Made by a program: the position numbers and the translations under genes | Notes under the pieces: model-generated | Told to the model about the DNA's origin: nothing | Databases searched by the model: none | The model's input: the letters and a program-made list of their open reading frames with translations, nothing else | Shown here: positions 1 to 64,000 of the stretch, in pieces | How positions within the stretch are numbered: position 1 is the first letter of the stretch | Layout: each line of letters begins with the position of its first letter | DNA from: Patescibacteria group bacterium | GTDB lineage: Bacteria; Patescibacteriota; Patescibacteriia; UBA9934 | Assembly: GCA_041660165.1 (NCBI GenBank) | Contig: JBAZWW010000003.1 | Location: forward strand, 4,352-68,351 | Reading direction: 5' to 3' | Length of the DNA stretch: 64,000 nucleotides

Positions 1-580
1 CTAGCTCATTCTTCTCAACCAGCCAAAGCGCGTGACCAAGAATAGTTGCGGTCAGCAAATAGAGCGCCAGCATGCTTGGTAAACCAATGGTCCCGCCGGA
101 AATACCCGTAGCCCCCTGGACAAAGGCGATCAGGACAAACACGCTCAAAAGGGCGCTTGAAACAAAAAAGACTGAAAACACCTTTCTTTGAAGATGACGG
201 TCACTGAGCAAGTGACTGCTCACAACAAGAAAGATCGCGAGCAACAAGGTTGAAAGAAAACTAATATATTCAGCCCCGCTTTCACCAAGCCAGCTGGTAT
301 AGGGCGCAATGGAAAACGAACTTGAAACCGCTGTCATGATGAGAATAAGCACCGGCAACAGGAAAAACCAGTGAGCTTTGAATGAAATCCTCCGCTCAGC
401 AATCATGCTTCCCATATATGCCAAGCTTCCAACAGTTGCCAGCACGACAAAGACAAAATTCTTATTGAAATCAAGCTGATCCGTGGTCCACGGAAAAGCC
501 ACAATCGGTATCAAGAAAACTATTGCACCCAATGATATCTGGGACACTTTTTCAAGAATTCGGCCAACGTGTATATTCAT
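1..580 (-). CDS. Polytopic membrane protein, N-terminal part; the gene runs off the left edge of the window
   Basis: ATG at 578-580 on the minus strand opens a frame with no stop before position 1. The translation MNIHVGRILEKVSQISLGAIVFLIPIVAFPWTTD... has several hydrophobic TM-like stretches. It is not in the ORF track because it is open-ended. Confidence 0.4.
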   Translation of the reverse strand, partial: MNIHVGRILEKVSQISLGAIVFLIPIVAFPWTTDQLDFNKNFVFVVLATVGSLAYMGSMIAERRISFKAHWFFLLPVLILIMTAVSSSFSIAPYTSWLGESGAEYISFLSTLLLAIFLVVSSHLLSDRHLQRKVFSVFFVSSALLSVFVLIAFVQGATGISGGTIGLPSMLALYLLTATILGHALWLVEKNEL

Positions 581-590
581 AAAACAAAAT

Positions 591-3500
591 TTACGGCGCT
601 GTAGGAGTGATGCTTGTAGCCCCCACGCCCAACGGATCAAGTATGACAGAAGCCGGATCTGTTGTCGCGGAAGCGTCAACGAGAGGAACATCGGTCGTGA
701 CGGGATCAACAGTTGATGCAATTGCTGAGGTATCGGTGGCTCCAGCAACTTCTGGTGCAGGGGCAGTCACAGAGTCAACGGGTACGTTAGTATCAGTGGG
801 GGTAGGTGTAACGGTCCCCGTGGCGGGAGTTAAAGTATCAAGGGGAGTAATCATGGGATCAGTCGCAACACTGGTTCCATTATCCGCAATGACGTCAGTT
901 GCGACGGGGCTTGTATCAAGAAGAGGGTCTGGTGCAGGTGCAGAAACAATAGGACTTATTGCTACCGGCTCAAAATCTTTTTGATAGGCAATGACAAGCC
1001 AGTCAACGGCCACGCCGTCCGTGTTAGCTGAATCATGAATCATAAAACCGCCGTTTGATTTGTCCGTGACATATATCTGGCCCGTAATACCCGCAGGCGT
1101 AACAACCACGCGATAGGAGGCGGTGTTTGAAATAACGTCGTTAAACTTTGGATCAATGGTGTCAAACACCACCTCTGACTGACCCATCATCAGCGTACTC
1201 GTTCCAGAAAGTTCGATAGTTTTCTGCCGGCTGGTAACCGCCAGCGTATCAACTAGCTCGTTCTGGTATGAAAGCACGCGCTCAGTGATTACGCCATTAG
1301 TCACAATGTCTCCATTTTGATTGATCTGCCAAGTATTGCCAATGCCCTCAAGCGAACCAACAGAGAGCATAGATCCTCCGTTCATGTTGAGCGAACCGGT
1401 GACATCAAGGTTGGACAGACTATTCATCGGAAGCTGAGAGATGGCCAGATTAGCATCGGGAGCGGAGTTTCCACCCGTGCCGGCGTAATAAGAAGCGCGA
1501 ATGAACACCACAATCTTCCCCTCGCCGGACGGCAGAGGCTCCATGGCATAGCCAAGAATCGGGCCGGCTTTCGTTGCCTTCATGGCATAGCCCGCCTTAG
1601 AGGACGTGGTTAGCGGATCGCCAATCGCCACCGCGCCATTCTCAGCCGAGACGTTCGTGGGCACTCGACCAGAGAGAGCAATCGGATAACTACCGTTAAC
1701 GTAATCGCCGGCCAGGAAGCCGGGGCGAGTTGAAACAACACCAGCCACACTCTTGTCATATGCCGTTGAGCTTGATTTTGCTACAGATTGTTCAGCTCCG
1801 CCAAACACCACCACATCGCCGGCCACGAGTGCGTCGCCGGATGGGAACATTTCTGCAAAGTCATAAGAACCAACGTTCCAACCGGCGGCGTTTGTCTTCA
1901 TGTACCCGGGGCCGGCAGTACTATCATAGAAAATGTAAGCTGTACTTTGCGCGGATCCTCGATCAGACGGGAATAGCTTGCCGGCCACAAACAAGTCGCC
2001 GGCGTTTGAAAAGGCCGCTACTTCCCCGCCAGTTCCGTCCTCAATTGAGAGACGATAATCGCCCAGGCTTGAAACCTTTGTGCGCAAACCCATGCTCACC
2101 GTCTCTGCACTTGAGCCATTCCAAGCCGAACCGTGCATCACTAAGCTGTTCGAGTTCGCAACCGGCGCGCCTGCCGTAGCCACCGCCAGAGCGGAAATAG
2201 TAATTCCGCCAGCAAACATAGGGCTTCCGTCAGGAGCGATGACATCCCCGCCGTACCAACTATTATCAACAAACACCGTAATCGTAGTCATGCCAACGCC
2301 GTTAAAGTTTGCCAGGGCACGCGCGATCACACGTCCTGGTTCCGTAGCCTTCATAGCGTATCCCGGCGTTGAAGATGCGGTCAGATAATCGCCCATCGCA
2401 ATTGGGCCGTTCTCGCTCGTAACGTGTAGTGGCACTCGGCCGTCAAGCGCAATAGGTAACGGATGCGCGCCCTGATCCTTAACGTTCGCACCGATAGTTT
2501 CATTTGGCGAAGTTGAAACAATGCCAAATAGAGTATCCGCGGAAACCGCACGGGTAAGAATTGGCAGGGTCTTCGTGACTGTGCCCGGAAGAATCTCTCC
2601 AGTGAACGCGTTACTTTCTTGAGCTTGATAGGTAAACATGGATCCCGTTAGTGCGACAATGTCGCCGTTACCTGGCGTCCCGTCGGTCTCATACCACTCA
2701 GCATAGTCAGCCGGGGCCGCAGAACAAGCCACAACATCTCGGGTGACATTTGTCGCCGCATCAACGTTCGCACCAGAATGACAAAGACCGTTTGTTGTTG
2801 CGAGGTTATCTAGACCAACAGACACAACACCCGCGGAAGTAACGCCCCACTCTATGCCACCGGTAATTGCCAGGGTACTTGTGGCATTCGCATTGCCAAT
2901 AGTAATTACGTCAGCGGTCGTACCGTTCGTGGCGATATTGATCACATCGGCGCCATCAACGGCGCCGGAGCCGCCAATATTCGTAGTGTGGCCACCGGAG
3001 ACATTGTTCAAATCCAATGAAGTATAACCAGCCACCACCACCCCGCTACCATACGTTGAAACAAATGTTACTCCGTTATTATTCCCTATGGTGATGTTGT
3101 CACCCGCAGTATTGTCAGTAGCAATGTTAATCGTATCCGCATCCGAGGAATTTGCAATATCAATCGTGTCACAGGCAACCGAACCACAAAGCGATACAGA
3201 AGTTGCATTCACATTTCCGATCGCTAGCGCCCCTGCGCCATTCGTATCCAACCCTTGGGCCGCTGCCACGGTAATCCCGCCGCTTGTCGCAACATCAAAA
3301 TTTGAAAAATCAATTGCCGCCCCGGTTCCGAGAATTACATTTGCGCCCACGTTCATTGCATTAACAATCGTGGAATCTGAGGCATCAATCGCGTCCGTAA
3401 AACCTGCAACTCCGGTCAAAATGATGCCATCATCCATCATCTCATTAGAATCTAAGTTACTGAGAGCAATCATGGCATCCGGGGTGCCGGTCAAAGCCAA

Positions 3501-5099
3501 CGGACCGCCGTCGTTAGCATTGGAAAGAGTCATCAGCGTGTTATAGGCCGTGCTTGCGGCCGCATCGTCAGTGAATGTCAGATCAATCACGTTAAGCGCG
3601 CTGTCCACGGAGTGCGTGCTGGCAATCGCTAAGTTCTCAGTTCCAGCTCCGCCTGTAACAAAGTTCATATTCACATCGGAGCCAAAAGTACCGGCATTGA
3701 ACGTGGCGGCGCCAGTCGCATCAATGCTCCAATCATTTCCGCCGGTGAGCACCAATGTGGTAGCCGCATTAGTATTTCCAATATCTACAGCATCTGGAAA
3801 AGCGGCTCCGGTACCGATATTGGTTGTTGTTCCGATTACCAAATTGTCATTAATACTAATTATTCCAGATTCTAGATTGATCGTTGACCCCGCGCTCTCG
3901 CTTCCAATGGAGACCGTATCCCCAGAAGTTCCATTCGTTGCAATGTTGATTGTATTCGCAAGATCAGTACTCACTCCGCCAATGTTAATAGTGGCCGAGC
4001 TAGCGACGGCGTCAAGAAAGTTAAACGTGGCGGATGATGATGTCAGGTCACCGCCGTTGAGCGCAAGATCACTTGCCGAGGTAATGAGTCCCGCGGTTGA
4101 AATATTCCAAGACGCTCCCCCTCCCAGCTGGAACGTCGTACCGGCGCCGGTATTTCCTATTGCTATTGCATCTGCAGTTGATCCTTCCGTAGCGATACTG
4201 ATGGTATTCCCAATATCTGCCGCGACCCCGCCAATATTGATGATCGGTGAGTTGCCAGCACCTTGCAAAAAATTGAACGTTCCCGCTGTCGAAGTGATCA
4301 CCCCACCATTAAGGGCTAGGTTGCCTGGCGTGACAAGACTATTCGAAAAAGATATTTGACCGTCCACCGTAAAAATTAAATCGCCTGTTATGTTCGTAGC
4401 AATAGTGGGGTCAGTAATAGCTCCACCCGAACTAAAAAAACGAAGAAGACCATTCGTAGTGCTATCCGTTCCGATATTCAGCTCCGCAGCGGCCGTATTG
4501 AAATACAGTGTACCTGCCGGCGGCGTGGTTCCTCCAATCACCAAGCCATCTGTGGTAGAGGTTAGGTACGTGGATGCGCCACCATCAGTCAACAAGGTAA
4601 GCGCAGTCGAGTCCAGTCCGTCGAGCGTATCAGCGTTAAGTGCGTACGGTGCCGCGACAATTTGTTTGCGTGGCGTAAGCGCCTCACCATTCACTGTCAC
4701 CTGGAGATATACCCCGGCATTGCTACCGAAAACGGTATCGGCTATTGCCGCGTAAGGAACGCCCGCGGCGGTATCGCCAAGATTTTCCGAAAAAAGCCCA
4801 TCGGTCAGGGTAACGGTTCGAGCCGTCGCGCTCGCACAAGTGGCGGATGAATTCGACCACAGACATGTGCCGGCGGAAAGAGCGTCATAAAACTCGAACA
4901 ACACGCTCGCGGTAGCCGTAGCAATAGGCACTCCGTTCGCATTCAGCAATCTGCCTTGATAACTGGTAATATTTGGGGCTGAGGCGGCCTGTACTGGCAA
5001 CACAAACAACGCGGAGAGGACCGCGTAACCAAGGAAAACAGGCACGAGGAAAATACTCGCGATTCTTTTCACGAATCGCTGAAAGACACGGTGATCCAT
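591..5099 (-). CDS. Giant secreted cell-surface repeat protein (1502 aa), beta-helix/adhesin-like, with a T/P-rich C-terminal tail
   Basis: Long ORF with N-terminal signal peptide (MDHRVFQRFVKRIASIFLVPVFLGYAVLSALFVLPVQAASA). It is extremely Thr/Gly/Ala/Asn/Ser-rich with recurring xIGNTxxxTxxxIGG / INIATxGTxxD(T/V)ITIGN repeats. There is an internal duplicated about 70-aa module (GRVPxxVSxENGxxAxGDxLTxSSxxGYAMKAT) and a C-terminal Pro/Thr/Asp linker. Confidence 0.8.
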   Translation of the reverse strand: MDHRVFQRFVKRIASIFLVPVFLGYAVLSALFVLPVQAASAPNITSYQGRLLNANGVPIATATASVLFEFYDALSAGTCLWSNSSATCASATARTVTLTDGLFSENLGDTAAGVPYAAIADTVFGSNAGVYLQVTVNGEALTPRKQIVAAPYALNADTLDGLDSTALTLLTDGGASTYLTSTTDGLVIGGTTPPAGTLYFNTAAAELNIGTDSTTNGLLRFFSSGGAITDPTIATNITGDLIFTVDGQISFSNSLVTPGNLALNGGVITSTAGTFNFLQGAGNSPIINIGGVAADIGNTISIATEGSTADAIAIGNTGAGTTFQLGGGASWNISTAGLITSASDLALNGGDLTSSSATFNFLDAVASSATINIGGVSTDLANTINIATNGTSGDTVSIGSESAGSTINLESGIISINDNLVIGTTTNIGTGAAFPDAVDIGNTNAATTLVLTGGNDWSIDATGAATFNAGTFGSDVNMNFVTGGAGTENLAIASTHSVDSALNVIDLTFTDDAAASTAYNTLMTLSNANDGGPLALTGTPDAMIALSNLDSNEMMDDGIILTGVAGFTDAIDASDSTIVNAMNVGANVILGTGAAIDFSNFDVATSGGITVAAAQGLDTNGAGALAIGNVNATSVSLCGSVACDTIDIANSSDADTINIATDNTAGDNITIGNNNGVTFVSTYGSGVVVAGYTSLDLNNVSGGHTTNIGGSGAVDGADVINIATNGTTADVITIGNANATSTLAITGGIEWGVTSAGVVSVGLDNLATTNGLCHSGANVDAATNVTRDVVACSAAPADYAEWYETDGTPGNGDIVALTGSMFTYQAQESNAFTGEILPGTVTKTLPILTRAVSADTLFGIVSTSPNETIGANVKDQGAHPLPIALDGRVPLHVTSENGPIAMGDYLTASSTPGYAMKATEPGRVIARALANFNGVGMTTITVFVDNSWYGGDVIAPDGSPMFAGGITISALAVATAGAPVANSNSLVMHGSAWNGSSAETVSMGLRTKVSSLGDYRLSIEDGTGGEVAAFSNAGDLFVAGKLFPSDRGSAQSTAYIFYDSTAGPGYMKTNAAGWNVGSYDFAEMFPSGDALVAGDVVVFGGAEQSVAKSSSTAYDKSVAGVVSTRPGFLAGDYVNGSYPIALSGRVPTNVSAENGAVAIGDPLTTSSKAGYAMKATKAGPILGYAMEPLPSGEGKIVVFIRASYYAGTGGNSAPDANLAISQLPMNSLSNLDVTGSLNMNGGSMLSVGSLEGIGNTWQINQNGDIVTNGVITERVLSYQNELVDTLAVTSRQKTIELSGTSTLMMGQSEVVFDTIDPKFNDVISNTASYRVVVTPAGITGQIYVTDKSNGGFMIHDSANTDGVAVDWLVIAYQKDFEPVAISPIVSAPAPDPLLDTSPVATDVIADNGTSVATDPMITPLDTLTPATGTVTPTPTDTNVPVDSVTAPAPEVAGATDTSAIASTVDPVTTDVPLVDASATTDPASVILDPLGVGATSITPTAP

Positions 5100-5139
5100 G
5101 TATCCTCCACTTAACTGTGATCAAGCGCGACATTCACGG

Positions 5140-7581
5140 TTAACGGCGCGGGCTCCTTCTTATCTCGGTAATCAATTGGGCGAACGATTTTCTCCGTAAA
5201 GCCAGGTTTGACGTAGCTACGTAGTACTCATTCGCGCCAAGAAGAAAAGAGTAGCGCCCTCGGCTATCCGTGAGTGTGGACTCGACAAGTTTATTATACC
5301 GCGGTTCAAAGAGCCGAACGACAACGTTCCCCAGCTGTGAGCGTGTAGCGGACTCAGTAACCAGACCCCAGCCCTTTGGCTTCTTTGGCCAGGCCAAGCG
5401 GATAGAAATAAAGAGCGAGAAAATCTGTACAATGAACATGACGACGGAGAACACGCTCGGCAACGTCAATACTACAAAAAGCGACAGCAAGACGCCGAGT
5501 GGGGACACGATCCGCTGGAAAACGCGAAAGAATCGTTTGAAGCGCAAACGGTTTTCGCCTTGAAACTGCGCTTTCGATGAAGGATCAAGAGGGATGTTCG
5601 CAGCTATCGTCGCATCCTTACTCGTCACACGGATAGCTTGCGTTGTATATACATCAAGAAAAGTGCCATCATCCTTCACGTTCGCAAGGTAAGCGCTTGG
5701 AAAGTTAAAACCGTTTTTTACCACCTTAATAATATATTCACCGGCCTCAGGAACAAACAGAAAATACTTACCTTCGGCGTTGGTAACCACGGATTTGATC
5801 AGCCGATTATCTGTCACTCGATAAAGTCTAACAATCGCCAGCTCAATGGGGATCTTGGTCATGGCGTTATAGACCACGCCAAAGTTTTTTCGTTTTCGCC
5901 TAGAGAATAAAAGCAATGGCGAGGTGATGAGATACTGAAGATACGCACCAAGGTTAAAGCTCGACGCCAGAATAATGGTAGATGAAACCGTAACGGCCGC
6001 GTTCACCGGCCCTGTAACGGTAGCCGTTGCCTGAGCCTCCGGAGACGCCAGCACGTCCGCCACGGCCTGCACAGCAACTGACGCCACCGCGCTTACGGCA
6101 GTTATTGCCTGAACCGCACCTACCGGCAGAATGGCAGAGACAACCGCCGGCACAACAGGAGCTATAGGAGGCACAATGGGAGGCGCCGGAATCTCCGCCA
6201 TTCGGCGCAACATAATTTGTCCGCCAAGAATCGTATTTCCCACAAAAATCGAGGCAGTCACTGACTCATAGCCATCGCGCTCAGCCACCAACGAATATTG
6301 CCCGTTTGGCGCATACCAACCAAAAGTGCCCCGCGCGGTTGATCGTTCGGGGTTCGCCTCTCCGTATTGCTGTGCATCAAAAAGAATCCTGGCTCCGCTG
6401 TCTATTCTATATGCGGTAACAATGACATTCTCTACCGGTACTTCCCGGCCGTCCTCCAGCGTCTCAAGCACGATTCCTGAACTTTGTGCATTGAGCGCAA
6501 TGGGTTCAATCTGCGTACCGCCGGCTTTTCTTGAAACAATAACATTGAGCACCTCATCAGCCCCGGGGGCAGTGATCATGCCGTCATACGTACCCGGACC
6601 TGATTGCGAAAGAACATACGTGGTATCCCCAACCATGACTGAAACCGCGGAGACTGCATCGGGACTTGAAACGGTCACCCGAACAATGGGCGAGGTTCCG
6701 GACAACACATTCACAGAGCCGTTAATGACCGGCAAGTTTAAACCGCCCGACGTCACGCTCACACCCACCTCAATCTGCGCGGTTGGAGTTCCGCCCCCCG
6801 GCGGAGGAGTGCTTGGACTTGGCGCCGGTGTGGGAGCAGGACCTGGCGCAGGGGCCGGAGCTGGTGCTGGTTCAGGCGCGGGGGCCGGAGGCGGTTCCGG
6901 CGGAGGAGGTTCTGGTACTGGTTCTGGAATTGGTTCTGGCGGGGGTGGGGGTGGAGGTGGAGGAGGTGGAGGCGGGAGAGAGTCGCCGGGAGGCGAAGGT
7001 GGAGACGCTACCGTCCCTGACACACCGGACGTCGATGCCGAAATAATCGGAATAGCGATTGACCCATTGTTAAGCGATGTTCCTGCAAGGTCAATGTAAT
7101 ACGTGCCAACCGTGGACGGATTTGTAATTCTATTTGCACCAGTTCCGGATGAGGATGCATTCGTACCAATTTCGATCGTAACCACATGGCCAGCCAATAC
7201 TGACCCTCCGTCTCCAGCGCAAACCGTTAGCGTAACAGTATTCGCCACCCGATCAATAGATACAGCCTCCGCGCCCGAACAATCAGGAGCCGTCGTCAGA
7301 TCCACGGCGTTATCCGCAACATCAACATCATCTTCAATGACAGAACTCACGGTGAAACCGCTTGGAAAAATAAGCGCGATGGTTTCACCGTCGTCCCATC
7401 CGGTAGCCAGCGTAAAAATAAATTTTTGATTCGAAAGCGCGCTCGTCACAAGCGTGCTCGGTTGCGAGGTTAAGGCCGAGACCGTAGCCGCACTCGCGAT
7501 CGACGAAAAAGAAAACATCCCGCTCATCAAAAAGACTGCGGAAAACAAAACAATAGCCACGCGCTTGAAATAGCCACCCAC
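5140..7581 (-). CDS. Secreted/membrane-anchored protein with poly-proline linker and three transthyretin/CarboxypepD_reg-like beta-sandwich modules
   Basis: 813-aa ORF with signal peptide (MGGYFKRVAIVLFSAVFLMSGMFSFSSIASAATV). It has a run of more than 12 Pro followed by PEPxPAP repeats, and C-terminal TM segments. Motifs such as VTAYRIDSGARILFDAQ...YSLVAERDGYE and VRLYRVTDNRLIKSVVTNAEGKYF are typical of carboxypeptidase-regulatory-like domains. Confidence 0.75.
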   Translation of the reverse strand: MGGYFKRVAIVLFSAVFLMSGMFSFSSIASAATVSALTSQPSTLVTSALSNQKFIFTLATGWDDGETIALIFPSGFTVSSVIEDDVDVADNAVDLTTAPDCSGAEAVSIDRVANTVTLTVCAGDGGSVLAGHVVTIEIGTNASSSGTGANRITNPSTVGTYYIDLAGTSLNNGSIAIPIISASTSGVSGTVASPPSPPGDSLPPPPPPPPPPPPPEPIPEPVPEPPPPEPPPAPAPEPAPAPAPAPGPAPTPAPSPSTPPPGGGTPTAQIEVGVSVTSGGLNLPVINGSVNVLSGTSPIVRVTVSSPDAVSAVSVMVGDTTYVLSQSGPGTYDGMITAPGADEVLNVIVSRKAGGTQIEPIALNAQSSGIVLETLEDGREVPVENVIVTAYRIDSGARILFDAQQYGEANPERSTARGTFGWYAPNGQYSLVAERDGYESVTASIFVGNTILGGQIMLRRMAEIPAPPIVPPIAPVVPAVVSAILPVGAVQAITAVSAVASVAVQAVADVLASPEAQATATVTGPVNAAVTVSSTIILASSFNLGAYLQYLITSPLLLFSRRKRKNFGVVYNAMTKIPIELAIVRLYRVTDNRLIKSVVTNAEGKYFLFVPEAGEYIIKVVKNGFNFPSAYLANVKDDGTFLDVYTTQAIRVTSKDATIAANIPLDPSSKAQFQGENRLRFKRFFRVFQRIVSPLGVLLSLFVVLTLPSVFSVVMFIVQIFSLFISIRLAWPKKPKGWGLVTESATRSQLGNVVVRLFEPRYNKLVESTLTDSRGRYSFLLGANEYYVATSNLALRRKSFAQLITEIRRSPRR

Positions 7582-7590
7582 AATTTTAGT

Positions 7591-8466
7591 TTACCTCCGT
7601 CTCCGCACGAAGATGATTATACCAAGCAACAAGACCGCGATGACGATGAACGCCCCGCCAAGCGACGAAACTGGAAAAAACCAAGCATTCGTTACCGCAT
7701 ATTGCGTGTTGCCATCCCAAAGCTCGAACCGATATTTGCCGAATACAAATGGCGAGAAATTCTGTACGCCATCCGGCCATTTTGCGCTCACCGAACGCGA
7801 GGTGCCGGTCGGTAGATGCTTTGGTACATTTGAAAGGAGGAATCGATCGACCTCCCTGCCAAACATATTTACCACGCGCACTTCGTTTGGAACGAAAAGC
7901 GTATCCGTTCCCGAATTTTGGGCGAGTTCTGAAAGGACAATCGGTTTGCCAAAGGAAAAACCAGGAATAGCTGAAAAATTTTGGATCTCTACTCTACTAT
8001 CATTACTCGCATCATTACTAGCAACGTGCACGAACAGAAGTGATGTCAGCGCCGTTCGCACAGAACCGGATTCATTACCGGCCGAGCCCTCAGTGACAAG
8101 TACCGCAATCGTAGGTGCCGACTCGGAAAATTCCTGCGGAATTGTCACGGAAATATTGACAGTCTTTTTCTCAGTAGCCGCAAGGGTGAATAATGACGGC
8201 GTAGCAATGACGCCCGAAGAAAGCAAAGGATTAAGCGTCCCTAATGAAAGATCCTCCGCATCCCCCCCGAATTCAGCAGACAAAAATGAAACGCGATAAC
8301 TCGCTTCTTTTGTAGAATTGTTTGTCACAACAATAGTGGCAGATGCGGATTCACCAATTTTCACCCGCAGATCGCTTGATTGAGGATTCACCGTAGTCGC
8401 AAAAGAAACACATGGCGCGCCAAGCAAACTAAGAAAGGTGAGCGCCAATAAAAATCGTGAAATCAT
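7591..8466 (-). CDS. Secreted protein with C-terminal transmembrane anchor and RRRR tail
   Basis: 291-aa ORF with N-terminal signal peptide (MISRFLLALTFLSLLGAPCVSFATT). It ends with a hydrophobic segment (GGAFIVIAVLLLGIIIFV) and then RRRR. It is tightly packed (2-nt gap) with flanking surface-protein genes on the same strand. Confidence 0.65.
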   Translation of the reverse strand: MISRFLLALTFLSLLGAPCVSFATTVNPQSSDLRVKIGESASATIVVTNNSTKEASYRVSFLSAEFGGDAEDLSLGTLNPLLSSGVIATPSLFTLAATEKKTVNISVTIPQEFSESAPTIAVLVTEGSAGNESGSVRTALTSLLFVHVASNDASNDSRVEIQNFSAIPGFSFGKPIVLSELAQNSGTDTLFVPNEVRVVNMFGREVDRFLLSNVPKHLPTGTSRSVSAKWPDGVQNFSPFVFGKYRFELWDGNTQYAVTNAWFFPVSSLGGAFIVIAVLLLGIIIFVRRRR

Positions 8467-8468
8467 AT

Positions 8469-9389
8469 TTAGTAATTACCAACAAACACGAAGGTTAGCG
8501 TTTGCGAATAGCTTCCGCCGGCCTGCGTAGCACTAACACCAACCTTCAGCGTCACAAAATCCCGCGCTTTTAGCGAGTTGTCTCCCCTGCTTGCCACCTG
8601 TTGAAGCGAAGTTGTGATAGCCGTATCCTGCGTATCAAATGTTGAGCTGGCAAGCGAGGTGTCTGAGGAGCGAGCGCCATACTCGGACGACCCCGCATCA
8701 ACTGAGCCATCTCCAACATCAGAAATCGTGTTGCCCCCATCCGATGGATTATGATTTTCGTATAAAAAAACACTATAGCCATTTGAAACATCCGCGGATG
8801 AGTCCCAACCAACGATACCAGTTGTAACTACACTACTTGAAAAGGTTCCAAGGGGAAGTGCGGTGCCAGACAGCTTATAAACGTAGTCATTCGATCCATC
8901 TATGGTCGGCGCTACACCGCCATCATGGAATTCATCCACGGTCAACGTAGAGCCTCCCACGACGGTCACTTTACCGATGGCCGAGACCTGAGAAGCACCG
9001 AGGTCCTGAACCACCGCGACGTAATCGCCTACAGAGTAGTCAACCGTGGACGTCACCGTTACCGTCGTTGAGACAAGTAGAGTGGTTGCTACCTGGGTTG
9101 AAGTATTCTCTGAGAAAACCTGGAACGCGACCGTGGGGTCATAAATACCGCCTCTATACCCCCCATCTTCGCGGTAGGAGGACGAAGAACCAATTCCCTG
9201 ATTAACTCCGATGGTGTCATGAAGCTTGTAAGAGGCGGAGGAACTCGTCTCACTTCCCCCATTTCCGACGCTATCCCACTGAATCTGATAATTGCTTGAG
9301 GACATCATTGACTCAGCCCTAAATGGAGCTAATGTTAGCAGAAAAAGAGATGCTGTAATGAAATAGTGATAACCGATATTCCTTCCCAT
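8469..9389 (-). CDS. Secreted Ser/Thr/Gly-rich protein
   Basis: 306-aa ORF with N-terminal signal peptide (MGRNIGYHYFITASLFLLTLAPFRAES). It has paired SSNYxIxWDSVGNGG...SSASYKLHDTIG motifs and is the first gene of the minus-strand surface locus. Confidence 0.6.
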   Translation of the reverse strand: MGRNIGYHYFITASLFLLTLAPFRAESMMSSSNYQIQWDSVGNGGSETSSSASYKLHDTIGVNQGIGSSSSYREDGGYRGGIYDPTVAFQVFSENTSTQVATTLLVSTTVTVTSTVDYSVGDYVAVVQDLGASQVSAIGKVTVVGGSTLTVDEFHDGGVAPTIDGSNDYVYKLSGTALPLGTFSSSVVTTGIVGWDSSADVSNGYSVFLYENHNPSDGGNTISDVGDGSVDAGSSEYGARSSDTSLASSTFDTQDTAITTSLQQVASRGDNSLKARDFVTLKVGVSATQAGGSYSQTLTFVFVGNY

Positions 9390-9422
9390 ATCGCTTATTG
9401 AGTACTATAGGTGTTCACCCCT

Positions 9423-9791
9423 TTATCCACAAGATAAAACTGTGGACAAACCTACGAACTGTAATGAAAAATCGTCATTTATACACAGATATTTTGTCTA
9501 CACCAGTGTAGCCAAATAAAGTTATCCCCAGCAATCGTTTTCATTACAGACTGTTACCAACTAATTCTATTTTTCCACCCACCAAACCATAGCAACCATC
9601 AGTTCACGTTAGGTTGCGGGTATATAAAATGGAATTCTTGGGAGGTAATCCGACCGGAATGATATTTTGTATACCTGCGACCAGCCAAGAAATTGGCGAT
9701 ACAAGTCGCTACGCATCTCATCACACATGGAACTTACAGCGTAGTTATCCTTCTCATACACATGTTATCCACAGTTTGTGGCGCTATCCAC
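9423..9791. promoter_or_regulatory. Cluster of DnaA-box-like sites in a 480-bp intergenic region upstream of the surface-protein operon
   Basis: Perfect TTATCCACA at 9423-9431 and 9764-9772. CTATCCACA at 9783-9791. TGTGGACAA at 9441-9449. A TATACACAGAT motif near 9484. Confidence 0.4.
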
Positions 9792-9837
9792 AGAGCTCAC
9801 TCAATAATACGTTCCATATGGGACATCCAAACACGAC

Positions 9838-9872
9838 AAACAAAAAACCTCCTACAAATTAGGAGATTTTCT
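9838..9872 (-). terminator. Rho-independent terminator downstream of tRNA-Ala
   Basis: Hairpin AACCTCCTacaaatTAGGAGATT; on the minus strand it is followed by TTTTTTG. Confidence 0.4.
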
Positions 9873-9873
9873 A

Positions 9874-9949
9874 TGGTGGACCAATGGGGATTCGAACCCC
9901 AGGCCTCAGCAATGCGAATGCTGCGCTCTACCAACTGAGCTATTGGCCC
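9874..9949 (-). tRNA. tRNA-Ala (anticodon CGC)
   Basis: Reverse complement is GGGCCAATAGCTCAGTTGGTAGAGCGCAGCATTCGCATTGCTGAGGCCTGGGGTTCGAATCCCCATTGGTCCACCA. It folds as a cloverleaf with a G3:U70 Ala identity pair. Anticodon loop is TTCGCAT. TTCGAAT T-loop and encoded CCA are present. Confidence 0.85.
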
Positions 9950-10104
9950 GTATATTGGCTAGTACTAGCGATTCCTTATGACAAGACTGGATAAAATTTT
10001 TCCCAGCTAGGCGCCGACGAGTGAGGACCAAAACGTATCCGTAGGATACGTAGAGGTCCGAACGACAGAGGCGACAACGCTGGGGAATATTTTAGACAGT
10101 CTTA

Positions 10105-10180
10105 TGGTGCCCCCGCCCGGAATTGAACCAGGATCTAAGGCTTAGGAAGCCCCTGTTCTATCCAATTGAACTACGGGAGC
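10105..10180 (-). tRNA. tRNA-Arg (anticodon CCT)
   Basis: Reverse complement is GCTCCCGTAGTTCAATTGGATAGAACAGGGGCTTCCTAAGCCTTAGATCCTGGTTCAATTCCGGGCGGGGGCACCA. Anticodon loop TTCCTAA, T-loop TTCAATT, encoded CCA. Confidence 0.8.
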
Positions 10181-10295
10181 ATACCCACAACCCCTCTCAC
10201 CTCAATACCGAGTGTCGTAAAACACATTTCTCACATGCTATACTGTGCATTCGTCGCGGAAAGAGTATAAACAAAGCACATAGCCTGGTCAACGT

Positions 10296-11414
10296 ATGCA
10301 ACCTGAAATTATCATCGTTATTATACTTCTCTTAGGACTTATTGGTGCAGTTATTGCGCTATATTTGAAGCTCAGCAATTCGTCCCAGTCGAAATCAGTC
10401 AGTGATCTCACCACTCGCCTCCAAGAAATGCGCGAGGAGCTCCAGCGTTCGCATTTTGAATCACGCACGGAGATGCAAATGCAATTGACTCGAGTGAATG
10501 ACAATGTTTACAAAGGACTGTCCGACTCACAGAAAACAATTCAGTCGCAATTCTCGCAGACATCGAAAATTATTGAGGACATCACCGCTAAACTGACCAC
10601 ACTTGATAACACGAACAAACAGGTGCTGGATTTTTCGTCGCAGTTGCAGAGCTTGCAAAACATTTTAAAGAATCCGAAACAGCGCGGAGTAGTTGGCGAG
10701 TATTGGCTGGAGGCATTACTCGGCAACGTTCTGCCAAAAGACTCCTATCAGATGCAGTATCACATGGGCACGGATGAAAATACCGGCAAGGAGCTCATTG
10801 CTGACGCAGTAATTTTCATTCGCGATCAAATCATTCCTATTGATGCAAAGTTTTCCTTGGAAAATTACAATCGCATCATGGAGGAACAAGATGCGGTGAA
10901 GCGCGAGCAGCTTGAAAAGGATTTGAAGACAGACATCAAGCTTCGGATTGATGAAACTGCAAAATACATCCAGCCACAGAAGGGGACCATGAATTTTTCG
11001 TTCATGTTTTTACCGGCAGAAGGCGTCTATTACAACTTGATGAATGCGGAGATAGGCAGTGGAATCAATAGCCGGAGCCTCATTGAGTATGCATTCGCAA
11101 AACACGTCATGATCGTCTCGCCTACGTCTTTCTTCGCGTATTTACAAACGGTCTTGCTTGGCATGCGTGAATTACAACTAGAAAAATCAACGCAGGATAT
11201 TTTGAAGCGCGTGGCAGATCTTGGGAAACATGTCCGTTCATATGCCGAGTGTCATGACAAAATCGGCAAACAACTCGCTACGGTAGTGGGGAACTACAAC
11301 GTCTCATCAAACGAGCTCAAAAAAGTCCACAAGGACGCGCTAAAAATTACTTCGGGCGACATGGATGATTTGATCGAGGTAGAACTCGTTGAGAAACCAC
11401 TACTTGAGGGGTAA
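10296..11414 (+). CDS. rmuC: DNA recombination protein RmuC
   Basis: 372 aa with N-terminal TM helix and coiled-coil. Conserved RmuC core: GVVGEYWLEALLGNVLP...IIPIDAKFSLENY...NFSFMFLPAEGVYY. Confidence 0.8.
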   Translation: MQPEIIIVIILLLGLIGAVIALYLKLSNSSQSKSVSDLTTRLQEMREELQRSHFESRTEMQMQLTRVNDNVYKGLSDSQKTIQSQFSQTSKIIEDITAKLTTLDNTNKQVLDFSSQLQSLQNILKNPKQRGVVGEYWLEALLGNVLPKDSYQMQYHMGTDENTGKELIADAVIFIRDQIIPIDAKFSLENYNRIMEEQDAVKREQLEKDLKTDIKLRIDETAKYIQPQKGTMNFSFMFLPAEGVYYNLMNAEIGSGINSRSLIEYAFAKHVMIVSPTSFFAYLQTVLLGMRELQLEKSTQDILKRVADLGKHVRSYAECHDKIGKQLATVVGNYNVSSNELKKVHKDALKITSGDMDDLIEVELVEKPLLEG

Positions 11415-11462
11415 TGTAGATTGACACAGATCAATGCGCGGGACAGATTTTACACAGATTAC

Positions 11463-11492
11463 AAAAGCGCAGGATCGCTCCCGCGCTTTTTG
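11463..11492. terminator. Bidirectional rho-independent terminator between convergent rmuC and rpsT
   Basis: AAAAGCGCaggatcgctcccGCGCTTTTTG hairpin flanked by A- and T-runs. It is embedded in ACACAGAT-motif inverted repeats (11419-11545). Confidence 0.5.
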
Positions 11493-11546
11493 CATCTGAT
11501 CTGTGACAATCTGTCGCACCATTCGAGATCTATGTAAATCTACTAC

Positions 11547-11813
11547 TTACTTCTTCGCTTTTGCCAGCGCTTTCATGGCTCGGCTCTTCACACGGTCAAC
11601 GGTGTTGGCTTTCATGAGGTTCTTACCGGCGGCCTTGTCCAAAACCTGGTTCAAATCGGCCATGAGCTTCTCTGCTTCTGCAAACTTTTTCTCTTCAAGC
11701 AATTTACGGAAGCTCCTTCGAATGTACTCAATCTTGGCGCGTCCATTGGCATTTCTCTCAGCACGTACCAGGGCCTGACGGAACGCTTTCTTCGCATTAT
11801 CCAAATTTGGCAT
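11547..11813 (-). CDS. rpsT: 30S ribosomal protein S20
   Basis: Internal Met of ORF 11547..11927 gives MPNLDNAKKAFRQALVRAERNANGRAK...LDKAAGKNLMKANTVDRVKSRAMKALAKAKK, a classic S20 sequence of 88 aa. Confidence 0.8.
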   Translation of the reverse strand: MPNLDNAKKAFRQALVRAERNANGRAKIEYIRRSFRKLLEEKKFAEAEKLMADLNQVLDKAAGKNLMKANTVDRVKSRAMKALAKAKK

Positions 11814-11933
11814 AGATTTTCTTACGGTCGCATTGGCGCCGTAGCAGTCGAGACGATGCTCGACCAGTGATTTAGTGAGGGGAATATAGCGGAAAAGGGC
11901 AGGTGAGTCAAGAAACCCTGGCCCCAATTCTAC

Positions 11934-11953
11934 CCCTCCTCACGTCGGGGTGG
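11934..11953. repeat. Short GC-rich intergenic repeat CCCCTCCTCACGTCGGGGTGG (type 2)
   Basis: Near-identical copies at 16348-16369 and 33686-33706. Confidence 0.5.
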
Positions 11954-11987
11954 AAAACTGAAACCCGCACATGGAACTGGTAAACAA

Positions 11988-12959
11988 CTAAATCAGCCAC
12001 TCGCTCACCAAGCGATCAACGGAAATATCTGATTTGATGCCAGATTTCATGCCAAGGTCTAGTTTTTGGGCGAGTTCGTGGGTTTTAGTGAGATCGGCCA
12101 TGGTCCAGGCTCTTACCTCGCCCAGGAGTTTTTGCGCCACAAATGGGTGAACGGATAGGGAAGTGGCGATGTCCTGTTTTTGCGCCGTAGGCTTTTCGTC
12201 TAGGACTGCTCGCGCTTGGAGCAAAAGTCGAACTTGCCGAAGTAACATGCCGAACAGTTGAAAATCCTCCGCGCCTGCTTTTCTCTCGGCAAATAACTTT
12301 TCAAGGGCTTTTCGAGGAACCGGCGAGGCGAGCGCATCCATAAAACCAAAGATATCGGCCTCATAATCCGTTCGCACCAGGAGATCAACCATCTCCATGG
12401 TCACAGATTCCTTTCCGGCATAGGCCGAGAGTTTATGAAGCTCGGCGTCTGTTCTCCAAGCATCGTCCTTCGTGCGTCGCAGGATTTCGTCGAGGATACT
12501 CGGCGCCATGACGAGTCCAAGTTTCACCACACGCTCGCGCGCCCAGGCTACAAGCTCGGCGCCCGCGAGTCTTGGCAGGGGGTAGGTGTGCACGTTCGGC
12601 AACGTCGATAATGTTTTGCCGAGTTCTTTTTTATCAAAAGCCTCTGGAGCCAAGTCGTCGAGAAAAATCACCACACTCGACTCCGGCGTCCTCGTGAATC
12701 CCTCGATCCACGGTTTTGACTCGGCCTTGGTAATGGCCTCGACCAAGTTATGAATGACGACCAGTCGTTTCTCGGACAAAAACGGCGAGGCTTGAACGGC
12801 CTGCATAATCGGCCCCGGCTCAAGATCTGCCTTGGTCCCAACTACAAATTCATCCACGTTCATACCAGTGGGATCGTATTTCTCCAGGAATTTCTGTTTG
12901 AGATCATCCGCGCGCTCCTTTACCCGCAAATGATCATCACCGTAGACAAAAAGCAACAT
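11988..12959 (-). CDS. holA: DNA polymerase III subunit delta
   Basis: ORF 11988..13001; likely start at MLLFVYGDDHLRVKERADDL. HolA-like architecture with YGDD.L motif at the N-terminus; about 323 aa. Confidence 0.65.
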   Translation of the reverse strand: MLLFVYGDDHLRVKERADDLKQKFLEKYDPTGMNVDEFVVGTKADLEPGPIMQAVQASPFLSEKRLVVIHNLVEAITKAESKPWIEGFTRTPESSVVIFLDDLAPEAFDKKELGKTLSTLPNVHTYPLPRLAGAELVAWARERVVKLGLVMAPSILDEILRRTKDDAWRTDAELHKLSAYAGKESVTMEMVDLLVRTDYEADIFGFMDALASPVPRKALEKLFAERKAGAEDFQLFGMLLRQVRLLLQARAVLDEKPTAQKQDIATSLSVHPFVAQKLLGEVRAWTMADLTKTHELAQKLDLGMKSGIKSDISVDRLVSEWLI

Positions 12960-13070
12960 ATGGCTGTAGGAGTCGACCCATGCGTCGACCCAACTGGTCA
13001 TATGAAAACACGTTTGACCGAGAAGGGGAAGACGGGATAGGGTGGTCTTCGTTCACCCCTTGGAGGTTTC

Positions 13071-13721
13071 ATGGCCCTGTCAGACGTTGAGGTTCGCCGG
13101 CTCCTTGCGGACTTAAGCGCGCGCCGGGCCACGGTCCGGGCGCTCTATGAGAACGGCATGGCGTTGATTGATATCATTGACGTCATGTGTTCTCTCGGTT
13201 CATCAGCCACCACCACGCGCCGGGATATCACACTCGCAAAGGAAACCTGCGATGCCGAGTACGATGATGCAACCTTTGCCAGACTTCTCGTGCTCCTGGC
13301 CATTCTGACGGTGAATGGGGAGTTCGATGATATGAGTGAGGATGCCGTTGCCCTGTGCCGGGAGGCGCTTGAGGAGTTTTTCCACCTCCGCAGATACCTC
13401 GGATTCATACAGGGATCCGTAAGAACTGCTGGTCTGGAGCGCGGAATAAACGCACACGCCGGAGATCCTCAAGTAATTTGGTTCAAAGCACTGTTAGGCA
13501 TCCTGAAACGCTGGGGCGAAGAAGAGACTGCCTCCAATGCGACGCATGAATTGGAATTAGAGGTCTGCAGAGTTTGCATCCTGGCCGTAGAAGAACAAAT
13601 AGCAGAAAGAGCGAAAGAGGCCTCCCTCAAGACCGCGGGAGAGAAACCATCGCAAGCCGATATTCACGATGCCATCGTCAAACTGGCTATCCTCGGGGCA
13701 GGAGAAACCGGAGAGGCGTGA
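13071..13721 (+). CDS. Hypothetical protein (GC-rich block)
   Basis: 216-aa ORF with no recognisable domain. Local GC is about 60%, well above the window average. Confidence 0.35.
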   Translation: MALSDVEVRRLLADLSARRATVRALYENGMALIDIIDVMCSLGSSATTTRRDITLAKETCDAEYDDATFARLLVLLAILTVNGEFDDMSEDAVALCREALEEFFHLRRYLGFIQGSVRTAGLERGINAHAGDPQVIWFKALLGILKRWGEEETASNATHELELEVCRVCILAVEEQIAERAKEASLKTAGEKPSQADIHDAIVKLAILGAGETGEA

Positions 13722-13807
13722 GGGACAATCGTCATGATACGCCGGGCCCGCGGGGACCGGCGTATCGTTGTTTTTATACTCGGCCAACGTGTACAATTTG
13801 GATAACT

Positions 13808-14326
13808 ATGCATCCCATCATTGCCATTGTGGCCCCAAGCGGGGCCGGGAAGACCACGCTGATTGATAGAGCAATTGCCCGGCTCCCGGACAAAATTGGC
13901 CGAATAATTTCTTTCACTACCAGGCCTCAAAGAACCGAGGCAGACACACTGTGGTATGAATTTGTTTCTCGCGAAGAAGTCGAAAAACGAAAAACTGCCG
14001 GCCTAGTGGTGCAACTTATCGAGTTCAATGGCCACATCTACGGCACCGATCGTCCGCATATAAAGCAGGTTCTCGAACATAAAATCGGCATCCTCGCCGT
14101 AGTCGAACACGGCATTCAAACCTACATTGACGCCGGCATTCCGCTCATTGTCATCAAACTAGAACCCAAAGGCTTTACCCAGCCAGCAAGCCGAATAGCA
14201 GCTGACGAACTCCGCGCCCGAATCCCAATCCACATTGATAAAACCATCAAAAACGACTTTGCCCTCGGCGGATTAGAAAAAGCAACTGAGGAACTGGTGA
14301 GCTACATCGAGTCGTTGTCATCCTGA
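13808..14326 (+). CDS. gmk: Guanylate kinase
   Basis: MHPIIAIVAPSGAGKTTLI (P-loop) ... SFTTRPQRTEADTLWYEFVSREEVE ... GHIYGT match Gmk signatures. Internal ATG of ORF 13574..14326. Confidence 0.75.
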   Translation: MHPIIAIVAPSGAGKTTLIDRAIARLPDKIGRIISFTTRPQRTEADTLWYEFVSREEVEKRKTAGLVVQLIEFNGHIYGTDRPHIKQVLEHKIGILAVVEHGIQTYIDAGIPLIVIKLEPKGFTQPASRIAADELRARIPIHIDKTIKNDFALGGLEKATEELVSYIESLSS

Positions 14327-14415
14327 GGCCGTCCGACGGCCGAAGGATCTGATTGGTCAAAATTACAAACGGCCCAGGGACGATTTCCCCGAGCCGCTAC
14401 ACGATATACGTCTGT

Positions 14416-14871
14416 TCATTTTGGGACACGAAATGTGACTGGAGGATGGTAATCTTTTGATATATTTACCCACCGCCCATCCTCGTATCCAAGCGCGTGT
14501 TTAGGGAGCTCAGAAACCTGTATCGGGCCGACAATCGCAATAGGTTCGTGTCCTGGAGGGTTGAATCCCTTCCAAGTACTACCAAGGATCGCGATGTAGC
14601 CGCATGTCGTAGGTCGATCATCATTATCCACGATAATGACCAGACGTTCATTCCACGCCACCTTGGGCAGTGAGTTGAACGCTTCAACCGGGACTCGTAC
14701 GCCATTGATGATTCGGTACATGTCGATACCGCCAAAATCCTTATTTACAACTTCAACACTGGCACGAATTGCTCCTTCCGGCATATTTCCTTCCAGCGTT
14801 TCGACGATATCGGCACGGCCATTAATCGCTACAACCTTAAATTGCGGCATGTTGCTCACCCAAGGTTTCAA
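14416..14871 (-). CDS. Hypothetical protein
   Basis: 151-aa ORF with diverse composition and no recognised domain. It lies in a GC-rich islet downstream of gmk. Confidence 0.45.
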   Translation of the reverse strand: MKPWVSNMPQFKVVAINGRADIVETLEGNMPEGAIRASVEVVNKDFGGIDMYRIINGVRVPVEAFNSLPKVAWNERLVIIVDNDDRPTTCGYIAILGSTWKGFNPPGHEPIAIVGPIQVSELPKHALGYEDGRWVNISKDYHPPVTFRVPK

Positions 14872-14944
14872 TTGACCCGCAGAACCGCCGAAACATTCAG
14901 CAGTTCTGGTGGGGGCGCAAGCCGAGCTTGCGCCAGGGGAAGAA

Positions 14945-15418
14945 TCAGCGAAGCTTCAAGGCTCCTTTCTGATACAACTCCGCGATCGCGCGTTCGATTT
15001 CGCCGCGCATCTCGGGCGGGGTCTCGAGACGGAAGGCAGTAGACTTCCAACCGGTGACCCAACCGTCGGCGCTGATCTGGCCGGCGGCAGTCACCGAGTA
15101 GTTACACCGGCCGTACTGCTCCATGGAAATGGTGTGGATCTTCGATCGCGCGTCATCGATCGACTCAGCCCGCATCTTGAACGCGGCGTAGAGCTCCGAG
15201 TGATCGTTGATCGGCCCGATCACGAGCTGACCGTCAACGACGAGAAACTTATATGCGCAGTTTCGATCGTTCCAGACGAGTCCGTCCAACGTTTCGCAAA
15301 AAGTCTTGATGACCCCAAGCGCACAGACTCTATCGATGCCCTCGAGAATGGCAATATTCACGTGTCCTCCAAGAAGTGGATGCGTCGACTGATCTGGGCG
15401 ATCGTCAACTGAGCACAA
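14945..15418 (-). CDS. Hypothetical protein
   Basis: 157-aa ORF preferred over the Arg-rich antisense ORF 14909..15412. GC-rich; no recognised domain. Confidence 0.4.
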   Translation of the reverse strand: MCSVDDRPDQSTHPLLGGHVNIAILEGIDRVCALGVIKTFCETLDGLVWNDRNCAYKFLVVDGQLVIGPINDHSELYAAFKMRAESIDDARSKIHTISMEQYGRCNYSVTAAGQISADGWVTGWKSTAFRLETPPEMRGEIERAIAELYQKGALKLR

Positions 15419-15518
15419 TACACGCGGGTTACACTATTGTCAATCACGTTTGGCTTAGACTAGCCATGATTTGACATGATGTAATGGGTATGTTTACAAT
15501 GTACTCAAATACCCCTCT

Positions 15519-16292
15519 ATGCTTAGCCAAAACGAAGTGCAGGAAATTGTGACAGATTCATTGAAGAAACTGGGGGTAGGGGAGCAAGAGGGAAGGCTGT
15601 ACATTCTTTCGCTCAAAGTTGGGCCGGCGTCCGTGGCCACGCTCGCCACACAGCTCGGCGTATCCCGCCCGCAGGCGTATAAGCTCATTGGCGAGCTGGA
15701 AAAGTTCGGTTTGGCTAATTATTCGGGGAGAAAAAAGTTTTCGCGCACATTTATTGTTGAATCGCCGTCCAAGCTTCAAGAACTCCTGCGCAAACATCAG
15801 CAACTGACCGTCCAAACAGATCAGCGTCTCACCTTTTCGATGCCTGATCTCCTTGCCATGTACCAACAGGGCGAATTGCCGACTTCGGTTCGAATAATTC
15901 AAGACAAAGAAAACTTCCTAAAGCTCTTTTTCCAAACGATTGAAGAAACGAACGAATCCTGCTGGCTTGGCTCTGCGCACGACTTTATTGGCTTCATTTC
16001 TTGGGCAGAGGAGCGAAAATGGATCGCCGAACGGATTCGACGAGCCGTGCGCGTTCGGGTGTTGCTCCTGCCGAGTGAGGAAGCCGAAGGCTTCAAGAAA
16101 ACTGACGCCGAAGAATTCCGCGAGACTCGAATCCTCGATGATGCCGAACCGTTTGAAACTCTCTATCAAGTCTTTGCCAACAAAATAATCATGTGGCAAC
16201 CAAAAACACCCGTCGCCATTCTTATTGAGGATGAATACCTCGCCAAGATGATGAAGAGTGTTTTCGAGTTATTGTGGGCGCGGGCGAAGTGA
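15519..16292 (+). CDS. TrmB-family HTH transcriptional regulator (paralog 1)
   Basis: N-terminal winged-helix region LGVGEQEGRLYILSLKVGPASVATLATQLGVSRPQAYKLIGELEKFGL is typical of TrmB regulators; 257 aa. Confidence 0.65.
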   Translation: MLSQNEVQEIVTDSLKKLGVGEQEGRLYILSLKVGPASVATLATQLGVSRPQAYKLIGELEKFGLANYSGRKKFSRTFIVESPSKLQELLRKHQQLTVQTDQRLTFSMPDLLAMYQQGELPTSVRIIQDKENFLKLFFQTIEETNESCWLGSAHDFIGFISWAEERKWIAERIRRAVRVRVLLLPSEEAEGFKKTDAEEFRETRILDDAEPFETLYQVFANKIIMWQPKTPVAILIEDEYLAKMMKSVFELLWARAK

Positions 16293-16347
16293 CGCTAGCC
16301 TCATCCCGCTCTACTTGGCAATCCCATCCCGAATGGCATCCTTGCTA

Positions 16348-16369
16348 CCCCTCCTCGCGTCGGGGTGGG
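16348..16369. repeat. GC-rich intergenic repeat (type 2 copy)
   Basis: CCCCTCCTCGCGTCGGGGTGGG. Confidence 0.5.
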
Positions 16370-16380
16370 AACCACTAGTG

Positions 16381-16430
16381 ATCGCCTCATCCTGATTACC
16401 AATCAGATCCTTCGCTCCGCTCAGGATGAC
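16381..16430. repeat. Palindromic MITE/REP-like intergenic repeat (type 1, partial left arm)
   Basis: cctCATCCTGAttaccAATCAGATCCTTCGCTCCGCTCAGGATGAC. Same family as 32302-32373, 45224-45253, 45554-45580 and 49459-49492. Confidence 0.6.
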
Positions 16431-16454
16431 AACATGCGCATGGCTCAGAATGAC

Positions 16455-19097
16455 TCATTCAATCTCCCCCCATCTCTTTCCAGTAGCCGTATCAACTACA
16501 AGCGGGATTTCCAGCCTTACTACGTCAGCCATCAGCTTTGGTACCTCGGCTTTCACGGCCTCAACGTCATCATGGTGAACTTCGAACACGAGTTCATCAT
16601 GCACCTGAAGGAGCATCTTCACGCGCAGTTTGCTTGATCTGATCCATTTATCAATTTTGATCATGGCCATTTTGATGATGTCTGCGTTTGTTCCCTGAAC
16701 CGGCATGTTCATGGCCATTCTTTCACTCGACGCAACCAGCTGGGGCATGCCCGATTGAATATCCGGCAAGTATCTCCTTCGACCGAACATCGTCTCGACA
16801 TATCCATCAACTCGCGCCTTCATCTTCGACGCATCAATAAACGCAGCGATGCCCGGATGGACCGCAAAGTATCTGTCGATGAAGTCCTTCGCTTCTTCAT
16901 AGCTCATGCCGATCCGGCGAGACAATGCTCGCGCACCTACGCCGTAAAGAATTGAAAAATTCGTGGCCTTCGCCGCCTCGCGCTGTTCCTTTGTCACCTT
17001 GTCTTCGTCGATGCCGAGAATATCGGCCGCGGTTCGGCGATGGATGTCAGCTCCTTCCTTAAAGGCTTTCAAAAATGGCTCGTCTTGGGCGAGCACAGCC
17101 GCAAGTCGAAGCTCAATCTGCGAATAATCGGCCGAGAGAAGTACATATCCTCGATCAGCAATGAAGGCGCTCCGGATCTCACGTCCAAGCTCAGACCGGA
17201 CCGGAATGTTCTGCACGTTCGGATTCATTGAGGACAAGCGTCCAGTAGCGGCAACGGTTTGGTTAAACGTCGTGTGAATTCTGCCATCCTTCGCCACAAG
17301 TTGTGGCAGGGAATCAGCGTAAGTGCTCTTGAGCTTCGCGATCTCTCGGTACTCGCCGACAAGCGGAATGATCTCATGCTCGTCCTCAAGTTTTTCAAGC
17401 TCTGGCGCCGCCGTCGAAAATCCGGTCTTCGTCTTCTTGATACCCTTCGTCGGCAAGCCGAGGTCTATGAACAAAATGTCAGCGAGTTGAGAAGGGGATT
17501 GGATGTTGAAATCCCTACCAGCGAGCTTATGAATCTTCGTTGTCAGCTTGCCGAGGGTTTTCTCAAACTCGCTTGAAAGCGAAACAAGCTTTTCCTGATC
17601 AACCGCGATGCCATCAAGCTCCATCTGGAACAACACCGGGATCAACGGCATTTCAATCTCCTCGAAAAGTTTCTGCATCCCCTCAGCCTTCACTTTCTTT
17701 TCAAGTTTTTCTTTTAAATGAATCAGGTGCGGAGCAAGCTCGTCAATCGGCGCATCCTCGGTTAGCTGTTGGCCGAGTGTCTCATTAATGACTTCGACGA
17801 ATGCAAGCTCGCGACCTCCTGGCGCCAAGAGATAGGCTGCCACCATAGTGTCGAAGATCGTTTTCGACCGAAGTTCGGCGAGCACATCAATGCCCATTTT
17901 CTGAAACACGTGATACGTAGCCTTGAGATCATGACCGATAATCATGTCCGCCCGCGAAAGCACCGCCATCACTCGCCGGGCTTCCTCCGCATTCACCTGA
18001 CTGCTCTTCCAATAGTGGTGCCCATCCGTCAGCACAATGCCGAGTGGCGATACCCCAAACAAATCCTGCTGTCCCTCCTGCAACAGAATCCCGATCTGCG
18101 AGAGATCAAGCTCGTTCAGCTCCTTCACGGCTTTTTTTCCGGCGGATCCGGGTCCGGCTTTGCCGAAAACTTTTTCAACTTTTTCAACTATCCCCGCCTC
18201 GCCCTTCTCGTCTCCCTTCTCCTCATATTTCTGAACGAGCTTCTTAAACTCAAGCCCTCGAAACAGCTCAAGCAATTTCTGCACATCCGCCGGTTTCATC
18301 TCGGATTCCTCGTACGAAAACTCAGGAATTTTCATGTCGCGCACGATCGTTACCATCTTGCGCATGAGCTCGACATTTTTCTCCTGGCCATGAAACTTCT
18401 TTTCATACCTATGTTGCAACATGCCCTCATGAAGCGCCTTCATGATCCCATCAACAGTTTTGTAGGACGACAAAAGCTCGCCGGCACCCTTCTCACCTAT
18501 CCCCTCGATCCCTGGCAAGTTATCGGATGTGTCGCCGATCAAGGTTTTCAAGTCGATCAACTGGTTCGGATTCAAGTTATATCTACTCTGCACTGCCGTT
18601 ACGTCGTATAATTTCACCTCGGACAAACCTTTGACGAAGAAAACAACCTTCGTATTCGGTGAGACGAGTTGCAACGCATCAAGGTCACCGGTCACGATCA
18701 AGGTATCAATATCGCCCCGTTCCTCATTCATCGCCGAGACGGTGCCAAGGATGTCATCGCCCTCAAATCCTTTGACTGAAAGTGAAGGAATTCCGTACGC
18801 CGTAAGAATTTCCTGAATAATCGGAATCTGTGCGTACAATTCGTCCGCTTTCTTCTCTCGATGCGCCTTGTACGGCGCATAAGCAACGTTGCGAAACGTT
18901 CCACCCGGCAAATCCCAAGCCACAGCCATGTAATCCGGCTTGTAAGCACCGAGCATTTTCTCGATAACATTGGTAAAACCGTAAACGGCATTGACCACTC
19001 GACCATCCGCGGTCGTTAGTGGGGGAATGGCGTGCCAGGCTCGATGTAAGAGTGCATTACCGTCCAGAATCAAAAATGTTTTTCGTGGGTTTGACAT
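16455..19097 (-). CDS. polA: DNA polymerase I
   Basis: 880 aa. 5'-3' exonuclease N-terminus (FLILDGNALLHRAWHAIP), a 3'-5' exonuclease-like middle region, and family A polymerase motifs (RRTAADILGI...KATNFSILYG, QVHDELVFEV). Confidence 0.9.
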   Translation of the reverse strand: MSNPRKTFLILDGNALLHRAWHAIPPLTTADGRVVNAVYGFTNVIEKMLGAYKPDYMAVAWDLPGGTFRNVAYAPYKAHREKKADELYAQIPIIQEILTAYGIPSLSVKGFEGDDILGTVSAMNEERGDIDTLIVTGDLDALQLVSPNTKVVFFVKGLSEVKLYDVTAVQSRYNLNPNQLIDLKTLIGDTSDNLPGIEGIGEKGAGELLSSYKTVDGIMKALHEGMLQHRYEKKFHGQEKNVELMRKMVTIVRDMKIPEFSYEESEMKPADVQKLLELFRGLEFKKLVQKYEEKGDEKGEAGIVEKVEKVFGKAGPGSAGKKAVKELNELDLSQIGILLQEGQQDLFGVSPLGIVLTDGHHYWKSSQVNAEEARRVMAVLSRADMIIGHDLKATYHVFQKMGIDVLAELRSKTIFDTMVAAYLLAPGGRELAFVEVINETLGQQLTEDAPIDELAPHLIHLKEKLEKKVKAEGMQKLFEEIEMPLIPVLFQMELDGIAVDQEKLVSLSSEFEKTLGKLTTKIHKLAGRDFNIQSPSQLADILFIDLGLPTKGIKKTKTGFSTAAPELEKLEDEHEIIPLVGEYREIAKLKSTYADSLPQLVAKDGRIHTTFNQTVAATGRLSSMNPNVQNIPVRSELGREIRSAFIADRGYVLLSADYSQIELRLAAVLAQDEPFLKAFKEGADIHRRTAADILGIDEDKVTKEQREAAKATNFSILYGVGARALSRRIGMSYEEAKDFIDRYFAVHPGIAAFIDASKMKARVDGYVETMFGRRRYLPDIQSGMPQLVASSERMAMNMPVQGTNADIIKMAMIKIDKWIRSSKLRVKMLLQVHDELVFEVHHDDVEAVKAEVPKLMADVVRLEIPLVVDTATGKRWGEIE

Positions 19098-19132
19098 AGG
19101 GGCTTTAGTCTAGGAACATCATACGCGACTCT

Positions 19133-20383
19133 ATGGAAAACTTCGACGTGCTGATAGTTGGGGCGAGTTTCTCTGGGCTAACCTTAGCGCATCATCTTCC
19201 TCGTCATCTGCGAGTATTGATTGTCGATGCAAAACCAGGCGCCGGCAGTACTGTCGAATCCACTGGTTTAATCACCGAAAAAACCCGCGCCGAGTTTCTC
19301 TCGTTCTTTCCGATTGACCGGTATATTACTAATCCGATCAGCTCAATTTGCGTGGTCGCTCCTAATTTTACTGACCATTTCGTTTCAACGGTGAAGGAGC
19401 CGTGGATTTATCAAACAGATACCAAGGCGCTCATCCGATCACTCGCGGATACGCTCCCCCAAAATGTAACGCTCAAAACCTCGACGATTTATCTTACGAG
19501 TAATCGGCCCCACAATCCAACCTCAGCCACTATCCGAACACTCGGCCAGGAACCAGAAGAAATCGGCCTCAAGTTCCTCGTCGGAGCCGATGGGGGACAC
19601 TCGAAAGTTGCTTCGACGAATCTCACGCTCAGCAAAAATACCCGTTTTCTTTTTGGTTACGAGCAAGTTTTCTTTGGCGAGGTGTTACTCGGCCCAAAAC
19701 CCGCAGAAACAATTTTCCACTATTGGTTTGGCGAGTTCTCCCTCGGCTACGGTGGTTGGCTCTCGCCAACGGTTGTTGAAGGACGCAAAGCCTTCCGCAT
19801 CGGCCTCGCCAAGTTAATGAAAGACAGAGGTGAAGCCAAGGGCCTCATGGAATCCTTCATGAAAAAGTTAGTCGAGCTCGGTCATATTCGAGTAGAAGGC
19901 GAAATCACTGCACCTGGATACGTTTTCGGCTCGCATATCCCTCTCGGCGGTCCTCGGTTAAAAATTGCCGACGGCAATACGCTCTTGATAGGCGATGCCG
20001 CGGGATTCTGCGGAGCCTTCGCCGCTGACGGCATCAAAGGCTCGGTCATCTCCGGCAAAGAAGCCGCGCGAGTCATTGACGACTACCTGCAAGGAAGAAC
20101 CGAAGCCGTTCACACTTTGCGCCAACGCATGAACCAGCACGGCGGAATCATGAAATATTACGTCCGCCAGCTGGCCTACCGCTTCATCTGGGACCGCATG
20201 CGGACTGATCGCTCATTCACGGCCATGTTCGGGATCATCTCCGCCGAACACGAGTCCTTCCTGGAACAATTCTGCGACAGCAAAGACAAGCACCGCTCCC
20301 TAGCCTGGACCGTCTTGAAACCAAGACATGCCGAGAAACTGGCCAGGTATGCTTGGTATTTGATTTGCGATTTGGTGAAATAA
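19133..20383 (+). CDS. FAD-dependent oxidoreductase, geranylgeranyl reductase family
   Basis: N-terminal dinucleotide-binding DVLIVGASFSGLTLA, plus LVGADGGHSKVA and GDAAGF motifs; 416 aa. Confidence 0.65.
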   Translation: MENFDVLIVGASFSGLTLAHHLPRHLRVLIVDAKPGAGSTVESTGLITEKTRAEFLSFFPIDRYITNPISSICVVAPNFTDHFVSTVKEPWIYQTDTKALIRSLADTLPQNVTLKTSTIYLTSNRPHNPTSATIRTLGQEPEEIGLKFLVGADGGHSKVASTNLTLSKNTRFLFGYEQVFFGEVLLGPKPAETIFHYWFGEFSLGYGGWLSPTVVEGRKAFRIGLAKLMKDRGEAKGLMESFMKKLVELGHIRVEGEITAPGYVFGSHIPLGGPRLKIADGNTLLIGDAAGFCGAFAADGIKGSVISGKEAARVIDDYLQGRTEAVHTLRQRMNQHGGIMKYYVRQLAYRFIWDRMRTDRSFTAMFGIISAEHESFLEQFCDSKDKHRSLAWTVLKPRHAEKLARYAWYLICDLVK

Positions 20384-20387
20384 AAAC

Positions 20388-20422
20388 GAGAGGCCTGCAC
20401 ACGGTGCAAAGCCTCTCTTCGA
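20388..20422. terminator. Bidirectional terminator hairpin between convergent genes
   Basis: GAGAGGCctgcacacggtgcaaaGCCTCTCTTCG. Confidence 0.4.
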
Positions 20423-20478
20423 GGTCCAAGGTATCTACAGGTCATCCCGCCCAGGACGATACTTCTGCAGATACACCT

Positions 20479-21442
20479 TCAGCCCGTTAGACGGCAGAAA
20501 TTTCCTGGCCGTAGCGTCACGGGCGTTGTTGTGCCATGCCATTGAACCGTCAGGCTTACGTAGGCGTACGTAGCCTTCTCCTCCGACTCGTTGCCGATAA
20601 CCAGGTCACCGAAGAGAACCTTGAGACCACTTCTGCGGTGTCGAAATTCTACCGTCCGGCCCTGGTGGTTGTGTCTGGTGGATTCTGACATGAACTCGAA
20701 TTCGCGGGAGCGCTTCAGCTCCACAAGCAACGCATCGAAGTTAATGCGGTGCTCATCAGTCCACTGCAGTATGGTCTTACTGCCTGGCGTAGTCTGCTCA
20801 TCACGAATCGGTATCGTGAAGAGGTCAGAGAAGTACGCGATCCCTGCCCCGAGATCCGCCACCCAGCGTACGAAGGCCTCGACCTTTTTCACGGAGTCCA
20901 TGTAACCAAGAGCGAGCGTGGTGCGGGTCATGACCCTGATGCCCTTACCTACCATGTGAGGAATGAGCAGGTCGAAATCAACATTCCCCATAGCTACCCC
21001 GCTCACCGCCACCCGGTCCTTCCGCGTCAGGCCGTGCAGGGACAGGTTCATGTCCTGAACCCCGAGGGCTACCAACCGATCGAGATACGTTTCCGTCGTA
21101 TCCGCCAAAATCGGTTCGAAGAGACGCACGCCGTTTGAATAGATGGTCAACAGGTCGATTTCGGCGCCATGCTGGCGCTGTTCGTTGATGAGCCGGAGTG
21201 CTCCAAAGAGCTTAGCTGGAGCATCAAGGGGCTCACCCCCCACCGGTCAGAATGATCCGACGTCCGCCGCCGCTCAGGTAGGCCTCAAGATGTTGCTCGA
21301 AGTCCCCCAGAAACGACCGCGTCTCCGCTTCCTCTACCACTGGCCGAATGAGCGGAGAGCAGAACTTGCAGCGACCACCCCGGCAGGTATTGGTGATCTC
21401 CACCTTCATCTCAACATCGGCGAATTCCTGTTCGTTGAGCAT
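20479..21442 (-). pseudogene. Radical SAM enzyme disrupted by a +1 frameshift in a G6 homopolymer
   Basis: ORF 21233..21442 encodes ...VEITNTCRGGRCKFCS...RRIILTGGG*. ORF 20479..21243 continues as GGEPLD... in the -1 frame. Removing one G from ACCGGTGGGGGGTGA restores ILTGGGEPLD, a glycine-rich SAM-binding motif. Local GC is about 58%. Confidence 0.6.
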
Positions 21443-21606
21443 TTAAGTGTCCTTTGTTGATATTGTTAAGGTGCAACCTGGATACATGATAGATGAAATC
21501 TTGGTTATTGTCAGTAAAACAGACTACCGTTTTACCCAAAACCATAAAATGCTTGCGGTTAAAGGCCACTGTGATATACTAGTGTTGTCCTAATATCGGA
21601 CAGTAT

Positions 21607-22344
21607 ATGAATACAGTCTCTTCTCTCACTAAAGTTGGGCTCAGCCAAAATGAGGCCAAGATCTATCTGTGTCTCCTTAAAATCATTGAGGGAACGGCTT
21701 TTCAGATTGCCAAACGCGCCGATATCCCTAGAACCACAGTCTATGCATCACTCGAATCGCTAAAAGCGCAGGGCCTAGTAACCTCCTTCAGGAAAAACAA
21801 CGTTTTCTATTTCACTGCTGAAAATCCAAAACAAATTCTCACCATTCTCCGCCACAAACAAGAAATAATGAATGAATTACTGCCGTCTCTGCAGGCTTTA
21901 TCAGTAGGCACGGATATCCAGCCCTCAGTAAAAATGTTTACCGGAACGCAAGGCCTGAAACTGGCCTTTGAAGACATTTTAGAAACTCTCAAAAGTACGG
22001 GTGAAAAAGTGTTGTATGCGGCCGCCTATCCGGATGTCATGGACGCCTTGCCAAAGTACTATCACGAATGGGTCAAACGAAGAGAAAAACTCGACGTGAC
22101 TACAAAAATGATCTTGCCGGAATCTGCGCGTGACAGGACAAACTTCTATGAAGGCCATAATCGCCAGGTACGGTTCATGCCAGAACCATATCTCTTCCAA
22201 TGCGCCATGGATATTTACGCCCACAAAATAGTCTACTTCGCTACCAAAGAAGGCCAAACGTATTCAATAATTCTTGAGTCCCCAATCATTGCCGATGCGT
22301 TCCTGCAATTCTTTCTCTTCGCCTTTGATCATCTCCCGCAATAA
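21607..22344 (+). CDS. TrmB-family HTH transcriptional regulator (paralog 2)
   Basis: LTKVGLSQNEAKIYLCLLKIIEGTAFQIAKRADIPRTTVYASLESLKAQGLV; 245 aa. Confidence 0.65.
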   Translation: MNTVSSLTKVGLSQNEAKIYLCLLKIIEGTAFQIAKRADIPRTTVYASLESLKAQGLVTSFRKNNVFYFTAENPKQILTILRHKQEIMNELLPSLQALSVGTDIQPSVKMFTGTQGLKLAFEDILETLKSTGEKVLYAAAYPDVMDALPKYYHEWVKRREKLDVTTKMILPESARDRTNFYEGHNRQVRFMPEPYLFQCAMDIYAHKIVYFATKEGQTYSIILESPIIADAFLQFFLFAFDHLPQ

Positions 22345-22418
22345 TGACCCCATCTCTGGAAATAACTTGATTTTTCGGCCAATATCTGCTACTCTATTCA
22401 GCGTTATGCATTTTTGCT

Positions 22419-22493
22419 GCCCTGGTAGCTCAACGGATAGAGCGGGGCTCTTCTAAGGCCATGATGTTGGTTCGATTCCAACCCGGGGCACCA
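22419..22493 (+). tRNA. tRNA-Arg (anticodon TCT)
   Basis: GCCCTGGTAGCTCAACGGATAGAGCGGGGCTCTTCTAAGGCCATGATGTTGGTTCGATTCCAACCCGGGGCACCA. Anticodon loop CTTCTAA, T-loop TTCGATT, acceptor GCCCTGG/CCGGGGC, encoded CCA. Confidence 0.75.
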
Positions 22494-22533
22494 ATAGTGC
22501 ACAAAAGTAAAAGTCTCCCAAATCGGGAGACTT

Positions 22534-22863
22534 TTATGTTAACTGGAGCATCTTCTTTAATCGAGAATCCACGCCCTGCATAAGTGTTGGCTCAATCTGC
22601 CCCAATTCCCCAAGGACAATCTTCTTCTGAAGCGTGGCTAGTTTATTAACCTTGATGACCGAATCCTTTTTGAGTCCATTCGAACGTGTTGCTTTGATCC
22701 TTAAATCAAACGCCCCCAATTTAGCCTTTTGGATAGAGGAAATGAATGACACGATACAATCGTCGCCAGTCTTCTGCTCATAAAGGACTACGCAGGGGCG
22801 AACTTTATTCCCCGAAAGATCAGTGAACGGAAACGGAACGAGGACAATGGTTCCTTTAAGCAT
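22534..22863 (-). CDS. mazF: Type II toxin, PemK/MazF family mRNA interferase
   Basis: MLKGTIVLVPFPFTDLSGNKVRPCVVL matches the MazF/PemK N-terminal signature; 109 aa. It overlaps the upstream antitoxin by 8 nt. Confidence 0.75.
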   Translation of the reverse strand: MLKGTIVLVPFPFTDLSGNKVRPCVVLYEQKTGDDCIVSFISSIQKAKLGAFDLRIKATRSNGLKKDSVIKVNKLATLQKKIVLGELGQIEPTLMQGVDSRLKKMLQLT

Positions 22864-23107
22864 ATCTCTTCTTCAAATCCGCCACCGAGTACAACTCCGG
22901 CTCTTCCTGCAAAAAATCAAAGCTCCTGGACGCAGTGTTGATATTCGTAATCTCATTAACATCCTTGTTGTAGTAGCTTGGAAATTGAATCACGAGCGCG
23001 TCAATTGAGTGACGCCTACCAATGCCGAATACTTCGCCGTGCGTTTTTACGCGGTCAATGATGTGGCTCATCTGTTTCCTGGCGTTTGTAGTCGTCACAA
23101 CGTGCAT
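22856..23107 (-). CDS. Phd/YefM-like antitoxin
   Basis: Internal start MHVVTTTNARKQMSHIIDRVKTHGEVFGIGRRHSIDALVI resembles Phd/YefM; 83 aa. It is immediately upstream of, and overlapping, mazF. Confidence 0.55.
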   Translation of the reverse strand: MHVVTTTNARKQMSHIIDRVKTHGEVFGIGRRHSIDALVIQFPSYYNKDVNEITNINTASRSFDFLQEEPELYSVADLKKRYA

Positions 23108-23222
23108 ATGTACAAATTGTACAAAATGAATGCAAATCACACAAGATGTTGGCGAATCTCGCATAAAATCAACAGCGGCCGGGAATTCGTTCCCGACCGC
23201 TGATAGTTTGTCTACCCGTTTC

Positions 23223-23768
23223 TCACTGATACTCGTGCACCATCTTCCGCAACTTCATACGGGCAGAAAACAAGCACCGTTTCACCTTTCTCCGCGGAAT
23301 ACCCAAGACGTCTGAGATCTCCCTATACGAGAGACCTTCGAGCTCGCGCAGGAGGATCACTTTCTTCTGATCAATCGGCAGTTTATCAAGCGCATCCAAA
23401 ACTTTCCTATGTAACCGCCTACGCTCCTGGGCACCTAACGATACATCATTGTCTCGATCTGCCATCTGTAGCCCTACTTCCTCCGCGTCCGAACTCCGCT
23501 TTTTCTTTCGTTTGCCGAGGAACTCCACCGCCAACTTCATGGCGATGCCGTACAACCAGAGGTGGAACTTGGACTCAAGAGAAAAGCTGTCCAGGTTGGT
23601 GTATGCCTCCACGAAGGAATTCTGCGTAATGTCGCGAGCATCCTCCCGGTTACGGAGCATGCCGAACATGAGAGAATACACTTGCACATGATATTTCTCG
23701 ACAATGAGTCGGTAGGCGGGGGCGTCACCATCCTTCACCGCCATAAGAATCTCGAGATCGTCGTACAT
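23223..23768 (-). CDS. RNA polymerase sigma-70 factor, ECF subfamily
   Basis: Region 2 (YRLIVEKYHVQVYSLMFGMLRNREDARDITQNSFVEAY) and region 4 (ILLRELEGLSYREISDVLGIPRRKVKRCLFSARMKL); 181 aa. Confidence 0.8.
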   Translation of the reverse strand: MYDDLEILMAVKDGDAPAYRLIVEKYHVQVYSLMFGMLRNREDARDITQNSFVEAYTNLDSFSLESKFHLWLYGIAMKLAVEFLGKRKKKRSSDAEEVGLQMADRDNDVSLGAQERRRLHRKVLDALDKLPIDQKKVILLRELEGLSYREISDVLGIPRRKVKRCLFSARMKLRKMVHEYQ

Positions 23769-23848
23769 GTTGCCCCCAATCTGTCAGTTCTGAGCTATCG
23801 ATGTATTCGATCGCTCGGATCTGAACGCGAGGAGAGATGATGGTCATC

Positions 23849-24088
23849 TCAATCCTCGCGCGACGGCTTTTGAGCTGCCGTCATGTCAGCAGACGGCTCT
23901 GCATGAACTGATCGTACAAGGTCGAGATCATGACGAGTGGGTTCCATAAGATCGATAATCCGCTCGTCAATCTTCAGACCCGTTCGCATGACTGCAGCGA
24001 TATACGCTTTGTGAGCCAATTGGCGTATATCCGATATGTCAGAATCAGAAATAGTTCCCCAGCAATCAATCGGATCTCCAACGTGCAA
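23849..24088 (-). CDS. Hypothetical small protein upstream of the ECF sigma gene
   Basis: 79-aa ORF on the same strand as the sigma gene, with no recognised domain. Confidence 0.3.
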   Translation of the reverse strand: MHVGDPIDCWGTISDSDISDIRQLAHKAYIAAVMRTGLKIDERIIDLMEPTRHDLDLVRSVHAEPSADMTAAQKPSRED

Positions 24089-24199
24089 AGTCCACCTCCT
24101 GGCTGTATGATTGGGTAAGAATTTGCCTTACCGCACGGTTACAGGATATCATAAATCACAGCTTTTGTCAACCTAACAGGGTGATAATAATAGAATACT

Positions 24200-24961
24200 G
24201 TGGCTAAAATAGAGCTAAAATCAGCCCTTATATCGCTGGGCGTTACGGAACAGGAGACTGAGGTCTATTTAGCGCTGGCCGAGCTTGGAGCATGTACCAG
24301 CGGGCCGATTATTGAAAAAACTGGCCTGCACAGAAATGTTGTCTACACGGCGCTAGAACACTTAATCGCTCGCAAATTCGTCCTCGAATCCCAAGTAAAA
24401 GGTAAAAAACAGTTTGTAGTGGCTGATCCGACTGTCATTTCTACAGAATTCTCGCAAAAAGCCGAGATAGCCCGTGATGTGGCACTCGGAATTCAGACCC
24501 TCGCCAAACGCCAGAGGCAGGAAATCTCCGTGCATGAGGGAAATGAGGAATACCTCGCGCTGTTAGCCAGGCTGATTCGCGAACTGCCTCGAGGTGCCAC
24601 CAAGTACGTCCTTGGCACCGGCGGGGAAGCATTCATGGCCCTAACCATGCGTCCCATTTGGCGCAAATATCACAAAGTAGCCAAAGAGCAGGGGATTAAG
24701 ATCAAAATGATTGCATATGAGTCACAAAGGGCCGCGCTTGAACAGGATGTAACAAAAGAGGGGATCTATGAGGTGCGCTATCTGCCAGACGAAATTGAGA
24801 ATCCTTCCGGCGTTCATATCTACCCAGAAGCGAACACCATGCTGAACATAATTTACTCAACTACTGAACAACCTGTAACCGCCATTCGCATAAAAAATCC
24901 CGACCTTGTCCAAGGACAGCTCAACCTGTTCAAAAATCTTTGGAAGACGGCCAAGCCCTAG
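24200..24961 (+). CDS. TrmB-family HTH transcriptional regulator (paralog 3)
   Basis: LGVTEQETEVYLALAELGACTSGPIIEKTGLHRNVVYTALEHLIARKFV; 253 aa. Its end overlaps the convergent TIM-barrel gene by 4 nt. Confidence 0.65.
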   Translation: MAKIELKSALISLGVTEQETEVYLALAELGACTSGPIIEKTGLHRNVVYTALEHLIARKFVLESQVKGKKQFVVADPTVISTEFSQKAEIARDVALGIQTLAKRQRQEISVHEGNEEYLALLARLIRELPRGATKYVLGTGGEAFMALTMRPIWRKYHKVAKEQGIKIKMIAYESQRAALEQDVTKEGIYEVRYLPDEIENPSGVHIYPEANTMLNIIYSTTEQPVTAIRIKNPDLVQGQLNLFKNLWKTAKP

Positions 24962-25659
24962 CCTGCTCTCAAGTACCCCGTTATATATTCAAACTCCGTC
25001 TTCACCTCTTCAATGGCGTCAAACGTACTTTCAATAACCATCGGCACGTCGAGCTGTTTAGCGTAATCAAGGATGATCAGCTGTTGTGTTTGATAAAGCG
25101 GTTCGTGATAGCCCGCGTATCCGCTGATGTGCAGTTGTTTGATGCGGGCGCGGAACTCGGCGATAAATTCGTCAGCAAGTTTCATTGAGGGGTCGTTAGA
25201 AAAACAATGATTGAGGTCAAGAACCATGCCCCATGAATCATTCTCCTCAAAAAACTTTTTCAAGTCATCAACATTCTTAAAAGCCTTGTTTCGACAATCC
25301 ATGTTTTCCGCCGAGAAATTCATCGGATACTGACCGAATAACTCGGTGCTATCAATGAGATCCGGGTGTACAACAACGAGCTCAGCACCAATTGCTTGAT
25401 ACAACTCAAATGCCTTATCAAGCACGGCCTTTGTAACATCATCATTCGCGTAACGAACATCAGACGGCAGATGGATGGACGTTCTTGGATACTGTTTAGC
25501 AAACGGCGCAACCTCCATAAGCCGTTCTCCTTCCGCCAAATTGTTCCAACAAATCTCCAGCAATTCGCTCCCGCTCTTGGCATAGGCCTCAAACGCCCGC
25601 GGAGAAAACTTATCCGGTAGTCTATACAACGCCCCGTGAGTAAAGCCAATTTTCGGCAT
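24958..25659 (-). CDS. Sugar phosphate isomerase/epimerase (xylose-isomerase-like TIM barrel)
   Basis: 233 aa with VVHPD, LDLNHCF and LHISGYAGYHEPL metal-site-like motifs typical of the AP-endonuclease-2/xylose-isomerase TIM fold. It is the last gene of the HD / AlaRS-like / TIM-barrel operon. Confidence 0.6.
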   Translation of the reverse strand: MPKIGFTHGALYRLPDKFSPRAFEAYAKSGSELLEICWNNLAEGERLMEVAPFAKQYPRTSIHLPSDVRYANDDVTKAVLDKAFELYQAIGAELVVVHPDLIDSTELFGQYPMNFSAENMDCRNKAFKNVDDLKKFFEENDSWGMVLDLNHCFSNDPSMKLADEFIAEFRARIKQLHISGYAGYHEPLYQTQQLIILDYAKQLDVPMVIESTFDAIEEVKTEFEYITGYLRAG

Positions 25660-25670
25660 AAGAATGTTGA

Positions 25671-26807
25671 CTATCTTGTTGAAGCAATTTTATCTGCTAA
25701 CGTTTCTTTAATATATTCACGCTTTGCTTCAAACTCAGGAAATAGTACCCCAAAAAGATCAATCGCATTATCTGTCAGATTGGCAATGGTGACCGGCGAG
25801 TTGCGGAGCGACAACCGTTCGGCGCTATTATTAAAATTACGTATATATTTGTTAAATAGATACTTGCGGCTCCGATTTTTACTGCCGTGAAGTTCGCATA
25901 CCCCGTCATGCACTAAAAATACCAGTCCGCGGATATGGTCACACATAATGATCGCTTCTCTGTGAAGTTCTGGAGGAACAACCCCAAGCTGTCCCTTGAG
26001 ATTGTCGAGTATTGAAATATCGCCGATATCGGCAACCTGTTCAAATATTCTCATCAAACGTTGAGGCCCGAAACCTGCAGCAATGGCTGATTGGCTCATA
26101 GGCGTCAAGTCAAAATGCGATTCGCCGGTTTTGGTTTTCGTCACGCTGACCTCAAGGCTGTAAAGAACGTGGGTAAAAAACTCAAGCACTCCGCCTGTCT
26201 GTTCCGCAGCCCAAAATTCTGCCGGTGTTAATGCAATGCGCGATTCCTGCAAATCATAAAAGAATTCGCACCGCGGACCGCCAACAGGTTCAACCGTATT
26301 CGCCACAAAGCATTCCATCGGCGCACTGAGAAGCGTAGGAATGATGTGATCTGCTTGAAAACCAAGCGAAAGCAAAATGTCCCGCACTTCGTTATCAGGT
26401 TCAAAGGCGATGCCCTTGATCTCACCCCCGGCAAAATATGTGGCGTAGATTCTTGAGGCATCAAGATGGAGCTGTTTCGTAAAGAATTCTAAAAAGTGCC
26501 CAAGAACTTCAGTGCGAGTGAACCCGCCAATGCTATCGGCAACAAACATATTAAAAAATGATAGATGCTTACCGTCTCCCGTCAAATCAATATCCCAATG
26601 CCGGATACATGGCTGATTAACAATGTGGTTCCCCTGCAAAGAAGTATCACCACGCCAAAATTTATAGGCCAAATCAGGACCACCGCTCATGGTAAATGTT
26701 GTGGGGAAAATAGAAGAAACCAATTTCTCCCTCTCGCGGACTGCGTACCCCTTGGCAATCATGAAATTCTGAAACTGGAGATGAAGCTGGTAAAAATCAT
26801 TTTTCAT
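25671..26807 (-). CDS. Alanyl-tRNA synthetase catalytic-domain-only paralog (class II AlaRS core without tRNA-binding, editing or C-Ala domains)
   Basis: 378 aa that align along the AlaRS N-terminal catalytic domain. FQNFMIAKGYAV matches FLDFFxSKGH. NQPCIRHWDIDLTGDGKHLSFFNMF matches TSQRCVRxxDxxxVGxTxRHHTFFEMLGNFSFGDY. RIYATYFAGGE matches RLWVTVYExDDE. GGPRCEFFYD matches GPCGPCTEIFYDH. GFGPQRLMRIF matches GMGLERL. MCDHIRGLVFLVHDGV matches ADHIRAxAFLIADGV. Confidence 0.75.
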   Translation of the reverse strand: MKNDFYQLHLQFQNFMIAKGYAVREREKLVSSIFPTTFTMSGGPDLAYKFWRGDTSLQGNHIVNQPCIRHWDIDLTGDGKHLSFFNMFVADSIGGFTRTEVLGHFLEFFTKQLHLDASRIYATYFAGGEIKGIAFEPDNEVRDILLSLGFQADHIIPTLLSAPMECFVANTVEPVGGPRCEFFYDLQESRIALTPAEFWAAEQTGGVLEFFTHVLYSLEVSVTKTKTGESHFDLTPMSQSAIAAGFGPQRLMRIFEQVADIGDISILDNLKGQLGVVPPELHREAIIMCDHIRGLVFLVHDGVCELHGSKNRSRKYLFNKYIRNFNNSAERLSLRNSPVTIANLTDNAIDLFGVLFPEFEAKREYIKETLADKIASTR

Positions 26808-26907
26808 AAGACCTTTAAACCCAGCTTAACACGCCAGCCATGGGTTGGGTAATTTTCTGCGAGTAAAACAAAATGAGCCCTTTTAAAGACCTGCTCAGGT
26901 CTGACGG

Positions 26908-28395
26908 CTAATCGTTCTTGGCGTGGATGAGGTCATTCGCCAGACGGATAGCGGATTCGCGGACGGTGCGCGTGGGCACCAGCGGGGAACGGGGGACTTC
27001 CATGTAGAGCCGGACCATGCTCGCTTCTTGATCACGGAGCGTACACATGATGGCGGACTCTTGGAACCAGGTGGATTCCGCAGTCGAACAGCTGTACTTG
27101 CTCTCCGCATCGAATCCCACCAGGTACGAACCCTTCTCAATGTCCTTCATGGCCCGAAGCGGACGCCGATCCATAATGAAATGGATCTCCGGATACTGCT
27201 TCTGTAGTCCCTCCAGGAGCGGGCCACAGAGCCAGGTCTCTCTGGCCTTGAAGGCCCATACCCGCTTCCATAGCTTTCGTTCCTGAATCAATCTGGCCAG
27301 CTCAGAGATCCGTTCATTCGCCGGAAAGCCGGGTCGAAGAGTCCCCGTCAGCAGGCCCAGAAACATTTCATCGCCCAAGAAGAGGTAACTCTCCGTGAAC
27401 GAATCCAAACTTTCCATGTTCACTGGAGTGAGGCCCTGCCGGGTTGCCTCTTCTCCAATGGTCTGGAGCATGAGCTCCGCGGCTCGGTTGGTCTTGTTAA
27501 AATAGAACCCGCGGAACATCTGGAACCTCCCCCAGATGAAGGTCTCAATGGCTGAGAGTCCGCTTTCCCGCCAGCCCAGGCGGTAGCAGTCAGCTCCATC
27601 TGCATCGCGCACACAGAGCGCGGACTTGAGAATGCGGTGCTGATCGTAGTGTCCGCAGGTCACACCCGTAGCCCGCGAGTCCCGCAACAGGTAGTCCATA
27701 CGGTCCGCGTCCACTGGCGCAGAACTCACCATGTCCCGAATGAACGGGATCCACGGCCGGAGCTCTTCCGGCACGTTGAGGGCGTCCTCTCCAAGAAGAA
27801 CGGAAGCCACCACTCGGGGCATCCATTCATCTCCGCCAACATCGTTCCAAATGCAGGCGAACATGATGACGGACACCGTCTCATGGTGGACTCGGCCGGA
27901 CTTGGAAGCGATCAGCACGTTGCGGTACGGCGCGATTGCTTTGAGTCGAGGGTCATCCAGCACGCGATCGACGTCCTTCACGCTGGGCGCAAAGGCGTCA
28001 AAATTGTGGGACAACGGCCCGTGTCCCAGGTCATGCACGAGCGCGCACAGCCTGAGTACCCGGCGGATCTGCGCGTACTCCGCGGGCGGGAGATCAGCCA
28101 GACAAACCGCCTGTCCCGGCTTTGCATCCCGGAGCGCATAGAGCTTCCCGCGGATCTTCACGGATTCCCGATTGACCGCCTTCAGGATCCTGTTCGCCAT
28201 GGCCATCGTTCCCACTGAATGTTCAAACCGCGTGTGAACCGCGGACGGGAACACCAGGTGGAGCAGGCCGGTCTGACGAATATGCTTCATGCGCTGGAAA
28301 AGGCTGTGATCAATCACCGCCATCTCTTCATCAGTGAGATTCACAATACCGTGCAGACTATCCACGATAGTCCGCGATAGAACAAACAGACCCAT
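26908..28395 (-). CDS. HD-domain dGTPase/SAMHD1-like dNTP triphosphohydrolase family protein
   Basis: 495 aa. HTRFEHSVGTMAMANRI...LCALVHDLGHGPLSHNFD (HD motif) and VDADRMDYLLRDSRATGV (dGTPase-family signature). GC is about 60%, far above the flanking genes. Confidence 0.75.
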   Translation of the reverse strand: MGLFVLSRTIVDSLHGIVNLTDEEMAVIDHSLFQRMKHIRQTGLLHLVFPSAVHTRFEHSVGTMAMANRILKAVNRESVKIRGKLYALRDAKPGQAVCLADLPPAEYAQIRRVLRLCALVHDLGHGPLSHNFDAFAPSVKDVDRVLDDPRLKAIAPYRNVLIASKSGRVHHETVSVIMFACIWNDVGGDEWMPRVVASVLLGEDALNVPEELRPWIPFIRDMVSSAPVDADRMDYLLRDSRATGVTCGHYDQHRILKSALCVRDADGADCYRLGWRESGLSAIETFIWGRFQMFRGFYFNKTNRAAELMLQTIGEEATRQGLTPVNMESLDSFTESYLFLGDEMFLGLLTGTLRPGFPANERISELARLIQERKLWKRVWAFKARETWLCGPLLEGLQKQYPEIHFIMDRRPLRAMKDIEKGSYLVGFDAESKYSCSTAESTWFQESAIMCTLRDQEASMVRLYMEVPRSPLVPTRTVRESAIRLANDLIHAKND

Positions 28396-28450
28396 AAACC
28401 ACCTCCGGCTCTAGTTGTTACAAATTTACTAGGAGATGTCAAAGCTCGCC

Positions 28451-29128
28451 CTAGTCCAAATAGTAGCCCGTCCCCCAACTCATTCCGACCCCGAGAGTTT
28501 CAGTATTTTGCGACCAAGTAGCTGGTTCTGAGTCGACGATTGTATACGTTCCCGGTTCAAGGGTTACATCTGGCGAGACGTTCCAATAAACACTCGGTGC
28601 GCCACCTTGGCCGTCCGAGGTCGTCACTGACCACGGGCCGTACGTTTTTCCACTCGCATCTTTTAGGCCGAGTGTCCCGCCGGTCGCGCCCTTCGCATCA
28701 TTCCAATGGTAGGTCGACATGGTTTTCAACTGCGCTTTCTTGGCGAGGGTAAAGGTAGCCGGGGTTCCGCCGTTAAACACCGCCATGATACTGCCGATAT
28801 TAAACAGCTCTACCGTTGGCTGGCTTGGCGTATCTTCATATTTCAACACCTCGCCCGTTCCATCAGTATCTGATGTGGTCGAAGCTGGAGCTGGCGCTGG
28901 AACCGAAGCCGGTTTGCTATCTGCATCTCGTAAATCGCTTAACGGCGTTGTCTTGCCATCTTCGGTCTCAACATATATCTGGTCAGTCGACTTATTTGGA
29001 TTCTCATTTGCGTATTGCTCCGCAGCTGCTCTGGTGCTCCTATAAACCTCATCACATCCGGCCGTTACCAGAAACGCCGACATCACCCCGACCACCATCA
29101 AACCTCGACCAAAAGAATATTTGTTCAT
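28451..29128 (-). CDS. Lipoprotein
   Basis: Internal start MNKYSFGRGLMVVGVMSAFLVTAGC gives a lipobox with Cys. The mature part is Ser/Thr/Gly/Pro-rich; about 225 aa. Confidence 0.5.
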   Translation of the reverse strand: MNKYSFGRGLMVVGVMSAFLVTAGCDEVYRSTRAAAEQYANENPNKSTDQIYVETEDGKTTPLSDLRDADSKPASVPAPAPASTTSDTDGTGEVLKYEDTPSQPTVELFNIGSIMAVFNGGTPATFTLAKKAQLKTMSTYHWNDAKGATGGTLGLKDASGKTYGPWSVTTSDGQGGAPSVYWNVSPDVTLEPGTYTIVDSEPATWSQNTETLGVGMSWGTGYYLD

Positions 29129-29195
29129 AAGTTGCCCAAAGTATAACCAACAAACAAACAAAAACAAAAAACCTCCCGTTCGGGAGATTCTTTGC

Positions 29196-29271
29196 TGGGG
29201 TGGCTAACGGGAATTGAACCCGTACTAGAGGTACCACAAACCTCTGTGATAACCATTTCACCATAGCCACC
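29196..29271 (-). tRNA. tRNA-His (anticodon GTG) with genomically encoded G-1
   Basis: Reverse complement is G-GTGGCTATGGTGAAATGGTTATCACAGAGGTTTGTGGTACCTCTAGTACGGGTTCAATTCCCGTTAGCCACCCCA. Anticodon loop TTGTGGT, extra 5' G opposite discriminator C, T-loop TTCAATT, encoded CCA. Confidence 0.85.
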
Positions 29272-29433
29272 ATGACACGAACGGAGGCATGATAGCAGGG
29301 AAAAGGGGATAAATCAAGGCTTCATCCCGATGACAATACGCAATCGGTAATTGACGAAAACGTACTTACAAGGCACTCTCTCACGTCGATCGTCCACCGA
29401 TGACCGACCGATCCCCACGTTTCGGAGGTCACC

Positions 29434-29964
29434 ATGCTCGCACTCCTTCTGCTCGGTTCCGCGTTGGCCGGCGACACCTTTGTTCAGCTCCAGGCTGATA
29501 CGGCGGTCACCCTCGCTGATGGCGCGGTTGACGAGCGCGCTAAGGTGCTCATTGACGATCCGCTCAATAAGAAATGGAGCGTGAGCGTTTTCACGCTCGT
29601 AACGCCAAACTACGGCGAGCTCATCCTTGGGCCAACGCTTCACGTCAACGACTTCGCGCTCACCGTGAGCATCGGCATCGAAACTGCAGAGATGCCCCTG
29701 CGTGGCGAGTTCTCACTCTACTGGGCGCACCGTCATCTTGAAGTGCTCATCTCCGCTGAAACCGGCGGGTCAGGGCCATGGTACGTCAGCTTCGTGAAGG
29801 AACACATTGGATGCCTCACGGTCGGTATTCTCACCCAACGATTCGACGGCATTGGCCCGCGCATCGGCCTTGCGACGGACAGATCCGAATTCTGGATCTC
29901 GCCCATGTACGACTACGAGGACGGCGCGTTCAACATCCTAGCCGGTCTCAGCTGGACGCCGTAA
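29434..29964 (+). CDS. Secreted hypothetical protein (GC-rich, beta-rich)
   Basis: Strong RBS GGAGGTcaccATG. Signal peptide MLALLLLGSALAG. 176 aa with alternating hydrophobic pattern; about 62% GC. Confidence 0.45.
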   Translation: MLALLLLGSALAGDTFVQLQADTAVTLADGAVDERAKVLIDDPLNKKWSVSVFTLVTPNYGELILGPTLHVNDFALTVSIGIETAEMPLRGEFSLYWAHRHLEVLISAETGGSGPWYVSFVKEHIGCLTVGILTQRFDGIGPRIGLATDRSEFWISPMYDYEDGAFNILAGLSWTP

Positions 29965-30060
29965 CTACCGTGCCCGCAAACAAAGCCCCGACGGCGTTCG
30001 TCGGGGCTTTAATTATTTCAGTTGAATGATACTGAAAGACGCGCTACGCTTTAAAAAAGT

Positions 30061-30456
30061 ATGCTGCACATCAAGTATAAACTTGCCCCCTCAATACATC
30101 ACGGCATCGGTCTTTTTGCCGATCAAAATATACAAAAGAATCAGCTGATTTACTCGGCCAGCCCGTTGCTCGACGTTAATATCTCTCCCGAAGAATTCAG
30201 TAAATTATCGCTCTCGGAACAAGCCGAGATTTCGTATTGGGGTTTTCTCGATAAACAATCTGGCCTTTGGCACGTTGATTTTGATGTTTCAAAATTTATC
30301 AATCACTCTTCAGCGCCAAATATCACGCAAGATCCTATCTCAACAGAAACTCGCCTCATTGCCCTAAAAGACATTTCCGCCGGCGAGGAACTGACGCAAA
30401 ACTATCTTGAATTTGAAACAAAAGAAGATCTGAAGAGAAGAGGGATCAGTACTTAA
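30061..30456 (+). CDS. SET-domain protein (putative protein-lysine methyltransferase)
   Basis: 131 aa. INHSSAPN matches the SET NHSCxPN motif and GEELTQNY matches GEELTxxY; preceded by a GIGLFA-like N-SET segment. Confidence 0.6.
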   Translation: MLHIKYKLAPSIHHGIGLFADQNIQKNQLIYSASPLLDVNISPEEFSKLSLSEQAEISYWGFLDKQSGLWHVDFDVSKFINHSSAPNITQDPISTETRLIALKDISAGEELTQNYLEFETKEDLKRRGIST

Positions 30457-31298
30457 CCTTTTAACTTTTTCTGCTTAGGCGGGAGCTGGCCGATTTTTCG
30501 GCGAACAAGGTCTTTAATGTGCTCTTGGGCTGGCCGGTCTTCAGGCATGGGGGCATTTAATTTTTGGATGGTCTCACGGACGGCCTGTCCAACCTTAAAG
30601 TGCGTGTAGCTAGCGGGATCTTCGCCTGTAATACCATCTCTTATTAGTAATTCGTTGGTCTGAGTGATGCGGAAAAGATTGGCTGCTAACTCAGCCGACC
30701 CGGCAAAATCTAAAATATCACCCTCACTAATTCCTTTCTTCTTGCGAATATCGCTTGCCGTTAGTCCGTAAAGACCAACGTAGCCAAAATTATTGAACTT
30801 CCCGAAATTTTCTACACCGGCATCTTTAGCGGTTCTAAATAACCGATTATTATGCGAAGCCACCTGACGTCTTATCTGCAACCGATTCCCATCGTCATCA
30901 ATCACCTCTAATAGCTCTTGCTTCCTGGTCTGCACAGCAAAATATGTTTGCGCAAAAGCGATCTCGGGCTTTCGAGGATCACCATTTTGAGCAATTAGAT
31001 AACAAGCAAAGCGGGAAAGCTGATAATCAATAATCTTACGCCTCGCCTCTCTCGGCGTGTTTTTGCCAATGATTATCATTTTCGGGTCGACCCGAAAATG
31101 ATCCTCAAGCGACTGACTCGTACTAGCACAAACTGCTTGGGCCCGACGAATAGTCTTATGGAAGTCCTCCCATCTCGAATAATCGAGTAATGACATCAAC
31201 TCCCTGGCCTCCCAATATTCAAAACCCTGCTCATCTACCTTCTTAATTGACTCAAAATCCTTATGTAACGAAACCGGCACAATGGCATTGTTCGGCAT
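30453..31298 (-). CDS. dinD: DNA-damage-inducible protein D family protein
   Basis: EYWEARELMSLLDYSRWEDFHKTIRRAQAVC...DHFRVDPKMIIIG...LSRFACYLIAQNGDPRKPEIAFAQTYFAVQTRKQEL closely follows the E. coli DinD N-terminal domain; 281 aa. Confidence 0.7.
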   Translation of the reverse strand: MPNNAIVPVSLHKDFESIKKVDEQGFEYWEARELMSLLDYSRWEDFHKTIRRAQAVCASTSQSLEDHFRVDPKMIIIGKNTPREARRKIIDYQLSRFACYLIAQNGDPRKPEIAFAQTYFAVQTRKQELLEVIDDDGNRLQIRRQVASHNNRLFRTAKDAGVENFGKFNNFGYVGLYGLTASDIRKKKGISEGDILDFAGSAELAANLFRITQTNELLIRDGITGEDPASYTHFKVGQAVRETIQKLNAPMPEDRPAQEHIKDLVRRKIGQLPPKQKKLKG

Positions 31299-31363
31299 AT
31301 GTTCGTATCATACGACGAACAAATTTTGTCGCAAAACGGTTTGTACACACCAAAAAAGCGCCT

Positions 31364-32290
31364 CTATTTCTTTTTTTTGTCGTGGAACTCTTTGTACACG
31401 CGCCCCAGCTCTTTATCCGTAATATGGGTATACACCTGCGTCGTCGTAATCGACTCGTGTCCAAGCAATGATTGCACCGCGCGAATATCGGCGCCGTTTC
31501 GCAGTAAGTCTGTAGCGTAAGTATGTCGCAACGTGTGCGGGGTTACGCGTTTAGTGATCCCCGCTTCTCGAGCGTAGCGATCGACGATCCGCTGAACCGA
31601 GCGGGGAGTGAGCGGTTGGGCGCTCGCCGAAGAACGTCGAGCTCGATCATGCCGTACAAAAAGATAAGGCGAGGTGTCCTTGCGATGATCGAGATACGCC
31701 TTAATCGAACGCTTGGCATCGTCCGACAAGTAGACAATGCGATGTTTCTTGCCTTTGCCGAGCACCGTGAACTCATCCCGTTTCAAATTGATATTTTCGA
31801 TCTTCAAAGTCGAAGCCTCGGACACGCGCATACCGGTCGAAAACAAAAGCTCGAGCATGGCCTTGTCGCGATAACCAACAATGGTTGGGTCGTTCAACGG
31901 GCCGGCGCGAAATCTTTCGAACTCGTCGGCTTCGAGAAAACTCACATGCCTGGTGCCTTGTTTCGCGAGTTCGATCTTCTCAGCAGCCATGCTCTTAATA
32001 TCTCTCTTCGCGAGGTACTTCAGGAACGCTCGCAAAGCGATCAGGTGATAATTTTGCGTATTCTTTTTCAAATTCGCTTCCTCTCGCCCCGCAATGTCTC
32101 GGTTCAAATGAAGCCGGTACTTCCGCACCATTTCCTGCGTAATCTCCTGCGGATTGGGATGCTTGGCCCAATCCGAAAACCTGCTCAGATAAAAATGGTA
32201 ATTTTTCACCGTCTTATCCGACCGCCCACGCTCGATCTCCAGGTACTCAAGAAATTCTTTAATGTATTTGGCAAGTATGTTCTTTGGCAT
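31364..32290 (-). CDS. Tyrosine-type site-specific recombinase/integrase (XerC/XerD-like)
   Basis: 308 aa. N-terminal SAM-like core-binding domain. Catalytic motifs GMRVSEASTL (R), HTLRHTYATDLLRNGADIRAVQSLLGHESITTTQVYTH (H-x-x-R...Y). Confidence 0.85.
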   Translation of the reverse strand: MPKNILAKYIKEFLEYLEIERGRSDKTVKNYHFYLSRFSDWAKHPNPQEITQEMVRKYRLHLNRDIAGREEANLKKNTQNYHLIALRAFLKYLAKRDIKSMAAEKIELAKQGTRHVSFLEADEFERFRAGPLNDPTIVGYRDKAMLELLFSTGMRVSEASTLKIENINLKRDEFTVLGKGKKHRIVYLSDDAKRSIKAYLDHRKDTSPYLFVRHDRARRSSASAQPLTPRSVQRIVDRYAREAGITKRVTPHTLRHTYATDLLRNGADIRAVQSLLGHESITTTQVYTHITDKELGRVYKEFHDKKKK

Positions 32291-32301
32291 ATTACGATGT
32301 T

Positions 32302-32373
32302 GTCATCCCGAGCAGAGCGAGGGATCTGAATGGCCAATCAGATCCTTCGTCGCTAAAAGCTCCTCAGGATGAC
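32302..32373. repeat. Complete palindromic MITE/REP-like element (type 1 exemplar) abutting the integrase start
   Basis: GTCATCCCGAGCAGAGCGAGGGATCTGA-atggccaa-TCAGATCCTTCGTCGCTAAAAGCTCCTCAGGATGAC forms a long imperfect hairpin. Confidence 0.65.
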
Positions 32374-32705
32374 ACTGACCGTGTGTCGCACATTGTACAC
32401 CCGCGGTACCGTATAAAGAGTTGACCTCAGCCATTTTCCGGTGTATCCTCCTGCCTCTGCGTCGCCTGACGCGGATCGAGTTCCTTTCGTTCCATGGAGA
32501 GTTCGTGCCCCTGCCTCATGAGGCTCCCAGCCTCCCGCCCGTTGATCCCTTTGGCGAGCAACCGCTCGCGACCTTTGACGAGAGGGAAGACTTTCGCCCG
32601 CGCCTGTCAATCTACAAATTGCCCGGTACAGGCAGGTTGCCCCTTGTCCCAACGTCTCACCCTAGCCCAGCCGTACCGTACGAGCTGGAAAAATCATGGA
32701 GAGCG

Positions 32706-32901
32706 AATGCCGACGGATGAAACGAGTGATGCAGATCACCCATCCTGCCACTACAACGACTACGAAGCAGATGCCCCGGTGGCAGGTAACGGAAACCCCC
32801 GCCCGCCGGAACGCTGTGACACCGTGGTCACACGGCGCGCGGACGGCACGTTCGTTTCCGAAACGAGCATCCTGAATGACGGAAAAACCTTCTGGAGGTA
32901 G
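32706..32901 (+). CDS. Putative small protein (64 aa) in GC-rich intergenic block
   Basis: GGAGAGcgaATG RBS-like context; MPTDETSDADHPSCHYNDYEADAPVAGNGNPRPPERCDTVV.... The stop overlaps the RBS of the next small ORF. Weak evidence. Confidence 0.25.
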
Positions 32902-33136
32902 ACCGATGAGCCGAGACGATCGTTTTATTGATGCATTCACCGTGTTCAATGACCCCGTGGATCCGTGCTTCGTGGTTTACGACCTGGTGGCAACAGGTCA
33001 TATCCCGCCCACGGCGAAACCGCCTGTTATGTCGCCGGCCAACGAACCGCCCAATATCGACGGCGAAAAGTCTGCCACGGCGCCAACCAGCGGATACGGC
33101 CACTTCGGCACCACCCGCGGTGGGAGCCGGCACTAG
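32897..33136 (+). CDS. Putative small protein (79 aa) in GC-rich intergenic block
   Basis: Strong RBS GGAGGTagaccgATG; MSRDDRFIDAFTVFNDPVDPCFVVYDLVATGHIPPTAKPPVM.... No homolog recognised. Confidence 0.3.
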   Translation, partial: GRPMSRDDRFIDAFTVFNDPVDPCFVVYDLVATGHIPPTAKPPVMSPANEPPNIDGEKSATAPTSGYGHFGTTRGGSRH

Positions 33137-33306
33137 CATTGAACGCCTTGAACCCCGCTCTCTTCGTGAGACGCGGGGTTCTGCATTTCTTGACCATTTC
33201 GGCATTCTCGACTATTCTTTCCCTGCATTCATTTATACAGCCGTTTACCACGGTTTTTGGCTAGAGCAAGCCTTTTACTGAGACAATCGGCACAACTCAT
33301 ACTGCT

Positions 33307-33573
33307 ATGCTCGACAAGACAAAGAAAGATAAGGTCATTAAGAAGTTCCGCACCCATGAGTCAGACACCGGCTCACCACAGGTGCAGATCGCCATTCTGA
33401 CGGAGGAAATCAAGGAGCTGACTAAGCACTTGAAGACCCACCGCAAGGATTTCAGCTCACGCCGTGGACTTGTAAAGAAGGTCTCGGAACGCCGCCGCCT
33501 CTTGAAGTACTTGGAGCGCGAGAATGAAAAGGCGTATGCAGAGATCATTGCAGAGCTTGGTTTGAAGAAATAA
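33307..33573 (+). CDS. rpsO: 30S ribosomal protein S15
   Basis: MLDKTKKDKVIKKFRTHESDTGSPQVQIAILTEEIKELTKHLKTHRKDFSSRRGLVKKVSERRRLLKYL is a canonical S15 sequence of 88 aa. Confidence 0.85.
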   Translation: MLDKTKKDKVIKKFRTHESDTGSPQVQIAILTEEIKELTKHLKTHRKDFSSRRGLVKKVSERRRLLKYLERENEKAYAEIIAELGLKK

Positions 33574-33579
33574 AGGAAC

Positions 33580-33616
33580 AGCCGACCTTGCACCTTGGTG
33601 TCCGGTCGGCTTTTTA
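33580..33616 (+). terminator. Rho-independent terminator after rpsO
   Basis: AGCCGACCttgcaccttggtgtccGGTCGGCTTTTTAT. Confidence 0.6.
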
Positions 33617-33685
33617 TCTCACCCCGAGGTAACGAGGGGTAGCATGGAGGTCATTGGTTCAAACAAGTTTCAGTAGCCAATTCTA

Positions 33686-33706
33686 TCCCTCCTCACGTCG
33701 GGATGG
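33686..33706. repeat. GC-rich intergenic repeat (type 2 copy)
   Basis: TCCCTCCTCACGTCGGGATGG. Confidence 0.45.
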
Positions 33707-33756
33707 AGATCAGTCCGGTTGTTCGACAGATATAATTCATTCACTTTTTTCTTGCT

Positions 33757-34425
33757 ATGTTAGACTTTTCGAATCGTCGGGTTGGAGTTTTCATTGACGT
33801 GCAGAACATGTATTACAGTGCCAGGAATATTTACGGAAGCAAGGTGAACTTTGGCAACATTGTGAAGGTGGCAGCGGGGGATCAGAAGCTCATCCGCGCC
33901 GTGGCCTACACCATTTCGACCAAGACGGGGGACGAACTTCCATTCTTTGAGGCTTTGCACAAGTCAGGCATCGAGGTAAACACAAAGGAGCTTCTCGAAT
34001 ACGATTCAGGACACAAAAAAGGGGACTGGGACGTAGGAATTACGGTCGATATCATCCGCATGCTTGATACCGTGGACGTGGTGGTCATCGTGTCCGGCGA
34101 CGGCGACTACATTCCGCTTGGCGAGTACATCAAAAATCGCGGACGCATCTTCCATGTGGTGTCCTTCCGCGAATCAACGTCAAGCAAACTGGTCGAAGCT
34201 GCGGACATTTACACAAACTTATCAGACAACTTGGGCGAGTTCCTAATCCGTGATCCAAAGTACCGGCCAACGCAACAGCGCAAGCCGTCAACTACAGATA
34301 CATTCGATGACGTGATTGCTGAACAGGGCGAGCATGCCTTCAAGCCGATTGGACATGAAGCCGAAACGCCAGACGCAAACGCACCGCGTCGCCGAGGCCG
34401 TCCAGCAAAGAATCCAGCGGCGTAA
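33757..34425 (+). CDS. NYN-domain (LabA/DUF88-like) putative RNase with C-terminal AT-hook-like tail
   Basis: MLDFSNRRVGVFIDVQNMYYSAR...AVAYT...VVVIVSGDGDYIPL matches the NYN/LabA fold. C-terminal RRRGRPAKNPAA; 222 aa. Confidence 0.7.
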   Translation: MLDFSNRRVGVFIDVQNMYYSARNIYGSKVNFGNIVKVAAGDQKLIRAVAYTISTKTGDELPFFEALHKSGIEVNTKELLEYDSGHKKGDWDVGITVDIIRMLDTVDVVVIVSGDGDYIPLGEYIKNRGRIFHVVSFRESTSSKLVEAADIYTNLSDNLGEFLIRDPKYRPTQQRKPSTTDTFDDVIAEQGEHAFKPIGHEAETPDANAPRRRGRPAKNPAA

Positions 34426-34450
34426 ACGATCGAGCAACCGGACGGGTTCC

Positions 34451-34532
34451 CATCCCGAGCAATGCGAGGGATCCGACTTTCCCCTGTGACAGTGGAGAGG
34501 GTCGGGCCCTTCGCTCTCGCTCAGGGTGGGAT
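34451..34532. repeat. Long palindromic intergenic repeat (type 3 copy)
   Basis: CATCCCGAGCAATGCGAGGGATCCGAC...GTCGGGCCCTTCGCTCTCGCTCAGGGTGGGAT. Related to 53121-53200 and 61379-61467. Confidence 0.6.
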
Positions 34533-34593
34533 AAGATGAGCACTTCGTGCACACCGAATAGGAACTAACGTAAAAGGGTAAAATAATAAAACT

Positions 34594-36795
34594 ATGGACT
34601 TGAAATCGTATTCGATTGATTTTGGCGGAAAGAAACTGACGATTGAGACAGGGAAGTTTGCCAAGGCAGCTAATGGAAGCTGTACCGTGCGTTACGGAGA
34701 CACCGTTGTGCTCGCCACGGCCGTGATGAGCAAAGACGTGCGACCAGGACTAAGCTTTTTCCCGCTCATGGTTGATTTTGAAGAAAAGCTTTACGCAGCG
34801 GGCCGGATCAAAGGATCTCGCTTTATCAAGCGCGAAGGACGTCCGACTGATGAGGCAGTCCTCGCCGCTCGTTTTATTGACCGAGCAATCAGACCGCTGT
34901 TCGATCAACGAATTGCTAACGACGTGCAGGTCATCATTTCGGTCATCGCGTTTGATCAAGAAAATGACGCCGACATTCCAGGTTTGATCGCCGCGTCCTG
35001 CGCGCTTCACATGAGCGATATTCCGTGGAACGGCCCAATTGCTGTGGCTCGCATCAACGCTGACGCCGAGGGCAAATTCATTCTGAACGGTACATATGCT
35101 GAACGCGAAATTGCCAAATTTGACGTAGACGTAGCCGGTAATTCAGAAAAAGTCATCATGATTGAAGCCGGTTGTGATGAAGCGCCGGAAGATGAAGTGA
35201 TTGACGCCATTGCCTACGGACGCGAGAGCCTTGGCCCGGTTATCGAGCTGATTGAAAAGGTTCGCTCTGAATGCGGAAAACCAAAAGTCGATCTCATCAC
35301 GCCCAAAACGGACAGTGCAAAACGGATTGCCGAAAAAACGGATGATCTACGCGCTCTCCTTGCCCCATTCACAAGAAAAACGATCCAGGAACTTTTCTTT
35401 GCCGTACCAAAAGCCACAAAATCCGAACGCGCTCTGGCCAAGGATCAAATGAAAAAACTCACCGTCGCCTTCTTAACTGAACAAGGCCAAGATGAAGAGG
35501 GGATTATCATTGGCAAGTCCTTGCTCGGCGAATTACTCGACGCAGAAATCACGCGCACAATTATTGAGGACGGCAAGCGCGTTGACGGACGCGGACTTTA
35601 TGACGTGCGCGAACTTTCAAGCGAAGTGGCGCTCTTCCCGTGCGTGCACGGTTCCGGTTTCTTTAACCGCGGTGAAACACAGGTGCTGTCGATCGTAACG
35701 CTTGGCGCTCCTGGCGATAAGCAGACGCTGGACGGCATGGAATTAGTCGGCGAGAGACGATTCATGCACCACTACAACTTCCCCCCATTCTCTGTGGGCG
35801 AGGCCAAACCATTACGCGGAGCCGGACGCAGAGAAATTGGCCACGGCGCACTGGCAGAAAAAGCCCTCGCTTTCATGATTCCGGACAAGGAAACGTTCCC
35901 CTACACCATTCGCGTGGTATCCGAAGTACTCGGTTCTAATGGATCGAGTTCTATGGGCTCAACCTGCGGTACCTCACTCGCACTTATGGACGCTGGCGTG
36001 CCGATCAAGGCCGCAGTTGCTGGAATCGCCATGGGACTGGCGTCGAACGGCAAGAAATATCAGGTCATTACTGATCTCCAGGATCTCGAAGATGGCGAAG
36101 GCGGAATGGACTTCAAGATTACAGGCACTCGAAAAGGTATTACGGCTATTCAGCTCGACACCAAGACGGACGGCATCCCGCATGACGTTATTGTTGAGGC
36201 CGTTACCCGCTCGCAAACTGCCCGCATGAAAATTCTCGACGTGATGGCAACGGCCATCCCCACGCCTCGAGCCGAGCTTTCACCAAACGCTCCGCGCATC
36301 ATTAACATTCAAATCAATCCAGACAAGATCCGCGAAGTTATTGGTTCGGGCGGAAAGACAATCAATGAGATTATCGAGAAGACGGGTGTTTCAGATATCG
36401 ACATCGAACAAACCGGTCTTGTTATGATCACCTCATCTGACGCGGAATCAGCCCAGAAAGCATATGATTGGATCTACAACCTGACGCGTGATCTCCAGGT
36501 AGGCGAGGTCTTCTACGGTGAAGTGGTCCGCCTCATGGACTTTGGCGCCTTCGTTCAGGTGCTCCCCGGAAAAGATGGCCTGGTCCATGTTTCCGAGATG
36601 GCCCCATGGAGGGTCGAGAAGGTAACAGACGTCGTGAACGTTGGCGATAAGGTTCATGTGAAGGTCATCGAGATAGATGAAAAAGGCCGAGTGAACCTCT
36701 CCATGAAACAGGCCGAAGGAAACGTGTACACTGATGAGATGAAAGCCAAGGCTTCCACGGGATCTTCAAAACCCGCCGGCAAGCGCTACGTGTAA
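34594..36795 (+). CDS. pnp: Polyribonucleotide nucleotidyltransferase (PNPase)
   Basis: 733 aa. Two RNase PH-like domains, KH (IREVIGSGGKTINEI) and S1 (GEVFYGEVVRLMDFGAFVQVLPGKDGLVHVSE) domains. Confidence 0.9.
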   Translation: MDLKSYSIDFGGKKLTIETGKFAKAANGSCTVRYGDTVVLATAVMSKDVRPGLSFFPLMVDFEEKLYAAGRIKGSRFIKREGRPTDEAVLAARFIDRAIRPLFDQRIANDVQVIISVIAFDQENDADIPGLIAASCALHMSDIPWNGPIAVARINADAEGKFILNGTYAEREIAKFDVDVAGNSEKVIMIEAGCDEAPEDEVIDAIAYGRESLGPVIELIEKVRSECGKPKVDLITPKTDSAKRIAEKTDDLRALLAPFTRKTIQELFFAVPKATKSERALAKDQMKKLTVAFLTEQGQDEEGIIIGKSLLGELLDAEITRTIIEDGKRVDGRGLYDVRELSSEVALFPCVHGSGFFNRGETQVLSIVTLGAPGDKQTLDGMELVGERRFMHHYNFPPFSVGEAKPLRGAGRREIGHGALAEKALAFMIPDKETFPYTIRVVSEVLGSNGSSSMGSTCGTSLALMDAGVPIKAAVAGIAMGLASNGKKYQVITDLQDLEDGEGGMDFKITGTRKGITAIQLDTKTDGIPHDVIVEAVTRSQTARMKILDVMATAIPTPRAELSPNAPRIINIQINPDKIREVIGSGGKTINEIIEKTGVSDIDIEQTGLVMITSSDAESAQKAYDWIYNLTRDLQVGEVFYGEVVRLMDFGAFVQVLPGKDGLVHVSEMAPWRVEKVTDVVNVGDKVHVKVIEIDEKGRVNLSMKQAEGNVYTDEMKAKASTGSSKPAGKRYV

Positions 36796-36796
36796 A

Positions 36797-38035
36797 ATGG
36801 AAAAATTGAATATCCCATTACAAGAAAATCCAATCCCCCAAAAATTTTGGGGGATTGTGGCGTTTGTATTACCGAGCATCCTGGTCGCAGTCACCTCGAT
36901 GATCGCTTTTCGAGCTGTCCTTGCCATGGATACGCTCAGTTCGCTTGCCCCAAAGGATACAAACTACGCCGTACGTCTGTTAAAAACACCGATGACCCGC
37001 CAAGCACTCGATGACCGTTTTCACGGCATCCTTGTCTTCAATGACGCGCCGTGGACAATAGACGGAATACTCGATCGATCCCACCGTAATGCCATTTTTT
37101 TCTTTAACGATTCAGGAATTTCGGGCGTTGCTTTTGACGGCAAGCTCGATGAAACCGATAAACAAACTGCTGAGGCCCTGCATTTCACGGTTTCAAAAAC
37201 CGATGCTGGCACCTATATTGGCCGGGAAGCTCCTTTTGATACTCAACTAAGGCCAAGATTCAGCCTGGCCTCTTTTATGCCCTGGGCCAATGGGGAAGTA
37301 AGCGTGTTCACGAATGGCCAGCGTCAATCCGCCGGACTTCGCCTGACTAAGGATTCACTGCGCATCTACGGACTTGGCAGAGGTGCTCGCCTGCGCTCAC
37401 CGCTCGATGACGCGGGCGCCAAGGTAGCAGCGGCCTTCTCAATGACCGCCGGCGAGTTCAAAACGATCCTTTCGCCTGACGTCCCGCTGGTCTACCCGGG
37501 TATCAGAGCCCTGTTCGCGGAGGCTGGCGCCAAGGGACTCTCCTTCGTACTTGGCCAAGATCAAGCCGGCACAGCCTTCTCACTTACTATCCCAGGCGGA
37601 TCGCTGGCGCGCGAGGATTTAGAAAGCGCCACAAGCGAGCTCTTCGCCCTTGATCACCTAAAGACCACCGAGTACGAGGATGTCTACACCAGACTGGACG
37701 AAATAGTGTCATCAAGCACCGAAAAACCAGTTACGACGAGCGAGCCAGGCATCACCATTACAAGTCTCCGCGAAAATGATGGCCGGGTGGTCCGGGCGAC
37801 CCAGACGAATCAGAGCCTTATCATCACCAATAGAGAAACAAAAATCCAAGGAAAATCGCCAACTGTAAAGGAGAAATCAAGCTGTCTGCGTGGGACAAAT
37901 CAGTTTATCCTGCCGGAAGTAGCTGGCGCACTCGCCCCACAACAAATTATCGTTTCACCGAGGACAATTGTGACCATGTTACTAGCCAGTAATGAGATTG
38001 CCTTCGCTGACACCTCAACGAAGGCCTGCTGGTGA
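36797..38035 (+). CDS. Hypothetical membrane-anchored protein co-transcribed with pnp
   Basis: 412 aa. The start codon is 2 nt after the pnp stop. N-terminal TM helix (FWGIVAFVLPSILVAVTSMIAF); no recognised domain. Confidence 0.5.
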   Translation: MEKLNIPLQENPIPQKFWGIVAFVLPSILVAVTSMIAFRAVLAMDTLSSLAPKDTNYAVRLLKTPMTRQALDDRFHGILVFNDAPWTIDGILDRSHRNAIFFFNDSGISGVAFDGKLDETDKQTAEALHFTVSKTDAGTYIGREAPFDTQLRPRFSLASFMPWANGEVSVFTNGQRQSAGLRLTKDSLRIYGLGRGARLRSPLDDAGAKVAAAFSMTAGEFKTILSPDVPLVYPGIRALFAEAGAKGLSFVLGQDQAGTAFSLTIPGGSLAREDLESATSELFALDHLKTTEYEDVYTRLDEIVSSSTEKPVTTSEPGITITSLRENDGRVVRATQTNQSLIITNRETKIQGKSPTVKEKSSCLRGTNQFILPEVAGALAPQQIIVSPRTIVTMLLASNEIAFADTSTKACW

Positions 38036-38125
38036 TAACTGTGGATAACTTGGGTATAAGTAGGATAACTTGCACACTTCTTGTACTCAAAGGGTGAACA
38101 CCCCCTGTACTCGATTATCCACATG
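38033..38125. promoter_or_regulatory. DnaA-box cluster (second oriC-like element) with adjacent AT-rich stretch
   Basis: TGTGGATAA at 38040-38048. Three GGATAACTTG-type repeats (38033-38070). TTATCCACA at 38115-38123. AT-rich 38150-38205 (agatatataaattgtttacaatttgtac). Confidence 0.4.
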
Positions 38126-38596
38126 ACTAACGTATTTGGCTAATCCTAGAGATATATAAATTGTTTACAATTTGTACTCAGGTTATATACTGAATCCTGT
38201 AATCGTTCTTTCTAAATTCCGTCCTGTGGGTAAAACCACGGGAGTGACTCGGGGAAATTGCCGAAGCCCCACAAGATCTTCGGGATGACCTCACTTGCGC
38301 TCCTCACTCCATGGCTCCGCGGTTGATGGCGGTAGCATTTCGGGAAACCGTCACCTCATGGTCAGGGTAGGGCAATCAGTCAGTAGGTTTGGCAGGCAAG
38401 TGCATTCTGGCGTTGTGTCTGGTGTACGAGGACCCTCGCACTCCGAACCCAATGTCAGAGTTCATGAACCCCCAATCCGCCCGGTCGGGCTATGCTCGAC
38501 CACGGGGACTCGATCGCGGGGATATCTATCAGAAATCCCTTTGCAACCGAGCCCCCTTTTCTTTTTCAGGCGAATCGTATATCGTCTATCAATCAT

Positions 38597-38980
38597 ATGG
38601 CCAAAGCTATTTCCAAAGCATTTATTGAAGAGATGAAAGCTCTTCTCGTTGCCGAGTCCGCAAAACTCGAAACCGAACTTTCGCATATTGCCCACCGTAA
38701 CCCCAAAGAAAACGGGGAATTGATTACGGATTATAAAGACGTAGGAAGCGATGAAGGCGAAAACGCTTTTGAAGTTGCCCAATTTAGCGACAATCTTTCA
38801 CTCGAACAGGAGCTGGAGTCCGCTCAAAAGGACGTAAACTCGGCCTTGAAAGCTATTGAGAAAGGATCCTACGGCACCTGCAAATACTGCAAACAGCAAA
38901 TTTCCGAAGCCCGCCTGCGCATTCGCCCAACCTCAACGTCCTGCGTGGCCTGTAAGAAAACACTCACCCAAGAGCTCTAG
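38597..38980 (+). CDS. DksA/TraR-family C4-type zinc-finger protein
   Basis: Internal start MAKAISKAFIEEMKALL.... C-terminal CKYCKQQISEARLRIRPTSTSCVACK (CxxC-x17-CxxC); about 127 aa. Confidence 0.6.
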   Translation: MAKAISKAFIEEMKALLVAESAKLETELSHIAHRNPKENGELITDYKDVGSDEGENAFEVAQFSDNLSLEQELESAQKDVNSALKAIEKGSYGTCKYCKQQISEARLRIRPTSTSCVACKKTLTQEL

Positions 38981-38981
38981 T

Positions 38982-39455
38982 ATGACCAAAGGACGCTTCC
39001 TTGCGGGGGTGGCCGTCCTCACGCTCCTTGCCGTACTCGACGCCATACTCAAGTCGCTCGCCATCAATCACGCCGGTCCCGCGAATAGTTCGAGCATTCC
39101 GCTACTTTTCGCCTTCGCTCTTCATAAAAATCCCGGCATCGCTTTTGATATTCCGCTCCCGCTTGCGATCATTCTTCCGCTCACCCTTGTCATTGGTGGT
39201 ATTTTCGGCGCGTATTTCGGCGCTTCGGCTGTTCGTTCTCACAAATACATTGAAGCCCTAGCCTGCGCCTCAATCTGTATAGGTGCCCTCGGTAATTTCA
39301 TTGACCGAGCCGTTAACGGTTTTACCACCGACTACCTCATTCTCTTCAGAACCTCGGCCATCAATCTCTCTGACCTCATGATCCTGGCCGGCATGATCGC
39401 TTTTTTGTGGTACCATAAAGGCATCCCCAGTAGTGAGGCACCGAAAACAATCTAA
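38982..39455 (+). CDS. lspA: Lipoprotein signal peptidase (signal peptidase II)
   Basis: MTKGRFLAGVAVLTLLAVLDAILK.... Four TM segments. GNFIDRAVNGFTTDYL matches the LspA GNxxDR...DF motif. The ATG follows the TraR stop directly. Confidence 0.8.
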   Translation: MTKGRFLAGVAVLTLLAVLDAILKSLAINHAGPANSSSIPLLFAFALHKNPGIAFDIPLPLAIILPLTLVIGGIFGAYFGASAVRSHKYIEALACASICIGALGNFIDRAVNGFTTDYLILFRTSAINLSDLMILAGMIAFLWYHKGIPSSEAPKTI

Positions 39456-39510
39456 ATTAAAACTCCCCATACTTTTTTGTATGGGTTTTGCTTTTGTGAG
39501 TTCCGCTACC

Positions 39511-41025
39511 ATGTTTGGTCTTGAAGCCTTGCATGTGCGAGTAGAAACAGACATTTCAGGCGGTCTGCCCAGGTTTCACCTTGTTGGCCTGCCTGATACA
39601 GCAACGACCGAGGCACGCGAACGCGTGAAGGCTGCTATCAAAAATACCGGCCTGCAGTTTCCAAGGCCAGTGATTACCGTAAATCTCGCGCCGGCCGAGG
39701 TGAAGAAGCATGGTTCGGCGTACGATCTGCCGATTGCCATCAGCATCCTGGTGGCCGACGATCAGATTCCTGACAGCGACTTTCTGCGCGGAACAATGTT
39801 CTTGGGCGAACTGGCACTCGACGGAAACGTCAGATCGACAAATGGCGTCCTGCCCTGCGTCCTCTTGGCAAAAAAACTCGGCTTCACGGCGGTGGTTGTG
39901 CCGTTTGAAAACGCGCGCGAGGCATCTCTCGTACAGGGCATTAACGTTCACGCGGTGAAAACACTCGACGAGCTGGCTGGCGCGCTGAAAGACGGACGAT
40001 CATTGCCGGTGGTCGAGTACATCGCGGACGATTCGCCGTGCGACTTCGGCATTATTGCCAGTGATTTCAAACACATTGTCGGGCAAGACAGAGCCAAGAG
40101 GGCGCTGGAAATTGCCGCGGCCGGCGGGCATAACGTCCTACTTTCCGGCAGTCCGGGAAGTGGAAAGACTTTGCTCGCCCGCTCGCTTCCAGGAATTCTC
40201 CCGCCGTTATCGTTTGATGAATCACTCGAAGTCACCGCGATCCACTCGGTTCATGGCACCTTGCCGAAAGACCGGGTATTGATTCGCAACCGGCCGTTCC
40301 GCTCGCCCCATCACTCGGCCAGCGGGGTGGCGCTCGTGGGCGGAGGCGGGAACCCAAAACCGGGCGAGATCACCCTCGCGCACCACGGCGTCTTGTTTCT
40401 GGATGAGTTCCCCGAATTCCCAAGACACGCCCTTGAACATCTGCGCCAACCGCTGGAAGAAGGCAAGGTCACGGTCTCACGAGCCTCCGGCACCGTCGTC
40501 TTTCCCGCGCGCTTCATGCTGGTGGCCGCCATGAATCCCTGCCCGTGCGGGTATGCCTTTGACAAAGAACGCCCGTGTACGTGTTCAGAAATTTCTCGAC
40601 AACGCTACAGACAAAAAATATCCGGCCCTTTGCTTGACCGCATTGACCTGGTGGTCGAAGTTCCTCGATTGCCACTAACGAGTTTCAGCGATGCCGAGCG
40701 CGAACCATCAAGCGCTGTAGCACAACGAGTCGCGAACGCTCGTGCCTACGCGCAAACGCGATACGCGGGCGAACACATAGCCACGAACGCTGAGCTGACC
40801 AGCGCGCATCTACGAACACACTGCAAGCTAGACCCCGCTGATGCGGAGTATTTCCAACGCTCGGCTGAGAGGCTCAAGTTATCCGCGCGAGCGTACTCGC
40901 GAATGCTCAAAGTAGCGCGCACGATTGCGGATTTAGAACAAACACCCGCGATCACTCGCGGGCATCTCATGGAAGCACTACAGTTCAGATCAAACCTTAC
41001 CGGAGATACTCGTATGGGTTCTTGA
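39511..41025 (+). CDS. comM: YifB/ComM family Mg-chelatase-like AAA+ ATPase
   Basis: MFGLEALHVRVETDISGGLPRFHLVGLPDTA (Lon-like N-domain) ... LLSGSPGSGKTLLARSLPGILPPL (Walker A) ... VLFLDEFPEF (Walker B). About 504 aa from the internal Met; ORF 39433 overlaps the lspA end. Confidence 0.8.
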   Translation: MFGLEALHVRVETDISGGLPRFHLVGLPDTATTEARERVKAAIKNTGLQFPRPVITVNLAPAEVKKHGSAYDLPIAISILVADDQIPDSDFLRGTMFLGELALDGNVRSTNGVLPCVLLAKKLGFTAVVVPFENAREASLVQGINVHAVKTLDELAGALKDGRSLPVVEYIADDSPCDFGIIASDFKHIVGQDRAKRALEIAAAGGHNVLLSGSPGSGKTLLARSLPGILPPLSFDESLEVTAIHSVHGTLPKDRVLIRNRPFRSPHHSASGVALVGGGGNPKPGEITLAHHGVLFLDEFPEFPRHALEHLRQPLEEGKVTVSRASGTVVFPARFMLVAAMNPCPCGYAFDKERPCTCSEISRQRYRQKISGPLLDRIDLVVEVPRLPLTSFSDAEREPSSAVAQRVANARAYAQTRYAGEHIATNAELTSAHLRTHCKLDPADAEYFQRSAERLKLSARAYSRMLKVARTIADLEQTPAITRGHLMEALQFRSNLTGDTRMGS

Positions 41026-42331
41026 ATTTACCGCCAATGATGACTTCAAAGTGCAAATGGGTGCCGGTTGAATTACCAGTTGAACCACACCGACCAAGCG
41101 GAGTACCGGCCGTCACCTGCTGGCCCACCTTCACGTAAAGCTGATGGAAATGGCCGTACCGCGTAGTAATACCGTTGCCGTGATTGATTTCAACCGCGTT
41201 TCCGTAACCGCCCTTTACGCCAGCAAACTGCACAATACCGTCCGCGGCGGCATAGTTTGTGGCCGTACTAGTACCATCTGCATGGCCATCACAATCAATA
41301 TCGAGTCCGGTGTGATACCAGCTCAATCCGCGAACCACGTAATGGCCGTCGGATGGCCACAACATCTTGCCCAAAGCTGGCTTTACATCGCCACCAGCCG
41401 GTTTAGGCGTTCCGCTTGGGGCCGTAAAAATGTTCTTGACCGCGATTGGCCGAACCGATTTCACCGGCGGAGGGGCAATAAACTCACCGCCCGGCACAAT
41501 CAGTGTGGCGCCAACCGTGAGCGCAGATCCGCTCTGCATCTTGTTAAAGGCCAGCACGTCATCAGCACTTGCGCCGTACTTCTTGGCAATCGCCAGCAAG
41601 GTATCGCCTTTTTTCACCGTGTAGGAAACACCAGAGACGGGAAGAATGCTCAAATTGTCTCCAGGCTTAATGACCGAACGCACCGTCAAATTATTCGCCC
41701 AAAGAAGCGTATCAAGCGTGATAGCGAATTTATGCGCCACCGTTGAAAGTGTATCCCCATCTAACACTTTATAGACAATCGTGGTCTCTCTTGGCGCAAC
41801 AGAATCAACTGTGGTGGTAGTTGAAACCACGGACGTGGAAATGATCCCCTCGCCCAAAACCGAACTTACCGGTACGCCCTGCTCCGTATTTGAAGCAACC
41901 GGCGCCGGTCTAAGCGTACTATCGCCAAGATAGGAAATACCGGCAGAACCTGGGCGCGAGTAATCCGCATACTCCTCAATAACCTGCACCGGCTCTTGGG
42001 TGACGATGTTATACAGCAAACTTTTTTTGCCAAAGTCATCCCACTCCGCTCTCACCTCTCCAAATTGTAAATTTACGCCAATAGCCACAAATGCGACCAG
42101 AAGAACAATGCCGTGAACGGAATACCGGTTTGAAAGAAAGAACATGAACCTGTTTTTAGCCGGCCGGTACCATACGCTCATCTGGCGCTCTACTCCATAC
42201 AAAAGTCCGTAGGCCGGAATGACAAGAAAGCTGATAAAGATACGCCCAAGCGGAGAAAATACCCGGCTGACAAGCCGTGAAACGGAGAAAAAGGCGCGCT
42301 TTGTCATGACCAAGAGGCCAACAAAGAGCAA
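40997..42331 (-). CDS. M23-family metallopeptidase with two LysM domains
   Basis: N-terminal TM. LysM repeats (YKVLDGDTLSTVAHKF..., YTVKKGDTLLAIAKKYG...). C-terminal M23 motifs HTGLDID...HGNGITTRYGHF...GSTGNSTGTHLHFEV. 444 aa; start uncertain. Confidence 0.75.
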   Translation of the reverse strand: MLFVGLLVMTKRAFFSVSRLVSRVFSPLGRIFISFLVIPAYGLLYGVERQMSVWYRPAKNRFMFFLSNRYSVHGIVLLVAFVAIGVNLQFGEVRAEWDDFGKKSLLYNIVTQEPVQVIEEYADYSRPGSAGISYLGDSTLRPAPVASNTEQGVPVSSVLGEGIISTSVVSTTTTVDSVAPRETTIVYKVLDGDTLSTVAHKFAITLDTLLWANNLTVRSVIKPGDNLSILPVSGVSYTVKKGDTLLAIAKKYGASADDVLAFNKMQSGSALTVGATLIVPGGEFIAPPPVKSVRPIAVKNIFTAPSGTPKPAGGDVKPALGKMLWPSDGHYVVRGLSWYHTGLDIDCDGHADGTSTATNYAAADGIVQFAGVKGGYGNAVEINHGNGITTRYGHFHQLYVKVGQQVTAGTPLGRCGSTGNSTGTHLHFEVIIGGKFKNPYEYLR

Positions 42332-42464
42332 CCCGATCCTGACAAAAAATGGCGAATTTAAGCGAGGAATATGTTAGCAAGGTTACCAACGTAGTATACC
42401 GCAACCGAGTTGACGTTTCAAGAAAATCAACTATAATCCCGGAATCAAAATCAATAGCTGTCCT

Positions 42465-43754
42465 ATGCCTTACGTTGTTGAAAAGTCCGAAAAGAATCGC
42501 GTCAAGCTCACTATCACTATTCCTAAAGAGGCTGTTGAAGCCGGCATGCGCCACTCGGCTGAACACTTGAGTGAAGACACCACTATTCCCGGTTTCCGTC
42601 CCGGCAAAGCGCCGTATGAGACTATAGTTCAGCGTTATGGCGAAATGAAAATCCTTGAGGCAGCAACTGAAGAACTCATTAAAGCCGCCTTTGTCGAGGC
42701 CATGCTTGACGAGGACCTGGAAACCGTTGGCCAGCCCTATTTCAACATGGTGAAGCTGGCCCCTGGAAATGAAATGGTGTTTACCGCCGAGATGTCACTG
42801 ATGCCGGAAGTAAAAAAACTCGCCGATTACAAATCGTTCTCGATCAAGGCCGAATCAACCACGCCAAGCCCAGAGACGATTGAACAAGCAAAAACTGACC
42901 TCACGCGCATGAAGATGAAGGAAACCCGGGCAGAAGCCGGCCGAGTACTTGCTCAAGGCGACAAGGCAGTCGTGAAACTGACCATGAAGAAAGACGGCGT
43001 AGAAATTGAGGGAGGAAGCTCAGAAAACCATGGCATTTACACCAACGAACCGCACTACATCCCGGGCTTTGTCGAGAAAATAATCGGCGCCAAGGAAGGC
43101 GAGGAACGATTGTTCACGCTAAAATTCCCGGCCGATCATTACCAGAAGCACTTGGCCGGAAAGGACTTGGACTTCCACGTGAAGGTGAACGAAATCTTTA
43201 CACTTGATATTCCAGCACTTGACGATGAGTTTGCCAAAGGCCTTGGTCTGCCAAGCGCTGATGAGCTCATGAAGAAGCTTCACGAAAATCTCTCAGCTGA
43301 AAAGATTGAGCAGGAAAACCGCCGTCAGGAAAAAGAATTACTCGAACTGCTGGCCGAAAAGTCTACGTTCGATGAATTCTCTGATCTTCTCGTTAACCAA
43401 GAGATAGACAAGATGGTCGAAGAATTGAAACAGTGGGTTGATAAAAACGGCATGGAATGGGACAAGTATCTTGTCTCAACCAACAAATCAATCACCGAAA
43501 TCAAGCTCGACTTCACGCCCCAGGCGATTATCCGTCTCAAGGTCGCACTCGTCTTGAACGAAGTAGCCAAGCTCGAGAAAATCACCCCCACAATTGAGGA
43601 AGTTGATCACGAACTGGACGAACTCGCCAAAACAATCGAAAACAATCCCGAAGCTAAGGAGTACGTCTACTCTCCCGCCTTCCGCGAACGAATTGAACAC
43701 CAAGTCCGCAACCGCAAAACCCTGGAGTTCCTGAAGAAGACCATGGTTAAGTAA
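42465..43754 (+). CDS. tig: Trigger factor
   Basis: 429 aa. MPYVVEKSEKNRVKLTITIPKEAVE...IPGFRPGKAPYETIVQRYG match the trigger-factor N-domain. PPIase-like middle and C-terminal arm regions follow. Confidence 0.85.
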   Translation: MPYVVEKSEKNRVKLTITIPKEAVEAGMRHSAEHLSEDTTIPGFRPGKAPYETIVQRYGEMKILEAATEELIKAAFVEAMLDEDLETVGQPYFNMVKLAPGNEMVFTAEMSLMPEVKKLADYKSFSIKAESTTPSPETIEQAKTDLTRMKMKETRAEAGRVLAQGDKAVVKLTMKKDGVEIEGGSSENHGIYTNEPHYIPGFVEKIIGAKEGEERLFTLKFPADHYQKHLAGKDLDFHVKVNEIFTLDIPALDDEFAKGLGLPSADELMKKLHENLSAEKIEQENRRQEKELLELLAEKSTFDEFSDLLVNQEIDKMVEELKQWVDKNGMEWDKYLVSTNKSITEIKLDFTPQAIIRLKVALVLNEVAKLEKITPTIEEVDHELDELAKTIENNPEAKEYVYSPAFRERIEHQVRNRKTLEFLKKTMVK

Positions 43755-43813
43755 ACAAATTGCTCTCGAGACATCTCGAGGGCTTTTGTTTTATGTGCTA
43801 ATCTATCAGTTAT

Positions 43814-44665
43814 ATGAGACTCGGTGCACACGTATCGGCAGCAGGTGGCTTGTGGAAAGCCGGGATTTATGGCGAGGAGTTGGGTTGCGAGGTGATTCAG
43901 ATATTTACTCGGCCTCCGCAGAGTTTTTCGGTCAAGCCGATCACGGATGAAGATGCCGAGAAGTTCAAAACCTCGATGAAAGAACACAAAATCCAAGACG
44001 TGTATATTCACGCCCCGTACCTGGTCAATCTCGCCTCCGGCAATAACCGCGTCTATCACGGTTCTATCAGCATGATCCGCGGAGAGCTTGAGCGTGGCAC
44101 TCAACTCGGCGCAAAAGCTGTCATGTTCCACCCCGGCTCAGCCAAGGACGTTGGTCGAGGGAAGGGAATCGAGATGGTTTCAAAGGCGCTCGACAAAATG
44201 CTCGAGGGATATGAAGGTTCGACGCAGTTGCTGATCGAAATCTCGGCCGGTGCAGGGGAAATCATGGGTGATTCATTCGAAGAAATCACGGCGTTTATAG
44301 ACGGTTCGAAATATGGCAAGGACATTGGCGTGTGTTTTGATACTCAGCATGCATTCGCGAGCGGTTACGATCTTCGCACAGCCAAAGACGTCGAAAAGAC
44401 CTTTAAGTTGTTCGACAAAACCATCGGCCTCAAAAAACTCGTCGCTTCGCATTGCAACGACTCGAAAGTAGAGTTCGAAGCGCACAAGGACAGACACGAA
44501 CATCTCGGCAAAGGTTCGATGGGCGTTGAGGCGTTCAAAGCCATCGTCCAAAGCAAACTCCTGAAACACGTCGACTTAATCCTCGAAACTCCTTACGAGG
44601 GCGGGGGAGGGAATGATCCAGAACGAGTAGAGGATATGAAATTATTAAAGGGTTTCCGCAAATAA
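43814..44665 (+). CDS. nfo: Endonuclease IV (AP endonuclease, TIM barrel)
   Basis: MRLGAHVSAAGG...VYIHAPYLVNLAS...VMFHPGS...LLIEISAG...VCFDTQHAFASGYD...ETP match Nfo metal-binding motifs; 283 aa. Confidence 0.85.
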   Translation: MRLGAHVSAAGGLWKAGIYGEELGCEVIQIFTRPPQSFSVKPITDEDAEKFKTSMKEHKIQDVYIHAPYLVNLASGNNRVYHGSISMIRGELERGTQLGAKAVMFHPGSAKDVGRGKGIEMVSKALDKMLEGYEGSTQLLIEISAGAGEIMGDSFEEITAFIDGSKYGKDIGVCFDTQHAFASGYDLRTAKDVEKTFKLFDKTIGLKKLVASHCNDSKVEFEAHKDRHEHLGKGSMGVEAFKAIVQSKLLKHVDLILETPYEGGGGNDPERVEDMKLLKGFRK

Positions 44666-44702
44666 CCTATGAAAATAACTCTCTGCGGTAGTCTCAAATT
44701 TC

Positions 44703-44984
44703 TTGATGACATGGTTTCGACAAAGAATGAACTCGAGTCTCTCGGTCATTCAGTCTACATGCCACCAACTCAGATTACGTTGCCTGACGGACGCGAGATC
44801 AGTACGGCTGAAATGTATGCGACTTACAAAACCGCCTAAGAGCGAGCCCCGTTGGTACGCACTCGGCAAAACGAACGAGGGACGCTTACTCTTCCTGGCC
44901 TTCACCATCCGCCATGAAAAAATCCGTATCATCTCAGCGCGAGACATGAGTAAACATGAACGACAAGCATATGCAAAAGCTTAA
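44703..44984 (+). pseudogene. BrnT-like toxin remnant (C-terminal half only)
   Basis: Only residues from about 44844 (EPRWYALGKTNEGRLLFLAFTIRHEKIRIISARDMSKHERQAYAK) match BrnT/DUF497. The expected N-terminal half is absent. The preceding 56-aa ORF 44669-44839 (MKITLCGSLKF...) is unrelated. Confidence 0.45.
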
Positions 44985-45225
44985 AATGATCCCGCAATTC
45001 AAAAACGAAGCCGCTGAACAGGCTTTCTGGGAGAAACACGACTCCAGTGAATATCTTGACTGGTCAAAAGCCAAACTGGCTGTTTTTCCTGAATTAAAAA
45101 CTTCAACGGAAGCAATTTCTCTGCGTTTGCCCACTTCGCTTCTCAGCCGTATAAAGTCGGCGGCCAATAAGATCGACGTCCCGTATCAGTCGTTCATCAA
45201 GATGATTATCGACAAAGCCGTCTAA
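44956..45225 (+). CDS. BrnA-like antitoxin
   Basis: 89 aa. EAAEQAFWEKHDSSEYLDW...ISLRLPTSLLSRIKSAANKIDVPYQSFIKMII matches BrnA (RHH-like) antitoxins. It overlaps the BrnT remnant. Confidence 0.6.
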   Translation: MNDKHMQKLKMIPQFKNEAAEQAFWEKHDSSEYLDWSKAKLAVFPELKTSTEAISLRLPTSLLSRIKSAANKIDVPYQSFIKMIIDKAV

Positions 45226-45253
45226 TCAGATCCCTCGCTTTGCTCGGGATGAC
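45224..45253. repeat. MITE/REP-like repeat (type 1 half-copy) immediately after the brnA stop
   Basis: AATCAGATCCCTCGCTTTGCTCGGGATGAC. Confidence 0.55.
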
Positions 45254-45259
45254 ACATAT

Positions 45260-45514
45260 ATGATCCTCTCCATCCACGTTAAACCAAAAGCCCACGAGAC
45301 AAAGTTCGTGAGCTGGCTAGACGACCACACGGCGGTTATTGCGATTCATGCGACGCCAAGTGATGGCGAGGCTAATCTCGAGCTGATCAAATTCCTTTCG
45401 GCCAAACTCAACGTCCCCAAAACGTTCATTCTTCTAAAAAGCGGGCACACCAGCCGGGTCAAAAAGGTTGAACTGCCGGAGGGGACTTCTCTTTCGGGGC
45501 TCTCTTCCCAGTAA
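45260..45514 (+). CDS. DUF167 (YggU) family protein
   Basis: MILSIHVKPKAHETKFVSWLDDHTAVIAIHATPSDGEANLELIKFLSAKLNVPKTFILLKSGHTSRVKKV fits the YggU family; 84 aa. Confidence 0.65.
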   Translation: MILSIHVKPKAHETKFVSWLDDHTAVIAIHATPSDGEANLELIKFLSAKLNVPKTFILLKSGHTSRVKKVELPEGTSLSGLSSQ

Positions 45515-45553
45515 AGCTACATTGTAGCTTTAGCAAAATGCTCTCGACCGATG

Positions 45554-45580
45554 CAGATCCCTCGCTCTGCTCGGGATAAC
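45554..45580. repeat. MITE/REP-like repeat (type 1 half-copy)
   Basis: CAGATCCCTCGCTCTGCTCGGGATAAC. Confidence 0.5.
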
Positions 45581-45598
45581 ACATCTCGGGATGGCGCG

Positions 45599-45838
45599 TC
45601 ACGGCTGATCAATACCGCCGTCAGTCCACGGATGACATCTCAAAACTCTTCCCCCTCCTTTAAAAGCTCCCCTCAGAACCCCGTATTTCAGAATGGCCTG
45701 CCGAGTGTACTCGGAACACGATGGATAGAATGGACAATACCCATACGGATACAAAATTTTCAAAGGACCGTGATCAAAGGACACGGTCTTTTGATAGGCC
45801 AGAATTGGCAAGCAAGCCAGATTTCTTAAGAACGCCTT
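45599..45838 (-). CDS. yidD: Membrane protein insertion efficiency factor YidD
   Basis: ...LAYQKTVSF...GYCPFYPSCSEYTRQAILKYGVLRGAFKGGGRVLRCHPWTDGGID matches YidD. No ATG is available, so the proposed start is a TTG preceded by AGGAA. It overlaps the 3' end of rnpA. Confidence 0.6.
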   Translation of the reverse strand, partial: KAFLRNLACLPILAYQKTVSFDHGPLKILYPYGYCPFYPSCSEYTRQAILKYGVLRGAFKGGGRVLRCHPWTDGGIDQP

Positions 45839-46145
45839 CAAGGCGCTGTTCCTTTGCTGAAAAATCAAGGTCAAGCGCTCCTTTGCCGGCCAAGAGAATA
45901 AGGTCATAGCCTGGAGTAATCCTTGGTAACATTTTTTTCATGATTTCCTGATACTGGCGCCTGACCCAGTTGCGATCAACAGCCCGCTTGCTCACCTTGA
46001 GGCCGGTCACGACGGTTACTCGAACAGTAGTTGTGCCGTTCTTGCTGTACTTCACTCCACACACGGCATCAAACACGCCCTTCTTGGCCTTAAGGACTTT
46101 GGCAATATCCGCGTCTTTCTTCAGGCGTTGGCTCTTCTTTAACAT
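45774..46145 (-). CDS. rnpA: Ribonuclease P protein component
   Basis: MLKKSQRLKKDADIAKVLKAKKGVFDAV...RAVDRNWVRRQYQEI... is a typical RnpA of 123 aa, located directly downstream of rpmH. Confidence 0.75.
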   Translation of the reverse strand: MLKKSQRLKKDADIAKVLKAKKGVFDAVCGVKYSKNGTTTVRVTVVTGLKVSKRAVDRNWVRRQYQEIMKKMLPRITPGYDLILLAGKGALDLDFSAKEQRLEGVLKKSGLLANSGLSKDRVL

Positions 46146-46162
46146 AAAAGAAAACCCCCGTT

Positions 46163-46315
46163 CTAGCGGGGGCGCTCTTTGAGCGTAAGTTTCTTGCGTC
46201 CCTTAGCGCGTCTGCGCTTCAAAACAGCTCGGCCGTCCTTGGTCTTCATCCGCTGGCGGAAGCCGTGCACCTTGGCCCGTCTGACCTTCTTTGGTTGGTA
46301 TGTTCGCTTAGGCAT
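46163..46315 (-). CDS. rpmH: 50S ribosomal protein L34
   Basis: Not in the ORF track (50 aa). Reverse-strand translation [50 protein letters not shown] is a canonical L34. Confidence 0.85.
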
Positions 46316-46383
46316 ATATAAAGTACCGAGAGGATAGGGTAGTTTGGAGAAAACGTCAACTGCTTAAGCAATAATACCCTATT

Positions 46384-46572
46384 TTACACAGATCGCAAAA
46401 ACGACGACAGATTTAACACAGATATGAGGTCCGATCCATGTCCATCTGTGTTTATCTGTGACAGAGGGCGATCTGTGTTCATCGAATGTCGAGTTACCCA
46501 CAGCCTATCCACACTTATCCACAACTTCACAGAAAGCTCAACACTTGCAATAGTTTGTGGGCTGTGGATAGA
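46384..46572. promoter_or_regulatory. oriC-like region upstream of dnaA: DnaA boxes plus ACACAGAT-type repeats
   Basis: CTATCCACA 46505-46513. TTATCCACA 46516-46524. TGTGGATAG 46564-46572. Five (T/A)ACACAGAT / ATCTGTG repeats at 46384-46485. Confidence 0.55.
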
Positions 46573-46616
46573 TTGGCTATGATACTTGATGTCGTTACTC
46601 CTAAACGCAATGCGCT

Positions 46617-48020
46617 ATGGAAATTGGTTCGCCCATGAATACTCACGAACTTTGGCAGGCTGTTCTGGCCCGCCTTGAACTCAAGCTGAGTAAAGCGCAT
46701 TTCAGTACGTGGTTCCGCCAAACCTTTGTTTGCGAATACCGAATAGGGGAGGCCATCATTGCCGTGCCGAACAACATTGCCCAGTCGTGGCTGGAAAAGA
46801 AGTATTACAAAGACATCCTTGAAGCACTCCAGGCCGTGACGGACCAGCCGATCCGTAAACTAACGGTTCGCATTGAAACAAAGCCCCTTCCGCCACAACC
46901 CATTCAGCTCACCGCGCAGAAGCCCGCCCCCGCTGATGACTACGGTTTCCTGCCAACCAATGGCGCAGAGCCAATGCAGGCGCCAACGGGCAACATTTCC
47001 GTTAATCCCATCTACACCTTTCAAACATTCGTCGTCGGCAAACAGAACGAACTCGCCCACGCCGCGTCACAGGCCGTCTCCTCTCAACCCGGCGGAACGT
47101 ATAACCCGCTCTTCATTTATGGAGGCGTCGGACTCGGCAAAACCCACCTACTGCATGCCATAGCCAACGAAATCCGCAGAAAGTGGCAAAACGCCCGTAT
47201 CATGTATGTAACGTGCGAGCATTTCACGAACGACTTCATTCACTCTATCCGCTCTGGTAAGGGCAAGGAATTCAAGGATCGCTACCGCAATGTTGATCTC
47301 CTGCTGATCGACGACATTCAGTTTATTACCGGCAAAGAGGGGACTCAGGAAGAGTTCTTCCATACCTTTAACACGCTCCACCAGGACAACAAGCAGATCG
47401 TCATCTCATCAGACCGTCCACCGAAATCGATCGCCGGCCTTGAAAAACGCCTGCAGTCCCGGCTCGAATGGGGCATGCTCGTAGACGTTGGCACGCCGGA
47501 TCTCGAAACCAGGATCGCCATTCTCGAAAAGAAGTGTCTCGAGAAAGGCTTTCCTCTAAATAAGGAGATCCTGCAGTACGTTGCCTCAACTGTTTCATCG
47601 AACGTTCGCGAACTTGAAGGCGCTTTGAACAAAATCATCGCCGTTCACCAGTTCCGCAACATGGAAGCAACCCTAGACACCATCAAACCGATTATTTCCA
47701 CGTTTGAGTCCGAAAACATCAAGAAAACTGTGACACCCAAGCAGGTCATCATGATCGTGGCGGCCTATTTCGACATTCAGATTGAGGACGTACTTGGCAA
47801 GTCTCGTGAAAAACGCCTAGCCTTCCCCCGACAGATCATCATGTTCTTACTTCGCGAGGAAATGAAGTCCTCGTACCCCACCATTGGCACAGAACTTGGC
47901 GGTAGAGATCACACCACTGCCATGCACGCACACTCAAAGATCATGAATATGCTTGATTCTGATGATAAACTTCAGAAAGACCTCGAGCTTATCAAGCAAC
48001 GCCTGTACACCGGTGTATAA
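46617..48020 (+). CDS. dnaA: Chromosomal replication initiator protein DnaA
   Basis: 467 aa. ELWQAVLARLELKLSKAHFSTWF (domain I). Walker A GGVGLGKTHLL. Walker B LLLIDDIQF. Sensor/box VII. C-terminal DNA-binding helix (HTTAMHAHSKI). The start may be the internal Met at 46635. Confidence 0.9.
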   Translation: MEIGSPMNTHELWQAVLARLELKLSKAHFSTWFRQTFVCEYRIGEAIIAVPNNIAQSWLEKKYYKDILEALQAVTDQPIRKLTVRIETKPLPPQPIQLTAQKPAPADDYGFLPTNGAEPMQAPTGNISVNPIYTFQTFVVGKQNELAHAASQAVSSQPGGTYNPLFIYGGVGLGKTHLLHAIANEIRRKWQNARIMYVTCEHFTNDFIHSIRSGKGKEFKDRYRNVDLLLIDDIQFITGKEGTQEEFFHTFNTLHQDNKQIVISSDRPPKSIAGLEKRLQSRLEWGMLVDVGTPDLETRIAILEKKCLEKGFPLNKEILQYVASTVSSNVRELEGALNKIIAVHQFRNMEATLDTIKPIISTFESENIKKTVTPKQVIMIVAAYFDIQIEDVLGKSREKRLAFPRQIIMFLLREEMKSSYPTIGTELGGRDHTTAMHAHSKIMNMLDSDDKLQKDLELIKQRLYTGV

Positions 48021-48063
48021 AAGGGGGACAACCTGTGAACTGAGGAAAACTTGTGTACAACCC

Positions 48064-48295
48064 CGTGGATAAGGGGAGGGATAACCAGTAGGATAACGCG
48101 GTGCATAAATGGGGGATAGATCGAGGAGCTTCAAACCTCGCTGACTTGCCCACCATCCGTCCAGTGCTCCGCGCAGGTTTTCTACACAACCGATAATCTC
48201 AAATAGGCCGATAGATAAAAGGCTTGCCGAGTTATCCGCCTTATCCACAGACTCTCTATTGTTACTGGTTCTTATATATAAATAATTCAGAAGCA
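48064..48295. promoter_or_regulatory. oriC between dnaA and dnaN: DnaA boxes and AT-rich DUE
   Basis: CGTGGATAA 48064-48072. GGGATAACC and AGGATAACG. TTATCCGCC 48232-48240. TTATCCACA 48241-48249. AT-rich cttatatataaataattcag 48271-48292. Confidence 0.55.
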
Positions 48296-48299
48296 ATCT

Positions 48300-49433
48300 G
48301 TGAAACTCTCCTGCACCCGTGAAAATTTACACCAAGGACTTTCCATTGTGAGTCATATAAGTGGAAAATCAGTGAACCTGCCCATTTTGAACAATGTCCT
48401 CTTTAGGGCGGATATCAGTGGACTCAAGCTAACGGCAACTAACCTGGACATGACCGTCACTTGCTCGGTCAGAAGCAAGGTAGACCAGCCCGGCGAGTAC
48501 ACCGTTCCCGCTAAGCTCATTGCCGATTACGTTTCGTTACTGCCGGACGAACGGGTTGATCTTGATCTTCTTGATACTTCGCTTTCTGTCGTCTGTGGAT
48601 CCTCGAAAACGAAAATCAACGGTTTGGCTCCAAGCGAGTTCCCACTCGTTCCTCAAGTTACAGGCGGAGTGAAATTCATCGTGCCCGTAGCCCCGTTTGA
48701 TAGCGCCCTCGGTCAGACGCTCTTCTCGGTTTCAACAAGCGAGGCCCGGCAGGTACTTACCGGTGCGTATCTTGAGTTCAACGGCGACAAGAAAATGCTC
48801 ACCATTGCGGCGACAGACTCGTACAGGCTGGGCGAGCGTCAGATTGCGCTTACGGGCGACATCATGGGCGAGCGCAAGGTTGTGGTCCCCTCAAGGACGC
48901 TGGCCGAACTGCGCCGGATTATTGGCGTTCTGCGCGACGCGGTCGAGATTCCCGAAACGCTCGAAATAGAAATTACCGATAACCAAGTTGCTTTCCGCTA
49001 CGGAAGCGTTGAGCTATCGAGCAGAACAATCGACGGCGTTTATCCCGATTATCGACAGATTATCCCCAAGACGAGCATGACAGAGATCATCGTTAATAAA
49101 ACGCTGTTCTCTCAGGCTGTACGGCGTGCGAGTCTCTTCTCGAAGGCCGGCCTGTTCGATGTAAAGCTCGAAGTGAAGGCCGGGACGAACGAAGTTGTCC
49201 TCTCGGCTACGGACGCTGGCAGAGGTGAGCACACAGTGGCAGTCGAGGGCGAGGTGACGGGCACAGACAACGCCGTCACGCTCAACTATCGCTATCTCTT
49301 GGACGGTATTAGCGCCATGAACTCGGATAAAGTAATCGTGAAGTTCATAGACGCTACAAACCCCTGCCTAGTTGTCCCGAACGAAAAGCCAGACGAGAAA
49401 TATCTGTACATTGTGATGCCGATTCGGCAATAG
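48300..49433 (+). CDS. dnaN: DNA polymerase III subunit beta (sliding clamp)
   Basis: 377 aa. MKLSCTRENLHQGLSIVSHISGKSVNLPILNNVLFRA... shows the three-domain beta-clamp pattern and follows dnaA directly. Confidence 0.9.
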   Translation: MKLSCTRENLHQGLSIVSHISGKSVNLPILNNVLFRADISGLKLTATNLDMTVTCSVRSKVDQPGEYTVPAKLIADYVSLLPDERVDLDLLDTSLSVVCGSSKTKINGLAPSEFPLVPQVTGGVKFIVPVAPFDSALGQTLFSVSTSEARQVLTGAYLEFNGDKKMLTIAATDSYRLGERQIALTGDIMGERKVVVPSRTLAELRRIIGVLRDAVEIPETLEIEITDNQVAFRYGSVELSSRTIDGVYPDYRQIIPKTSMTEIIVNKTLFSQAVRRASLFSKAGLFDVKLEVKAGTNEVVLSATDAGRGEHTVAVEGEVTGTDNAVTLNYRYLLDGISAMNSDKVIVKFIDATNPCLVVPNEKPDEKYLYIVMPIRQ

Positions 49434-49458
49434 TGATCTGAATTACCATCTCATTTTC

Positions 49459-49492
49459 GGCCAATCAGATCCCTCGCTCCGCTCGGGATGAC
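49459..49492. repeat. MITE/REP-like repeat (type 1 half-copy) after dnaN
   Basis: GGCCAATCAGATCCCTCGCTCCGCTCGGGATGAC. Confidence 0.55.
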
Positions 49493-49537
49493 AGAATGGT
49501 TGAGACGGTAGAAAGATCGAAACGACAAAACAAAAAA

Positions 49538-49570
49538 AAGACCCCCGAGGATGCTCGAGGGCCTTTTTAG
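49538..49570. terminator. Bidirectional terminator between dnaN and the 3D-domain gene
   Basis: AAAAAAGACCCCCGAGGatgcTCGAGGGCCTTTTTAG. Confidence 0.5.
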
Positions 49571-49571
49571 T

Positions 49572-50117
49572 TTACTTGCTCTTGTAGATTTCGATCTTGA
49601 CCGTCTTACGGCCAAAATGCTTGGCCACGGAGAGATCGTCCATCCAGATGTCCACATTGTTCTTGTAACGGGTATTCATGCGGTCTTCTACAATGAAGAC
49701 CTTGTCGCCGTAGAGTTCCGGCATTTTAATGCGGGTACCAAACGGCAACTGGTTTGTGGCTACCACGCCGTCACGCACGTGCGTATTTGATGCAGTGATG
49801 AACGGGGTAGAGTCACATTCCTGAACGCGGGACGTATAGGCAGAAACCTGCATATAGCGCACGGACACGCCCTTACGATCCTTAGCGGTAGGAAGGACGC
49901 CGAAATCCTTGGTTTGGTTCTGCATGGCAGAGATCTCAAGGGCCGTGGACTTGTCATTTACCGGGTTAAGGTTAGTGCTAGCGTCCACGCTAGAGGGGAG
50001 GACGAATGAACCAAGCATGAGGACCATAACGGCAATGACGCCAGTTTCCATGGGAGACTTGGTGATGGCCTTTTGGAGCTTACGAATGGTGTTCATCATA
50101 GAGATACAGTATAGCAA
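49572..50117 (-). CDS. 3D-domain (MltA/YuiC-like) cell-wall-associated protein
   Basis: N-terminal TM/signal. C-terminal AYTSRVQECDSTPFITASNTHVRDGVVATNQLPFGTRIKMPELYGDKVFIVEDRMNTRYKNNVDIW with three conserved Asp, typical of the 3D domain. 181 aa. Confidence 0.6.
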   Translation of the reverse strand: MLYCISMMNTIRKLQKAITKSPMETGVIAVMVLMLGSFVLPSSVDASTNLNPVNDKSTALEISAMQNQTKDFGVLPTAKDRKGVSVRYMQVSAYTSRVQECDSTPFITASNTHVRDGVVATNQLPFGTRIKMPELYGDKVFIVEDRMNTRYKNNVDIWMDDLSVAKHFGRKTVKIEIYKSK

Positions 50118-50236
50118 AAATTCGCCCCTTTGTCAATCAAAAAATGCCATATTTTGGCTAATATTAGAGAATGGCTAAGGCAAGCCTTTTGTGCTATTTC
50201 ATGCCCTCAAGTATCATGGCGGAAACGGTCATTTTT

Positions 50237-53119
50237 ATGCGAAAATACATCCAGGGACGGCTTAAAACAGGATTTTCGGCTTTTGGTGAAAAGATCAAAA
50301 AATACTGGAAATCGGCAAATAAGCTAACCATAGCCAAGAATATCGTTTTGGCGGGTTTTGCCTGCGTTCTCTTTTTTGTCATCGTTGTGGCTGGTACTTT
50401 TGCTTGGTATGCCAAAGACCTGCCAAATCCGAATGGCTTGGCCAACCGCAATGTTTCTCAGTCTACGAAGATTTACGACCGTACCGGTACGCATCTTCTT
50501 TATGAAATTGCGCTCGACGAAAACCGAACGCTGGTGACACTCGACAATATCCCGGACAGCTTAGAAAAGGCCACCATCACCGCTGAGGATAGGGGCTTTT
50601 ACCAGCATCAGGGGTTTAGTTTGCGCGGGTATGCCAGAAGCGCTATGCATTTTGTGCTGTCGTTTGGCCGAGTGCGGGAGGGTGCGTCAACGATCACGCA
50701 ACAGCTCGTGAAGAACGCCATTCTTTCAAACGAAAAAACACTGTCTCGCAAGGTGAAGGAACTCATGCTGTCCGTGGCGCTTGAACAAGTTTATTCGAAA
50801 GATCAAATTCTGCAGATGTACTTGAATGAGATCCCGTACGGCCAGACGAACTACGGAATTGAGTCTGCTTCGGATGCGTATTTCGGCAAGAAAGCAAAGG
50901 ATCTCACACTCGCTGAAAGCGCCACGCTGGCTGCTTTGCCCCAGTCTCCAACCACGTATCTGAATAACCCGGTTAAGCTGAAGGCCAGAAAAAACTGGAT
51001 TTTGAACGGCATGGTGGACGCTGGCTATGTTTCCAGAGCAGACGCGGACACGGCCATCGCTACGGAAACGCCGGTGACGAACCATGTTGGCGGGATTGAA
51101 GCCCCGCACTTTGTGTTTTGGGTGAAGTCATTACTCGAGGATAAGTACTCGACCAAAATTGTTGAAACCGGTGGGCTTAGGGTCATCACTACCCTCGACT
51201 ATGATAAACAGAAAATGGCCGAGCAGGCTGTGACAGACGGCGTAGCAAAAAATGGCAAGGCCTACGGTTTCACGACCGGCGGTTTATTGTCCCTCGATCC
51301 TAAGAATGGGGAAGTGCTGGCTATGGTTGGCTCGGCCGATTTCAGAAACAACGATATTGACGGCCAGGTGAACGTCACCATCCAACCGTTACAACCTGGG
51401 TCCAGCATTAAGCCCATTGTCTACGCGGCCGCTTTTGAGAAGGGCTACACGCCGAATACGCTCCTGTGGGACGTGAACACCGTTTTCCCCACTGCCACCG
51501 GTCCTTACCCGCCACAGAACTACGACGGCAAGGAGCACGGCATTGTTTCCATGCGTAAGGCGCTTCAGGGATCGCTTAACATTCCCGCGGTGAAGACGCT
51601 TTACCTGGTTGGTATTGATACTGCCGTTAAATTTGCCCACCGTTTGGGCTACACCACGCTCAATGATCCATCGAAGATTGGATTGTCTATGGTGCTCGGT
51701 GGAGCGGAAGTGAAACTCATTGACCACGCCGCCGCATACGGTGTGTTCGCGAACGGCGGAACGTATCACGCGCCAGTGGGCATTTTGAAGGTTGAGGCTC
51801 CAGACGGCTCAACAATGGAGGAATTCAAGCCCGAGGAAAACCAGGGCGAGCGGGTACTCGACGTAAACATTGCTTCTATCATGAGCAACGTCTTGTCTGA
51901 CAATGAAGCCAGGTCCTACGTTTTCACCACGAATAACTGGCTGGTCCTGCCGAACCGCCCGGTGGCGGCTAAGACGGGTACGACCAACTCGTACAAAGAC
52001 GCCTGGACTATGGGTTACACGCCGTCTCTCGTGGCCGGCGTTTGGGTGGGCAATGCCAACGGTTCGTTCATGAATAAGAAGGCCGATGGTTCGCAAGTAG
52101 CCGCTCCTATTTGGAACCAGTACATGAAGAACGCTTTGCAGGGAACACCTGTGGAAGCGTTTCCGAAGGCGAGTATTCCTCAGACCGGCAAGCCCGTTCT
52201 TGACGGCAAACTTCCCGGTACGCCCGTGGTTCTTGATACTGCGTCTGGCAAGCTCGCTACGGATTTGACGCCTGAACGTTTCCGCAAAGAGATGCTCTGT
52301 GGCGAGTATCACACCATTTTAAAATATGTGGACAAGGATCAGCCAACAGATCCCGCTCCGAACCGGCCAGAAAATGACCCCGATTACCTGGTGTGGGAAA
52401 AAGCCGTGCAAGATTACATCACGCGCCATAACGCTTCTCTCAAAGAAGGCGAGAAGCCGTATGAAACTTGCGTGGTGCCCACGGAATCTGATGACATGCA
52501 TACCCTTGAGAACAAACCAGGCATCACCATGATGCAACCGCAAAATGATTGGGCGGTTGGCCGAACGATTGACGTGCAAGTCTCCCTTGAAACTCGTCGA
52601 ATGTTTGGCCGGGTCGAGTATTCAGTAGACGGCGTATTCATCGCCTCATCATCAAGTACAGGCGGGGCGATCATCTCGCTTCCCGGCTGGGTGAGCATTG
52701 GCTCACACTCGTTTACAGCCACCGTTTATGATGACGTAGATAACTCGGCCAGCGCCACGGCACTTCTCAACGTGAATGAAGCTGGTTCCCAAGGTGCGTT
52801 TAGAATTACGAATCCGTTTACCAACCAAACCATTGAAAAGTCCGGTTCGGCCTACGCGGTGGTGGTTGAGGTTCCGCATTCTGGCGACTATGCAACGCTT
52901 TCCATCATTGCGCGTAATCTCTGGGACGGTGCCACCACTACGGTCGGAACGATCTCAAAGGTTTCAGCGATCAGCACAGTCAACTGGACACTTCCCACGG
53001 CGGGTGATTACACTTTGGGAGCTGAGGCTACCCGGATAACCGGCGAGGTTGAGGAAACCGTGCCCGTAAAGGTCTTTGTGCGAGAGCCGGTCGTTACTTC
53101 GATTACACCAATTCCATAA
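50237..53119 (+). CDS. mrcA: Class A penicillin-binding protein (PBP1A-type transglycosylase/transpeptidase) with C-terminal Ig-like extension
   Basis: N-terminal TM. GT51 motifs (EDRGFYQHQGF, RQEGASTITQQLVKN). Transpeptidase SxxK (GSSIKP), SxN and KTGT. About 270-aa C-terminal beta-rich extension. ORF begins at 50171; the Met at 50237 is an alternative start. Confidence 0.85.
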   Translation: MRKYIQGRLKTGFSAFGEKIKKYWKSANKLTIAKNIVLAGFACVLFFVIVVAGTFAWYAKDLPNPNGLANRNVSQSTKIYDRTGTHLLYEIALDENRTLVTLDNIPDSLEKATITAEDRGFYQHQGFSLRGYARSAMHFVLSFGRVREGASTITQQLVKNAILSNEKTLSRKVKELMLSVALEQVYSKDQILQMYLNEIPYGQTNYGIESASDAYFGKKAKDLTLAESATLAALPQSPTTYLNNPVKLKARKNWILNGMVDAGYVSRADADTAIATETPVTNHVGGIEAPHFVFWVKSLLEDKYSTKIVETGGLRVITTLDYDKQKMAEQAVTDGVAKNGKAYGFTTGGLLSLDPKNGEVLAMVGSADFRNNDIDGQVNVTIQPLQPGSSIKPIVYAAAFEKGYTPNTLLWDVNTVFPTATGPYPPQNYDGKEHGIVSMRKALQGSLNIPAVKTLYLVGIDTAVKFAHRLGYTTLNDPSKIGLSMVLGGAEVKLIDHAAAYGVFANGGTYHAPVGILKVEAPDGSTMEEFKPEENQGERVLDVNIASIMSNVLSDNEARSYVFTTNNWLVLPNRPVAAKTGTTNSYKDAWTMGYTPSLVAGVWVGNANGSFMNKKADGSQVAAPIWNQYMKNALQGTPVEAFPKASIPQTGKPVLDGKLPGTPVVLDTASGKLATDLTPERFRKEMLCGEYHTILKYVDKDQPTDPAPNRPENDPDYLVWEKAVQDYITRHNASLKEGEKPYETCVVPTESDDMHTLENKPGITMMQPQNDWAVGRTIDVQVSLETRRMFGRVEYSVDGVFIASSSSTGGAIISLPGWVSIGSHSFTATVYDDVDNSASATALLNVNEAGSQGAFRITNPFTNQTIEKSGSAYAVVVEVPHSGDYATLSIIARNLWDGATTTVGTISKVSAISTVNWTLPTAGDYTLGAEATRITGEVEETVPVKVFVREPVVTSITPIP

Positions 53120-53120
53120 A

Positions 53121-53200
53121 CGGTTCTCCATCCTGAGCGAGAGCGAAGGATCCGACCCTCACCGGTGAAAGTCGGACCCTTCGCATAGCTCAGGGTGGGA
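53121..53200. repeat. Long palindromic intergenic repeat (type 3)
   Basis: GGTTCTCCATCCTGAGCGAGAGCGAAGGATCCGACcctcaccggtgaaaGTCGGACCCTTCGCATAGCTCAGGGTGGGAT forms a near-perfect hairpin of about 80 bp. Confidence 0.65.
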
Positions 53201-53215
53201 TCCCAACCAATCAAT

Positions 53216-53737
53216 ATGAAAAAAATCGTTCTGGCATTCGTCGCCCTCGTTCTTGCCGGTGCTGGTTGTGTGCCGGTCGCGAACAAGCCCATTGACGGCA
53301 AGTGGCGCCTGGCCTTTGATCTGCCGTCTGGCTGGGTGATGGTTGAGCCGTATAGCGTTCCGGGAAAGACCGAGAAATTGAAACCACTCGACGAGAACGT
53401 GAAACGTGACGATTCAGAAATCTATCTCCAGAGCCTTGATAAAGCCATCTGTTGGACCGGCGGGAATTGCGCCGAGGGATCTGCAACTGAGGGCGAGCAG
53501 ATCAAGGCATCCGCGCTCGACTCTCACCGCGTACTCGATCTCAAAGAATTGAAGGACTTGGGAAACGGTTTCTACGTTCGGCTGGACAAGGCTGACACAT
53601 ATTACCTCGTGACTGATTCCGCGAAGTATCAGTTCAACGCGGTTGGCGATGCTGAGGCGCTCAAGAAAATTATTCTCTCGGCCAAGGTTGTGAATCACTA
53701 TACTGACAGAGCAACGATCGAAGTGAAGTCGAAATAA
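53216..53737 (+). CDS. Lipoprotein
   Basis: MKKIVLAFVALVLAGAGC provides a lipobox; 173 aa. Confidence 0.5.
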   Translation: MKKIVLAFVALVLAGAGCVPVANKPIDGKWRLAFDLPSGWVMVEPYSVPGKTEKLKPLDENVKRDDSEIYLQSLDKAICWTGGNCAEGSATEGEQIKASALDSHRVLDLKELKDLGNGFYVRLDKADTYYLVTDSAKYQFNAVGDAEALKKIILSAKVVNHYTDRATIEVKSK

Positions 53738-53745
53738 AAGGAAAA

Positions 53746-53776
53746 GGAGCCGCGCGAGACGAGGCTCCTTTTTTTG
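53746..53776 (+). terminator. Rho-independent terminator
   Basis: GGAGCCgcgcgagacgaGGCTCCTTTTTTTG. Confidence 0.55.
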
Positions 53777-53800
53777 ACGGGCACGCCCGAACAGCCTGGA

Positions 53801-54208
53801 CTACAGAAGGTCAGCGTGGCTGACGTGCTTCAGGATGGCCTGACGGGTTTCAGCGTACGTAGGGTTGTCCTCGTCGATCCCATCGTCCGGCACCTTGCGC
53901 CACAGCTCTGCGAGCGTCTGCTTCACGAGCTGGTCGGCGAGCTCCTGGGCGCGCTCGAGCTCTGCGGGATCGGCCCCGGCCTTCAGTTCACCCTCCACGC
54001 TGTAGAAGCATTGGAGATGAACGTCTCGGCAGGCCGAGACCACGTACCGCAGATACCGAGCGGTGATGCTGTCGCTCCGTTGGATGTTCTGGAGGAAGTG
54101 TTCCTTGAGTCCGTTCAGGACCTCTTCCGGCGTCCCCCTCAAATTCGAGGCCAAGAGGGTGTAGCCCTCACTCGCCATGATTCGCCTGACAGTCAAATAG
54201 GGTTCCAT
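53801..54208 (-). CDS. Hypothetical protein (GC-rich)
   Basis: ORF 53801..54250, likely starting at MEPYLTVRR.... It is preferred over the Arg-rich antisense ORF 53774..54403, which would run through tRNA-Cys. Confidence 0.35.
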   Translation of the reverse strand: MEPYLTVRRIMASEGYTLLASNLRGTPEEVLNGLKEHFLQNIQRSDSITARYLRYVVSACRDVHLQCFYSVEGELKAGADPAELERAQELADQLVKQTLAELWRKVPDDGIDEDNPTYAETRQAILKHVSHADLL

Positions 54209-54283
54209 GACACAGCCTCCCGTGAATGTGGCCGGGGGATGTTTTATCACAAAAACACAAAACCCCCAAATCTGGGGGTTTCA

Positions 54284-54359
54284 TGGAGGCCGCGGCCGGG
54301 GTTGAACCGGCGCATAAGAGTTTTGCAGACTCCCGCGTTAACCACTTCGCCACGCGGCC
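54284..54359 (-). tRNA. tRNA-Cys (anticodon GCA)
   Basis: Reverse complement is GGCCGCGTGGCGAAGTGGTTAACGCGGGAGTCTGCAAAACTCTTATGCGCCGGTTCAACCCCGGCCGCGGCCTCCA. Anticodon loop CTGCAAA, U73 discriminator typical of Cys, encoded CCA. Confidence 0.8.
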
Positions 54360-54408
54360 ATGCTGAGCTATTTTACGGCATTCGACTGAAAATGCAAGGC
54401 TAACCCGC

Positions 54409-54777
54409 TCACTTCATCGCTTTGATCAATGCTTTGTCGAAGGTAATCACATCGTGTTCCTTGGAGAGGAGCAGAAGGAAGACGTCGACGAACGAAAGTT
54501 TTTTGTGAGTTATCTGTCTGGACAGAGAGCAGGTTGCGGAAAAAGTGTCTTTTCCAGCATAAAGTAGTTCGACATCACCCCCCGTCACTACTTCGAGAAA
54601 ACGATCGGCAGTAATTTTTCCGGCTCGCTGTGTCAATACATTGCATACCTCAACTGCAATGTATTCTGGCAAGAGGATTGGACGTTTAGCCTTTTGTTCG
54701 ACACTTTTGGCCTTTGCATGAAGTGAATCGTTCGCATTCAAAAGCGCAACCCAAACATTTGCATCAAAGACCACCAT
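54409..54777 (-). CDS. vapC: PIN-domain toxin (VapC-like)
   Basis: MVVFDANVWVALLNANDSLHAKA... with conserved acidic residues of the PIN fold; 122 aa. Confidence 0.65.
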   Translation of the reverse strand: MVVFDANVWVALLNANDSLHAKAKSVEQKAKRPILLPEYIAVEVCNVLTQRAGKITADRFLEVVTGGDVELLYAGKDTFSATCSLSRQITHKKLSFVDVFLLLLSKEHDVITFDKALIKAMK

Positions 54778-54779
54778 AA

Positions 54780-55010
54780 TTAACTGTACAGAATTTTATC
54801 GATGTCTCTGCTCAAGTGCTTATCGCCTTTATAAATGCCTACGAGATCAGCAATTTTGTATGTTTTCGGTTCGACTGCCTCAGGCTCGGCAATACTGAAC
54901 AGCGGTCTGGCATGACGGACAACGATATATCTCTGGCCACGCTTCACTGCGGCTCCTATTGCCGGCATGTTCTGGTGAAGTTCTCGAACAGTGATAGTTT
55001 TAACGTTCAT
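54780..55010 (-). CDS. Antitoxin (Phd/YefM- or VapB-like)
   Basis: 76 aa. TITVRELHQNMPAIGAAVKRGQRYIVVRHARPLFSI resembles Phd/YefM antitoxins. It sits 2 nt upstream of vapC. Confidence 0.5.
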   Translation of the reverse strand: MNVKTITVRELHQNMPAIGAAVKRGQRYIVVRHARPLFSIAEPEAVEPKTYKIADLVGIYKGDKHLSRDIDKILYS

Positions 55011-55097
55011 AATTGTTTAACAAGTGTTTAACAATATTCTACCACTCCGATCGTTGTCGTCAAGAAATATGCGGTAGACAGAGCTCGCGGTATAATC

Positions 55098-56897
55098 ATG
55101 GAAGATATGCCGAAACAGGAGGAGAAGTTCGGCTGGCGGGGAGTGTGGGGCATGCTGGCCCCATCTTTCCGTGGAACCGGCATGTTTTATGCTGGCGTTT
55201 TGTTGTTGATCATCATCGCCGCTGCAGGCCAGGTAGCCGAGCCGTTGATCTACGGAAAAATTATTGACGGCATCGTTTCTGGCATTTCGAATCACACTCT
55301 CTCGACGCTCTCAACCGATCTCTTAGTTTTTATTATCGCTTGGGCTGGCGCTACATTGCTCGGCAGCGCGGCGAAGGAATTAAGTCAGTGGCTGAGCTAC
55401 AAAGCTGGCAATAAAATTTGGGAGCAGTTTTCTGAATCCGCCTTGAAACGTATTTTGAGCTGGGATCCTGAACGTTTTGGTCGAGTATCCCTCGGCTCGC
55501 TCGCGAAACGGTTAGACCGCGCGGGCGAGGCCTCTTGGGAGCTTGGCGCTCGTACATTAGTAGACATCGTGCCGACGATTGTCACCTTTGCCGTCTTCTT
55601 CATTGTGGGCATGGTGCTTGATTGGCGCATGACGCTGGTCTCACTCGCCACCATTCCGATCCTGTTATTACTAACTATTGTTGCCTATCAATGGGCTGAT
55701 AAACGGCAGGACGAATTGAACGAGGCCTGGGAAGACGTCTCGCGCAAACTGTACGAGATAGTAGCAAACATCGTGCCAATCAAATCCTTTGTCGCCGAGC
55801 GTCGAATGCTCCGCGAGTACACGCATCTGATTGACATCGGCCTGGCCAGACAAACTCGCCTAAACACAGTTTGGACTACGCTCGACTTTTTGAATACAGG
55901 GACGAGGTTTCTCGCGCGTCTCTTCACCCTCGGCGCTGGCGTGTATTTCATTTCTCAGGGTTCGCTGACACTTGGCACGCTGATCACCTTTCTTGGCATG
56001 ATGGCCTTCATTCTGGCGCCGTTTGATTATCTGCTGGCCGACATCCTGCGGAGAACGAGCGAAACAAAGAACGCTTTTGTCAGGCTTGCCGATGACTGGC
56101 ACGCTGAGATTAAAGTGGCCGAGGTGGAGAAGCCCAAACATTTGCGCGAACTAAAGGGCGAGTTAGTTTTTGAGAAGATTTCTTACCGCTACAAGGGCTC
56201 GCAAAATGACGTTCTCTCAAATATTACGCTTCACGTTCCTGCCGGCACGTCTCTAGCGATCGTCGGTCCGTCCGGCGGAGGCAAGAGCACGCTGGTTCGT
56301 TTGATCAATCGTTTTCTCGACCCAACCGCTGGCTCGCTTTTTCTTGATGGCATCAACGTGAAGGAGGCTGATATCGAGGAATTACGCCGATCAGTCGGCG
56401 TGGTGCATCAAGATACCGTCATGTTCAACGAAAGTATTCTCGAAAATATTAAATTCGCCAAACCTTCCGCCACCAAAGACGAAATTATCTCGGCTGCCAA
56501 AAAAGCGCAGGCGCACGAATTCATTGTCAGAATGAAGGACGATTATGAAACCCTTGTTGGCGAACGCGGAGCCAAGCTGTCCGGCGGTGAGCGCCAGCGT
56601 TTAGCGCTTGCTCGCGTCTTCCTGGCCGACCCGCCAATCCTAATCCTTGACGAATCTACAAGCGCCCTTGATTCAGAAACTGAGGCTCGCCTGCAGGTTG
56701 CTCTTCGTTCCGCCATGAAGGGCCGGACCACGATCATCATCGCCCACAGACTTTCGACTGTTTATATGGCCGAGCAAATCGCCGTCATTGAGCAAGGCAA
56801 ACTCGTCGAACTCGGCACGCATGATGAACTCCTCGCGGAAGGAGGGTTGTACGAGAAATTGTGGCGGTTACAGAGCGGGGGATACTTGCCGGGGTAA
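55098..56897 (+). CDS. ABC transporter, fused permease/ATP-binding protein (exporter type)
   Basis: 599 aa with six TM helices. Walker A GPSGGGKST. ABC signature LSGGERQR. Walker B ILILDEST. H-loop IIAHRLST. Confidence 0.85.
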   Translation: MEDMPKQEEKFGWRGVWGMLAPSFRGTGMFYAGVLLLIIIAAAGQVAEPLIYGKIIDGIVSGISNHTLSTLSTDLLVFIIAWAGATLLGSAAKELSQWLSYKAGNKIWEQFSESALKRILSWDPERFGRVSLGSLAKRLDRAGEASWELGARTLVDIVPTIVTFAVFFIVGMVLDWRMTLVSLATIPILLLLTIVAYQWADKRQDELNEAWEDVSRKLYEIVANIVPIKSFVAERRMLREYTHLIDIGLARQTRLNTVWTTLDFLNTGTRFLARLFTLGAGVYFISQGSLTLGTLITFLGMMAFILAPFDYLLADILRRTSETKNAFVRLADDWHAEIKVAEVEKPKHLRELKGELVFEKISYRYKGSQNDVLSNITLHVPAGTSLAIVGPSGGGKSTLVRLINRFLDPTAGSLFLDGINVKEADIEELRRSVGVVHQDTVMFNESILENIKFAKPSATKDEIISAAKKAQAHEFIVRMKDDYETLVGERGAKLSGGERQRLALARVFLADPPILILDESTSALDSETEARLQVALRSAMKGRTTIIIAHRLSTVYMAEQIAVIEQGKLVELGTHDELLAEGGLYEKLWRLQSGGYLPG

Positions 56898-56966
56898 CTA
56901 TCGGCTAGACTTTTTATTAGTTTTATTGTACGATCACCCGTCCGAAATCTGCAGACCGGAGGGGAA

Positions 56967-57737
56967 ATGGACAAGAAAAAGGGACGCGAGGACCGGAGTG
57001 ACTATCGCGGGTGGGTCATGGTACTGACGATTGTGCTTGGGCTCCTTGGGGTGCTGGTGCTTCCGAGTATCCCCACCGGTTCGGCCCTGGACATGAAGGC
57101 CATCCACATGGAGACGGGCAAGCCGTCAATTGCACCCGCAACACCCGGGTTCGTTCTCACCGTCGGGGCCATGAGCGACTCTCTGCGCGTCTCCGAAGAG
57201 AAACGGTACAGGGCGTTTGTGTTCCAGACGCTAATGCCACTCGCAACGGAAATCGCGGAAAGCTACCCGATCGAGGGGCTCCGCGATGAGTTCCGCCCAG
57301 TCTTCGAACAGACGCTTGTGACGGAGGTCATGAGCGGGGCCATGAATCCGAATGTCTTCGCTCAGTGCGTGGGCCCCGGAAACGGCTATGGCCAAATCGA
57401 GATCTTCCTGCCAAAGGCGGAGCTCGAATACAGCCGGCTGGACAGGGAAACATTTAAGGACATGTTCTTGACGGTTTTCCTGCACGAACACCGGCACTTC
57501 GTGACCTCTGGTTGTAGGCAGGACGCGCCGTTTAAGGAGGCGTTCATCAACGAGTCCGAAACGTGGTGGTGGATGTGCGAACACCTCCTTGTGCCGATGC
57601 GGGCCAACGGTCGCCTGGCCGGTTTGCGGTCGCCACATACGTTCCTGACCGCGCTCGTTGCTTACGACGCGTCTCATGGGGACATCACTTCTCCGAAGTG
57701 GACCGCCTTTGCAGACGAGCATCTGCAGGTTCACTAG
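56967..57737 (+). CDS. Membrane-anchored hypothetical protein with HExxH motif (putative metallopeptidase)
   Basis: N-terminal TM (WVMVLTIVLGLLGVLVL). FLHEHRHFV contains HEHRH. GC about 58%; no further family assignment. Confidence 0.4.
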   Translation: MDKKKGREDRSDYRGWVMVLTIVLGLLGVLVLPSIPTGSALDMKAIHMETGKPSIAPATPGFVLTVGAMSDSLRVSEEKRYRAFVFQTLMPLATEIAESYPIEGLRDEFRPVFEQTLVTEVMSGAMNPNVFAQCVGPGNGYGQIEIFLPKAELEYSRLDRETFKDMFLTVFLHEHRHFVTSGCRQDAPFKEAFINESETWWWMCEHLLVPMRANGRLAGLRSPHTFLTALVAYDASHGDITSPKWTAFADEHLQVH

Positions 57738-57756
57738 CTCGGGGCGGAATCGAAAA

Positions 57757-57793
57757 GGAGTCGCGAACGCCGCGGCTCCTTCTTTGTATTTTT
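57757..57793 (+). terminator. Rho-independent terminator
   Basis: GGAGTCGCGaacgCCGCGGCTCCTTCTTTGTATTTTT. Confidence 0.45.
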
Positions 57794-57828
57794 GACCCCC
57801 ACAAGTACGAATGATAGGATAAGGACAT

Positions 57829-58032
57829 ATGGTTTCACTTGCAGTAAAATTGCAGCAGAAGGAAGCGAAGACTTTACATTTGGAGATTGACCGTCCGCGG
57901 TTTGAGCGGTTGGCAGGCATTTTTGGATTTTTTGGCCAAGGATTTTTGCGGAGTATTGATCGGGCAGAGGATGATATTCGTGCTGGTCGAATTACTAAGT
58001 TGAGTTCTTTGAAGGATTTACGAAAAAGTTAG
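57829..58032 (+). CDS. Putative antitoxin of RelE/ParE pair
   Basis: 67-aa ORF immediately upstream of a RelE/ParE-family toxin gene. Confidence 0.4.
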   Translation: MVSLAVKLQQKEAKTLHLEIDRPRFERLAGIFGFFGQGFLRSIDRAEDDIRAGRITKLSSLKDLRKS

Positions 58033-58049
58033 CGCTTCCAGAGGTTTTC

Positions 58050-58313
58050 TTGACCGATGAATTCACTCGCCGTTATAGCGAATTGCCTTTAAGCATTCAA
58101 AAGAAAGCAGAACTTCGAGAAGAGATTTTTCGACAGAATCCGTTTCACCCCTCTCTCCACACCGAAAAGTTGAATCCGCGGAAAAAGGAGATTTGGAGTT
58201 TTAGAATAGACTATAGCTATCGCATTCTTTTTCGTTTCGCCGAAAACAATGCAATTTATTTTCTCTCTGTCGGTCCGCACAGCTGGATTTACCGTTACAT
58301 GAACAGAATATAA
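58050..58313 (+). CDS. RelE/ParE-family toxin
   Basis: LSIQKKAELREEIFRQNPFHPSLHTEKLNPRKKEIWSFRIDYSYRILFRF...IYFLSVGPHSWIY fits the RelE/ParE (HigB/StbE-like) pattern; 87 aa. Confidence 0.65.
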   Translation: MTDEFTRRYSELPLSIQKKAELREEIFRQNPFHPSLHTEKLNPRKKEIWSFRIDYSYRILFRFAENNAIYFLSVGPHSWIYRYMNRI

Positions 58314-58370
58314 AAGACCATCGAGACGTTTCGATGGTCTTTTTCTGATAGCTTATACGGTTTGTATGAT

Positions 58371-58781
58371 TTACCCCTCGACCAAAATGCGTACAATATT
58401 CGCCAGATCCATGCTGGCCAAGTTCTTCGGCACCGTTTCGCTGATGTGTTTGAGAACGTCAGTGTGCATGTGCGTAGCGAAGTGAGATTTGTTTACTTCA
58501 GGGACGCAGGCAATGATGGTGGCGTAACCGTCGTGATCGACGAGCTCAAGCAGGCGTTTTGAAAGCGCGCTATACAGTTCCTTGAGACGGTGAAGTTTCA
58601 TCTGATCAAGATCCGTGTACATTTCTGTCACGCGGTCAGTTTCGGCCGTTTCAGGGGTTTCAATGACCTCGAGTTCATCAACTTCACGGCCTTCGGCTAC
58701 GAACAGCCGAGCCTTTTCATTATTGGTAACCGCGATCAGGGTCTTTTTCTCAAACGGACTGTAATGGTCTGAGATGTGCAT
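58371..58781 (-). CDS. Host-attachment-protein family (PF10116-like) protein
   Basis: 136 aa. KTLIAVTNNEKARLFVAEG...HRLKELYSALSKRLLELVDHDGYATIIACVPEVNKSHFATHMHTDVLKHISETVPKNLASMDLANI resembles the 'protein required for attachment to host cells' family. Confidence 0.45.
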   Translation of the reverse strand: MHISDHYSPFEKKTLIAVTNNEKARLFVAEGREVDELEVIETPETAETDRVTEMYTDLDQMKLHRLKELYSALSKRLLELVDHDGYATIIACVPEVNKSHFATHMHTDVLKHISETVPKNLASMDLANIVRILVEG

Positions 58782-58839
58782 ATTGGTTAAAGCTTAACAC
58801 GGAAAGGCTATAGGTGGTAGGTGGGGTATACTTTTAGGC

Positions 58840-59838
58840 ATGTCCATCCTGCATCGCCTCACAAAAGTCCGGGCGCCTGAATTTCCGAAAGGAATGACGT
58901 GGCTGAACTCAAAATCGCTCAAACTCGCTGACCTGAAGGGGAAAGTGGTGCTGATTGATTTTTGGACGTTTTCTTGCGTGAACTGCCAACGCACGCTACC
59001 GCATGTCACGAGGTGGCATAGAACCTATAAGGATCTCGGCCTGGTTATCATTGGCGTTCACTCGCCGGAGTTTGCGTTTGAGAAAGATGAGGATAACGTG
59101 AAGATAGCGGTGACTGAGGCGGGGATCGAGTACCCGGTAGTGCTCGACCCTGACTTTGCCATTTGGAAGCTGTACGCGAATAAGTACTGGCCCCAAAAAT
59201 ACCTCGTGAACAGATCGGGCTACATTGTTTACGACCATGCGGGCGAGGGTGACTACGCGCAGACGGAGATGGAGATTCAAAAGGCGCTGAGCGAGCTTGG
59301 TCCCGTAGACTTGCCGGCCATTGGCCCGGATGATTCCGTGGGCGGAAGCGTTTGCTATAGGACTACGCCTGAAACGTATCTTGGCTATCTCCGCGGACGG
59401 ATTGGCAACATGGCCGAAATTTTGCCGGACGTTGAAGAGGCGTTTACGGATAAGGGCGAGCACCATGACGACGTTCCGTATCTTCATGGCCATTTCAAGG
59501 TGGGTGCAGAGTATGTCGAGCATTCCCGAGCGCTCCCCTCGGCCAACGAATATCTATCGCTCAAGTACAGCGCCTTCTCTGTGAATCTCGTGATGGGCAC
59601 TTCAGACAGTAAGACTGCCGTGCTCGAAATCGAGCTGGACGGCAAACCGCTTCCCAAGGATATGGCCGGCGCGGATGTTCGAGTGATGAAAGACGGCCGA
59701 GCTGAAATAATTATCAAAGACGCACGCATGTATCAGTTGGTGAGCGCGAAGGTGTATCACCGCGGGACGCTGAAATTGAAAACCGGGAGCGGAAATTTGC
59801 GGATGTATGCGTTTACGTTTGGCGGGTGTGTCGAGTGA
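58840..59838 (+). CDS. Thioredoxin-fold (redoxin/TlpA-like) protein with about 200-aa C-terminal extension
   Basis: GKVVLIDFWTFSCVNCQRTLPHV (CxxC) ... VIIGVHSPEF ... YWPQKYLVNRSGYIV are typical of TlpA/ResA-like oxidoreductases. 332 aa. Confidence 0.6.
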   Translation: MSILHRLTKVRAPEFPKGMTWLNSKSLKLADLKGKVVLIDFWTFSCVNCQRTLPHVTRWHRTYKDLGLVIIGVHSPEFAFEKDEDNVKIAVTEAGIEYPVVLDPDFAIWKLYANKYWPQKYLVNRSGYIVYDHAGEGDYAQTEMEIQKALSELGPVDLPAIGPDDSVGGSVCYRTTPETYLGYLRGRIGNMAEILPDVEEAFTDKGEHHDDVPYLHGHFKVGAEYVEHSRALPSANEYLSLKYSAFSVNLVMGTSDSKTAVLEIELDGKPLPKDMAGADVRVMKDGRAEIIIKDARMYQLVSAKVYHRGTLKLKTGSGNLRMYAFTFGGCVE

Positions 59839-59921
59839 CCCATTGATCGAGCGTTCATCCTGATGAGCCCCGGAGGGCGACCGGGGGGGGGTGGTCGCCG
59901 CCTTCCCAGGCGGTTCATCTT

Positions 59922-61082
59922 TTGCTAATCTTGTATCTCTCTATGTACCTCGACTACGCCTCAGCCACCCCCGTTCGCAAGGAAGCGCTCAAAGTCATGC
60001 TTCCGTACTTTTCGAAATCATTCGGGAATCCGTCGAGCATTCACAAGATGGGAATTGAGGCCAAGTGGGCGATTGAAGACGCTCGCCGTCACGTGGCCGA
60101 ACTGGTTGGTGCGCGACCGGACTCGGTCGTCTTCACGAGCGGAGCGACTGAGTCCATCAACCTCGCGCTTTTTGGCGCGCTGAAAGCGCATCGAGGGACT
60201 GGCCGTCACGTCGTCGTCTCTGCCGTTGAGCACAAGGCCACGCTCGAGGCGCTCAAGAACGAGGGCTTTGAGGTGTCGATTGTGCCCGTTGATCGTGGCG
60301 GGCTCGTCAAGGTTGAAGATGTTATGGCCGTTGTCCGGCCAGACACGGTTGTAGTTTCAATCATGGCCGTCAACAATGAGGTTGGCACGGTCAATCCGAT
60401 CAATGAGATTGGCCGAGAAATTTTGCGCTTGAAGAAACCAAGGCCCGGCCTTCCTCCGCCCAAGACCCCGCTTTTTCACGTTGACGCCGCGCAAGCTGTG
60501 CAATATCTCGATCTTTTTGTCGAGCGCAACCACATTGATCTCTTGAGTTTCGGTTCTGCAAAGATTGGTGGTCCCAAGGGCGTTGGCGCACTCGTCATAT
60601 CGCCGAACGCCAGGATCGAGCCCATGCTATTCGGGGGCAATCAGGAGCATGGACTCCGAGCTGGCACGGAAAACGTTCCCGGCATTGTGGGCTTTGGCAA
60701 GGCGTCCGAGTTGGTACTCGCCGAACGTGAGAAGGAGGCAAAAAGACTCGGCGGTCTGCGCAGAATGTTCATTCGCGAACTTCATCGAGAAATTCCTGGT
60801 GCTATCGTCAATGGTGATCCAAAACTCGTCGCTCCCCATATCGTTAACGTGCAAATCCCCGGTAAAGATTCCGAAGAAATTGTTCTCAGGCTCGACGCCA
60901 AGGACATTTTCATCTCCTCGGCCAGCGCCTGCACGAATCCGAGCGCTCGCAGTCATGTCCTTCGAGCAATGGGCTACTCTGAGGACGAAATCAGGTCGAG
61001 TGTTAGAATATCCTTTGGACATGGGACGAAACGGACAGATGTGTTTGGACTCATTACGGCATTGACCGAAGTATCCCGCTAA
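59922..61082 (+). CDS. Cysteine desulfurase (IscS/NifS family, PLP-dependent)
   Basis: YLDYASATPV...FTSGATESINLA...SFGSAKIGGPKGVGALV (PLP-Lys)...SSASACT (active-site Cys). 386 aa. Confidence 0.85.
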   Translation: MLILYLSMYLDYASATPVRKEALKVMLPYFSKSFGNPSSIHKMGIEAKWAIEDARRHVAELVGARPDSVVFTSGATESINLALFGALKAHRGTGRHVVVSAVEHKATLEALKNEGFEVSIVPVDRGGLVKVEDVMAVVRPDTVVVSIMAVNNEVGTVNPINEIGREILRLKKPRPGLPPPKTPLFHVDAAQAVQYLDLFVERNHIDLLSFGSAKIGGPKGVGALVISPNARIEPMLFGGNQEHGLRAGTENVPGIVGFGKASELVLAEREKEAKRLGGLRRMFIRELHREIPGAIVNGDPKLVAPHIVNVQIPGKDSEEIVLRLDAKDIFISSASACTNPSARSHVLRAMGYSEDEIRSSVRISFGHGTKRTDVFGLITALTEVSR

Positions 61083-61100
61083 ACGTATCCTTTCCCCCGT

Positions 61101-61367
61101 ATGAAACTTCGCATCATTGTAGACCCCGATCTTTGCATCGGCGCAGCTAGTTGTGTGACGGTAGCCCCGGATTCATTTGTGATGAACCCGGAAAATAAGG
61201 CTGAAGTGCTTGACGCTGGACGCTCGCCTGAAGGGCCGAAGTATGAGAGAACGGTTGAGGTTTCTGAGGCTGAGAAGGAGAACTTAATCGTGGCTGCCCA
61301 GTCCTGCCCAACGCTGGCGATCTCCATTTTTGATGAAGTCGGCACACAGTTGTATCCCACGAGCTAG
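61101..61367 (+). CDS. Ferredoxin (single-cluster, Fd-I-like)
   Basis: IIVDPDLCIGAASCVTVAPDSF...AAQSCP gives a Cx2..Cx..C...CP ligand pattern; 88 aa. Confidence 0.65.
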   Translation: MKLRIIVDPDLCIGAASCVTVAPDSFVMNPENKAEVLDAGRSPEGPKYERTVEVSEAEKENLIVAAQSCPTLAISIFDEVGTQLYPTS

Positions 61368-61378
61368 AGATTCATAAT

Positions 61379-61467
61379 GGTTCTCCATCCTGAGCCATGC
61401 GAAGGATCCGACTTTCCCTGCGAGACGCCGGGAGGGGCGGACCCTTCGCTCTCGCTCAGGGTGGGAT
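61379..61467. repeat. Long palindromic intergenic repeat (type 3)
   Basis: GGTTCTCCATCCTGAGCCATGCGAAGGATCCGAC...GGACCCTTCGCTCTCGCTCAGGGTGGGAT. Confidence 0.65.
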
Positions 61468-61494
61468 AGGGGGCATTGGCATAGATACATACAC

Positions 61495-62670
61495 ATGAAA
61501 AACATCATTATCATCGGCGGAGGAATAGCCGGCACCACAGCGGCCGATGAAATTCGGGCGCGCGATAAGGAATGCTCGATTACTATTTTAGATGCAGAAG
61601 TGCATCCGTGTTATTCGCGCGTTCTGTTAACGCACTACGTGAAAGGCGTGGTGGGCCGGGAGAAGGTTTTTTTGAAGCAGCCACAGTGGTATTACGATAA
61701 GAATATTGAGGTCATGCTGGGCGTGCGCGCAGAGGAAATCAATTTGAAAAATAAGTTTGTACGCACAAGTGAGGGCCGAGAATTGCCGTATGACGAATTG
61801 CTCGTCACTACCGGCACGGAAATTGATCTGCTGAATGATGACCGCCGGGGCGTCTCTTATTTGAACACGCTTGATGATGCGGACGCGCTGATTTCGCTCA
61901 TTGGTGAACTAAAAACTCGCCCAACTGCTGACCGGCGGGCGTTTATTTATGGCGGGGGATTTATTGCCCTTGAGTACGCGAACATTTTTTCCCATCACGG
62001 GATTCCATTCGGCATAGCTATGCGGGGCAAGGGTTTTTGGTCGAAGGTTCTGTCTCCGGCTAGCCAGCAGGTGCTCGCTCGTCACGCCGAAAAGAATAAT
62101 GTGCCAATGTATTTGAATGAACCGTCTATTGAGTTGCTTGGCGATGAAGAGCTGATGGGCGTGCGTTTGGCGTCAGGCAAGGATATTCCCTGCGGGATTC
62201 TTGGCGTAGGGATTGGCCACAGGGCAAATGAGAAAGTGGTCATAGATGCCGGTATCCCTACGAATCATGGCATTCTGGCGAACGAATATCTCGAAACAAG
62301 CGTGGAACATGTGTATACTGCAGGTGATGCGGCTGAGTTTGACGATACGATCATTGGCCGGCGCATTCGCTACGGCAACTGGACAAACGCCTTGATGCAG
62401 GGCCGGACAGTAGCTAAAACTATCTGTGGCGAGCGGACGGCCAGCCGTTTTGTGCCGGCCTTTTCTATCGCCTTTCTGGACATGCAGATTGTGTTCATTG
62501 GCGATACGGCGCGGGAATTTGCTGATGAAATTCGGCAGACCGTGGCAGAGACGGACAAGGCATGTGAGCTGTTTTTGCGGGGGGGCAAGCTGGTTGGCGC
62601 GGTTCTGATCGGGGACATTGCTTCGAGAGCAATCCTCACCAAGAATATTGGTCAAACCTATGGTGCTTGA
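61495..62670 (+). CDS. FAD/NAD(P)-dependent pyridine nucleotide-disulfide oxidoreductase (ferredoxin/rubredoxin reductase-like)
   Basis: MKNIIIIGGGIAGTTAA (FAD GxGxxG) ... AFIYGGGFIALEYA (NAD GxGxxA) ... YTAGDAAEF. 391 aa. Located downstream of the ferredoxin gene. Confidence 0.7.
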   Translation: MKNIIIIGGGIAGTTAADEIRARDKECSITILDAEVHPCYSRVLLTHYVKGVVGREKVFLKQPQWYYDKNIEVMLGVRAEEINLKNKFVRTSEGRELPYDELLVTTGTEIDLLNDDRRGVSYLNTLDDADALISLIGELKTRPTADRRAFIYGGGFIALEYANIFSHHGIPFGIAMRGKGFWSKVLSPASQQVLARHAEKNNVPMYLNEPSIELLGDEELMGVRLASGKDIPCGILGVGIGHRANEKVVIDAGIPTNHGILANEYLETSVEHVYTAGDAAEFDDTIIGRRIRYGNWTNALMQGRTVAKTICGERTASRFVPAFSIAFLDMQIVFIGDTAREFADEIRQTVAETDKACELFLRGGKLVGAVLIGDIASRAILTKNIGQTYGA

Positions 62671-63724
62671 TACGGACGATATTTATAAAAAGTTTGATCC
62701 CGATGATATTGCTTTCGGTGTTGAGAATTTACCCGAGCAAGTAAAAATTGCTTGGCATGACACGCGTGATTTGATTCTGCCAAGAGGATACTCGGAGGTA
62801 TCAAACATCGTGGTGGCCGGCATGGGCGGTTCCGCGCTTGGCCCGCACATGCTCAAAGCGCTTTTTGCAGATCGACTGGATGTCCCTTTTGAAATTGTTG
62901 GCGGGTACACTTTGCCGAAGTATGTGTCTAAAGACACGCTGGTCATTTTGTCGAGTTACTCCGGCACCACTGAGGAGGTGATCGCTTGTGCTGAACAGGC
63001 TAAGGATTGTCGAGCGAAAATTGCTGTCGTCGCTGCTGGTGGCGTGCTCGCCGACATGGCATCTAGTGAAGGCTGGCCCGCCTATATTTTCGAACCCGGC
63101 GATTTGGCCAAGCAACCGCGCTACGGCACCGGTTTCTCGCTCATTGGCATCCTCGGTATCCTCGAACGCGCCGGCCTCGTCAAGGTCAAGGAAGCCGAGC
63201 TTCAAGCCATGATGTCTGCCATGGGCGAGGTGATTGATACGTGCGCCGTGGACGTGCCAACTGCTGAGAATCCTGCCAAAGAAGTAGCGCTCGCTCTTGC
63301 TAATCATAACGTCATTATTGTGGGCGCTGAGCATCTGGCCGGGAACGCGCATATCATGGCTAACCAGTTGAACGAATCTGCCAAGCAGTTCGCTACATAT
63401 CAATTATTGCCCGAGCTGAACCATCACTTTCTAGAAGGCTTAAAATTCCCGTCAGGTCTCGCCGAGAATACGACTGTCGTTCTCCTTGAATCCGATCACT
63501 ATCACGAGCGCACGCAGAAGCGTTGTAAAATCACTGCCGATATTTTTGAGAAAAAGGGCATCTCTGTCATTGACTATGGTTGCCGTGGCGCTTCAAAAAT
63601 GGATGAAGTGGGCGAGGTTCTCCAATTCGGCAGTTACCTTGGCCTCTACCTGGCACTCCTGAATGGTGTGGTAACGACTGACACGGCTACAGTGTTCGAG
63701 TTTAAGAAACGGATGGATGAATAG
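62660..63724 (+). CDS. Bifunctional phosphoglucose/phosphomannose isomerase (SIS-domain, PGI/PMI family)
   Basis: Internal start MVLDTDDIYKKFDPDDI.... VVAGMGGSALG and LVILSSYSGTTEE SIS motifs. Two SIS domains; about 354 aa. Confidence 0.7.
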   Translation: MVLDTDDIYKKFDPDDIAFGVENLPEQVKIAWHDTRDLILPRGYSEVSNIVVAGMGGSALGPHMLKALFADRLDVPFEIVGGYTLPKYVSKDTLVILSSYSGTTEEVIACAEQAKDCRAKIAVVAAGGVLADMASSEGWPAYIFEPGDLAKQPRYGTGFSLIGILGILERAGLVKVKEAELQAMMSAMGEVIDTCAVDVPTAENPAKEVALALANHNVIIVGAEHLAGNAHIMANQLNESAKQFATYQLLPELNHHFLEGLKFPSGLAENTTVVLLESDHYHERTQKRCKITADIFEKKGISVIDYGCRGASKMDEVGEVLQFGSYLGLYLALLNGVVTTDTATVFEFKKRMDE

Positions 63725-63789
63725 CGAAGGATCCATTTCTTAGACCCTGACGTAAGGAAGGGTCTACAGGCGGCGCATTGGAAATCAAT

Positions 63790-63822
63790 AGCAAAATCCC
63801 CCCATTTGGGAGGATTTTTCTA
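63790..63822. terminator. Bidirectional terminator hairpin
   Basis: AAAATCCCCCCATTTGGGAGGATTTTTCT lies between convergent genes. Confidence 0.4.
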
Positions 63823-64000
63823 TACCATGTCTTGCATCTTCGCCATCATCATGGCATCCATGGAGGCCAGGTCAGCGCCAGCCATTTTGTCAGCATGTTT
63901 GGCCAGAGCGTGCTCCGTCAGCATGGTTTTCACGTCCTCTGCCGTGCTTCCTCTAGTTACGAACTCGCAATCCACTACGCCCATGTCTTTGCACGAAAGG
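63821..64000 (-). CDS. DUF1059-family small protein (start just beyond the window edge)
   Basis: Reverse-strand translation ...SCKDMGVVDCEFVTRGSTAEDVKTMLTEHALAKHADKMAGADLASMDAMMMAKMQDMV* matches the DUF1059 SCKDxGxDCxF signature. The stop is at 63821-63823. Confidence 0.55.

Follow-up and report, generated by a model that had tools for sequence, protein, structure and literature searches.

The window, by which we mean the whole 64-kb stretch of DNA analysed, carries four consecutive minus-strand ORFs, here referred to as A, B, C and D, separated in our ORF calling by gaps of 2, 9 and 40 nt (Table 1). Sizes and spacing agreed with the first-pass annotation, which had described four genes lying 2 to 40 nt apart; however, the operon has a fifth gene, E, which begins 10 nt past D, at minus-strand position 580, and continues beyond the window start. 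That annotation had also placed the 1502-aa product at the head of the locus, which does not hold, as D is fourth in transcription order. Its assignment of signal peptides to all four products was borne out by the hydrophobic N-termini from which we called them in A-D, and the call is strong for A. Judged from their sequences, the operon products are all secreted or membrane proteins; because A-E carry predicted Sec-type N-terminal signals, they would act outside the cytoplasmic membrane.

Table 1. Features of the operon and its leader (nucleotide positions are counted along the window)
Feature	Residues	Nucleotides	Strand	Remarks
Gene A, putative secreted pilin-like subunit	306 aa	8469-9389	-	
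A, signal peptide	1-27	9309-9389		
A, conserved N-terminal strand/motif region	28-84	9138-9308		first mature residue is an invariant Met
A, inserted beta-barrel domain	85-172	8874-9137		
A, Pam-pilin-C-like C-terminal domain	173-306	8472-8873		
Gene B, two-domain PapD/CsuC/WxLIP-like chaperone (or anchor)	291 aa	7591-8466	-	signal peptide
B, beta-sandwich domains	24-149, 159-263			AF2 model
B, C-terminal TM helix	266-290	7597-7671		followed by RRRR tail
Gene C, putative membrane scaffold	813 aa	5140-7581	-	GTG start, signal peptide
C, conserved distal domain	31-195	6997-7491		two invariant Cys
C, Pro-rich stalk	about 196-262	6796-6996		
C, Ig/CarboxypepD_reg-like domains, then TM region	TM near 469-545			
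C, basic loop				presumably cytoplasmic
C, two further CarboxypepD_reg domains	either side of TM hairpin near 697-735			
Gene D, putative mosaic fibre	1502 aa	591-5099	-	
D, signal peptide or anchor	1-38			
D, MAT-like N-terminal domain	39-165	4605-4985		
D, T/G/N-rich repeats	166-775	2775-4604		about 88 aa each
D, knob/autochaperone-like module 1	about 797-944	2268-2711		
D, knob/autochaperone-like module 2	about 1080-1200	1500-1862		
D, C-terminal beta domain	1201-1390	930-1499		
D, T/P-rich tail	1391-1502	594-929		21% Thr, 15% Pro
Gene E, 5' part	193 codons in window (799 aa in full)	1..580	-	fifth operon gene
Leader/promoter region		9390..9848	-	between tRNA-Ala terminator hairpin and start of gene A
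DnaA-box-like 9-mers, perfect		9423-9431, 9765-9773		in leader
DnaA-box-like 9-mers, further four		9441-9449, 9479-9487, 9522-9530, 9784-9792		in leader

The A-B-C-D(-E) order was found again, as one collinear operon, in about 80 Uhrbacteria-type genomes at species level, with the operon genes on the same strand throughout the related loci. A B-like ORF directly followed A in 75/75 loci (with a C-terminal TM segment in 73), a C-like gene followed the A-B pair in 75 of 80 related loci, D was present in 66 of the 80, and E came directly after D in 27; the counts for C, D and E cover essentially every locus long enough to show each gene. Most of the related loci have Candidatus Uhrbacteria in their record titles and the carriers with a named organism nearly always belong to a CPR lineage, while some MAG titles read 'uncultured Gammaproteobacteria' or name other non-CPR organisms, which we take to be mislabels. 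A short-pilin variant was identified on contigs labelled Paceibacteria, at two loci in which a short A homologue, with the N-motif and the C-terminal domain only, is followed by a B-like gene matching Pfam DUF916 and then by a C-like gene. Both loci occupy the same rmuC-rpsT-holA position as the Uhrbacteria-type operon, and the chromosomal position, next to rmuC-rpsT-holA and a tRNA-Arg gene, is the same across two CPR classes. The search for homologous CPR loci suggested in the first-pass annotation recovered the operon in the Uhrbacteria-type genomes and its core in the two Paceibacteria loci. No second A- or B-type gene was detected in the 10 kb on either side in 80 loci, nor in the rest of the 64-kb window.

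Protein A is, as first described, rich in S (15.7%), G (11.8%) and T (10.8%). The paired SSNYxIxWDSVGNGG motifs reported for it were recovered in part, namely as one SSSNYQIQWDSVGNGG followed by only looser relatives, SSSASYKLHDTIG and SSSSYREDGGYRGG. In all related loci its signal peptide shows at least 24 open codons upstream of the invariant Met, a hydrophobic core and an A-x-A end. The only NCBIfam families matched by the A family were PamT (NF058579; 43/46 members, best E 1.1e-13) and Pam pilin C (NF058581; 22/46 members, best E 7e-8). Residues 174-306 of the window protein aligned to positions 2-148 of the 148 in Pam_pilin_C (E 2.8e-4), with scores below the NCBI curated cut-offs (28 vs 240 bits for PamT and 21 vs 55 bits for Pam_pilin_C) that A may owe in part to its S/T/G-rich composition, which can inflate such scores. 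This indicates that A is a remote homologue of Pam pilin C, and not a member by the NCBI rule. The A-family profile found nothing relevant among PDB sequences, in a PDB copy without Pam structures.

The AF2 model of A has two confident beta domains and a pLDDT below 50 for residues 24-83, and the conservation of residues 28-84 equals that of the folded core. The C-terminal domain showed a weak fold likeness to the donor-strand pilins CsuA/B, CfaB and PapA, and it has a conserved C-terminal strand, a Gly at -14 and a terminal Tyr, which we take to be as in chaperone-usher pilins. The sequence suggests a pilin-like protein.

Protein B had been described as a 291-aa protein with a C-terminal TM anchor and an RRRR tail, both of which were recovered. 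It appears to be more than an anchored surface protein, since its AF2 model (pLDDT 93.5), by which the proposed structural check was carried out, has two Ig-like beta-sandwich domains, and B is confidently modelled with the two-domain fold of PapD/CsuC-type chaperones and a membrane helix at its C-terminus. Foldseek gave the WxLIP structure 9i1y_A as the best match (E 7e-11), followed by CsuC (E 2e-10) and by CfaA, Caf1M, FimC, PapD and EcpB, all at probability 1.00; about 40 chaperone-usher chaperones were matched at E 1e-10 to 1e-7 with both domains covered, and RbmA was matched as well (E 2.8e-8). At the sequence level, EfmWxLIP1 was the sole significant match of the B family profile among solved structures (E 1.1e-8). 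WxLIP_PGBD (PF06030) matched 17/71 B-family members (best E 3.5e-6) and also the Paceibacteria homologues, DUF3324 matched 1/71, and B from the window scored 16.6 bits against the PF06030 cut-off of 27.3. These homologues were gathered by an exhaustive HMMER search, where a word-indexed search gave only 2. By sequence, B is a homologue of Firmicute WxLIP. Because it resembles both WxLIP and RbmA, the latter having the fold assigned to the anchor PamR, its features fit a chaperone and an anchor alike.

The partner of WxLIP is presumably a WxL protein that forms no filament. It is accordingly conceivable, but in our view unlikely, that B stays strand-bound to A and fixes individual A molecules to the membrane or wall, with C and D as separate adhesins and no pilus at all. 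The WxLIP matches of B by sequence and fold, their recurrence among B-family members and in Paceibacteria, and the single, PamT-like A gene per locus would suit such a display. However, the only family matches of A are Pam pilin models, it has no WxL domain (no Pfam match, and no WxL chain among the top fold matches listed) and an LPXTG partner is absent, and an inter-subunit strand is the easier explanation for its 55 N-terminal residues, strongly conserved and yet unstructured in the monomer. The operon shares with the Firmicute WxL/Csc clusters (PMC10599100; PDB 9i1y, 9i25) a WxLIP-like protein (DUF916-DUF3324-TM) with two Ig-like domains and a C-terminal TM helix, encoded beside a secreted protein that is presumably complemented by a beta-strand; it differs from them in having no WxL-domain protein (Pfam; A, C and D) and no LPXTG protein, in the Pam-pilin-like nature of A and in its CPR organism. 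Compared with the chaperone-usher pili (archaic Csu and class 5 CFA/I), the fold of B and, weakly, that of the A C-terminal domain are shared, whereas here the chaperone is anchored in the membrane, the pilin carries additional domains and there is neither a periplasm nor an usher; the outer-membrane usher domain (PF00577) was absent from A-D in Pfam and NCBIfam searches.

Protein C is an alpha-helical membrane protein in which the features first noted were all present, i.e. a run of 13 Pro, PEPxPAP-type repeats, three CarboxypepD_reg stretches (Pfam, E 1.4e-10) and TM segments, and its TM layout is kept in homologues. The N-terminal distal domain forms a family with a mean column identity of 57% and invariant C71 and C91, and had no match in PDB. 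We rejected this domain as a pilin paralogue of A (hhalign probability 0.6%). In Paceibacteria, too, the pilin-chaperone pair is followed by a C-like gene; the N-terminus of the protein there, considered as a cohesin, had no PDB match, and an X-dockerin was supported in its partner.

Protein D contains 13% A, 12% T, 11.5% G and 7% N, and the IGNT/INIAT motifs, the periodic repeats and the T/P-rich tail described for it are all present. The repeats of about 88 aa gave a Smith-Waterman score of 186 vs 48 +/- 8 in shuffles, and the module duplication was likewise significant vs shuffles. Bdello_MAT_N (NF053851) matched the N-terminal domain at E 3.9e-6, with 29.1 bits vs a cut-off of 60, and matched 34/34 members of its family (best E 1.6e-9), which indicates a remote MAT homologue scoring under the family cut-off. 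Each of the two modules starts with D[FY]AE[MW][FY], and their profile matched the phi29 gp12 C-terminal fragment 3gqh_A weakly (E 0.002, from DFAEYF), as it did the phi29 head fibre (E 0.007); K1-lyase_C (E 1.9e-4) and Phage_cement_2 were also weak. No S74 domain was found in D by Pfam, only noise was obtained against PDB by sequence, and A, B and D had no gathering-level Pfam matches. The protein is a mosaic: the N-terminal domain was detected in 66/66 loci, 12 loci had the repeat region and none had the tail.

The MAT-like N-terminal domain and the tailspike autochaperone-like modules point to a trimeric fibre, and we read D as a probable one. In Bdellovibrio, MAT proteins are mosaic adhesive trimer fibres (PMC10769870), defined by an intertwined trimeric beta-prism shaft and a C-terminal tip that varies; an S74 autochaperone may be present or absent. 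D resembles them in its conserved N-terminal domain followed by variable mosaic modules, and in a bearer that lives on other bacteria, and its module starts are like that of the auto-cleaved gp12 C-terminal domain (PDB 3gqh). It differs in its sub-threshold match, in the missing S74 domain, in having two autochaperone-like modules inside the protein instead of a single one at its end, and in being embedded in a pilin-chaperone operon.

The first-pass annotation had seen in the locus a dedicated adhesion or surface-layer apparatus of an episymbiont. Surface and adhesion were right in spirit, given a conserved operon of secreted and membrane proteins, but nothing supports an S-layer, and no likeness to known S-layer proteins was found. 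A generic apparatus of this kind, headed by D as a giant parallel beta-helix adhesin with three accessory proteins and no particular mechanism, is quite improbable. It would be compatible with the secreted or membrane nature of all the proteins, the periodic T/G/N-rich repeats of D and the Ig-like and CarboxypepD_reg modules of C; yet A and B, not D, are the most conserved and invariably paired, the D repeats are limited to 12/66 loci, B has a specific chaperone fold, and the recognisable parts of D point to a trimeric fibre.

The prophage origin of the locus was rejected because of its conserved synteny. That D and its neighbours are a prophage or tail-fibre remnant, i.e. phage-derived structural genes without cellular function, is hardly credible in spite of the weak phage-like modules of D and of the middle domain of A, which resembles tailspike barrel domains in fold matches: the locus keeps its chromosomal position across two CPR classes and its collinear order in the related genomes, no phage genes flank it, and in the PHROG search A, B and D had no match, while C had a single weak one (E 0.002), to a PHROG of unknown function.

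The full gene E was recovered from the same contig as the window (L081, 14520-16919), followed by ychF. E is a polytopic membrane protein with C-terminal TPR repeats. Its membrane domain had no Pfam, NCBIfam or PDB match, and its assignment as an O-antigen ligase/GT-C protein was unsupported.

The DnaA-box-rich leader reported before the locus is real. Allowing one mismatch, TTATCCACA matched 27 times in the window, a number that no shuffled sequence attained, and 6 of the matches lie within 9423-9792. Over 75-80 related loci, DnaA-box density was 6.2/kb upstream of the pilin gene vs 0.65/kb in other non-coding DNA, an enrichment of about 10-fold that is kept in two CPR classes, the cluster being present in the two Paceibacteria loci also. 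Apart from the two tRNAs, the Rfam scan of the leader matched no family, and the promoter and terminator scans gave no signal above shuffles. We rejected the cluster as a replication origin, because dnaA-dnaN, with box clusters of their own, and the minimum of GC skew are located at about 46.5-49.4 kb. The DnaA-box clusters of Bacillus subtilis (PMC3245932) are similarly intergenic, canonical, no more than tens of kb from oriC and outside the origin, and adjoin genes they may regulate; unlike them, the cluster here consists of predicted sites and is a single one tied to a surface-appendage operon across two CPR classes. Perhaps these cis-elements couple expression of the operon, or local DnaA titration, to the replication initiator.

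The core of the operon, a pilin-like A and a PapD/WxLIP-type membrane-anchored B, links it to the Pam pilus, the usher-less donor-strand system of Ca. Mycosynbacter amalyticus (Saccharimonadia), for which Saccharimonadia and Microgenomatia were named as the main carriers and Uhrbacteria not mentioned (Troman et al., bioRxiv 10.64898/2026.03.03.709456). The same study reported that PamC and PamD combine a PapD-like fold with a TM helix at the C-terminus and that a 'tail fibre-like protein' is encoded in the conserved neighbourhood of pam; it predicted PamT to be the tip subunit, a strand acceptor without a linker donor strand. Both systems occur in CPR, here in nearly all carriers with a named organism, and have neither an usher nor an outer membrane; both have a Sec-exported pilin-type protein, whose C-terminal domain here matches Pam pilin C end to end, an adjoining gene for a two-domain PapD-like protein that ends in a TM helix, and a tail-fibre-like gene nearby (here D). 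The major Pam pilins are two-domain (a nine-strand NTD, a donated linker strand and a CTD) and polymerise by donor-strand exchange. The monomer model of A has a beta-barrel domain and a C-terminal domain, and its conserved N-terminal region is disordered.

Several observations speak against a Pam-like reading. All Pam-family scores of A lie far under the curated cut-offs. The sole pilin-like gene, in place of PamA/B/E/T, resembles PamT with an inserted beta-barrel, and A might not polymerise, since PamT is predicted to have no linker donor strand. One chaperone-like gene stands in place of PamC and PamD, with WxLIP as its closest sequence relative and RbmA, the fold assigned to the anchor PamR, among its matches. 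The locus yielded no counterparts of PamR or PamA/B/E, and the 64-kb window showed neither ATP synthase alpha/beta motifs nor ATP-synthase neighbours as in pam. Further differences from pam are two extra invariant genes, C as a stalked membrane scaffold and E, and the conserved DnaA-box leader, of which no description exists for pam.

With these points weighed, the five-gene Uhrbacteria-type (CPR) operon most likely builds a host-attachment appendage, related to the usher-less donor-strand Pam pilus but minimal and divergent, a reading to which we give a probability of roughly 0.55. As its fold suggests, B, held in the membrane by its C-terminal helix, would donate a strand to the Ig-like but incomplete C-terminal domain of A and so cap it; A would then be handed to the next acceptor by strand exchange. 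The likeliest donor may be the invariant mature N-terminal strand region of A, which is as conserved as the core and lacks structure in the model of the monomer. Either a filament of A or A presented on a membrane anchor would result. From its architecture and co-conservation, C may be the membrane-embedded base, whose proline stalk would push the conserved, probably disulfide-bonded distal domain through the envelope. On similar grounds of architecture and strict co-conservation, D would be a trimeric phage-tailspike/MAT-like fibre, whose invariant N-terminal domain would dock to the cell, plausibly on the C distal domain or the A structure (the C-D docking is something we only infer), and whose variable distal modules may bind the host. 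The TPR membrane protein E would be an accessory part, with its role left unassigned.

Little has been learnt of the ways in which CPR/Patescibacteria find their hosts and hold on to them, and the identification of Pam pili dates from as late as 2026 and from a single cultivated species of Saccharimonadia. What is new here is a related pilin-chaperone module in Uhrbacteria-type lineages, with a shorter form in Paceibacteria, in lineages not highlighted for Pam; its proteins are labelled 'hypothetical' because all fall below current annotation thresholds. The gene set differs from pam, is simpler, and is tied to a phage-tail/MAT-like fibre that is an obvious candidate for host specificity. The sequence homology of B to Firmicute WxLIP suggests that bacteria lacking an outer membrane have a single ancient family of membrane-anchored chaperones of the donor-strand type, and the conserved DnaA-box cluster before the operon suggests that replication control is linked to surface-appendage expression. 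More tentatively, as a possibility we hold well short of probable, Uhrbacteria and Paceibacteria may share a composite attachment organelle not recognised before: a usher-less donor-strand system of one pilin and one membrane-anchored chaperone, gated at the level of transcription by DnaA, with C as a stalked membrane base on which D, a MAT-like fibre for host recognition, would dock. If so, the B-type chaperone would be an evolutionary bridge between Firmicute WxLIP, CPR Pam and Gram-negative PapD-type chaperones, and DnaA gating would couple host attachment to the cell cycle of an obligate episymbiont.

The first-pass annotation had counted four consecutive minus-strand genes here. All four ORFs, which we call A to D in the order of transcription, were present in the sizes it gave, with intergenic gaps of 2, 9 and 40 nt, and a fifth gene, E, follows them. 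On the window's own contig, E is 799 aa long in full and is followed by ychF; it joins a polytopic membrane domain, for which no family was detected in Pfam, NCBIfam or the PDB, to C-terminal TPR repeats. We favour, at a probability of roughly 0.55, the reading that the operon encodes a divergent, minimal donor-strand system (A and B) akin to Pam, the pilus system of Ca. Mycosynbacter amalyticus, to which C would add a stalked membrane base, D a fibre that binds the host and E an accessory membrane protein with TPR repeats. In Pam pili, two-domain pilins are linked into filaments by donor-strand exchange, and assembly proceeds without an usher via PapD-like chaperones with a C-terminal TM helix (PamC/D); Pam pilins ranked 2nd and 9th in protein abundance. 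In the Pam model, PamT is the predicted tip subunit and PamR the predicted anchor (bioRxiv 10.64898/2026.03.03.709456).

Features of the operon, its surroundings and the DnaA-box clusters (window positions)
Feature	Position	Strand	Remarks
E	from 580, off window edge	minus	begins 10 nt past D
D	591-5099	minus	ORF, 1502 aa
D, duplicated modules	1500-1862; 2268-2711	minus	
C	5140-7581	minus	ORF, 813 aa, GTG start
B	7591-8466	minus	ORF, 291 aa
A	8469-9389	minus	ORF, 306 aa
A, start region with signal-peptide codons	9306-9389	minus	
A leader	9390-9848		noncoding; cluster with perfect DnaA box
tRNA-Ala(CGC)	9874-9949	minus	just upstream of operon
tRNA-Arg(CCU)	10105-10180	minus	just upstream of operon
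rmuC, rpsT, holA	10296-13001		beyond the tRNAs
DnaA-box cluster	38040-38233		intergenic; three boxes, two perfect (38040-38115)
Probable replication origin	46494-49433		
DnaA-box cluster	46494-46571		upstream of dnaA; with perfect box
dnaA	46617-48020		at GC-skew minimum
DnaA-box cluster	48064-48249		between dnaA and dnaN; with perfect box
dnaN	48300-49433		at GC-skew minimum
DnaA-box cluster	49049-49068		inside dnaN ORF

The search for homologous loci that the annotation had proposed gave 393 database hits for the A family, which was found in 80 species-level genomes, the majority titled Candidatus Uhrbacteria; an NCBI protein of a MAG labelled 'Patescibacteria group bacterium' matches B at 100% identity. 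Many operon-bearing MAGs (L002, L008, L009, L014 and many more) are titled 'uncultured Gammaproteobacteria bacterium', one 'Methylococcaceae' and one 'Kapaibacterium'; such non-CPR titles probably reflect placeholder or erroneous taxonomy, or else CPR contigs that were binned together with the genome of a host. The products' secretion signals are firm, and so is the conservation of the operon: the order A-B-C-D on a single strand is essentially invariant among the 80 loci, with C found in 75 and D in 66 of them (loci lacking either are mostly too short to reach it), and E lies directly 3′ of D in 27. In all 75 loci with enough sequence, the ORF immediately after A is B-like, and in 73 of them it has a C-terminal TM segment. 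Evolutionary rates differ between parts of the operon, mean column identity being 64% for the D N-terminal domain, 57% for the C distal domain, 53% for A and 25% for B.

Protein A proved S/G/T-rich as described, but its 'paired' motif is one SSSNYQIQWDSVGNGG with two looser versions behind it. In public gene calls, many A-family members, that on the window's contig included, start at an invariant internal Met (Met28/29), giving products of 277-280 aa (279 aa in A) with no signal peptide. In some 80 related loci the reading frame stays open for 24 codons or more upstream of this Met, encoding a hydrophobic core with an A-x-A end; the signal peptide claimed for A is therefore genuine, and the mature protein begins with the Met. 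No match to A was found in Pfam or PHROGs, and its sole two NCBIfam matches were 'CPR-type pilus protein PamT' (E 9.5e-7, aa 15-125) and the C-domain of 'Pam pilus system pilin subunit' (E 2.8e-4, aa 174-306 on profile positions 2-148 of 148), models derived from the Pam pili (bioRxiv 10.64898/2026.03.03.709456). The same two, and no other NCBIfam model, were matched within the family, by 43 of 46 members (best 1.1e-13) and 22 of 46 (best 7e-8), respectively, all scores being well under the NCBI cut-offs; we regard this homology as remote and established. The AF2 model of A (mean pLDDT 80.7) has confident beta domains at aa 84-172 and 173-306; it gave no Foldseek match as good as E 1e-3, and its fold-search matches are weak but coherent. 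Residues 24-83 were modelled with pLDDT <50, and conservation over aa 28-84, a stretch beginning at the invariant mature N-terminus, is 0.67 versus 0.62-0.66 in the folded core. A would polymerise via this N-terminal region, and B would complement A by strand donation.

In the AF2 model of B (pLDDT 93.5), a signal helix precedes two beta-sandwich domains, and a TM helix lies at the C-terminus, where the protein ends in RRRR as had been noted; both the chaperone fold and the TM anchor are secure. Its top Foldseek match was the E. faecium WxLIP (E 7e-11), followed by dozens of chaperone-usher chaperones (CsuC, CfaA, Caf1M, FimC, PapD, SafB, EcpB) aligned over both domains (E 1e-10 to 1e-7). WxLIP is a DUF916-DUF3324-TM protein of the WxL clusters of Firmicutes (PMC10599100), which the Pam preprint does not mention (bioRxiv 10.64898/2026.03.03.709456). 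This homology also holds at the sequence level, with a profile of 199 B-family representatives matching EfmWxLIP1 at E 1.1e-8 and 17 of 71 family members matching Pfam WxLIP_PGBD. The main rival, a WxL-like, non-filamentous display complex, draws on this relationship and on the presence of one subunit only, PamT-like; we consider it possible but doubtful. As RbmA, whose fold is the one assigned to PamR, is matched by the model of B too (E 2.8e-8), the chaperone and anchor roles of B are not separable. For each of the Pam, WxL, chaperone-usher and MAT (Bdellovibrio fibre) families, scores were sub-threshold or components were missing; thus, we group the locus with Pam/chaperone-type systems by mode of action, without counting it as a member of any of these families.

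In C, a signal peptide is followed by a conserved distal domain holding an invariant pair of Cys, a variable Pro-rich stalk and Ig/CarboxypepD_reg-like domains; the C-terminal half has a TM region and then RRKRK, which probably faces the cytoplasm, with two further CarboxypepD_reg domains around a TM hairpin. The reported proline run (13 in a row), PEP/PAP repeats, TM segments and three CarboxypepD_reg stretches (E 1.4e-10) were all recovered. The distal domain has no PDB homologue, and a relationship to A was ruled out on comparison.

D has the expected T/G/N/A-rich composition with IGNT/INIAT motifs, repeats of about 88 aa (score 186 versus 48 ± 8 in shuffles) and a T/P-rich terminal tail (21% Thr, 15% Pro). 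The repeat region is recognisable in 12 loci only and the tail in none, which indicates a mosaic protein built on a constant N-terminal domain. That domain (aa 39-165) consistently but remotely matched the N-terminal domain of MAT fibres, as did 34 of 34 family members (best 1.6e-9, under the cut-off), and we count this homology too as established; in Bdellovibrio it is thought to lie on the predator surface, carrying variable adhesive tips (PMC10769870). The generic 'beta-helix adhesin apparatus' of the first-pass annotation fits the data less well and is unlikely. D also contains two duplicated modules (score 166 versus 33 ± 5 in shuffles) that matched the C-terminal fragment of the phi29 gp12 tailspike (E 0.002) and the phi29 head fibre (E 0.007), and its C-terminal beta domain weakly matched K1-lyase_C (E 1.9e-4). 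A prophage remnant likewise fits the data less well, and we hold it to be very improbable. The gp12 fragment is an auto-cleaved autochaperone. Both knob modules of D open with D[FY]AE[MW][FY], and the alignment opens at the fragment's first residues (DFAEYF versus DFAEMF and DYAEWY in D), so D might be auto-processed at one or both modules.

Two further loci (L083 and L084) were reached through a distant B homologue in a MAG of Paceibacteria. Their first gene encodes an A homologue shortened to 192-219 aa, comprising signal peptide, N-motif and C-terminal domain without the middle domain, which the A profile matched in two pieces (positions 3-80 and 174-301, E 2e-26). The second is B-like, with a precomputed PF06030 match. 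Of the next two genes (L083, 1928-5895; L084, 5204-7644), the third encodes 311-323 aa, with an N-terminal part FnIII-like by eye and approximately residues 192-313 matching an X-module-dockerin region (PDB 4u3s_B, E 5.5e-6), and the fourth a C-like protein that shares the TM/CarboxypepD_reg half of C and has a different N-terminal domain, cohesin-looking and with no PDB match. These loci define a conserved core: a pilin (N-motif and C-terminal domain), a chaperone anchored in the membrane and a scaffold of the C type. The candidate partner of C varies by lineage, a dockerin protein in Paceibacteria and the MAT-like fibre D with E in the window, which makes C plausible as a docking base onto which D would dock; the dockerin partner and cohesin-looking N-terminus hint that C-type scaffolds present their partner on the distal domain. 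In L084, rmuC, rpsT and holA (called genes) also adjoin the locus, with a tRNA-Arg-like sequence seen by eye; the three shared neighbours show that the pilin operon keeps its place in the chromosome from one CPR class to another. The palindrome GTTTCA[CT][GA]TGAAAC has six copies in the 1.1-kb rmuC-pilin intergenic region of L084 (2722-3430) and two ahead of the pilin gene in L083 (67-123); the window has none.

The DnaA-box-rich leader reported ahead of A was borne out, and we take its boxes as fact. With at most one mismatch, TTATCCACA occurs 27 times in the window versus 11.2 ± 3.4 in shuffles, six of these within 9423-9792, and all six perfect boxes fall inside four intergenic clusters. 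In the related loci, box density is 6.2/kb in the 400 nt of noncoding sequence upstream of A versus 0.65/kb in other noncoding sequence, with a perfect box often about 57-73 nt 5′ of the A start codon; in the Paceibacteria loci the boxes likewise gather immediately 5′ of the pilin gene (7 of 9 and 3 of 6). Since dnaA and dnaN sit at the cumulative GC-skew minimum, the origin lies about 37 kb from the A leader, which was ruled out as oriC. The clusters near these genes and at 38040-38233 indicate a genome with several origin-proximal DnaA-box clusters. The leader cluster resembles those near oriC in B. subtilis, some of which regulate adjacent genes (PMC3245932); its putative role is operon regulation, with DnaA acting on the operon, or DnaA titration.

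Called from the internal Met, A would escape secretome predictions. A CPR donor-strand pilus with membrane-anchored chaperones is already known from the preprint of 2026; new here are an operon of separate type carried by Uhrbacteria and Paceibacteria, the tie by sequence between CPR chaperones and Firmicute WxLIP, the conserved DnaA-box leader, and the coupling of a MAT/tailspike-like fibre and a stalked scaffold to a pilin-chaperone module.

Follow-up and report, generated by a model that had tools for sequence, protein, structure and literature searches.

The window analysed here, a 64-kb stretch of DNA from the genome of an ultrasmall Candidatus Uhrbacteria (Patescibacteria) bacterium, carries a four-gene operon on its minus strand (591 to 9389) whose gene order is kept in relatives. 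A spacer rich in sequences resembling DnaA boxes separates this operon from tRNA-Ala(cgc). The sequence-only reading of this DNA had correctly placed a box cluster between tRNA-Ala and what it called a surface locus, giving the intergenic region as 480 bp; its length is 484 bp. The features are listed below, with boxes described by their mismatches to TTATCCACA.

591-5099, minus strand: gene 4, a 1502-aa fibre-like protein
5140-7581, minus strand: gene 3, an 813-aa protein
7591-8466, minus strand: gene 2, a 291-aa Fn3-like protein with a C-terminal membrane anchor
8469-9389, minus strand: gene 1, a 306-aa secreted pilin-like protein
9390-9873: spacer, from the start codon at 9389 (minus strand) to tRNA-Ala(cgc)
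9404-9432, minus strand: putative core promoter, with -35 TTGTGG (9432 to 9427), a 17-nt spacer and -10 TATAGT (9409 to 9404)
9423-9431, plus strand: perfect box TTATCCACA, antisense to the operon, read as TGTGGATAA on the minus strand and overlapping the putative -35
9441-9449, minus strand: one-mismatch box TTGTCCACA (TGTGGACAA as plus-strand letters), in the operon sense
9459-9470 and 9538-9549: perfect 12-nt inverted repeat, CTGTAATGAAAA and TTTTCATTACAG
9479-9487, plus strand: one-mismatch box TTATACACA, sharing letters with a ACACAGAT motif at 9483-9490
9493-9516: inverted repeat TTTGTCTAC-N6-GTAGCCAAA, with the Uhrbacteria-wide form TTTGTCTAC-N6-GTAGACAAA
9494-9502: two-mismatch box, the left half of the 9493-9516 repeat
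9522-9530, plus strand: one-mismatch box TTATCCCCA, absent from the list in the sequence-only reading
9571: two-mismatch box
9721-9736 and 9808-9823: 16-nt inverted repeat, 81% complementary, flanking the distal boxes
9754-9762, plus strand: two-mismatch box TCATACACA, 11 bp ahead of the distal perfect box and kept in relatives L081 and L082
9765-9773, plus strand: distal perfect box TTATCCACA, likewise kept in L081 and L082
9784-9792, plus strand: one-mismatch box CTATCCACA, 19 bp past the distal perfect box
9836-9873, minus strand: intrinsic terminator of tRNA-Arg/tRNA-Ala, which parts tRNA transcription from the boxes
9874-9949, minus strand: tRNA-Ala(cgc), the upstream edge of the spacer
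46617-48020: dnaA, recognised by its DnaA_N, ATPase and C-terminal helix-turn-helix domains (Pfam)

The spacer thus holds two perfect boxes, four with one mismatch and three with two, all of them predicted DnaA boxes. Every motif claimed previously is present, with three coordinates off by one: the perfect box assigned to 9764, the CTATCCACA box assigned to 9783 and the ACACAGAT-type motif assigned to 9484 all exist, at the positions given above, while the perfect box at 9423 and TGTGGACAA at 9441 lie where they had been placed. Three of the sites in 9423-9792 match the relaxed form TTWTNCACA. The two promoter-proximal boxes (9423-9431 and 9441-9449) form a head-to-head pair with 9 bp between them, the second occupying the same place as the sense-oriented proximal box of most relatives. 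A distal tandem pair similar to 9754/9765 is also found in L001, L007, L010 and L012-L014; the last box, at 9784-9792, has no counterpart in the aligned L081, L082 and L001.

Boxes are far more frequent in the window than expected, with 6 perfect matches (0.39 expected) and 27 that have one mismatch or none (11.2 expected). Six of the latter fall within 370 bp of the spacer, making this the densest cluster in the window; elsewhere, four lie upstream of dnaA (oriC) and three in a cluster at 38 kb. The largest cluster in 200 first-order Markov simulations contained three boxes, and 0/200 reached four. The sequence-only reading had named an equal density of boxes throughout the genome as the outcome that would speak against it. 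Outside the three clusters we observed approximately 0.2 boxes per kb, both in the window and in 555 kb of DNA from relatives, and the density is therefore not uniform.

We then asked how this arrangement compares across 80 other Uhrbacteria genomes (36-62% GC), in which 76 loci could be scored. The gene order tRNA-Arg(cct), tRNA-Ala(cgc), spacer and operon is kept in 80 Uhrbacteria genomes. Boxes occurred within 250 bp of the start codon at 73 of the 76 loci, where dinucleotide shuffles predict 6.6 loci; the same intervals contained 150 boxes (6.9 expected from the shuffles), 68 of them perfect (0.17 expected). Box density in the relatives was 3.1/kb upstream of the gene and 0.21/kb elsewhere. 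The last 200 bp ahead of the start codon held 142 boxes, including 63 perfect ones, or 1.84 per locus compared with about 0.05 per 200-bp bin elsewhere. Boxes were present even at loci where the 1.5 kb upstream yielded no tRNA (e.g. L033, L056 and L057). Their number ranges from 1 to 7 among relatives and is mostly 1-3, indicating that the cluster size in the window is lineage-specific. Information in the motif is limited to the 9-mer, with no further conserved flanks around the relatives' boxes, as expected of a site for a DnaA monomer and unlike a larger palindrome. L024 (OZ246408.1), the one complete chromosome, has the locus about 45 kb into its record.

The -35 and -10 elements were assigned from consensus and conservation, and the putative -10 lies 14 nt from the start codon of the operon; GTGAAC at 9418 to 9413 is a second candidate -35. 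In an alignment of the window with L081, L082 and L001, mean column identity is 59% overall, and the block TTGTCCACAG-N8-CTTGTGGATAAAGGGGTGAACAC-N2-TATAGT is nearly invariant in the window, L081 and L082. The box over the conserved -35 is perfect and unchanged in these two close relatives, and L001 carries it with one mismatch. As read from the alignment, nine loci of the window's clade have 17 bp between TTGTGN and TAT(A/T)GT, with 18 bp in L005. Most relatives place their boxes farther upstream, near -85 and -145 relative to the start site. Measured from the start of the -35, antisense boxes fall at -108 to -110 in 19 loci with clear promoters, and sense boxes in other loci at -50, -61/-62, -92 and -102. 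Because box placement in the window's clade is unlike that in most relatives, the boxes need not act in one way throughout. The term 'leader' used in the sequence-only reading is better replaced by promoter or upstream control region.

The operon itself gave few family matches. In Pfam, the proteins of genes 1 and 4 had no match and the others had generic domains only. Gene 1 scored 28.4 bits against the NCBIfam family CPR_pilus_PamT (cut-off 240) and 21 bits against CPR_Pam_pilin_C (cut-off 55). Its structure model (pLDDT 79.8) has a signal peptide and a beta-rich body, and residues 25-84 are conserved yet unstructured in the model. Foldseek searches of the PDB returned weak matches to the donor-strand-exchange pilins CfaB, CsuA/B, PapA and FimA, all weaker than E = 1e-3 and with target-normalised TM-scores of 0.43-0.55. 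Gene 1 thus resembles a "Pam"-type pilin of the CPR, but with scores so far under the family cut-offs it would be a distant relative at best. Gene 2 combines a hydrophobic C-terminal anchor with an Fn3-like match that is below cut-off, recalling the membrane-anchored Pam chaperones, and a giant fibre-like protein follows, as in Pam pilus operons. From these weak family and fold matches, the label 'surface locus' can be made more specific: this is probably a CPR-type pilus operon. Troman et al. (bioRxiv 10.64898/2026.03.03.709456) assign Pam pilins chiefly to Saccharimonadia and Microgenomatia, and their text does not contain the words Uhrbacteria, DnaA, tRNA or promoter.

The DnaA protein encoded in the window retains the base-contacting residues R399, P423, D433, H434, T435 and H439 (E. 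coli numbering), as judged from a full-length alignment, at 41% identity, to the E. coli sequence. The GC-skew minimum lies at dnaA, which has boxes on both sides (46494-46571 and 48064-48249). These boxes mark oriC, and they share with those of the spacer both the 9-mer and a frequent G at position 10. The dnaA promoter (TTGCAA-18-TAGATT) serves as an internal control: by our own reading of its layout it has a box over its spacer and -10, the placement of classical autorepression.

The spacer cluster lies 37 kb from oriC at dnaA/dnaN, and the sequence-only reading had offered a second origin-like element as an alternative. The spacer does share features with a bacterial oriC: it is the window's densest box cluster, it mixes consensus and degenerate boxes, a few of them pointing the same way at a spacing of 11 bp (9754/9765, as in 46494/46505/46515 at oriC), it includes one of the ACACAGAT motifs that are repeated four times upstream of dnaA, and the equivalent spacer of relatives contains parS. 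GC skew across the window, however, is negative on either side of 9.4 kb, and its sole sign change and cumulative minimum fall at 48-49 kb, beside dnaA/dnaN. The spacer also appears to lack a strongly AT-rich unwinding tract, its most AT-rich 30 bp (a box included) reaching 77% AT compared with 83% beside the box ahead of dnaN, and neither dnaA nor dnaN adjoins it. The boxes are moreover held at fixed promoter geometry. A DnaA-trio pattern was matched at none of the clusters, oriC included, and is hence uninformative. On the skew and the apparent want of an AT-rich tract we dropped the idea of a second or relic replication origin, which we regard as very improbable.

The ACACAGAT motif occurs 8 times in the window against 1.3 expected, mostly at oriC. 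We considered it as a conserved co-motif and rejected it, since the relatives show no enrichment of it ahead of the gene; it is therefore specific to this genome.

Other elements accompany the boxes. Half-site substitutions in the 9493-9516 inverted repeat are non-compensatory, suggesting a protein-binding site and not an RNA hairpin. The 12-nt repeat at 9459-9549 flanks three boxes together with this element and is partly kept in L001, L080, L081 and L082. On visual comparison, the arms of the outer repeat (9721-9823) look like degenerate parS half-sites. The 16-bp palindrome parS itself (TGTTNCACGTGAAACA) had no match at up to three mismatches anywhere in the 64-kb window, and a tblastn search of the window with B. 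subtilis Soj and Spo0J gave no match for ParA or ParB. Among relatives, 41 of 77 have at least one parS site within 700 bp upstream of the gene, which makes their spacer the probable centromere region of Uhrbacteria chromosomes, as predicted from these sites; many species have these sites interspersed within the pilus control region. All loci with at least five boxes lack parS, and the overall relation of parS to box number (p = 0.06, with no phylogenetic correction) is a trend only. The relatives' spacer also carries a GCTAA-N3-TTAGC palindrome. These further conserved motifs (TTTGTCTAC-N6-GTAGACAAA and the relatives' GCTAA-N3-TTAGC and parS) imply that other proteins must act here too.

A structured RNA, either a long leader or a small RNA that includes the boxes and is conserved as RNA, could in principle account for the nested inverted repeats around them, and the distal part of the spacer folds at z = -3.1. 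That value may largely come from the tRNA terminator hairpin, which accounts for the first 33 nt folded, and the proximal part reaches only z = -0.94. The boxes lie in both orientations and at varied positions, mostly upstream of the promoter, and the half-sites of the conserved repeat vary uncompensated. A search of the spacer region against Rfam recovered only the two tRNA genes, plus two weak hits that overlie them and fall below threshold. A structured RNA or riboswitch in the spacer was dropped on the Rfam result and the fold z-scores, and we give this explanation hardly any credence.

We also weighed two readings in which the 9-mers are genuine binding sites. In one, a different transcription factor with a DnaA-box-like site would act on the operon and DnaA would be uninvolved. 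The sharing of a whole promoter class by two non-origin clusters (see below) could mean a dedicated activator system of this kind. Yet the motif is identical to the universal DnaA 9-mer and has no extra conserved flanks, the same 9-mer with its frequent G at position 10 builds oriC, and the residues with which DnaA contacts these bases are intact; a second factor with this specificity would in any case face competition from DnaA. We think this improbable. In the other, the cluster would mainly be a sink for DnaA or a modulator of initiation, like the B. subtilis clusters and E. coli datA, with any effect on the operon incidental. The locus is origin-proximal, its 6-9 boxes exceed those of oriC upstream of dnaA, the parS sites of relatives point indirectly to the spacer being part of the origin domain, and the B. 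subtilis clusters restrain initiation while some lie over promoters (PMC3245932). Most relatives, though, have 1-3 boxes, too few to work as a sink; the offsets from the promoter are fixed, which titration does not need; and the Bacillus clusters change their neighbour gene by species (Okumura et al., PMC3245932) whereas here the partner is constant. The spacer also lacks a datA-like match to the E. coli IHF consensus WATCAANNNNTTR, of which the window has 5 matches and 9390-9873 none. As the main function a sink seems unlikely, and it is compatible with, not exclusive of, a control region.

We consider it reasonably probable, from the sequence comparisons, that the cluster is an upstream control region of the pilus-like operon built on predicted DnaA sites. 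A box group at the promoter of this operon that recurs in almost every relative is most likely a replication-linked switch, and not a second origin or a product of chance. The earlier proposal that DnaA, or a factor with a DnaA-box-like site, controls the surface operon is thus supported by the boxes upstream of its ortholog across the Uhrbacteria loci, by their fixed offsets from the core promoter, by the clade's box over the -35, and by the conserved base-contacting residues of DnaA. Under this control-region reading, DnaA would sit on the two perfect boxes, at 9423 and 9765, and at high DnaA-ATP would spread cooperatively to the weaker boxes at 9441, 9479, 9494, 9522, 9754 and 9784. In the window's clade the proximal head-to-head pair would cover the -35 (TTGTGG, followed by ATAA), so that its occupancy should hinder, or less probably recruit, RNA polymerase. 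Transcription of the pilus operon would then track the DnaA level and the replication state. The far-upstream boxes of most relatives would have a geometry more typical of an activator or architectural factor. Given its place near the origin and its expansion to 6-9 boxes in this lineage, the locus probably has a secondary role as a DnaA sink, as do the origin-proximal B. subtilis clusters.

The window's other non-origin cluster, at 38 kb, drives an unannotated structured RNA of about 370 nt, and the same box and promoter geometry is found at this RNA gene, an unrelated transcription unit, in 40 loci. The promoter class common to both conserved non-origin clusters comprises boxes, GCTAA-N3-TTAGC, TTGAC, a GTGTTCA spacer and TATAAT. 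One tentative extension, which we hold possible and rather less than probable, is that DnaA serves as a stereospecific promoter factor for a small Uhrbacteria regulon, including at least the pilus-like operon and the ~370-nt RNA, from boxes approximately 50 and 110 bp ahead of the -35. If so, the replication and segregation machinery of these reduced genomes would itself be the cell-cycle regulator, and production of the attachment organelle would be tied directly to replication state.

Promoters regulated by DnaA include that of dnaA itself, E. coli nrdAB, B. subtilis sda, ywlC and yydA, and Caulobacter gcrA, ftsZ and podJ. We know of no case among them of DnaA control of a pilus or surface operon, nor of a known DnaA regulon with a rigid -50/-110 geometry at two unrelated promoters. 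The locus resembles such promoters in having one or a few consensus boxes in or just upstream of a sigma-70-type promoter, and the dnaA promoter of this genome in having a box over a core element, here the -35 in place of the spacer and -10. For P. aeruginosa gidAB-parAB, the abstract of PMC13438810 likewise describes boxes ahead of a promoter.

Extra-origin DnaA-box clusters are known in B. subtilis at yydA-yycS, ywlC-ywlB, yqeG-sda and ywcI-vpr (Okumura et al. 2012, PMC3245932). These are intergenic and mostly origin-proximal, several lie over promoters at which DnaA represses or activates the neighbour, and together they restrain initiation (PMC3245932). The window is similar in having several intergenic boxes outside oriC, with at least two such clusters no more than 40 kb from its oriC. 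It differs in that the partner gene is constant across the candidate phylum, the boxes are locked to promoter offsets and mostly number 1-3 in relatives, and the predicted target is a pilus-like operon. The E. coli loci datA, DARS1 and DARS2 are likewise non-origin box clusters; datA and DARS2 need IHF sites, and DARS2 also needs Fis. Those loci, unlike the spacer, are not promoter-locked, and no sequence similarity between them and the spacer is expected or seen. They act by DnaA titration and ATP hydrolysis (datA) or by nucleotide exchange (DARS; summarised in PMC3245932). A full-text search found no paper joining DnaA boxes with Patescibacteria, and none of the papers returned for DnaA and oriC in the Candidate Phyla Radiation treats the subject, to judge by their titles.

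A large part of all bacterial diversity falls in the Patescibacteria (CPR), whose genomes are tiny. To our knowledge, all cultivated members live attached to a host, and almost nothing is known of their regulation. The locus offers a concrete regulatory link, in which predicted sites for a universal protein, DnaA, are locked to a probable surface-filament operon. Control of the operon by DnaA, if real, would link the making of pili and attachment to the host with the replication cycle, with no need for a dedicated cell-cycle regulator. Should DnaA prove not to bind, the locus remains a well-defined and deeply conserved regulatory module. The comparison also yielded a promoter class, a probable centromere region and a conserved structured RNA.

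Two further observations concern these regions. The structured RNA at 38 kb is conserved and has no Rfam family, and a small ORF on the plus strand of the spacer (9614-9862) runs into the terminator region.

A motif scan of the spacer between tRNA-Ala(cgc) and the surface operon recovered every motif that the sequence-only reading had listed there, three of them with coordinates shifted by one. The features of the region are as follows.

591-9389, minus strand: surface operon, its first gene pilin-like, its second Fn3-like and membrane-anchored, its last (1502 aa) fibre-like
9390-9873: spacer of 484 bp, between tRNA-Ala(cgc) and the operon start codon (9389, minus strand)
9409..9404, minus strand: putative -10, TATAGT, with the ATG 14 nt on
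9432..9427, minus strand: putative -35, TTGTGG
9423-9431, plus strand: perfect DnaA box, TTATCCACA
9441-9449, minus strand: one-mismatch DnaA box, TTGTCCACA
9479-9487: one-mismatch DnaA box
9483-9490: ACACAGAT motif
9522-9530: one-mismatch DnaA box
9494, 9571 and 9754: two-mismatch DnaA boxes
9765-9773, plus strand: perfect DnaA box, TTATCCACA
9784-9792: one-mismatch DnaA box
9836-9873, minus strand: strong intrinsic terminator, where tRNA transcription stops just ahead of the distal boxes
9874-9949, minus strand: tRNA-Ala(cgc), the far boundary of the spacer

The spacer packs six boxes, allowing up to one mismatch, into 370 bp, the densest cluster of the 64 kb, and perfect boxes number 6 in the whole window against 0.39 expected. 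Chance is disfavored, as even four clustered boxes appeared in 0/200 Markov simulations. The box at 9423-9431, which reads TGTGGATAA on the coding strand, overlaps the putative -35 and forms a head-to-head pair with TTGTCCACA at 9441-9449.

We scanned an alignment of the 306-aa protein encoded by the pilin-like gene against one genome per species, yielding 80 loci of 36-62% GC and 37-71% protein identity. Homologues of this protein came from records named Patescibacteria; the genome loci were labelled mostly Candidatus Uhrbacteria or Patescibacteria group, genomes that NCBI places in the phylum Candidatus Uhriibacteriota, Parcubacteria group. Most loci share the gene order holA, rmuC (divergent), tRNA-Arg(cct), tRNA-Ala(cgc), spacer, pilin-like gene, and the 813-aa and 1502-aa homologues; boxes also occur in loci with no tRNA found within 1.5 kb upstream (e.g., L033, L056 and L057). 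Box density (at most one mismatch) was 3.1/kb over an 860-bp stretch around the upstream region versus 0.21/kb in the remainder of the loci. The last 200 bp before the start codon contained 142 boxes, 63 of them perfect, or 1.84 per locus versus approximately 0.05 per 200-bp bin elsewhere. Shuffling the 250-bp upstream segments by dinucleotides gave an expectation of 6.9 boxes (0.17 perfect) where we observed 150 (68 perfect), and 73 of 76 loci had a box in this segment against 6.6 expected. Apart from a weak G at position 10, the motif information does not extend beyond the 9-mer, and both orientations are used, which fits a monomeric DnaA site rather than a piece of a larger operator.

Many relatives have a clear promoter, TTGAC(T/G)-17-TATAAT, which ends 6-21 nt ahead of the start codon, so that the leader would be very short or absent. 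In these loci, with the -35 hexamer's first base as reference, boxes occupy fixed positions, antisense at -108 to -110 (19 loci) and sense at -50 (6 loci), -61/-62 (7), -92 (4) and -102 (2), and the box-to-box spacings of 11, 42 and 41 bp approximate whole helical turns. In 17 loci a GCTAA-N3-TTAGC palindrome is centred on neither box nor hexamer but lies at -23, and it looks like a binding site for another factor. Directly upstream of the DnaA boxes, most relatives conserve an inverted repeat, TTTGTCTAC-N6-GTAGACAAA (window copy at 9493-9516), whose half-sites resemble weak DnaA boxes (TTGTCTACA); it may be the operator of a dimeric factor or two low-affinity DnaA sites. Substitutions in the repeat are non-compensatory, and a structured RNA in the spacer is a disfavored explanation.

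For the window's own clade, we aligned the window locus with those of L082 (82% protein identity), L081 (79%) and L001 (71%), its closest relatives. In the window, L081 and L082, the block TTGTCCACAG-N8-CTTGTGGATAAAGGGGTGAACAC-N2-TATAGT is near-invariant, in an alignment with a mean column identity of 59%. By our reading, a -35-like TTGTGN lies 17 bp from a -10-like TAT(A/T)GT in nine clade loci and 18 bp from it in L005. Candidate ribosome-binding sites, which we read as GAAGGTG in L081 and L082 and AGGAGG in L001, fall between the -10 and the start codon, supporting this promoter assignment. The distal perfect box at 9765 and its weak neighbor at 9754 are kept in L081 and L082; the alignment shows no counterpart of the 9784 box in L081, L082 or L001.

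The window's other non-origin cluster, at 38040-38233, is conserved as deeply as the first. In 80 metagenome loci found by means of a DksA-like protein (L083-L162), 126 boxes, 98 of them perfect, fall in one 200-bp bin (approximately 1.85 per locus). These boxes stand at set distances ahead of the -35 of the promoter that drives the RNA gene described below, either -122/-123 and -91/-92 antisense or, in an alternative layout, -111/-112 antisense with -83/-84 and -48/-49 sense, which coincide in part with the -110 and -50 of the pilus promoter. Two unrelated transcription units thus have one box-bearing promoter architecture in common, and this is the strongest argument for the boxes acting in transcription.

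Between the 38-kb cluster and the DksA-like gene lies a conserved, unannotated structured RNA gene of approximately 370 nt (38198-38566, plus strand), with a promoter of its own (-35 TTTACA at 38164-38169, -10 TATACT at 38186-38191), a conserved 5' motif, CGTTCTTTC, and, in our reading, an intrinsic terminator with its T-run extending to 38566. From 27 aligned sequences RNAalifold predicted 45 pairs, of which 32 show compensatory changes; searches with the window and 13 relatives gave no match in Rfam 15. The DksA/TraR-like ORF (38492-38980, plus strand) is probably annotated too long, with homologues aligning only from residue 36-45 on and the first 35 codons falling within the RNA gene, over its 3' part and terminator. 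Since the RNA gene extends over the called N-terminus, the true start is likely to be an in-frame ATG at 38597 instead of 38492.

The cluster at 9.4 kb had alternatively been proposed as a possible second origin-like element. GC skew is negative to about 48 kb and positive thereafter, with a cumulative minimum at 47-49 kb, which places oriC at dnaA (46617-48020) and dnaN (48300-49433); DnaA boxes flank dnaA on both sides. The cluster under study lies 37 kb from dnaA, and GC skew across the window does not change around it, which disfavors a second origin there. In our reading of the dnaA promoter (TTGCAA-18-TAGATT), a box lies over the spacer and -10, a position that is the classical autorepression layout.

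Farther upstream of the pilin-like gene there is often a 16-bp palindrome, TGTTTCACGTGAAACA, whose sequence is that of parS. Because all parS-like sites (at most two mismatches) in the 80 loci, 100/100, sit at -1750 to 0 relative to this gene, the tRNA-to-pilus spacer region is, by this comparison, the parS region of many Uhrbacteria chromosomes, which marks the spacer independently as part of the origin domain. A site occurs within 700 bp upstream in 41 of 77 loci, and one locus (L059) has ten perfect copies. The 64-kb window contains no parS within three mismatches and no ParA or ParB by tblastn. All loci with at least five DnaA boxes are without parS; the association between box number and parS is a trend only (p = 0.06, phylogeny ignored).

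All three canonical domains are present in the DnaA encoded here, in which R399, P423, D433, H434, T435 and H439 of E. coli DnaA are kept, and oriC is built of the same 9-mer, often with a G after it. The most likely reading, in which we have moderate confidence, is that DnaA binds the perfect boxes, and the weaker ones when DnaA-ATP is abundant, and that its occupancy would so modulate the pilus-operon promoter. The earlier proposal that DnaA, or a regulator with a DnaA-box-like site, controls the surface operon gains from boxes conserved upstream of the gene at fixed promoter offsets; its coupling to replication status we infer from sequence and comparison, and the same holds for DnaA binding, for whether regulation is positive or negative, for where transcription starts and for any replication effect. 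The overlap between box and -35 would favor repression in the window, and the far-upstream, phase-locked sites of most relatives look more like activation or architecture.

Another factor of the same specificity might read the boxes instead, but it would be forced to compete with DnaA for them. The clusters could also serve as a DnaA sink, as DnaA-box clusters do in B. subtilis (Okumura et al. 2012, PMC3245932), and by that analogy a sink is plausible as an additional role in the box-rich window lineage. Rigid spacing is expected of a site facing RNA polymerase or a partner protein and is not needed by a mere sink. A sink function is unlikely to be why the sites arose in the first place. The closest analogues of the locus are those origin-proximal B. 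subtilis clusters and DnaA-regulated promoters generally. Unlike them, the present sites have a constant partner gene across a candidate phylum, share rigid promoter geometry between two loci, target a pilus-like operon and are interleaved with parS. A full-text search turned up no paper that treats DnaA boxes in Patescibacteria, and the papers returned by a second search, on DnaA, the Candidate Phyla Radiation and oriC, were to judge from their titles on other subjects.

The 306-aa protein had no Pfam match and weak NCBIfam matches, CPR_pilus_PamT (E = 9.5e-7) and CPR_Pam_pilin_C (E = 2.8e-4), both far under cut-off. Its AlphaFold model (pLDDT 79.8) has an N-terminal helix, which we read as a predicted signal peptide, then unstructured residues 25-84, highly conserved nonetheless, and a beta-rich body. 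The best PDB fold matches, though weak, were phage tailspike and tail proteins and the donor-strand-exchange pilins CfaB, CsuA/B, PapA and FimA. The second gene encodes an Fn3-like region and, at the C-terminus, a membrane anchor, and the N-terminus of the last product (1502 aa) resembles a fibre protein. The operon fits a distant relative, with putative family membership, of the Pam pilus operon, a recent finding in CPR bacteria, whose pilins are placed mainly in Saccharimonadia and Microgenomatia by Troman et al. (bioRxiv 10.64898/2026.03.03.709456); the words DnaA, tRNA, promoter and Uhrbacteria are absent from the text of that preprint.

ACACAGAT is over-represented in the window (8 versus 1.3 expected), with four copies at 46386-46478, upstream of dnaA within oriC, and two (11424 and 11452) in the spacer that follows rmuC, where shorter ACAGAT-type copies continue by eye to about 11515. 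As the upstream regions of the relatives show no enrichment for it, it may be a site specific to this genome. The pilus operon and the RNA gene have a promoter class in common, GCTAA-N3-TTAGC, then TTGAC, a conserved GT(G/A)TTCA spacer and TATAAT, with examples among L011-L073 (e.g., L024 and L066, palindrome approximately 23 bp before the -35) and at 38136-38148 in the window. An element of approximately 25-28 bp, AAAGGGGTGAACACC-TATAGTACTCA, matched by eye, lies beside a DnaA box in both non-origin clusters (9399-9422, minus strand; 38089-38113, plus strand).

Follow-up and report, generated by a model that had tools for sequence, protein, structure and literature searches.

The window, a 64,000-nt stretch of DNA from a Candidatus Uhrbacteria-like CPR bacterium, contains a 6.7-kb block (22494–29195) framed by two tRNA genes that were placed with both ARAGORN and Rfam: tRNA-Arg(TCT) at 22419–22493 on the plus strand and tRNA-His(GTG) at 29196–29270 on the minus strand. 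Given these coordinates and strands, both tRNA 3' ends face into the block, as the first-pass annotation had described, and nine ORFs lie between them, whose earlier identifications mostly matched the domain and profile searches. Alignment showed the promoter region of tRNA-Arg (~22366–22407) to be kept in relatives. A hairpin terminator at 22508–22536 is common to tRNA-Arg (plus strand) and mazF (minus strand), and a second terminator hairpin, 3' of tRNA-His (29163–29196, minus strand), travels with that tRNA in relatives.

The first genes inside the block encode a MazF/PemK toxin (22534–22863, minus strand; Pfam PemK_toxin, 5.3e-15; PHROG MazF-like, 3e-14; 83% identity in the closest relative, L078) and, overlapping it upstream by 8 nt, a putative Phd/YefM-like antitoxin (22856–23107, minus strand; 93% identity in L078). 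Similarity of the latter to Phd/YefM proteins is weak (Pfam PhdYeFM, E = 0.018; PHROG Phd-like, 8e-4); its reading frame is open to 23164, and Met20 is likely the start, giving 83 aa as in L078. A strong terminator hairpin (23173–23202, minus strand; 13-bp stem with nine GC pairs) parts this pair from the unit of an ECF sigma factor (23223–23768, minus strand; Pfam and NCBIfam). Upstream of the sigma gene is a candidate ORF with a TTG start encoding a hydrophilic protein of 79 aa (23849–24088, minus strand), which matched no family in Pfam, NCBIfam, PADLOC or PHROGs, with a promoter-like site beside it at 24171–24143. A TrmB-family regulator follows on the plus strand (TrmB regulator 2; 24200–24961; Pfam TrmB, 1.5e-8).

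The remainder of the block is formed by four genes on the minus strand. Three of these encode a 233-aa TIM-barrel-like protein of the xylose-isomerase/AP-endonuclease-2 superfamily (24958–25659; AP_endonuc_2, 7e-5), a 378-aa paralogue of the alanyl-tRNA synthetase (AlaRS) catalytic fragment (25671–26807; tRNA-synt_2c, 7e-23) and a 495-aa SAMHD1/EF1143-type HD-domain protein, a putative dNTP triphosphohydrolase (26908–28395; PDB 2hek, 2.5e-24; 2o6i, 2.5e-20; SAMHD1, about 1e-15; phrog_35128, 3.7e-59). The trio had been read as an operon, for which the shared direction and gaps of 11 and 100 bp are the whole of the case, and the arrangement was not conserved elsewhere in six sampled homologue contexts. 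The fourth is a lipoprotein-like gene (28451–29128) with a signal peptide ending LVTAGC, and is the sole inter-tRNA gene common to the window and the related loci L013 and L077 (68–77% identity), which have no other gene between their tRNAs. In L013 and L077 an HD homologue (47% identity) is also present, in another position and opposite orientation and without the AlaRS-like or TIM-barrel genes. Homologues of the TIM-barrel protein with 46–47% identity occur in distant CPR genomes, within the order xer–tRNA-Arg–IVP–tRNA-His–CSD–TIM in L081 (TIM 46%, Xer 59%) and polA–PPase–TIM in L080 (TIM 47%, PolA 43–49%). As these identities are alike, divergence of the TIM-barrel protein is about that of core genes, and its gene is an old resident of the neighbourhood. 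The lipoprotein, HD and TIM-barrel genes are residents rather than imports.

The AlaRS-like protein, named 'alanine--tRNA ligase-related protein' by NCBI, was the standout side result of the analysis. It scores 80.6 bits against an alaS cutoff of 457, and its AF2 model (pLDDT 93.4) predicts the same fold as crystallized AlaRS catalytic fragments (such as 3hxu, 4xem and 9jdn; TM 0.80). The protein keeps the motif-2 arginine (CIR) of canonical AlaRS along with its FYD and G.G..R motifs, but ends at 378 aa and has neither an editing nor a C-Ala domain. All 46 family members examined have lost the AGGK loop and carry substitutions in the alanine pocket (D235 to A, N212 to T and W170 to V). The gene is a member of a paralogue family whose alanine pocket has been rebuilt. 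The family is rare and its distribution patchy; at E ≤ 1e-30 it has 22 cluster representatives among 1.84 billion.

Variable genes are not confined to the interval between the tRNAs. On the left, polA (16455–19097, minus strand) and an FAD-dependent oxidoreductase gene (19133–20383, plus strand; Pfam FAD_binding_3) are neighbours in all six related loci. Between these and tRNA-Arg lie a radical-SAM gene (20479–21442, minus strand), split by a frameshift into ORFs of 69 and 254 aa in the same way in three independent assemblies, and TrmB-family regulator 1 (21607–22344, plus strand; Pfam TrmB, 2.6e-15), which is 23% identical to regulator 2. The former is intact in L078 (336 aa) and absent at the locus in L013, L077, L075 and L076; the latter was found in the window and L078 only (89% identity). 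To the right of tRNA-His, 29434–31298 holds orf176 (plus), a SET-domain gene (plus) that is not in L013, and a Bro-N gene (minus; all Pfam). Beyond these is a Xer-type tyrosine recombinase gene (31364–32290, minus strand). The flanks, polA–FAD oxidoreductase on the left and xer–rpsO–NYN–pnp on the right, are conserved in five species-level relatives, three of them on short contigs. Because the relatives keep these flanks and differ inside them, the variable zone was defined as 20384–31363, about 15–26 kb from oriC, with the tRNAs lying within it and not, as first proposed, forming its boundaries.

The genes between the conserved flanks differ in every relative found, with spans of 2.3 to 11 kb, so the inter-tRNA content is not core synteny. 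The FAD gene and xer stand 10.98 kb apart in the window, against about 5.8 kb in L013, 5.6 kb in L076 (one species with L001) and 2.3 kb in L075; genes described as absent are absent at this locus only. L013 and L077 are collinear with ~24 kb of the window but lack 20371–22365 and 22513–28460, carry a small additional insert right of tRNA-His and, where the window has the SET gene, have another segment that holds their HD homologue. L078 (FAD protein 96% identical, about 83% in nucleotides) shares with the window the series rSAM–TrmB1–tRNA-Arg–MazF–antitoxin–TIM and lacks a 1.83-kb module (23148–24979) that includes the ECF sigma and TrmB genes; its contig ends within the block, before the part with the AlaRS-like, HD, lipoprotein and tRNA-His genes. 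In L075 and L076, tRNA-His and its terminator (29158–29276 in the window) align in reverse orientation and stand 55–83 bp behind tRNA-Arg in tandem. The relatives also hold unrelated extras of their own (bestrophin-like, M23 peptidase, a roughly 330-aa ORF, GIY-YIG, and a different ECF sigma gene with a 460-aa gene). Each of the two sister lineages has a pseudogene in the zone: rSAM in the window and, in L078, the TIM gene, which is disrupted by an internal deletion and frame change.

That the block is mostly ancestral, with streamlining deletions having produced the compact L013, L075 and L076 and with little or no horizontal acquisition, is unlikely, though several results lean towards it. 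In distant CPR genomes the TIM-barrel gene lies near either tRNA-Arg/tRNA-His/xer or polA, at core-like divergence; gene decay is visible in L078 and the window, and reductive evolution is a known trait of CPR genomes. Against this, homologues of the rare AlaRS-like gene occupy unrelated contexts on the three contigs examined, and the unrelated extra genes of the relatives need gains besides losses.

A single integrative island, inserted by a tyrosine recombinase at the 3' end of tRNA-Arg (or tRNA-His) with the integrase since lost and the att sites decayed, is quite unlikely. The 5.95-kb difference from L013 begins within ~20 nt of the tRNA-Arg 3' end, where a tRNA-targeted insertion would also begin, and the same is seen with L077; toxin-antitoxin and regulator genes are usual island cargo. 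L078 moreover has, 154 bp downstream of tRNA-Arg, 16 nt (CAACCCGGGGCACCAA) that repeat the 3' end of this tRNA exactly, so the site has been struck by mobile DNA in this lineage. Within the entire 64-kb window, however, there is no partial copy of either tRNA (best non-self match 11–13 nt, E ≥ 0.8), and there is no att-like tRNA repeat. The block contains no recombinase or transposase, and its intergenic gaps of at most 111 bp leave no space for a pseudogene. The tyrosine recombinase noted earlier does lie 2.1 kb beyond tRNA-His, but was rejected as the island integrase: it is a housekeeping Xer (NCBIfam XerC 246 bits, XerD 238 bits, XerA-type 231.5 bits with a cutoff of 220), 90–92% identical in each of the four relatives with contigs extending that far, including L013, L075 and L076, independent of what they carry between the tRNAs, and it retains rpsO/NYN neighbours in L081. 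The reported GC mosaic was roughly right for the HD gene (58.4%) and its AlaRS-like (44.9%) and TIM (46.4%) neighbours, but such heterogeneity is window-wide (0.405 to 0.598 per gene) and the block does not differ from the background (mean 0.488 ± 0.043 versus 0.510 ± 0.045; Mann–Whitney p = 0.09, Levene p = 0.90). No similarity of the block to phage or plasmid records was found, the window and L078 differ by internal modules, and the TIM, HD and lipoprotein genes were already local.

It is very unlikely that the block is a functionally coherent defence islet whose MazF, SAMHD1-like HD, AlaRS-like and TIM-barrel proteins work together against phage. Enzymes of the SAMHD1/dGTPase type can have defence roles, as can MazF, and the HD and Bro-N proteins have phage-family homologues. 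The TIM-barrel protein is a full-length match to the PADLOC candidate PDC-M70B (2.8e-27), and Bro-N, outside the block, matches PDC-S13 (1.5e-95); with MazF, these keep the earlier suggestion of defence at candidate level. No complete known system was found, the PADLOC search did not find the PDC-M70A partner, and the PADLOC dGTPase match reached only 16 bits (E = 0.0012). None of the six contexts sampled for TIM and AlaRS-like homologues had these neighbours, the HD homologue in L013 and L077 stands apart from both, and the units of the block are parted by terminators. An assembly or binning chimera joining unrelated DNA at the tRNAs, as a metagenome-type assembly with sharp per-gene GC jumps might suggest, is refuted in practice and has next to no probability, since the block is 100% identical in three independent samples, the sequence is 99.995–100% identical across both tRNA junctions in those assemblies, and on either side the flanks run collinear with those of relatives.

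The block is a genuine accessory patch in a tiny-genome CPR bacterium, and is probably the centre of an 11-kb hypervariable zone that was assembled piecemeal rather than one tRNA-inserted island. The earlier descriptions as an accessory region and a composite genomic island hold for its variable content, rich in typical accessory genes (toxin-antitoxin, regulators and two candidate defence-family hits), but not for a single unit, given several independent indels and the tRNA-His inversion. Integrative islands associated with tRNA genes, such as pathogenicity islands and ICEs, are integrase-mediated and bounded by attL and attR derived from the tRNA 3' end. The block resembles them in that its accessory genes start directly 3' of a tRNA and its content varies between relatives, and differs in the lack of att repeats, island integrase, unit-like presence/absence and compositional contrast, and in that several 'cargo' genes have long been part of the neighbourhood. 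Chromosomal hotspots, or regions of genomic plasticity, are a pangenome concept of variable genes between core genes. The zone shares with these its core flanks, a different gene set in each relative, tRNA genes within it, and enrichment in toxin-antitoxin, regulator and candidate defence genes; unlike usual hotspots, it lies in a roughly 1-Mb-class CPR genome, close to oriC, and shows repeated tRNA gene inversion and visible gene decay. Genomic islands predicted in the same phylum-level group, for which similar kinds of cargo are discussed (defence, transcription and translation genes), rest on composition and IslandViewer-type methods, whereas comparison with relatives is all that defines the block, which shows no signal in its composition. 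Free-standing GIY-YIG homing endonuclease genes, such as phage T4 segB, occur in tRNA gene regions, and L078 likewise has a small GIY-YIG gene directly upstream of tRNA-Arg. This putative homing gene lies in a 601-bp cassette, missing from the window, that brings a complete tRNA copy of its own and has reduced the resident tRNA to the 16-nt remnant; unlike segB-type genes, it has GC-rich repeats on its flanks, which matched no Rfam family.

In piecemeal assembly, small self-contained transcription units would have been gained, lost, relocated or inverted separately in each lineage: the MazF/Phd-like pair, the ECF sigma/79-aa ORF unit with its divergent TrmB gene, and the TIM-barrel, AlaRS-like and HD genes. 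Recurrent breakpoints would lie at the tRNA genes and their terminators, with recombination at or near the tRNAs a possible cause. Whether each event was a gain or a loss is inferred from a single-gene NJ tree and two distant outgroup loci. The lipoprotein, HD and TIM-barrel proteins would be long-term residents, while the toxin-antitoxin pair, ECF/TrmB2 module and AlaRS-like gene would either have been added in this lineage or have survived where relatives lost them. With many small gains, losses and inversions in a zone prone to rearrangement as its source, the patch would be a fairly ordinary one.

The 3' ends of tRNA-Arg(tct) (22419–22493, + strand) and tRNA-His(gtg) (29196–29270, − strand), which are among the five tRNAs predicted in the window by ARAGORN and were both confirmed by Rfam, face each other across 22494–29195. 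The first-pass annotation had described this block as a composite island or defence islet, and its bounds and gene list were borne out, with the same contents recovered as nine ORFs. The first pair consists of a MazF/PemK toxin (22534–22863; PF02452 5.3e-15, 56 bits against a cutoff of 23.1), of the fold expected for a type II toxin-antitoxin system, and an upstream ORF that overlaps the toxin gene by 8 nt and has weak, sub-threshold similarity to Phd/YefM (Pfam E = 0.018, 15.2 bits against a cutoff of 29.8; Phd-like PHROG, 8e-4). These are followed by an ECF sigma factor (23223–23768), a putative 79-aa ORF with a TTG start and no match in any library searched (orf79, 23849–24088), a TrmB regulator (TrmB2, 24200–24961), a 233-aa TIM-barrel-like protein (TIM233, 24958–25659), a 378-aa AlaRS catalytic fragment (25671–26807) and a 495-aa HD protein (HD495, 26908–28395). 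HD495 is of the SAMHD1/EF1143/Aq_1910 type, being homologous to solved dNTPases (2hek, 2.5e-24; 2o6i, EF1143, 2.5e-20; SAMHD1, ~1e-15), and is a putative member of the SAMHD1/dGTPase-type HD dNTP triphosphohydrolases, a divergent one, as it reaches neither of two curated cutoffs (TIGR01353, 21 against 152; Pfam HD, 21.1 against 22). The lipoprotein-like gene has its true start at the ATG at 29128, with a signal peptide ending LVTAGC. Exact look-up of the protein from this ATG gave no match, since in public records the gene is annotated from a downstream start codon (215 aa). A metagenome scan with the lipoprotein alignment as query returned only distant homologues of the C-terminal domain (≤52% identity) that do not share synteny and so do not bear on presence or absence of the block. 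Terminator-like hairpins lie around the toxin-antitoxin pair (22508–22536 and 23173–23202) and after tRNA-His (29163–29196), which divides the block into a series of separate units.

The block is spanned by identical sequence (99.995–100%) in three independent assemblies with no strain-level polymorphism seen, which excludes a chimera. Relatives were collected by a genome-collection scan with the FAD-dependent oxidoreductase encoded at 19133–20383, which placed the organism among the CPR/Patescibacteria, near Ca. Uhrbacteria. The left flank, polA followed by this FAD gene, is kept in six loci, and the right flank, xer followed by rpsO, NYN and pnp, is kept in the three loci whose contigs reach that far (L013, L075 and L076). 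Between FAD and xer, in a zone that contains both tRNAs (20384–31363 in the window), five different contents of 2.3–11 kb stand at the same site. Core genes on both sides and a content that varies by relative are what define a hotspot, or region of genomic plasticity. The presence/absence comparison proposed at first pass thus found the interval, tRNA segment included, to differ in each relative. Many third-party MAG records with clear Patescibacteria genes (L001, L006, L010–L012 and others) are titled 'uncultured Gammaproteobacteria bacterium', which looks like mislabelling.

In the window, the 10.98 kb from FAD to xer hold a frameshifted radical-SAM gene, a further TrmB regulator (TrmB1, 21607–22344), tRNA-Arg, the nine block genes, the oppositely oriented tRNA-His, a 176-aa ORF (orf176), a SET gene and a Bro-N gene. 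The closest relative, L078 (FAD 96% identical in amino acids, ~83% in nucleotides), has an intact radical-SAM gene, TrmB1, a GIY-YIG gene, tRNA-Arg, MazF, its antitoxin and a disrupted TIM gene before the contig ends early. In L013 and L077 (FAD 81–83%), the convergent tRNA-Arg and tRNA-His enclose only the lipoprotein, and beyond them stand a small HD gene, orf176, a 254-aa ORF, a ~500-aa homologue of HD495 (47%, opposite orientation) and Bro-N. The two remaining arrangements carry tRNA-Arg and tRNA-His in tandem, 55–83 bp apart. That of L075 (2.3 kb) has a 329-aa ORF before the tRNAs and a bestrophin-like gene after them; that of L076, from the same species as the related locus L001, has a 327-aa ORF before them and a 174-aa ORF, an M23 peptidase, a 460-aa ORF, an unrelated ECF sigma factor and an orf176-like gene after them. 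The tRNA-His of L075 and L076 aligns together with its terminator to the window in reverse orientation. In a neighbour-joining tree of the FAD protein, the window and L078 are sister to a clade in which L077 branches beside the pair L075 and L076, and from this single-gene topology the convergent arrangement with the lipoprotein is probably ancestral to the group and the tandem arrangement derived. The differences between the window and its relatives amount to several independent indels and not to a single event.

Some of the genes appear to be long-term residents of the zone. The lipoprotein is common to the window and L013/L077 (68–77% identity), and the HD homologue of the latter lies 3 kb away. 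Homologues of TIM233 (46–47% identity) were found on two distant CPR contigs, both in the same neighbourhood, with the gene orders polA-PPase-TIM-murD-..-holA-rpsT (L080) and NYN-rpsO-..-xer-tRNA-Arg(tct)-IVP-tRNA-His-CSD-TIM (L081). The divergence of TIM is similar to that of PolA (43–49%) and slightly above that of Xer, NYN and S15 (51–59%), which fits vertical descent. On L081, a gene for a 23S-rRNA-IVS protein (3947–4577; PF05635, 2.9e-28) sits between tRNA-Arg(tct) and tRNA-His as another small insertion into that tRNA pair. Gains happen at the zone too, because relatives hold unrelated genes at the same place. Decay is seen in both the window and L078. The radical-SAM gene of the window (20479–21442, − strand) is frameshifted into ORFs of 69 and 254 aa and is intact at 336 aa in L078; as three independent assemblies share exactly this split, the gene is a true pseudogene and not a sequencing error. 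The TIM gene of L078 carries an internal deletion and a frame change.

Mobile DNA does hit tRNA-Arg in this lineage. At 4069–4685 of L078, the resident tRNA-Arg has lost its 11-nt leader and approximately its first 59 nt to a 601-bp cassette. Two GC-rich repeats enclose the contents of this cassette, an 86-aa GIY-YIG gene (PF01541 1.4e-17) followed by a complete tRNA-Arg(tct). The 3' end of the resident tRNA remains as a scar 154 bp downstream, an exact 16-nt direct repeat, CAACCCGGGGCACCAA. The cassette is possibly a homing-endonuclease cassette carrying its own tRNA, and none of its sequences is present in the window. Rfam searches of the window and L078 returned tRNAs alone; the GC-rich repeats matched no known RNA family, and a group I intron is accordingly not supported.

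The reading of the block as an island delivered by a tRNA-targeting recombinase was weighed against these comparisons. In its favour, the extra 5.95 kb relative to L013/L077 begin at ~22513, 20 nt past the 3' end of tRNA-Arg, as an island inserted at that gene would. Such an event would also leave repeats, with the 3' segment of the tRNA copied at the distal boundary, and these failed to appear: searches of both tRNAs against the 64-kb window (blastn-short, word size 7) gave best non-self matches of 11–13 nt (E ≥ 0.8), a repeat search over 21.5–33 kb returned only chance pairs of 14–26 nt, and the 16-nt repeat occurs only in L078. None of the nine block ORFs contains a recombinase domain, and no intergenic gap exceeds 111 bp. 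The genes also do not come and go as a unit, as L078 has the toxin-antitoxin pair and TIM without the ECF gene, orf79 and TrmB2, and L013/L077 retain the lipoprotein and have the HD homologue elsewhere. At the junctions of the 1.83-kb ECF/TrmB2 indel, neither a repeat nor microhomology could be called, and when the entire block was compared by BLASTN with collections of phages and plasmids, nothing matched.

The tyrosine recombinase near tRNA-His, which the first-pass annotation had cited in favour of an island, is present at 31364–32290, but a role in integration is not supported. The protein scores 246 bits as XerC and 238 bits as XerD, both under cutoff, and passes the XerA-type model NF040815 (231.5 bits against a cutoff of 220). 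It is 90–92% identical in L013, L075 and L076 whatever sits between the tRNAs, and on the distant L081 it is 59% identical and lies beside rpsO and NYN. On this sequence evidence, it would be a housekeeping Xer and not an island integrase.

Composition does not mark an island either. The GC contrast reported at first pass is real, with 58.4% in the HD gene against 44.9% in the AlaRS-like gene, but is not specific to the block. Greedy calling gave 66 ORFs; the nine in the block average 0.488 ± 0.043 and the 57 others 0.510 ± 0.045, a difference that is not significant (Mann-Whitney p = 0.089; Levene p = 0.90), and GC per kb varies between 0.44 and 0.59 over the full length of the window. GC and codon composition were rejected as an island marker because genes equally extreme (0.405 to 0.598) occur outside the block. 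The region is accessory and variable, and to that extent the first-pass view stands; a tRNA-targeting recombinase did not deliver the block as a composite island.

Nor is a defence islet established. PADLOC reported no complete known anti-phage system or cluster of known defence genes, only candidates: within the block the orphan family PDC-M70B, matched by TIM233 (2.8e-27), with a 16-bit dGTPase match, and outside it the family PDC-S13, matched by Bro-N (30453–31298, − strand; 1.5e-95; phrog_8036, 4.9e-82). A literature search on PDC-M70 found no papers. Scans of viral contigs with TIM, the AlaRS-like protein, HD495 and the GIY-YIG protein of L078 gave no close relatives, and Bro-N was the sole scanned protein with viral homologues (47–49% on the two IMG/VR contigs L082 and L083). 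Bro-N is conserved in place in L013/L077 (67–69%).

A conserved three-gene system of HD, AlaRS-like and TIM was rejected. None of three contexts of AlaRS-like homologues (49–65% identity) has an HD or TIM neighbour, none of three contexts of TIM homologues has an AlaRS-like or HD neighbour, and the HD homologue of L013/L077 stands without either partner. It is very improbable that the co-directional HD495, AlaRS-like and TIM233 genes (24958–28395) would form a new kind of accessory or anti-phage module, built around a rare AlaRS-fragment paralogue and acting on tRNA, aminoacyl-adenylates or nucleotides.

Considerably likelier, at roughly even chances, is that the AlaRS-like paralogue represents, by itself, a neofunctionalised enzyme whose substrate is something other than alanine. 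Its AlphaFold2 model (pLDDT 93.4) superposes on the AlaRS catalytic fragments 4xem, 3hxu and 9jdn with a TM-score of 0.80, and the class II catalytic fold is accompanied by a motif-2 arginine, R69, that is invariant in the family. The protein is not a canonical alaS product, as it scores 80.6 bits against the TIGR00344 cutoff of 457 and its 378 aa cover only positions 5–352 of 552 in the Pfam profile, without the editing and C-terminal domains. In both the window protein and the family alignment, Asp235, Asn212 and Trp170, the alanine-pocket residues in E. coli numbering with Asp235 the ligand of the alanine amino group, are replaced by Ala, Thr and Val. All 46 examined members share the motifs QPCIR-HWD, which retains the arginine of motif 2 and has lost the AGGK loop by deletion, FVAN..EPVGGPR.E.FYD, LEF.TH, where Asn212 has become Thr, and A.A.GFGPQR, where Asp235 has become Ala. 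The family is rare, with 47 matches in a word-indexed search of 5.8 billion proteins and 22 at E ≤ 1e-30 when 1.84 billion cluster representatives were scanned in full, and appears largely confined to CPR and DPANN-like contigs. Stand-alone fragments (P0001–P0046) measure ~360–390 aa; fusions to a YbaK-type editing domain (PF04073) or an N-terminal MerR HTH occur in part of the family. Among the distant matches of the cluster-representative scan are proteins of 900–1500 aa with an internal AlaRS-like domain. Taken together, the family looks like a conserved, neofunctionalised paralogue.

The surroundings of the block were also surveyed. Both dnaA (46617–48020) and dnaN (48300–49433) lie at the cumulative GC-skew minimum, ~47–49 kb, placing the replication origin inside the window, ~17–24 kb away from the block between the tRNAs. 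The intergenic regions of the window also contain short, REP-like palindromes that are rich in GC and fall into three families (16399–16436, 32294–32392, 45222–45259, 45549–45586 and 49461–49498; also 11919/16334/33672 and 34497/53128/61432). One copy lies immediately to the left of the polA stop codon (16399) and another immediately to the right of where xer starts (32297); the two are mutually inverted over 37 nt (89%) and bracket polA to xer. As boundaries of the block these repeats were rejected, with none inside or at the edges of 22494–29195. A PIN-domain toxin (54409–54777) and a 76-aa upstream ORF (54780–55010), on the upstream side of tRNA-Cys (54284–54359) and ~50 bp from its 5' end, represent a second toxin-antitoxin-like pair adjoining a tRNA gene in the window. 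Three TrmB-family regulators lie inside 10 kb (15519–16292, 21607–22344 and 24200–24961), the last two 23% identical. This density is unusual; the TrmB family is best known from archaea.

The best description of the region is that of the central part of a rearrangement-prone hotspot that surrounds the two tRNA genes and lies near oriC; gain, loss, relocation and inversion of small pieces would have given the hotspot its shape. As a feature it belongs to a kind already known, of which it adds a fresh example. Its practical value is modest, and the by-product of most use is the family of AlaRS-fragment paralogues, whose rebuilt pocket has been noted above and which offers biochemistry a well-defined target. 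The result also cautions that a tRNA and a nearby tyrosine recombinase do not by themselves make an integrated island, the recombinase here being, by its sequence and conservation, most plausibly a housekeeping Xer. For the organism, a short zone at two tRNA genes may take in, shuffle, invert and erode small modules while its flanks stay fixed and with no dedicated integrase involved, so that even ~15–26 kb from the replication origin an ultra-small CPR genome turns over accessory DNA.
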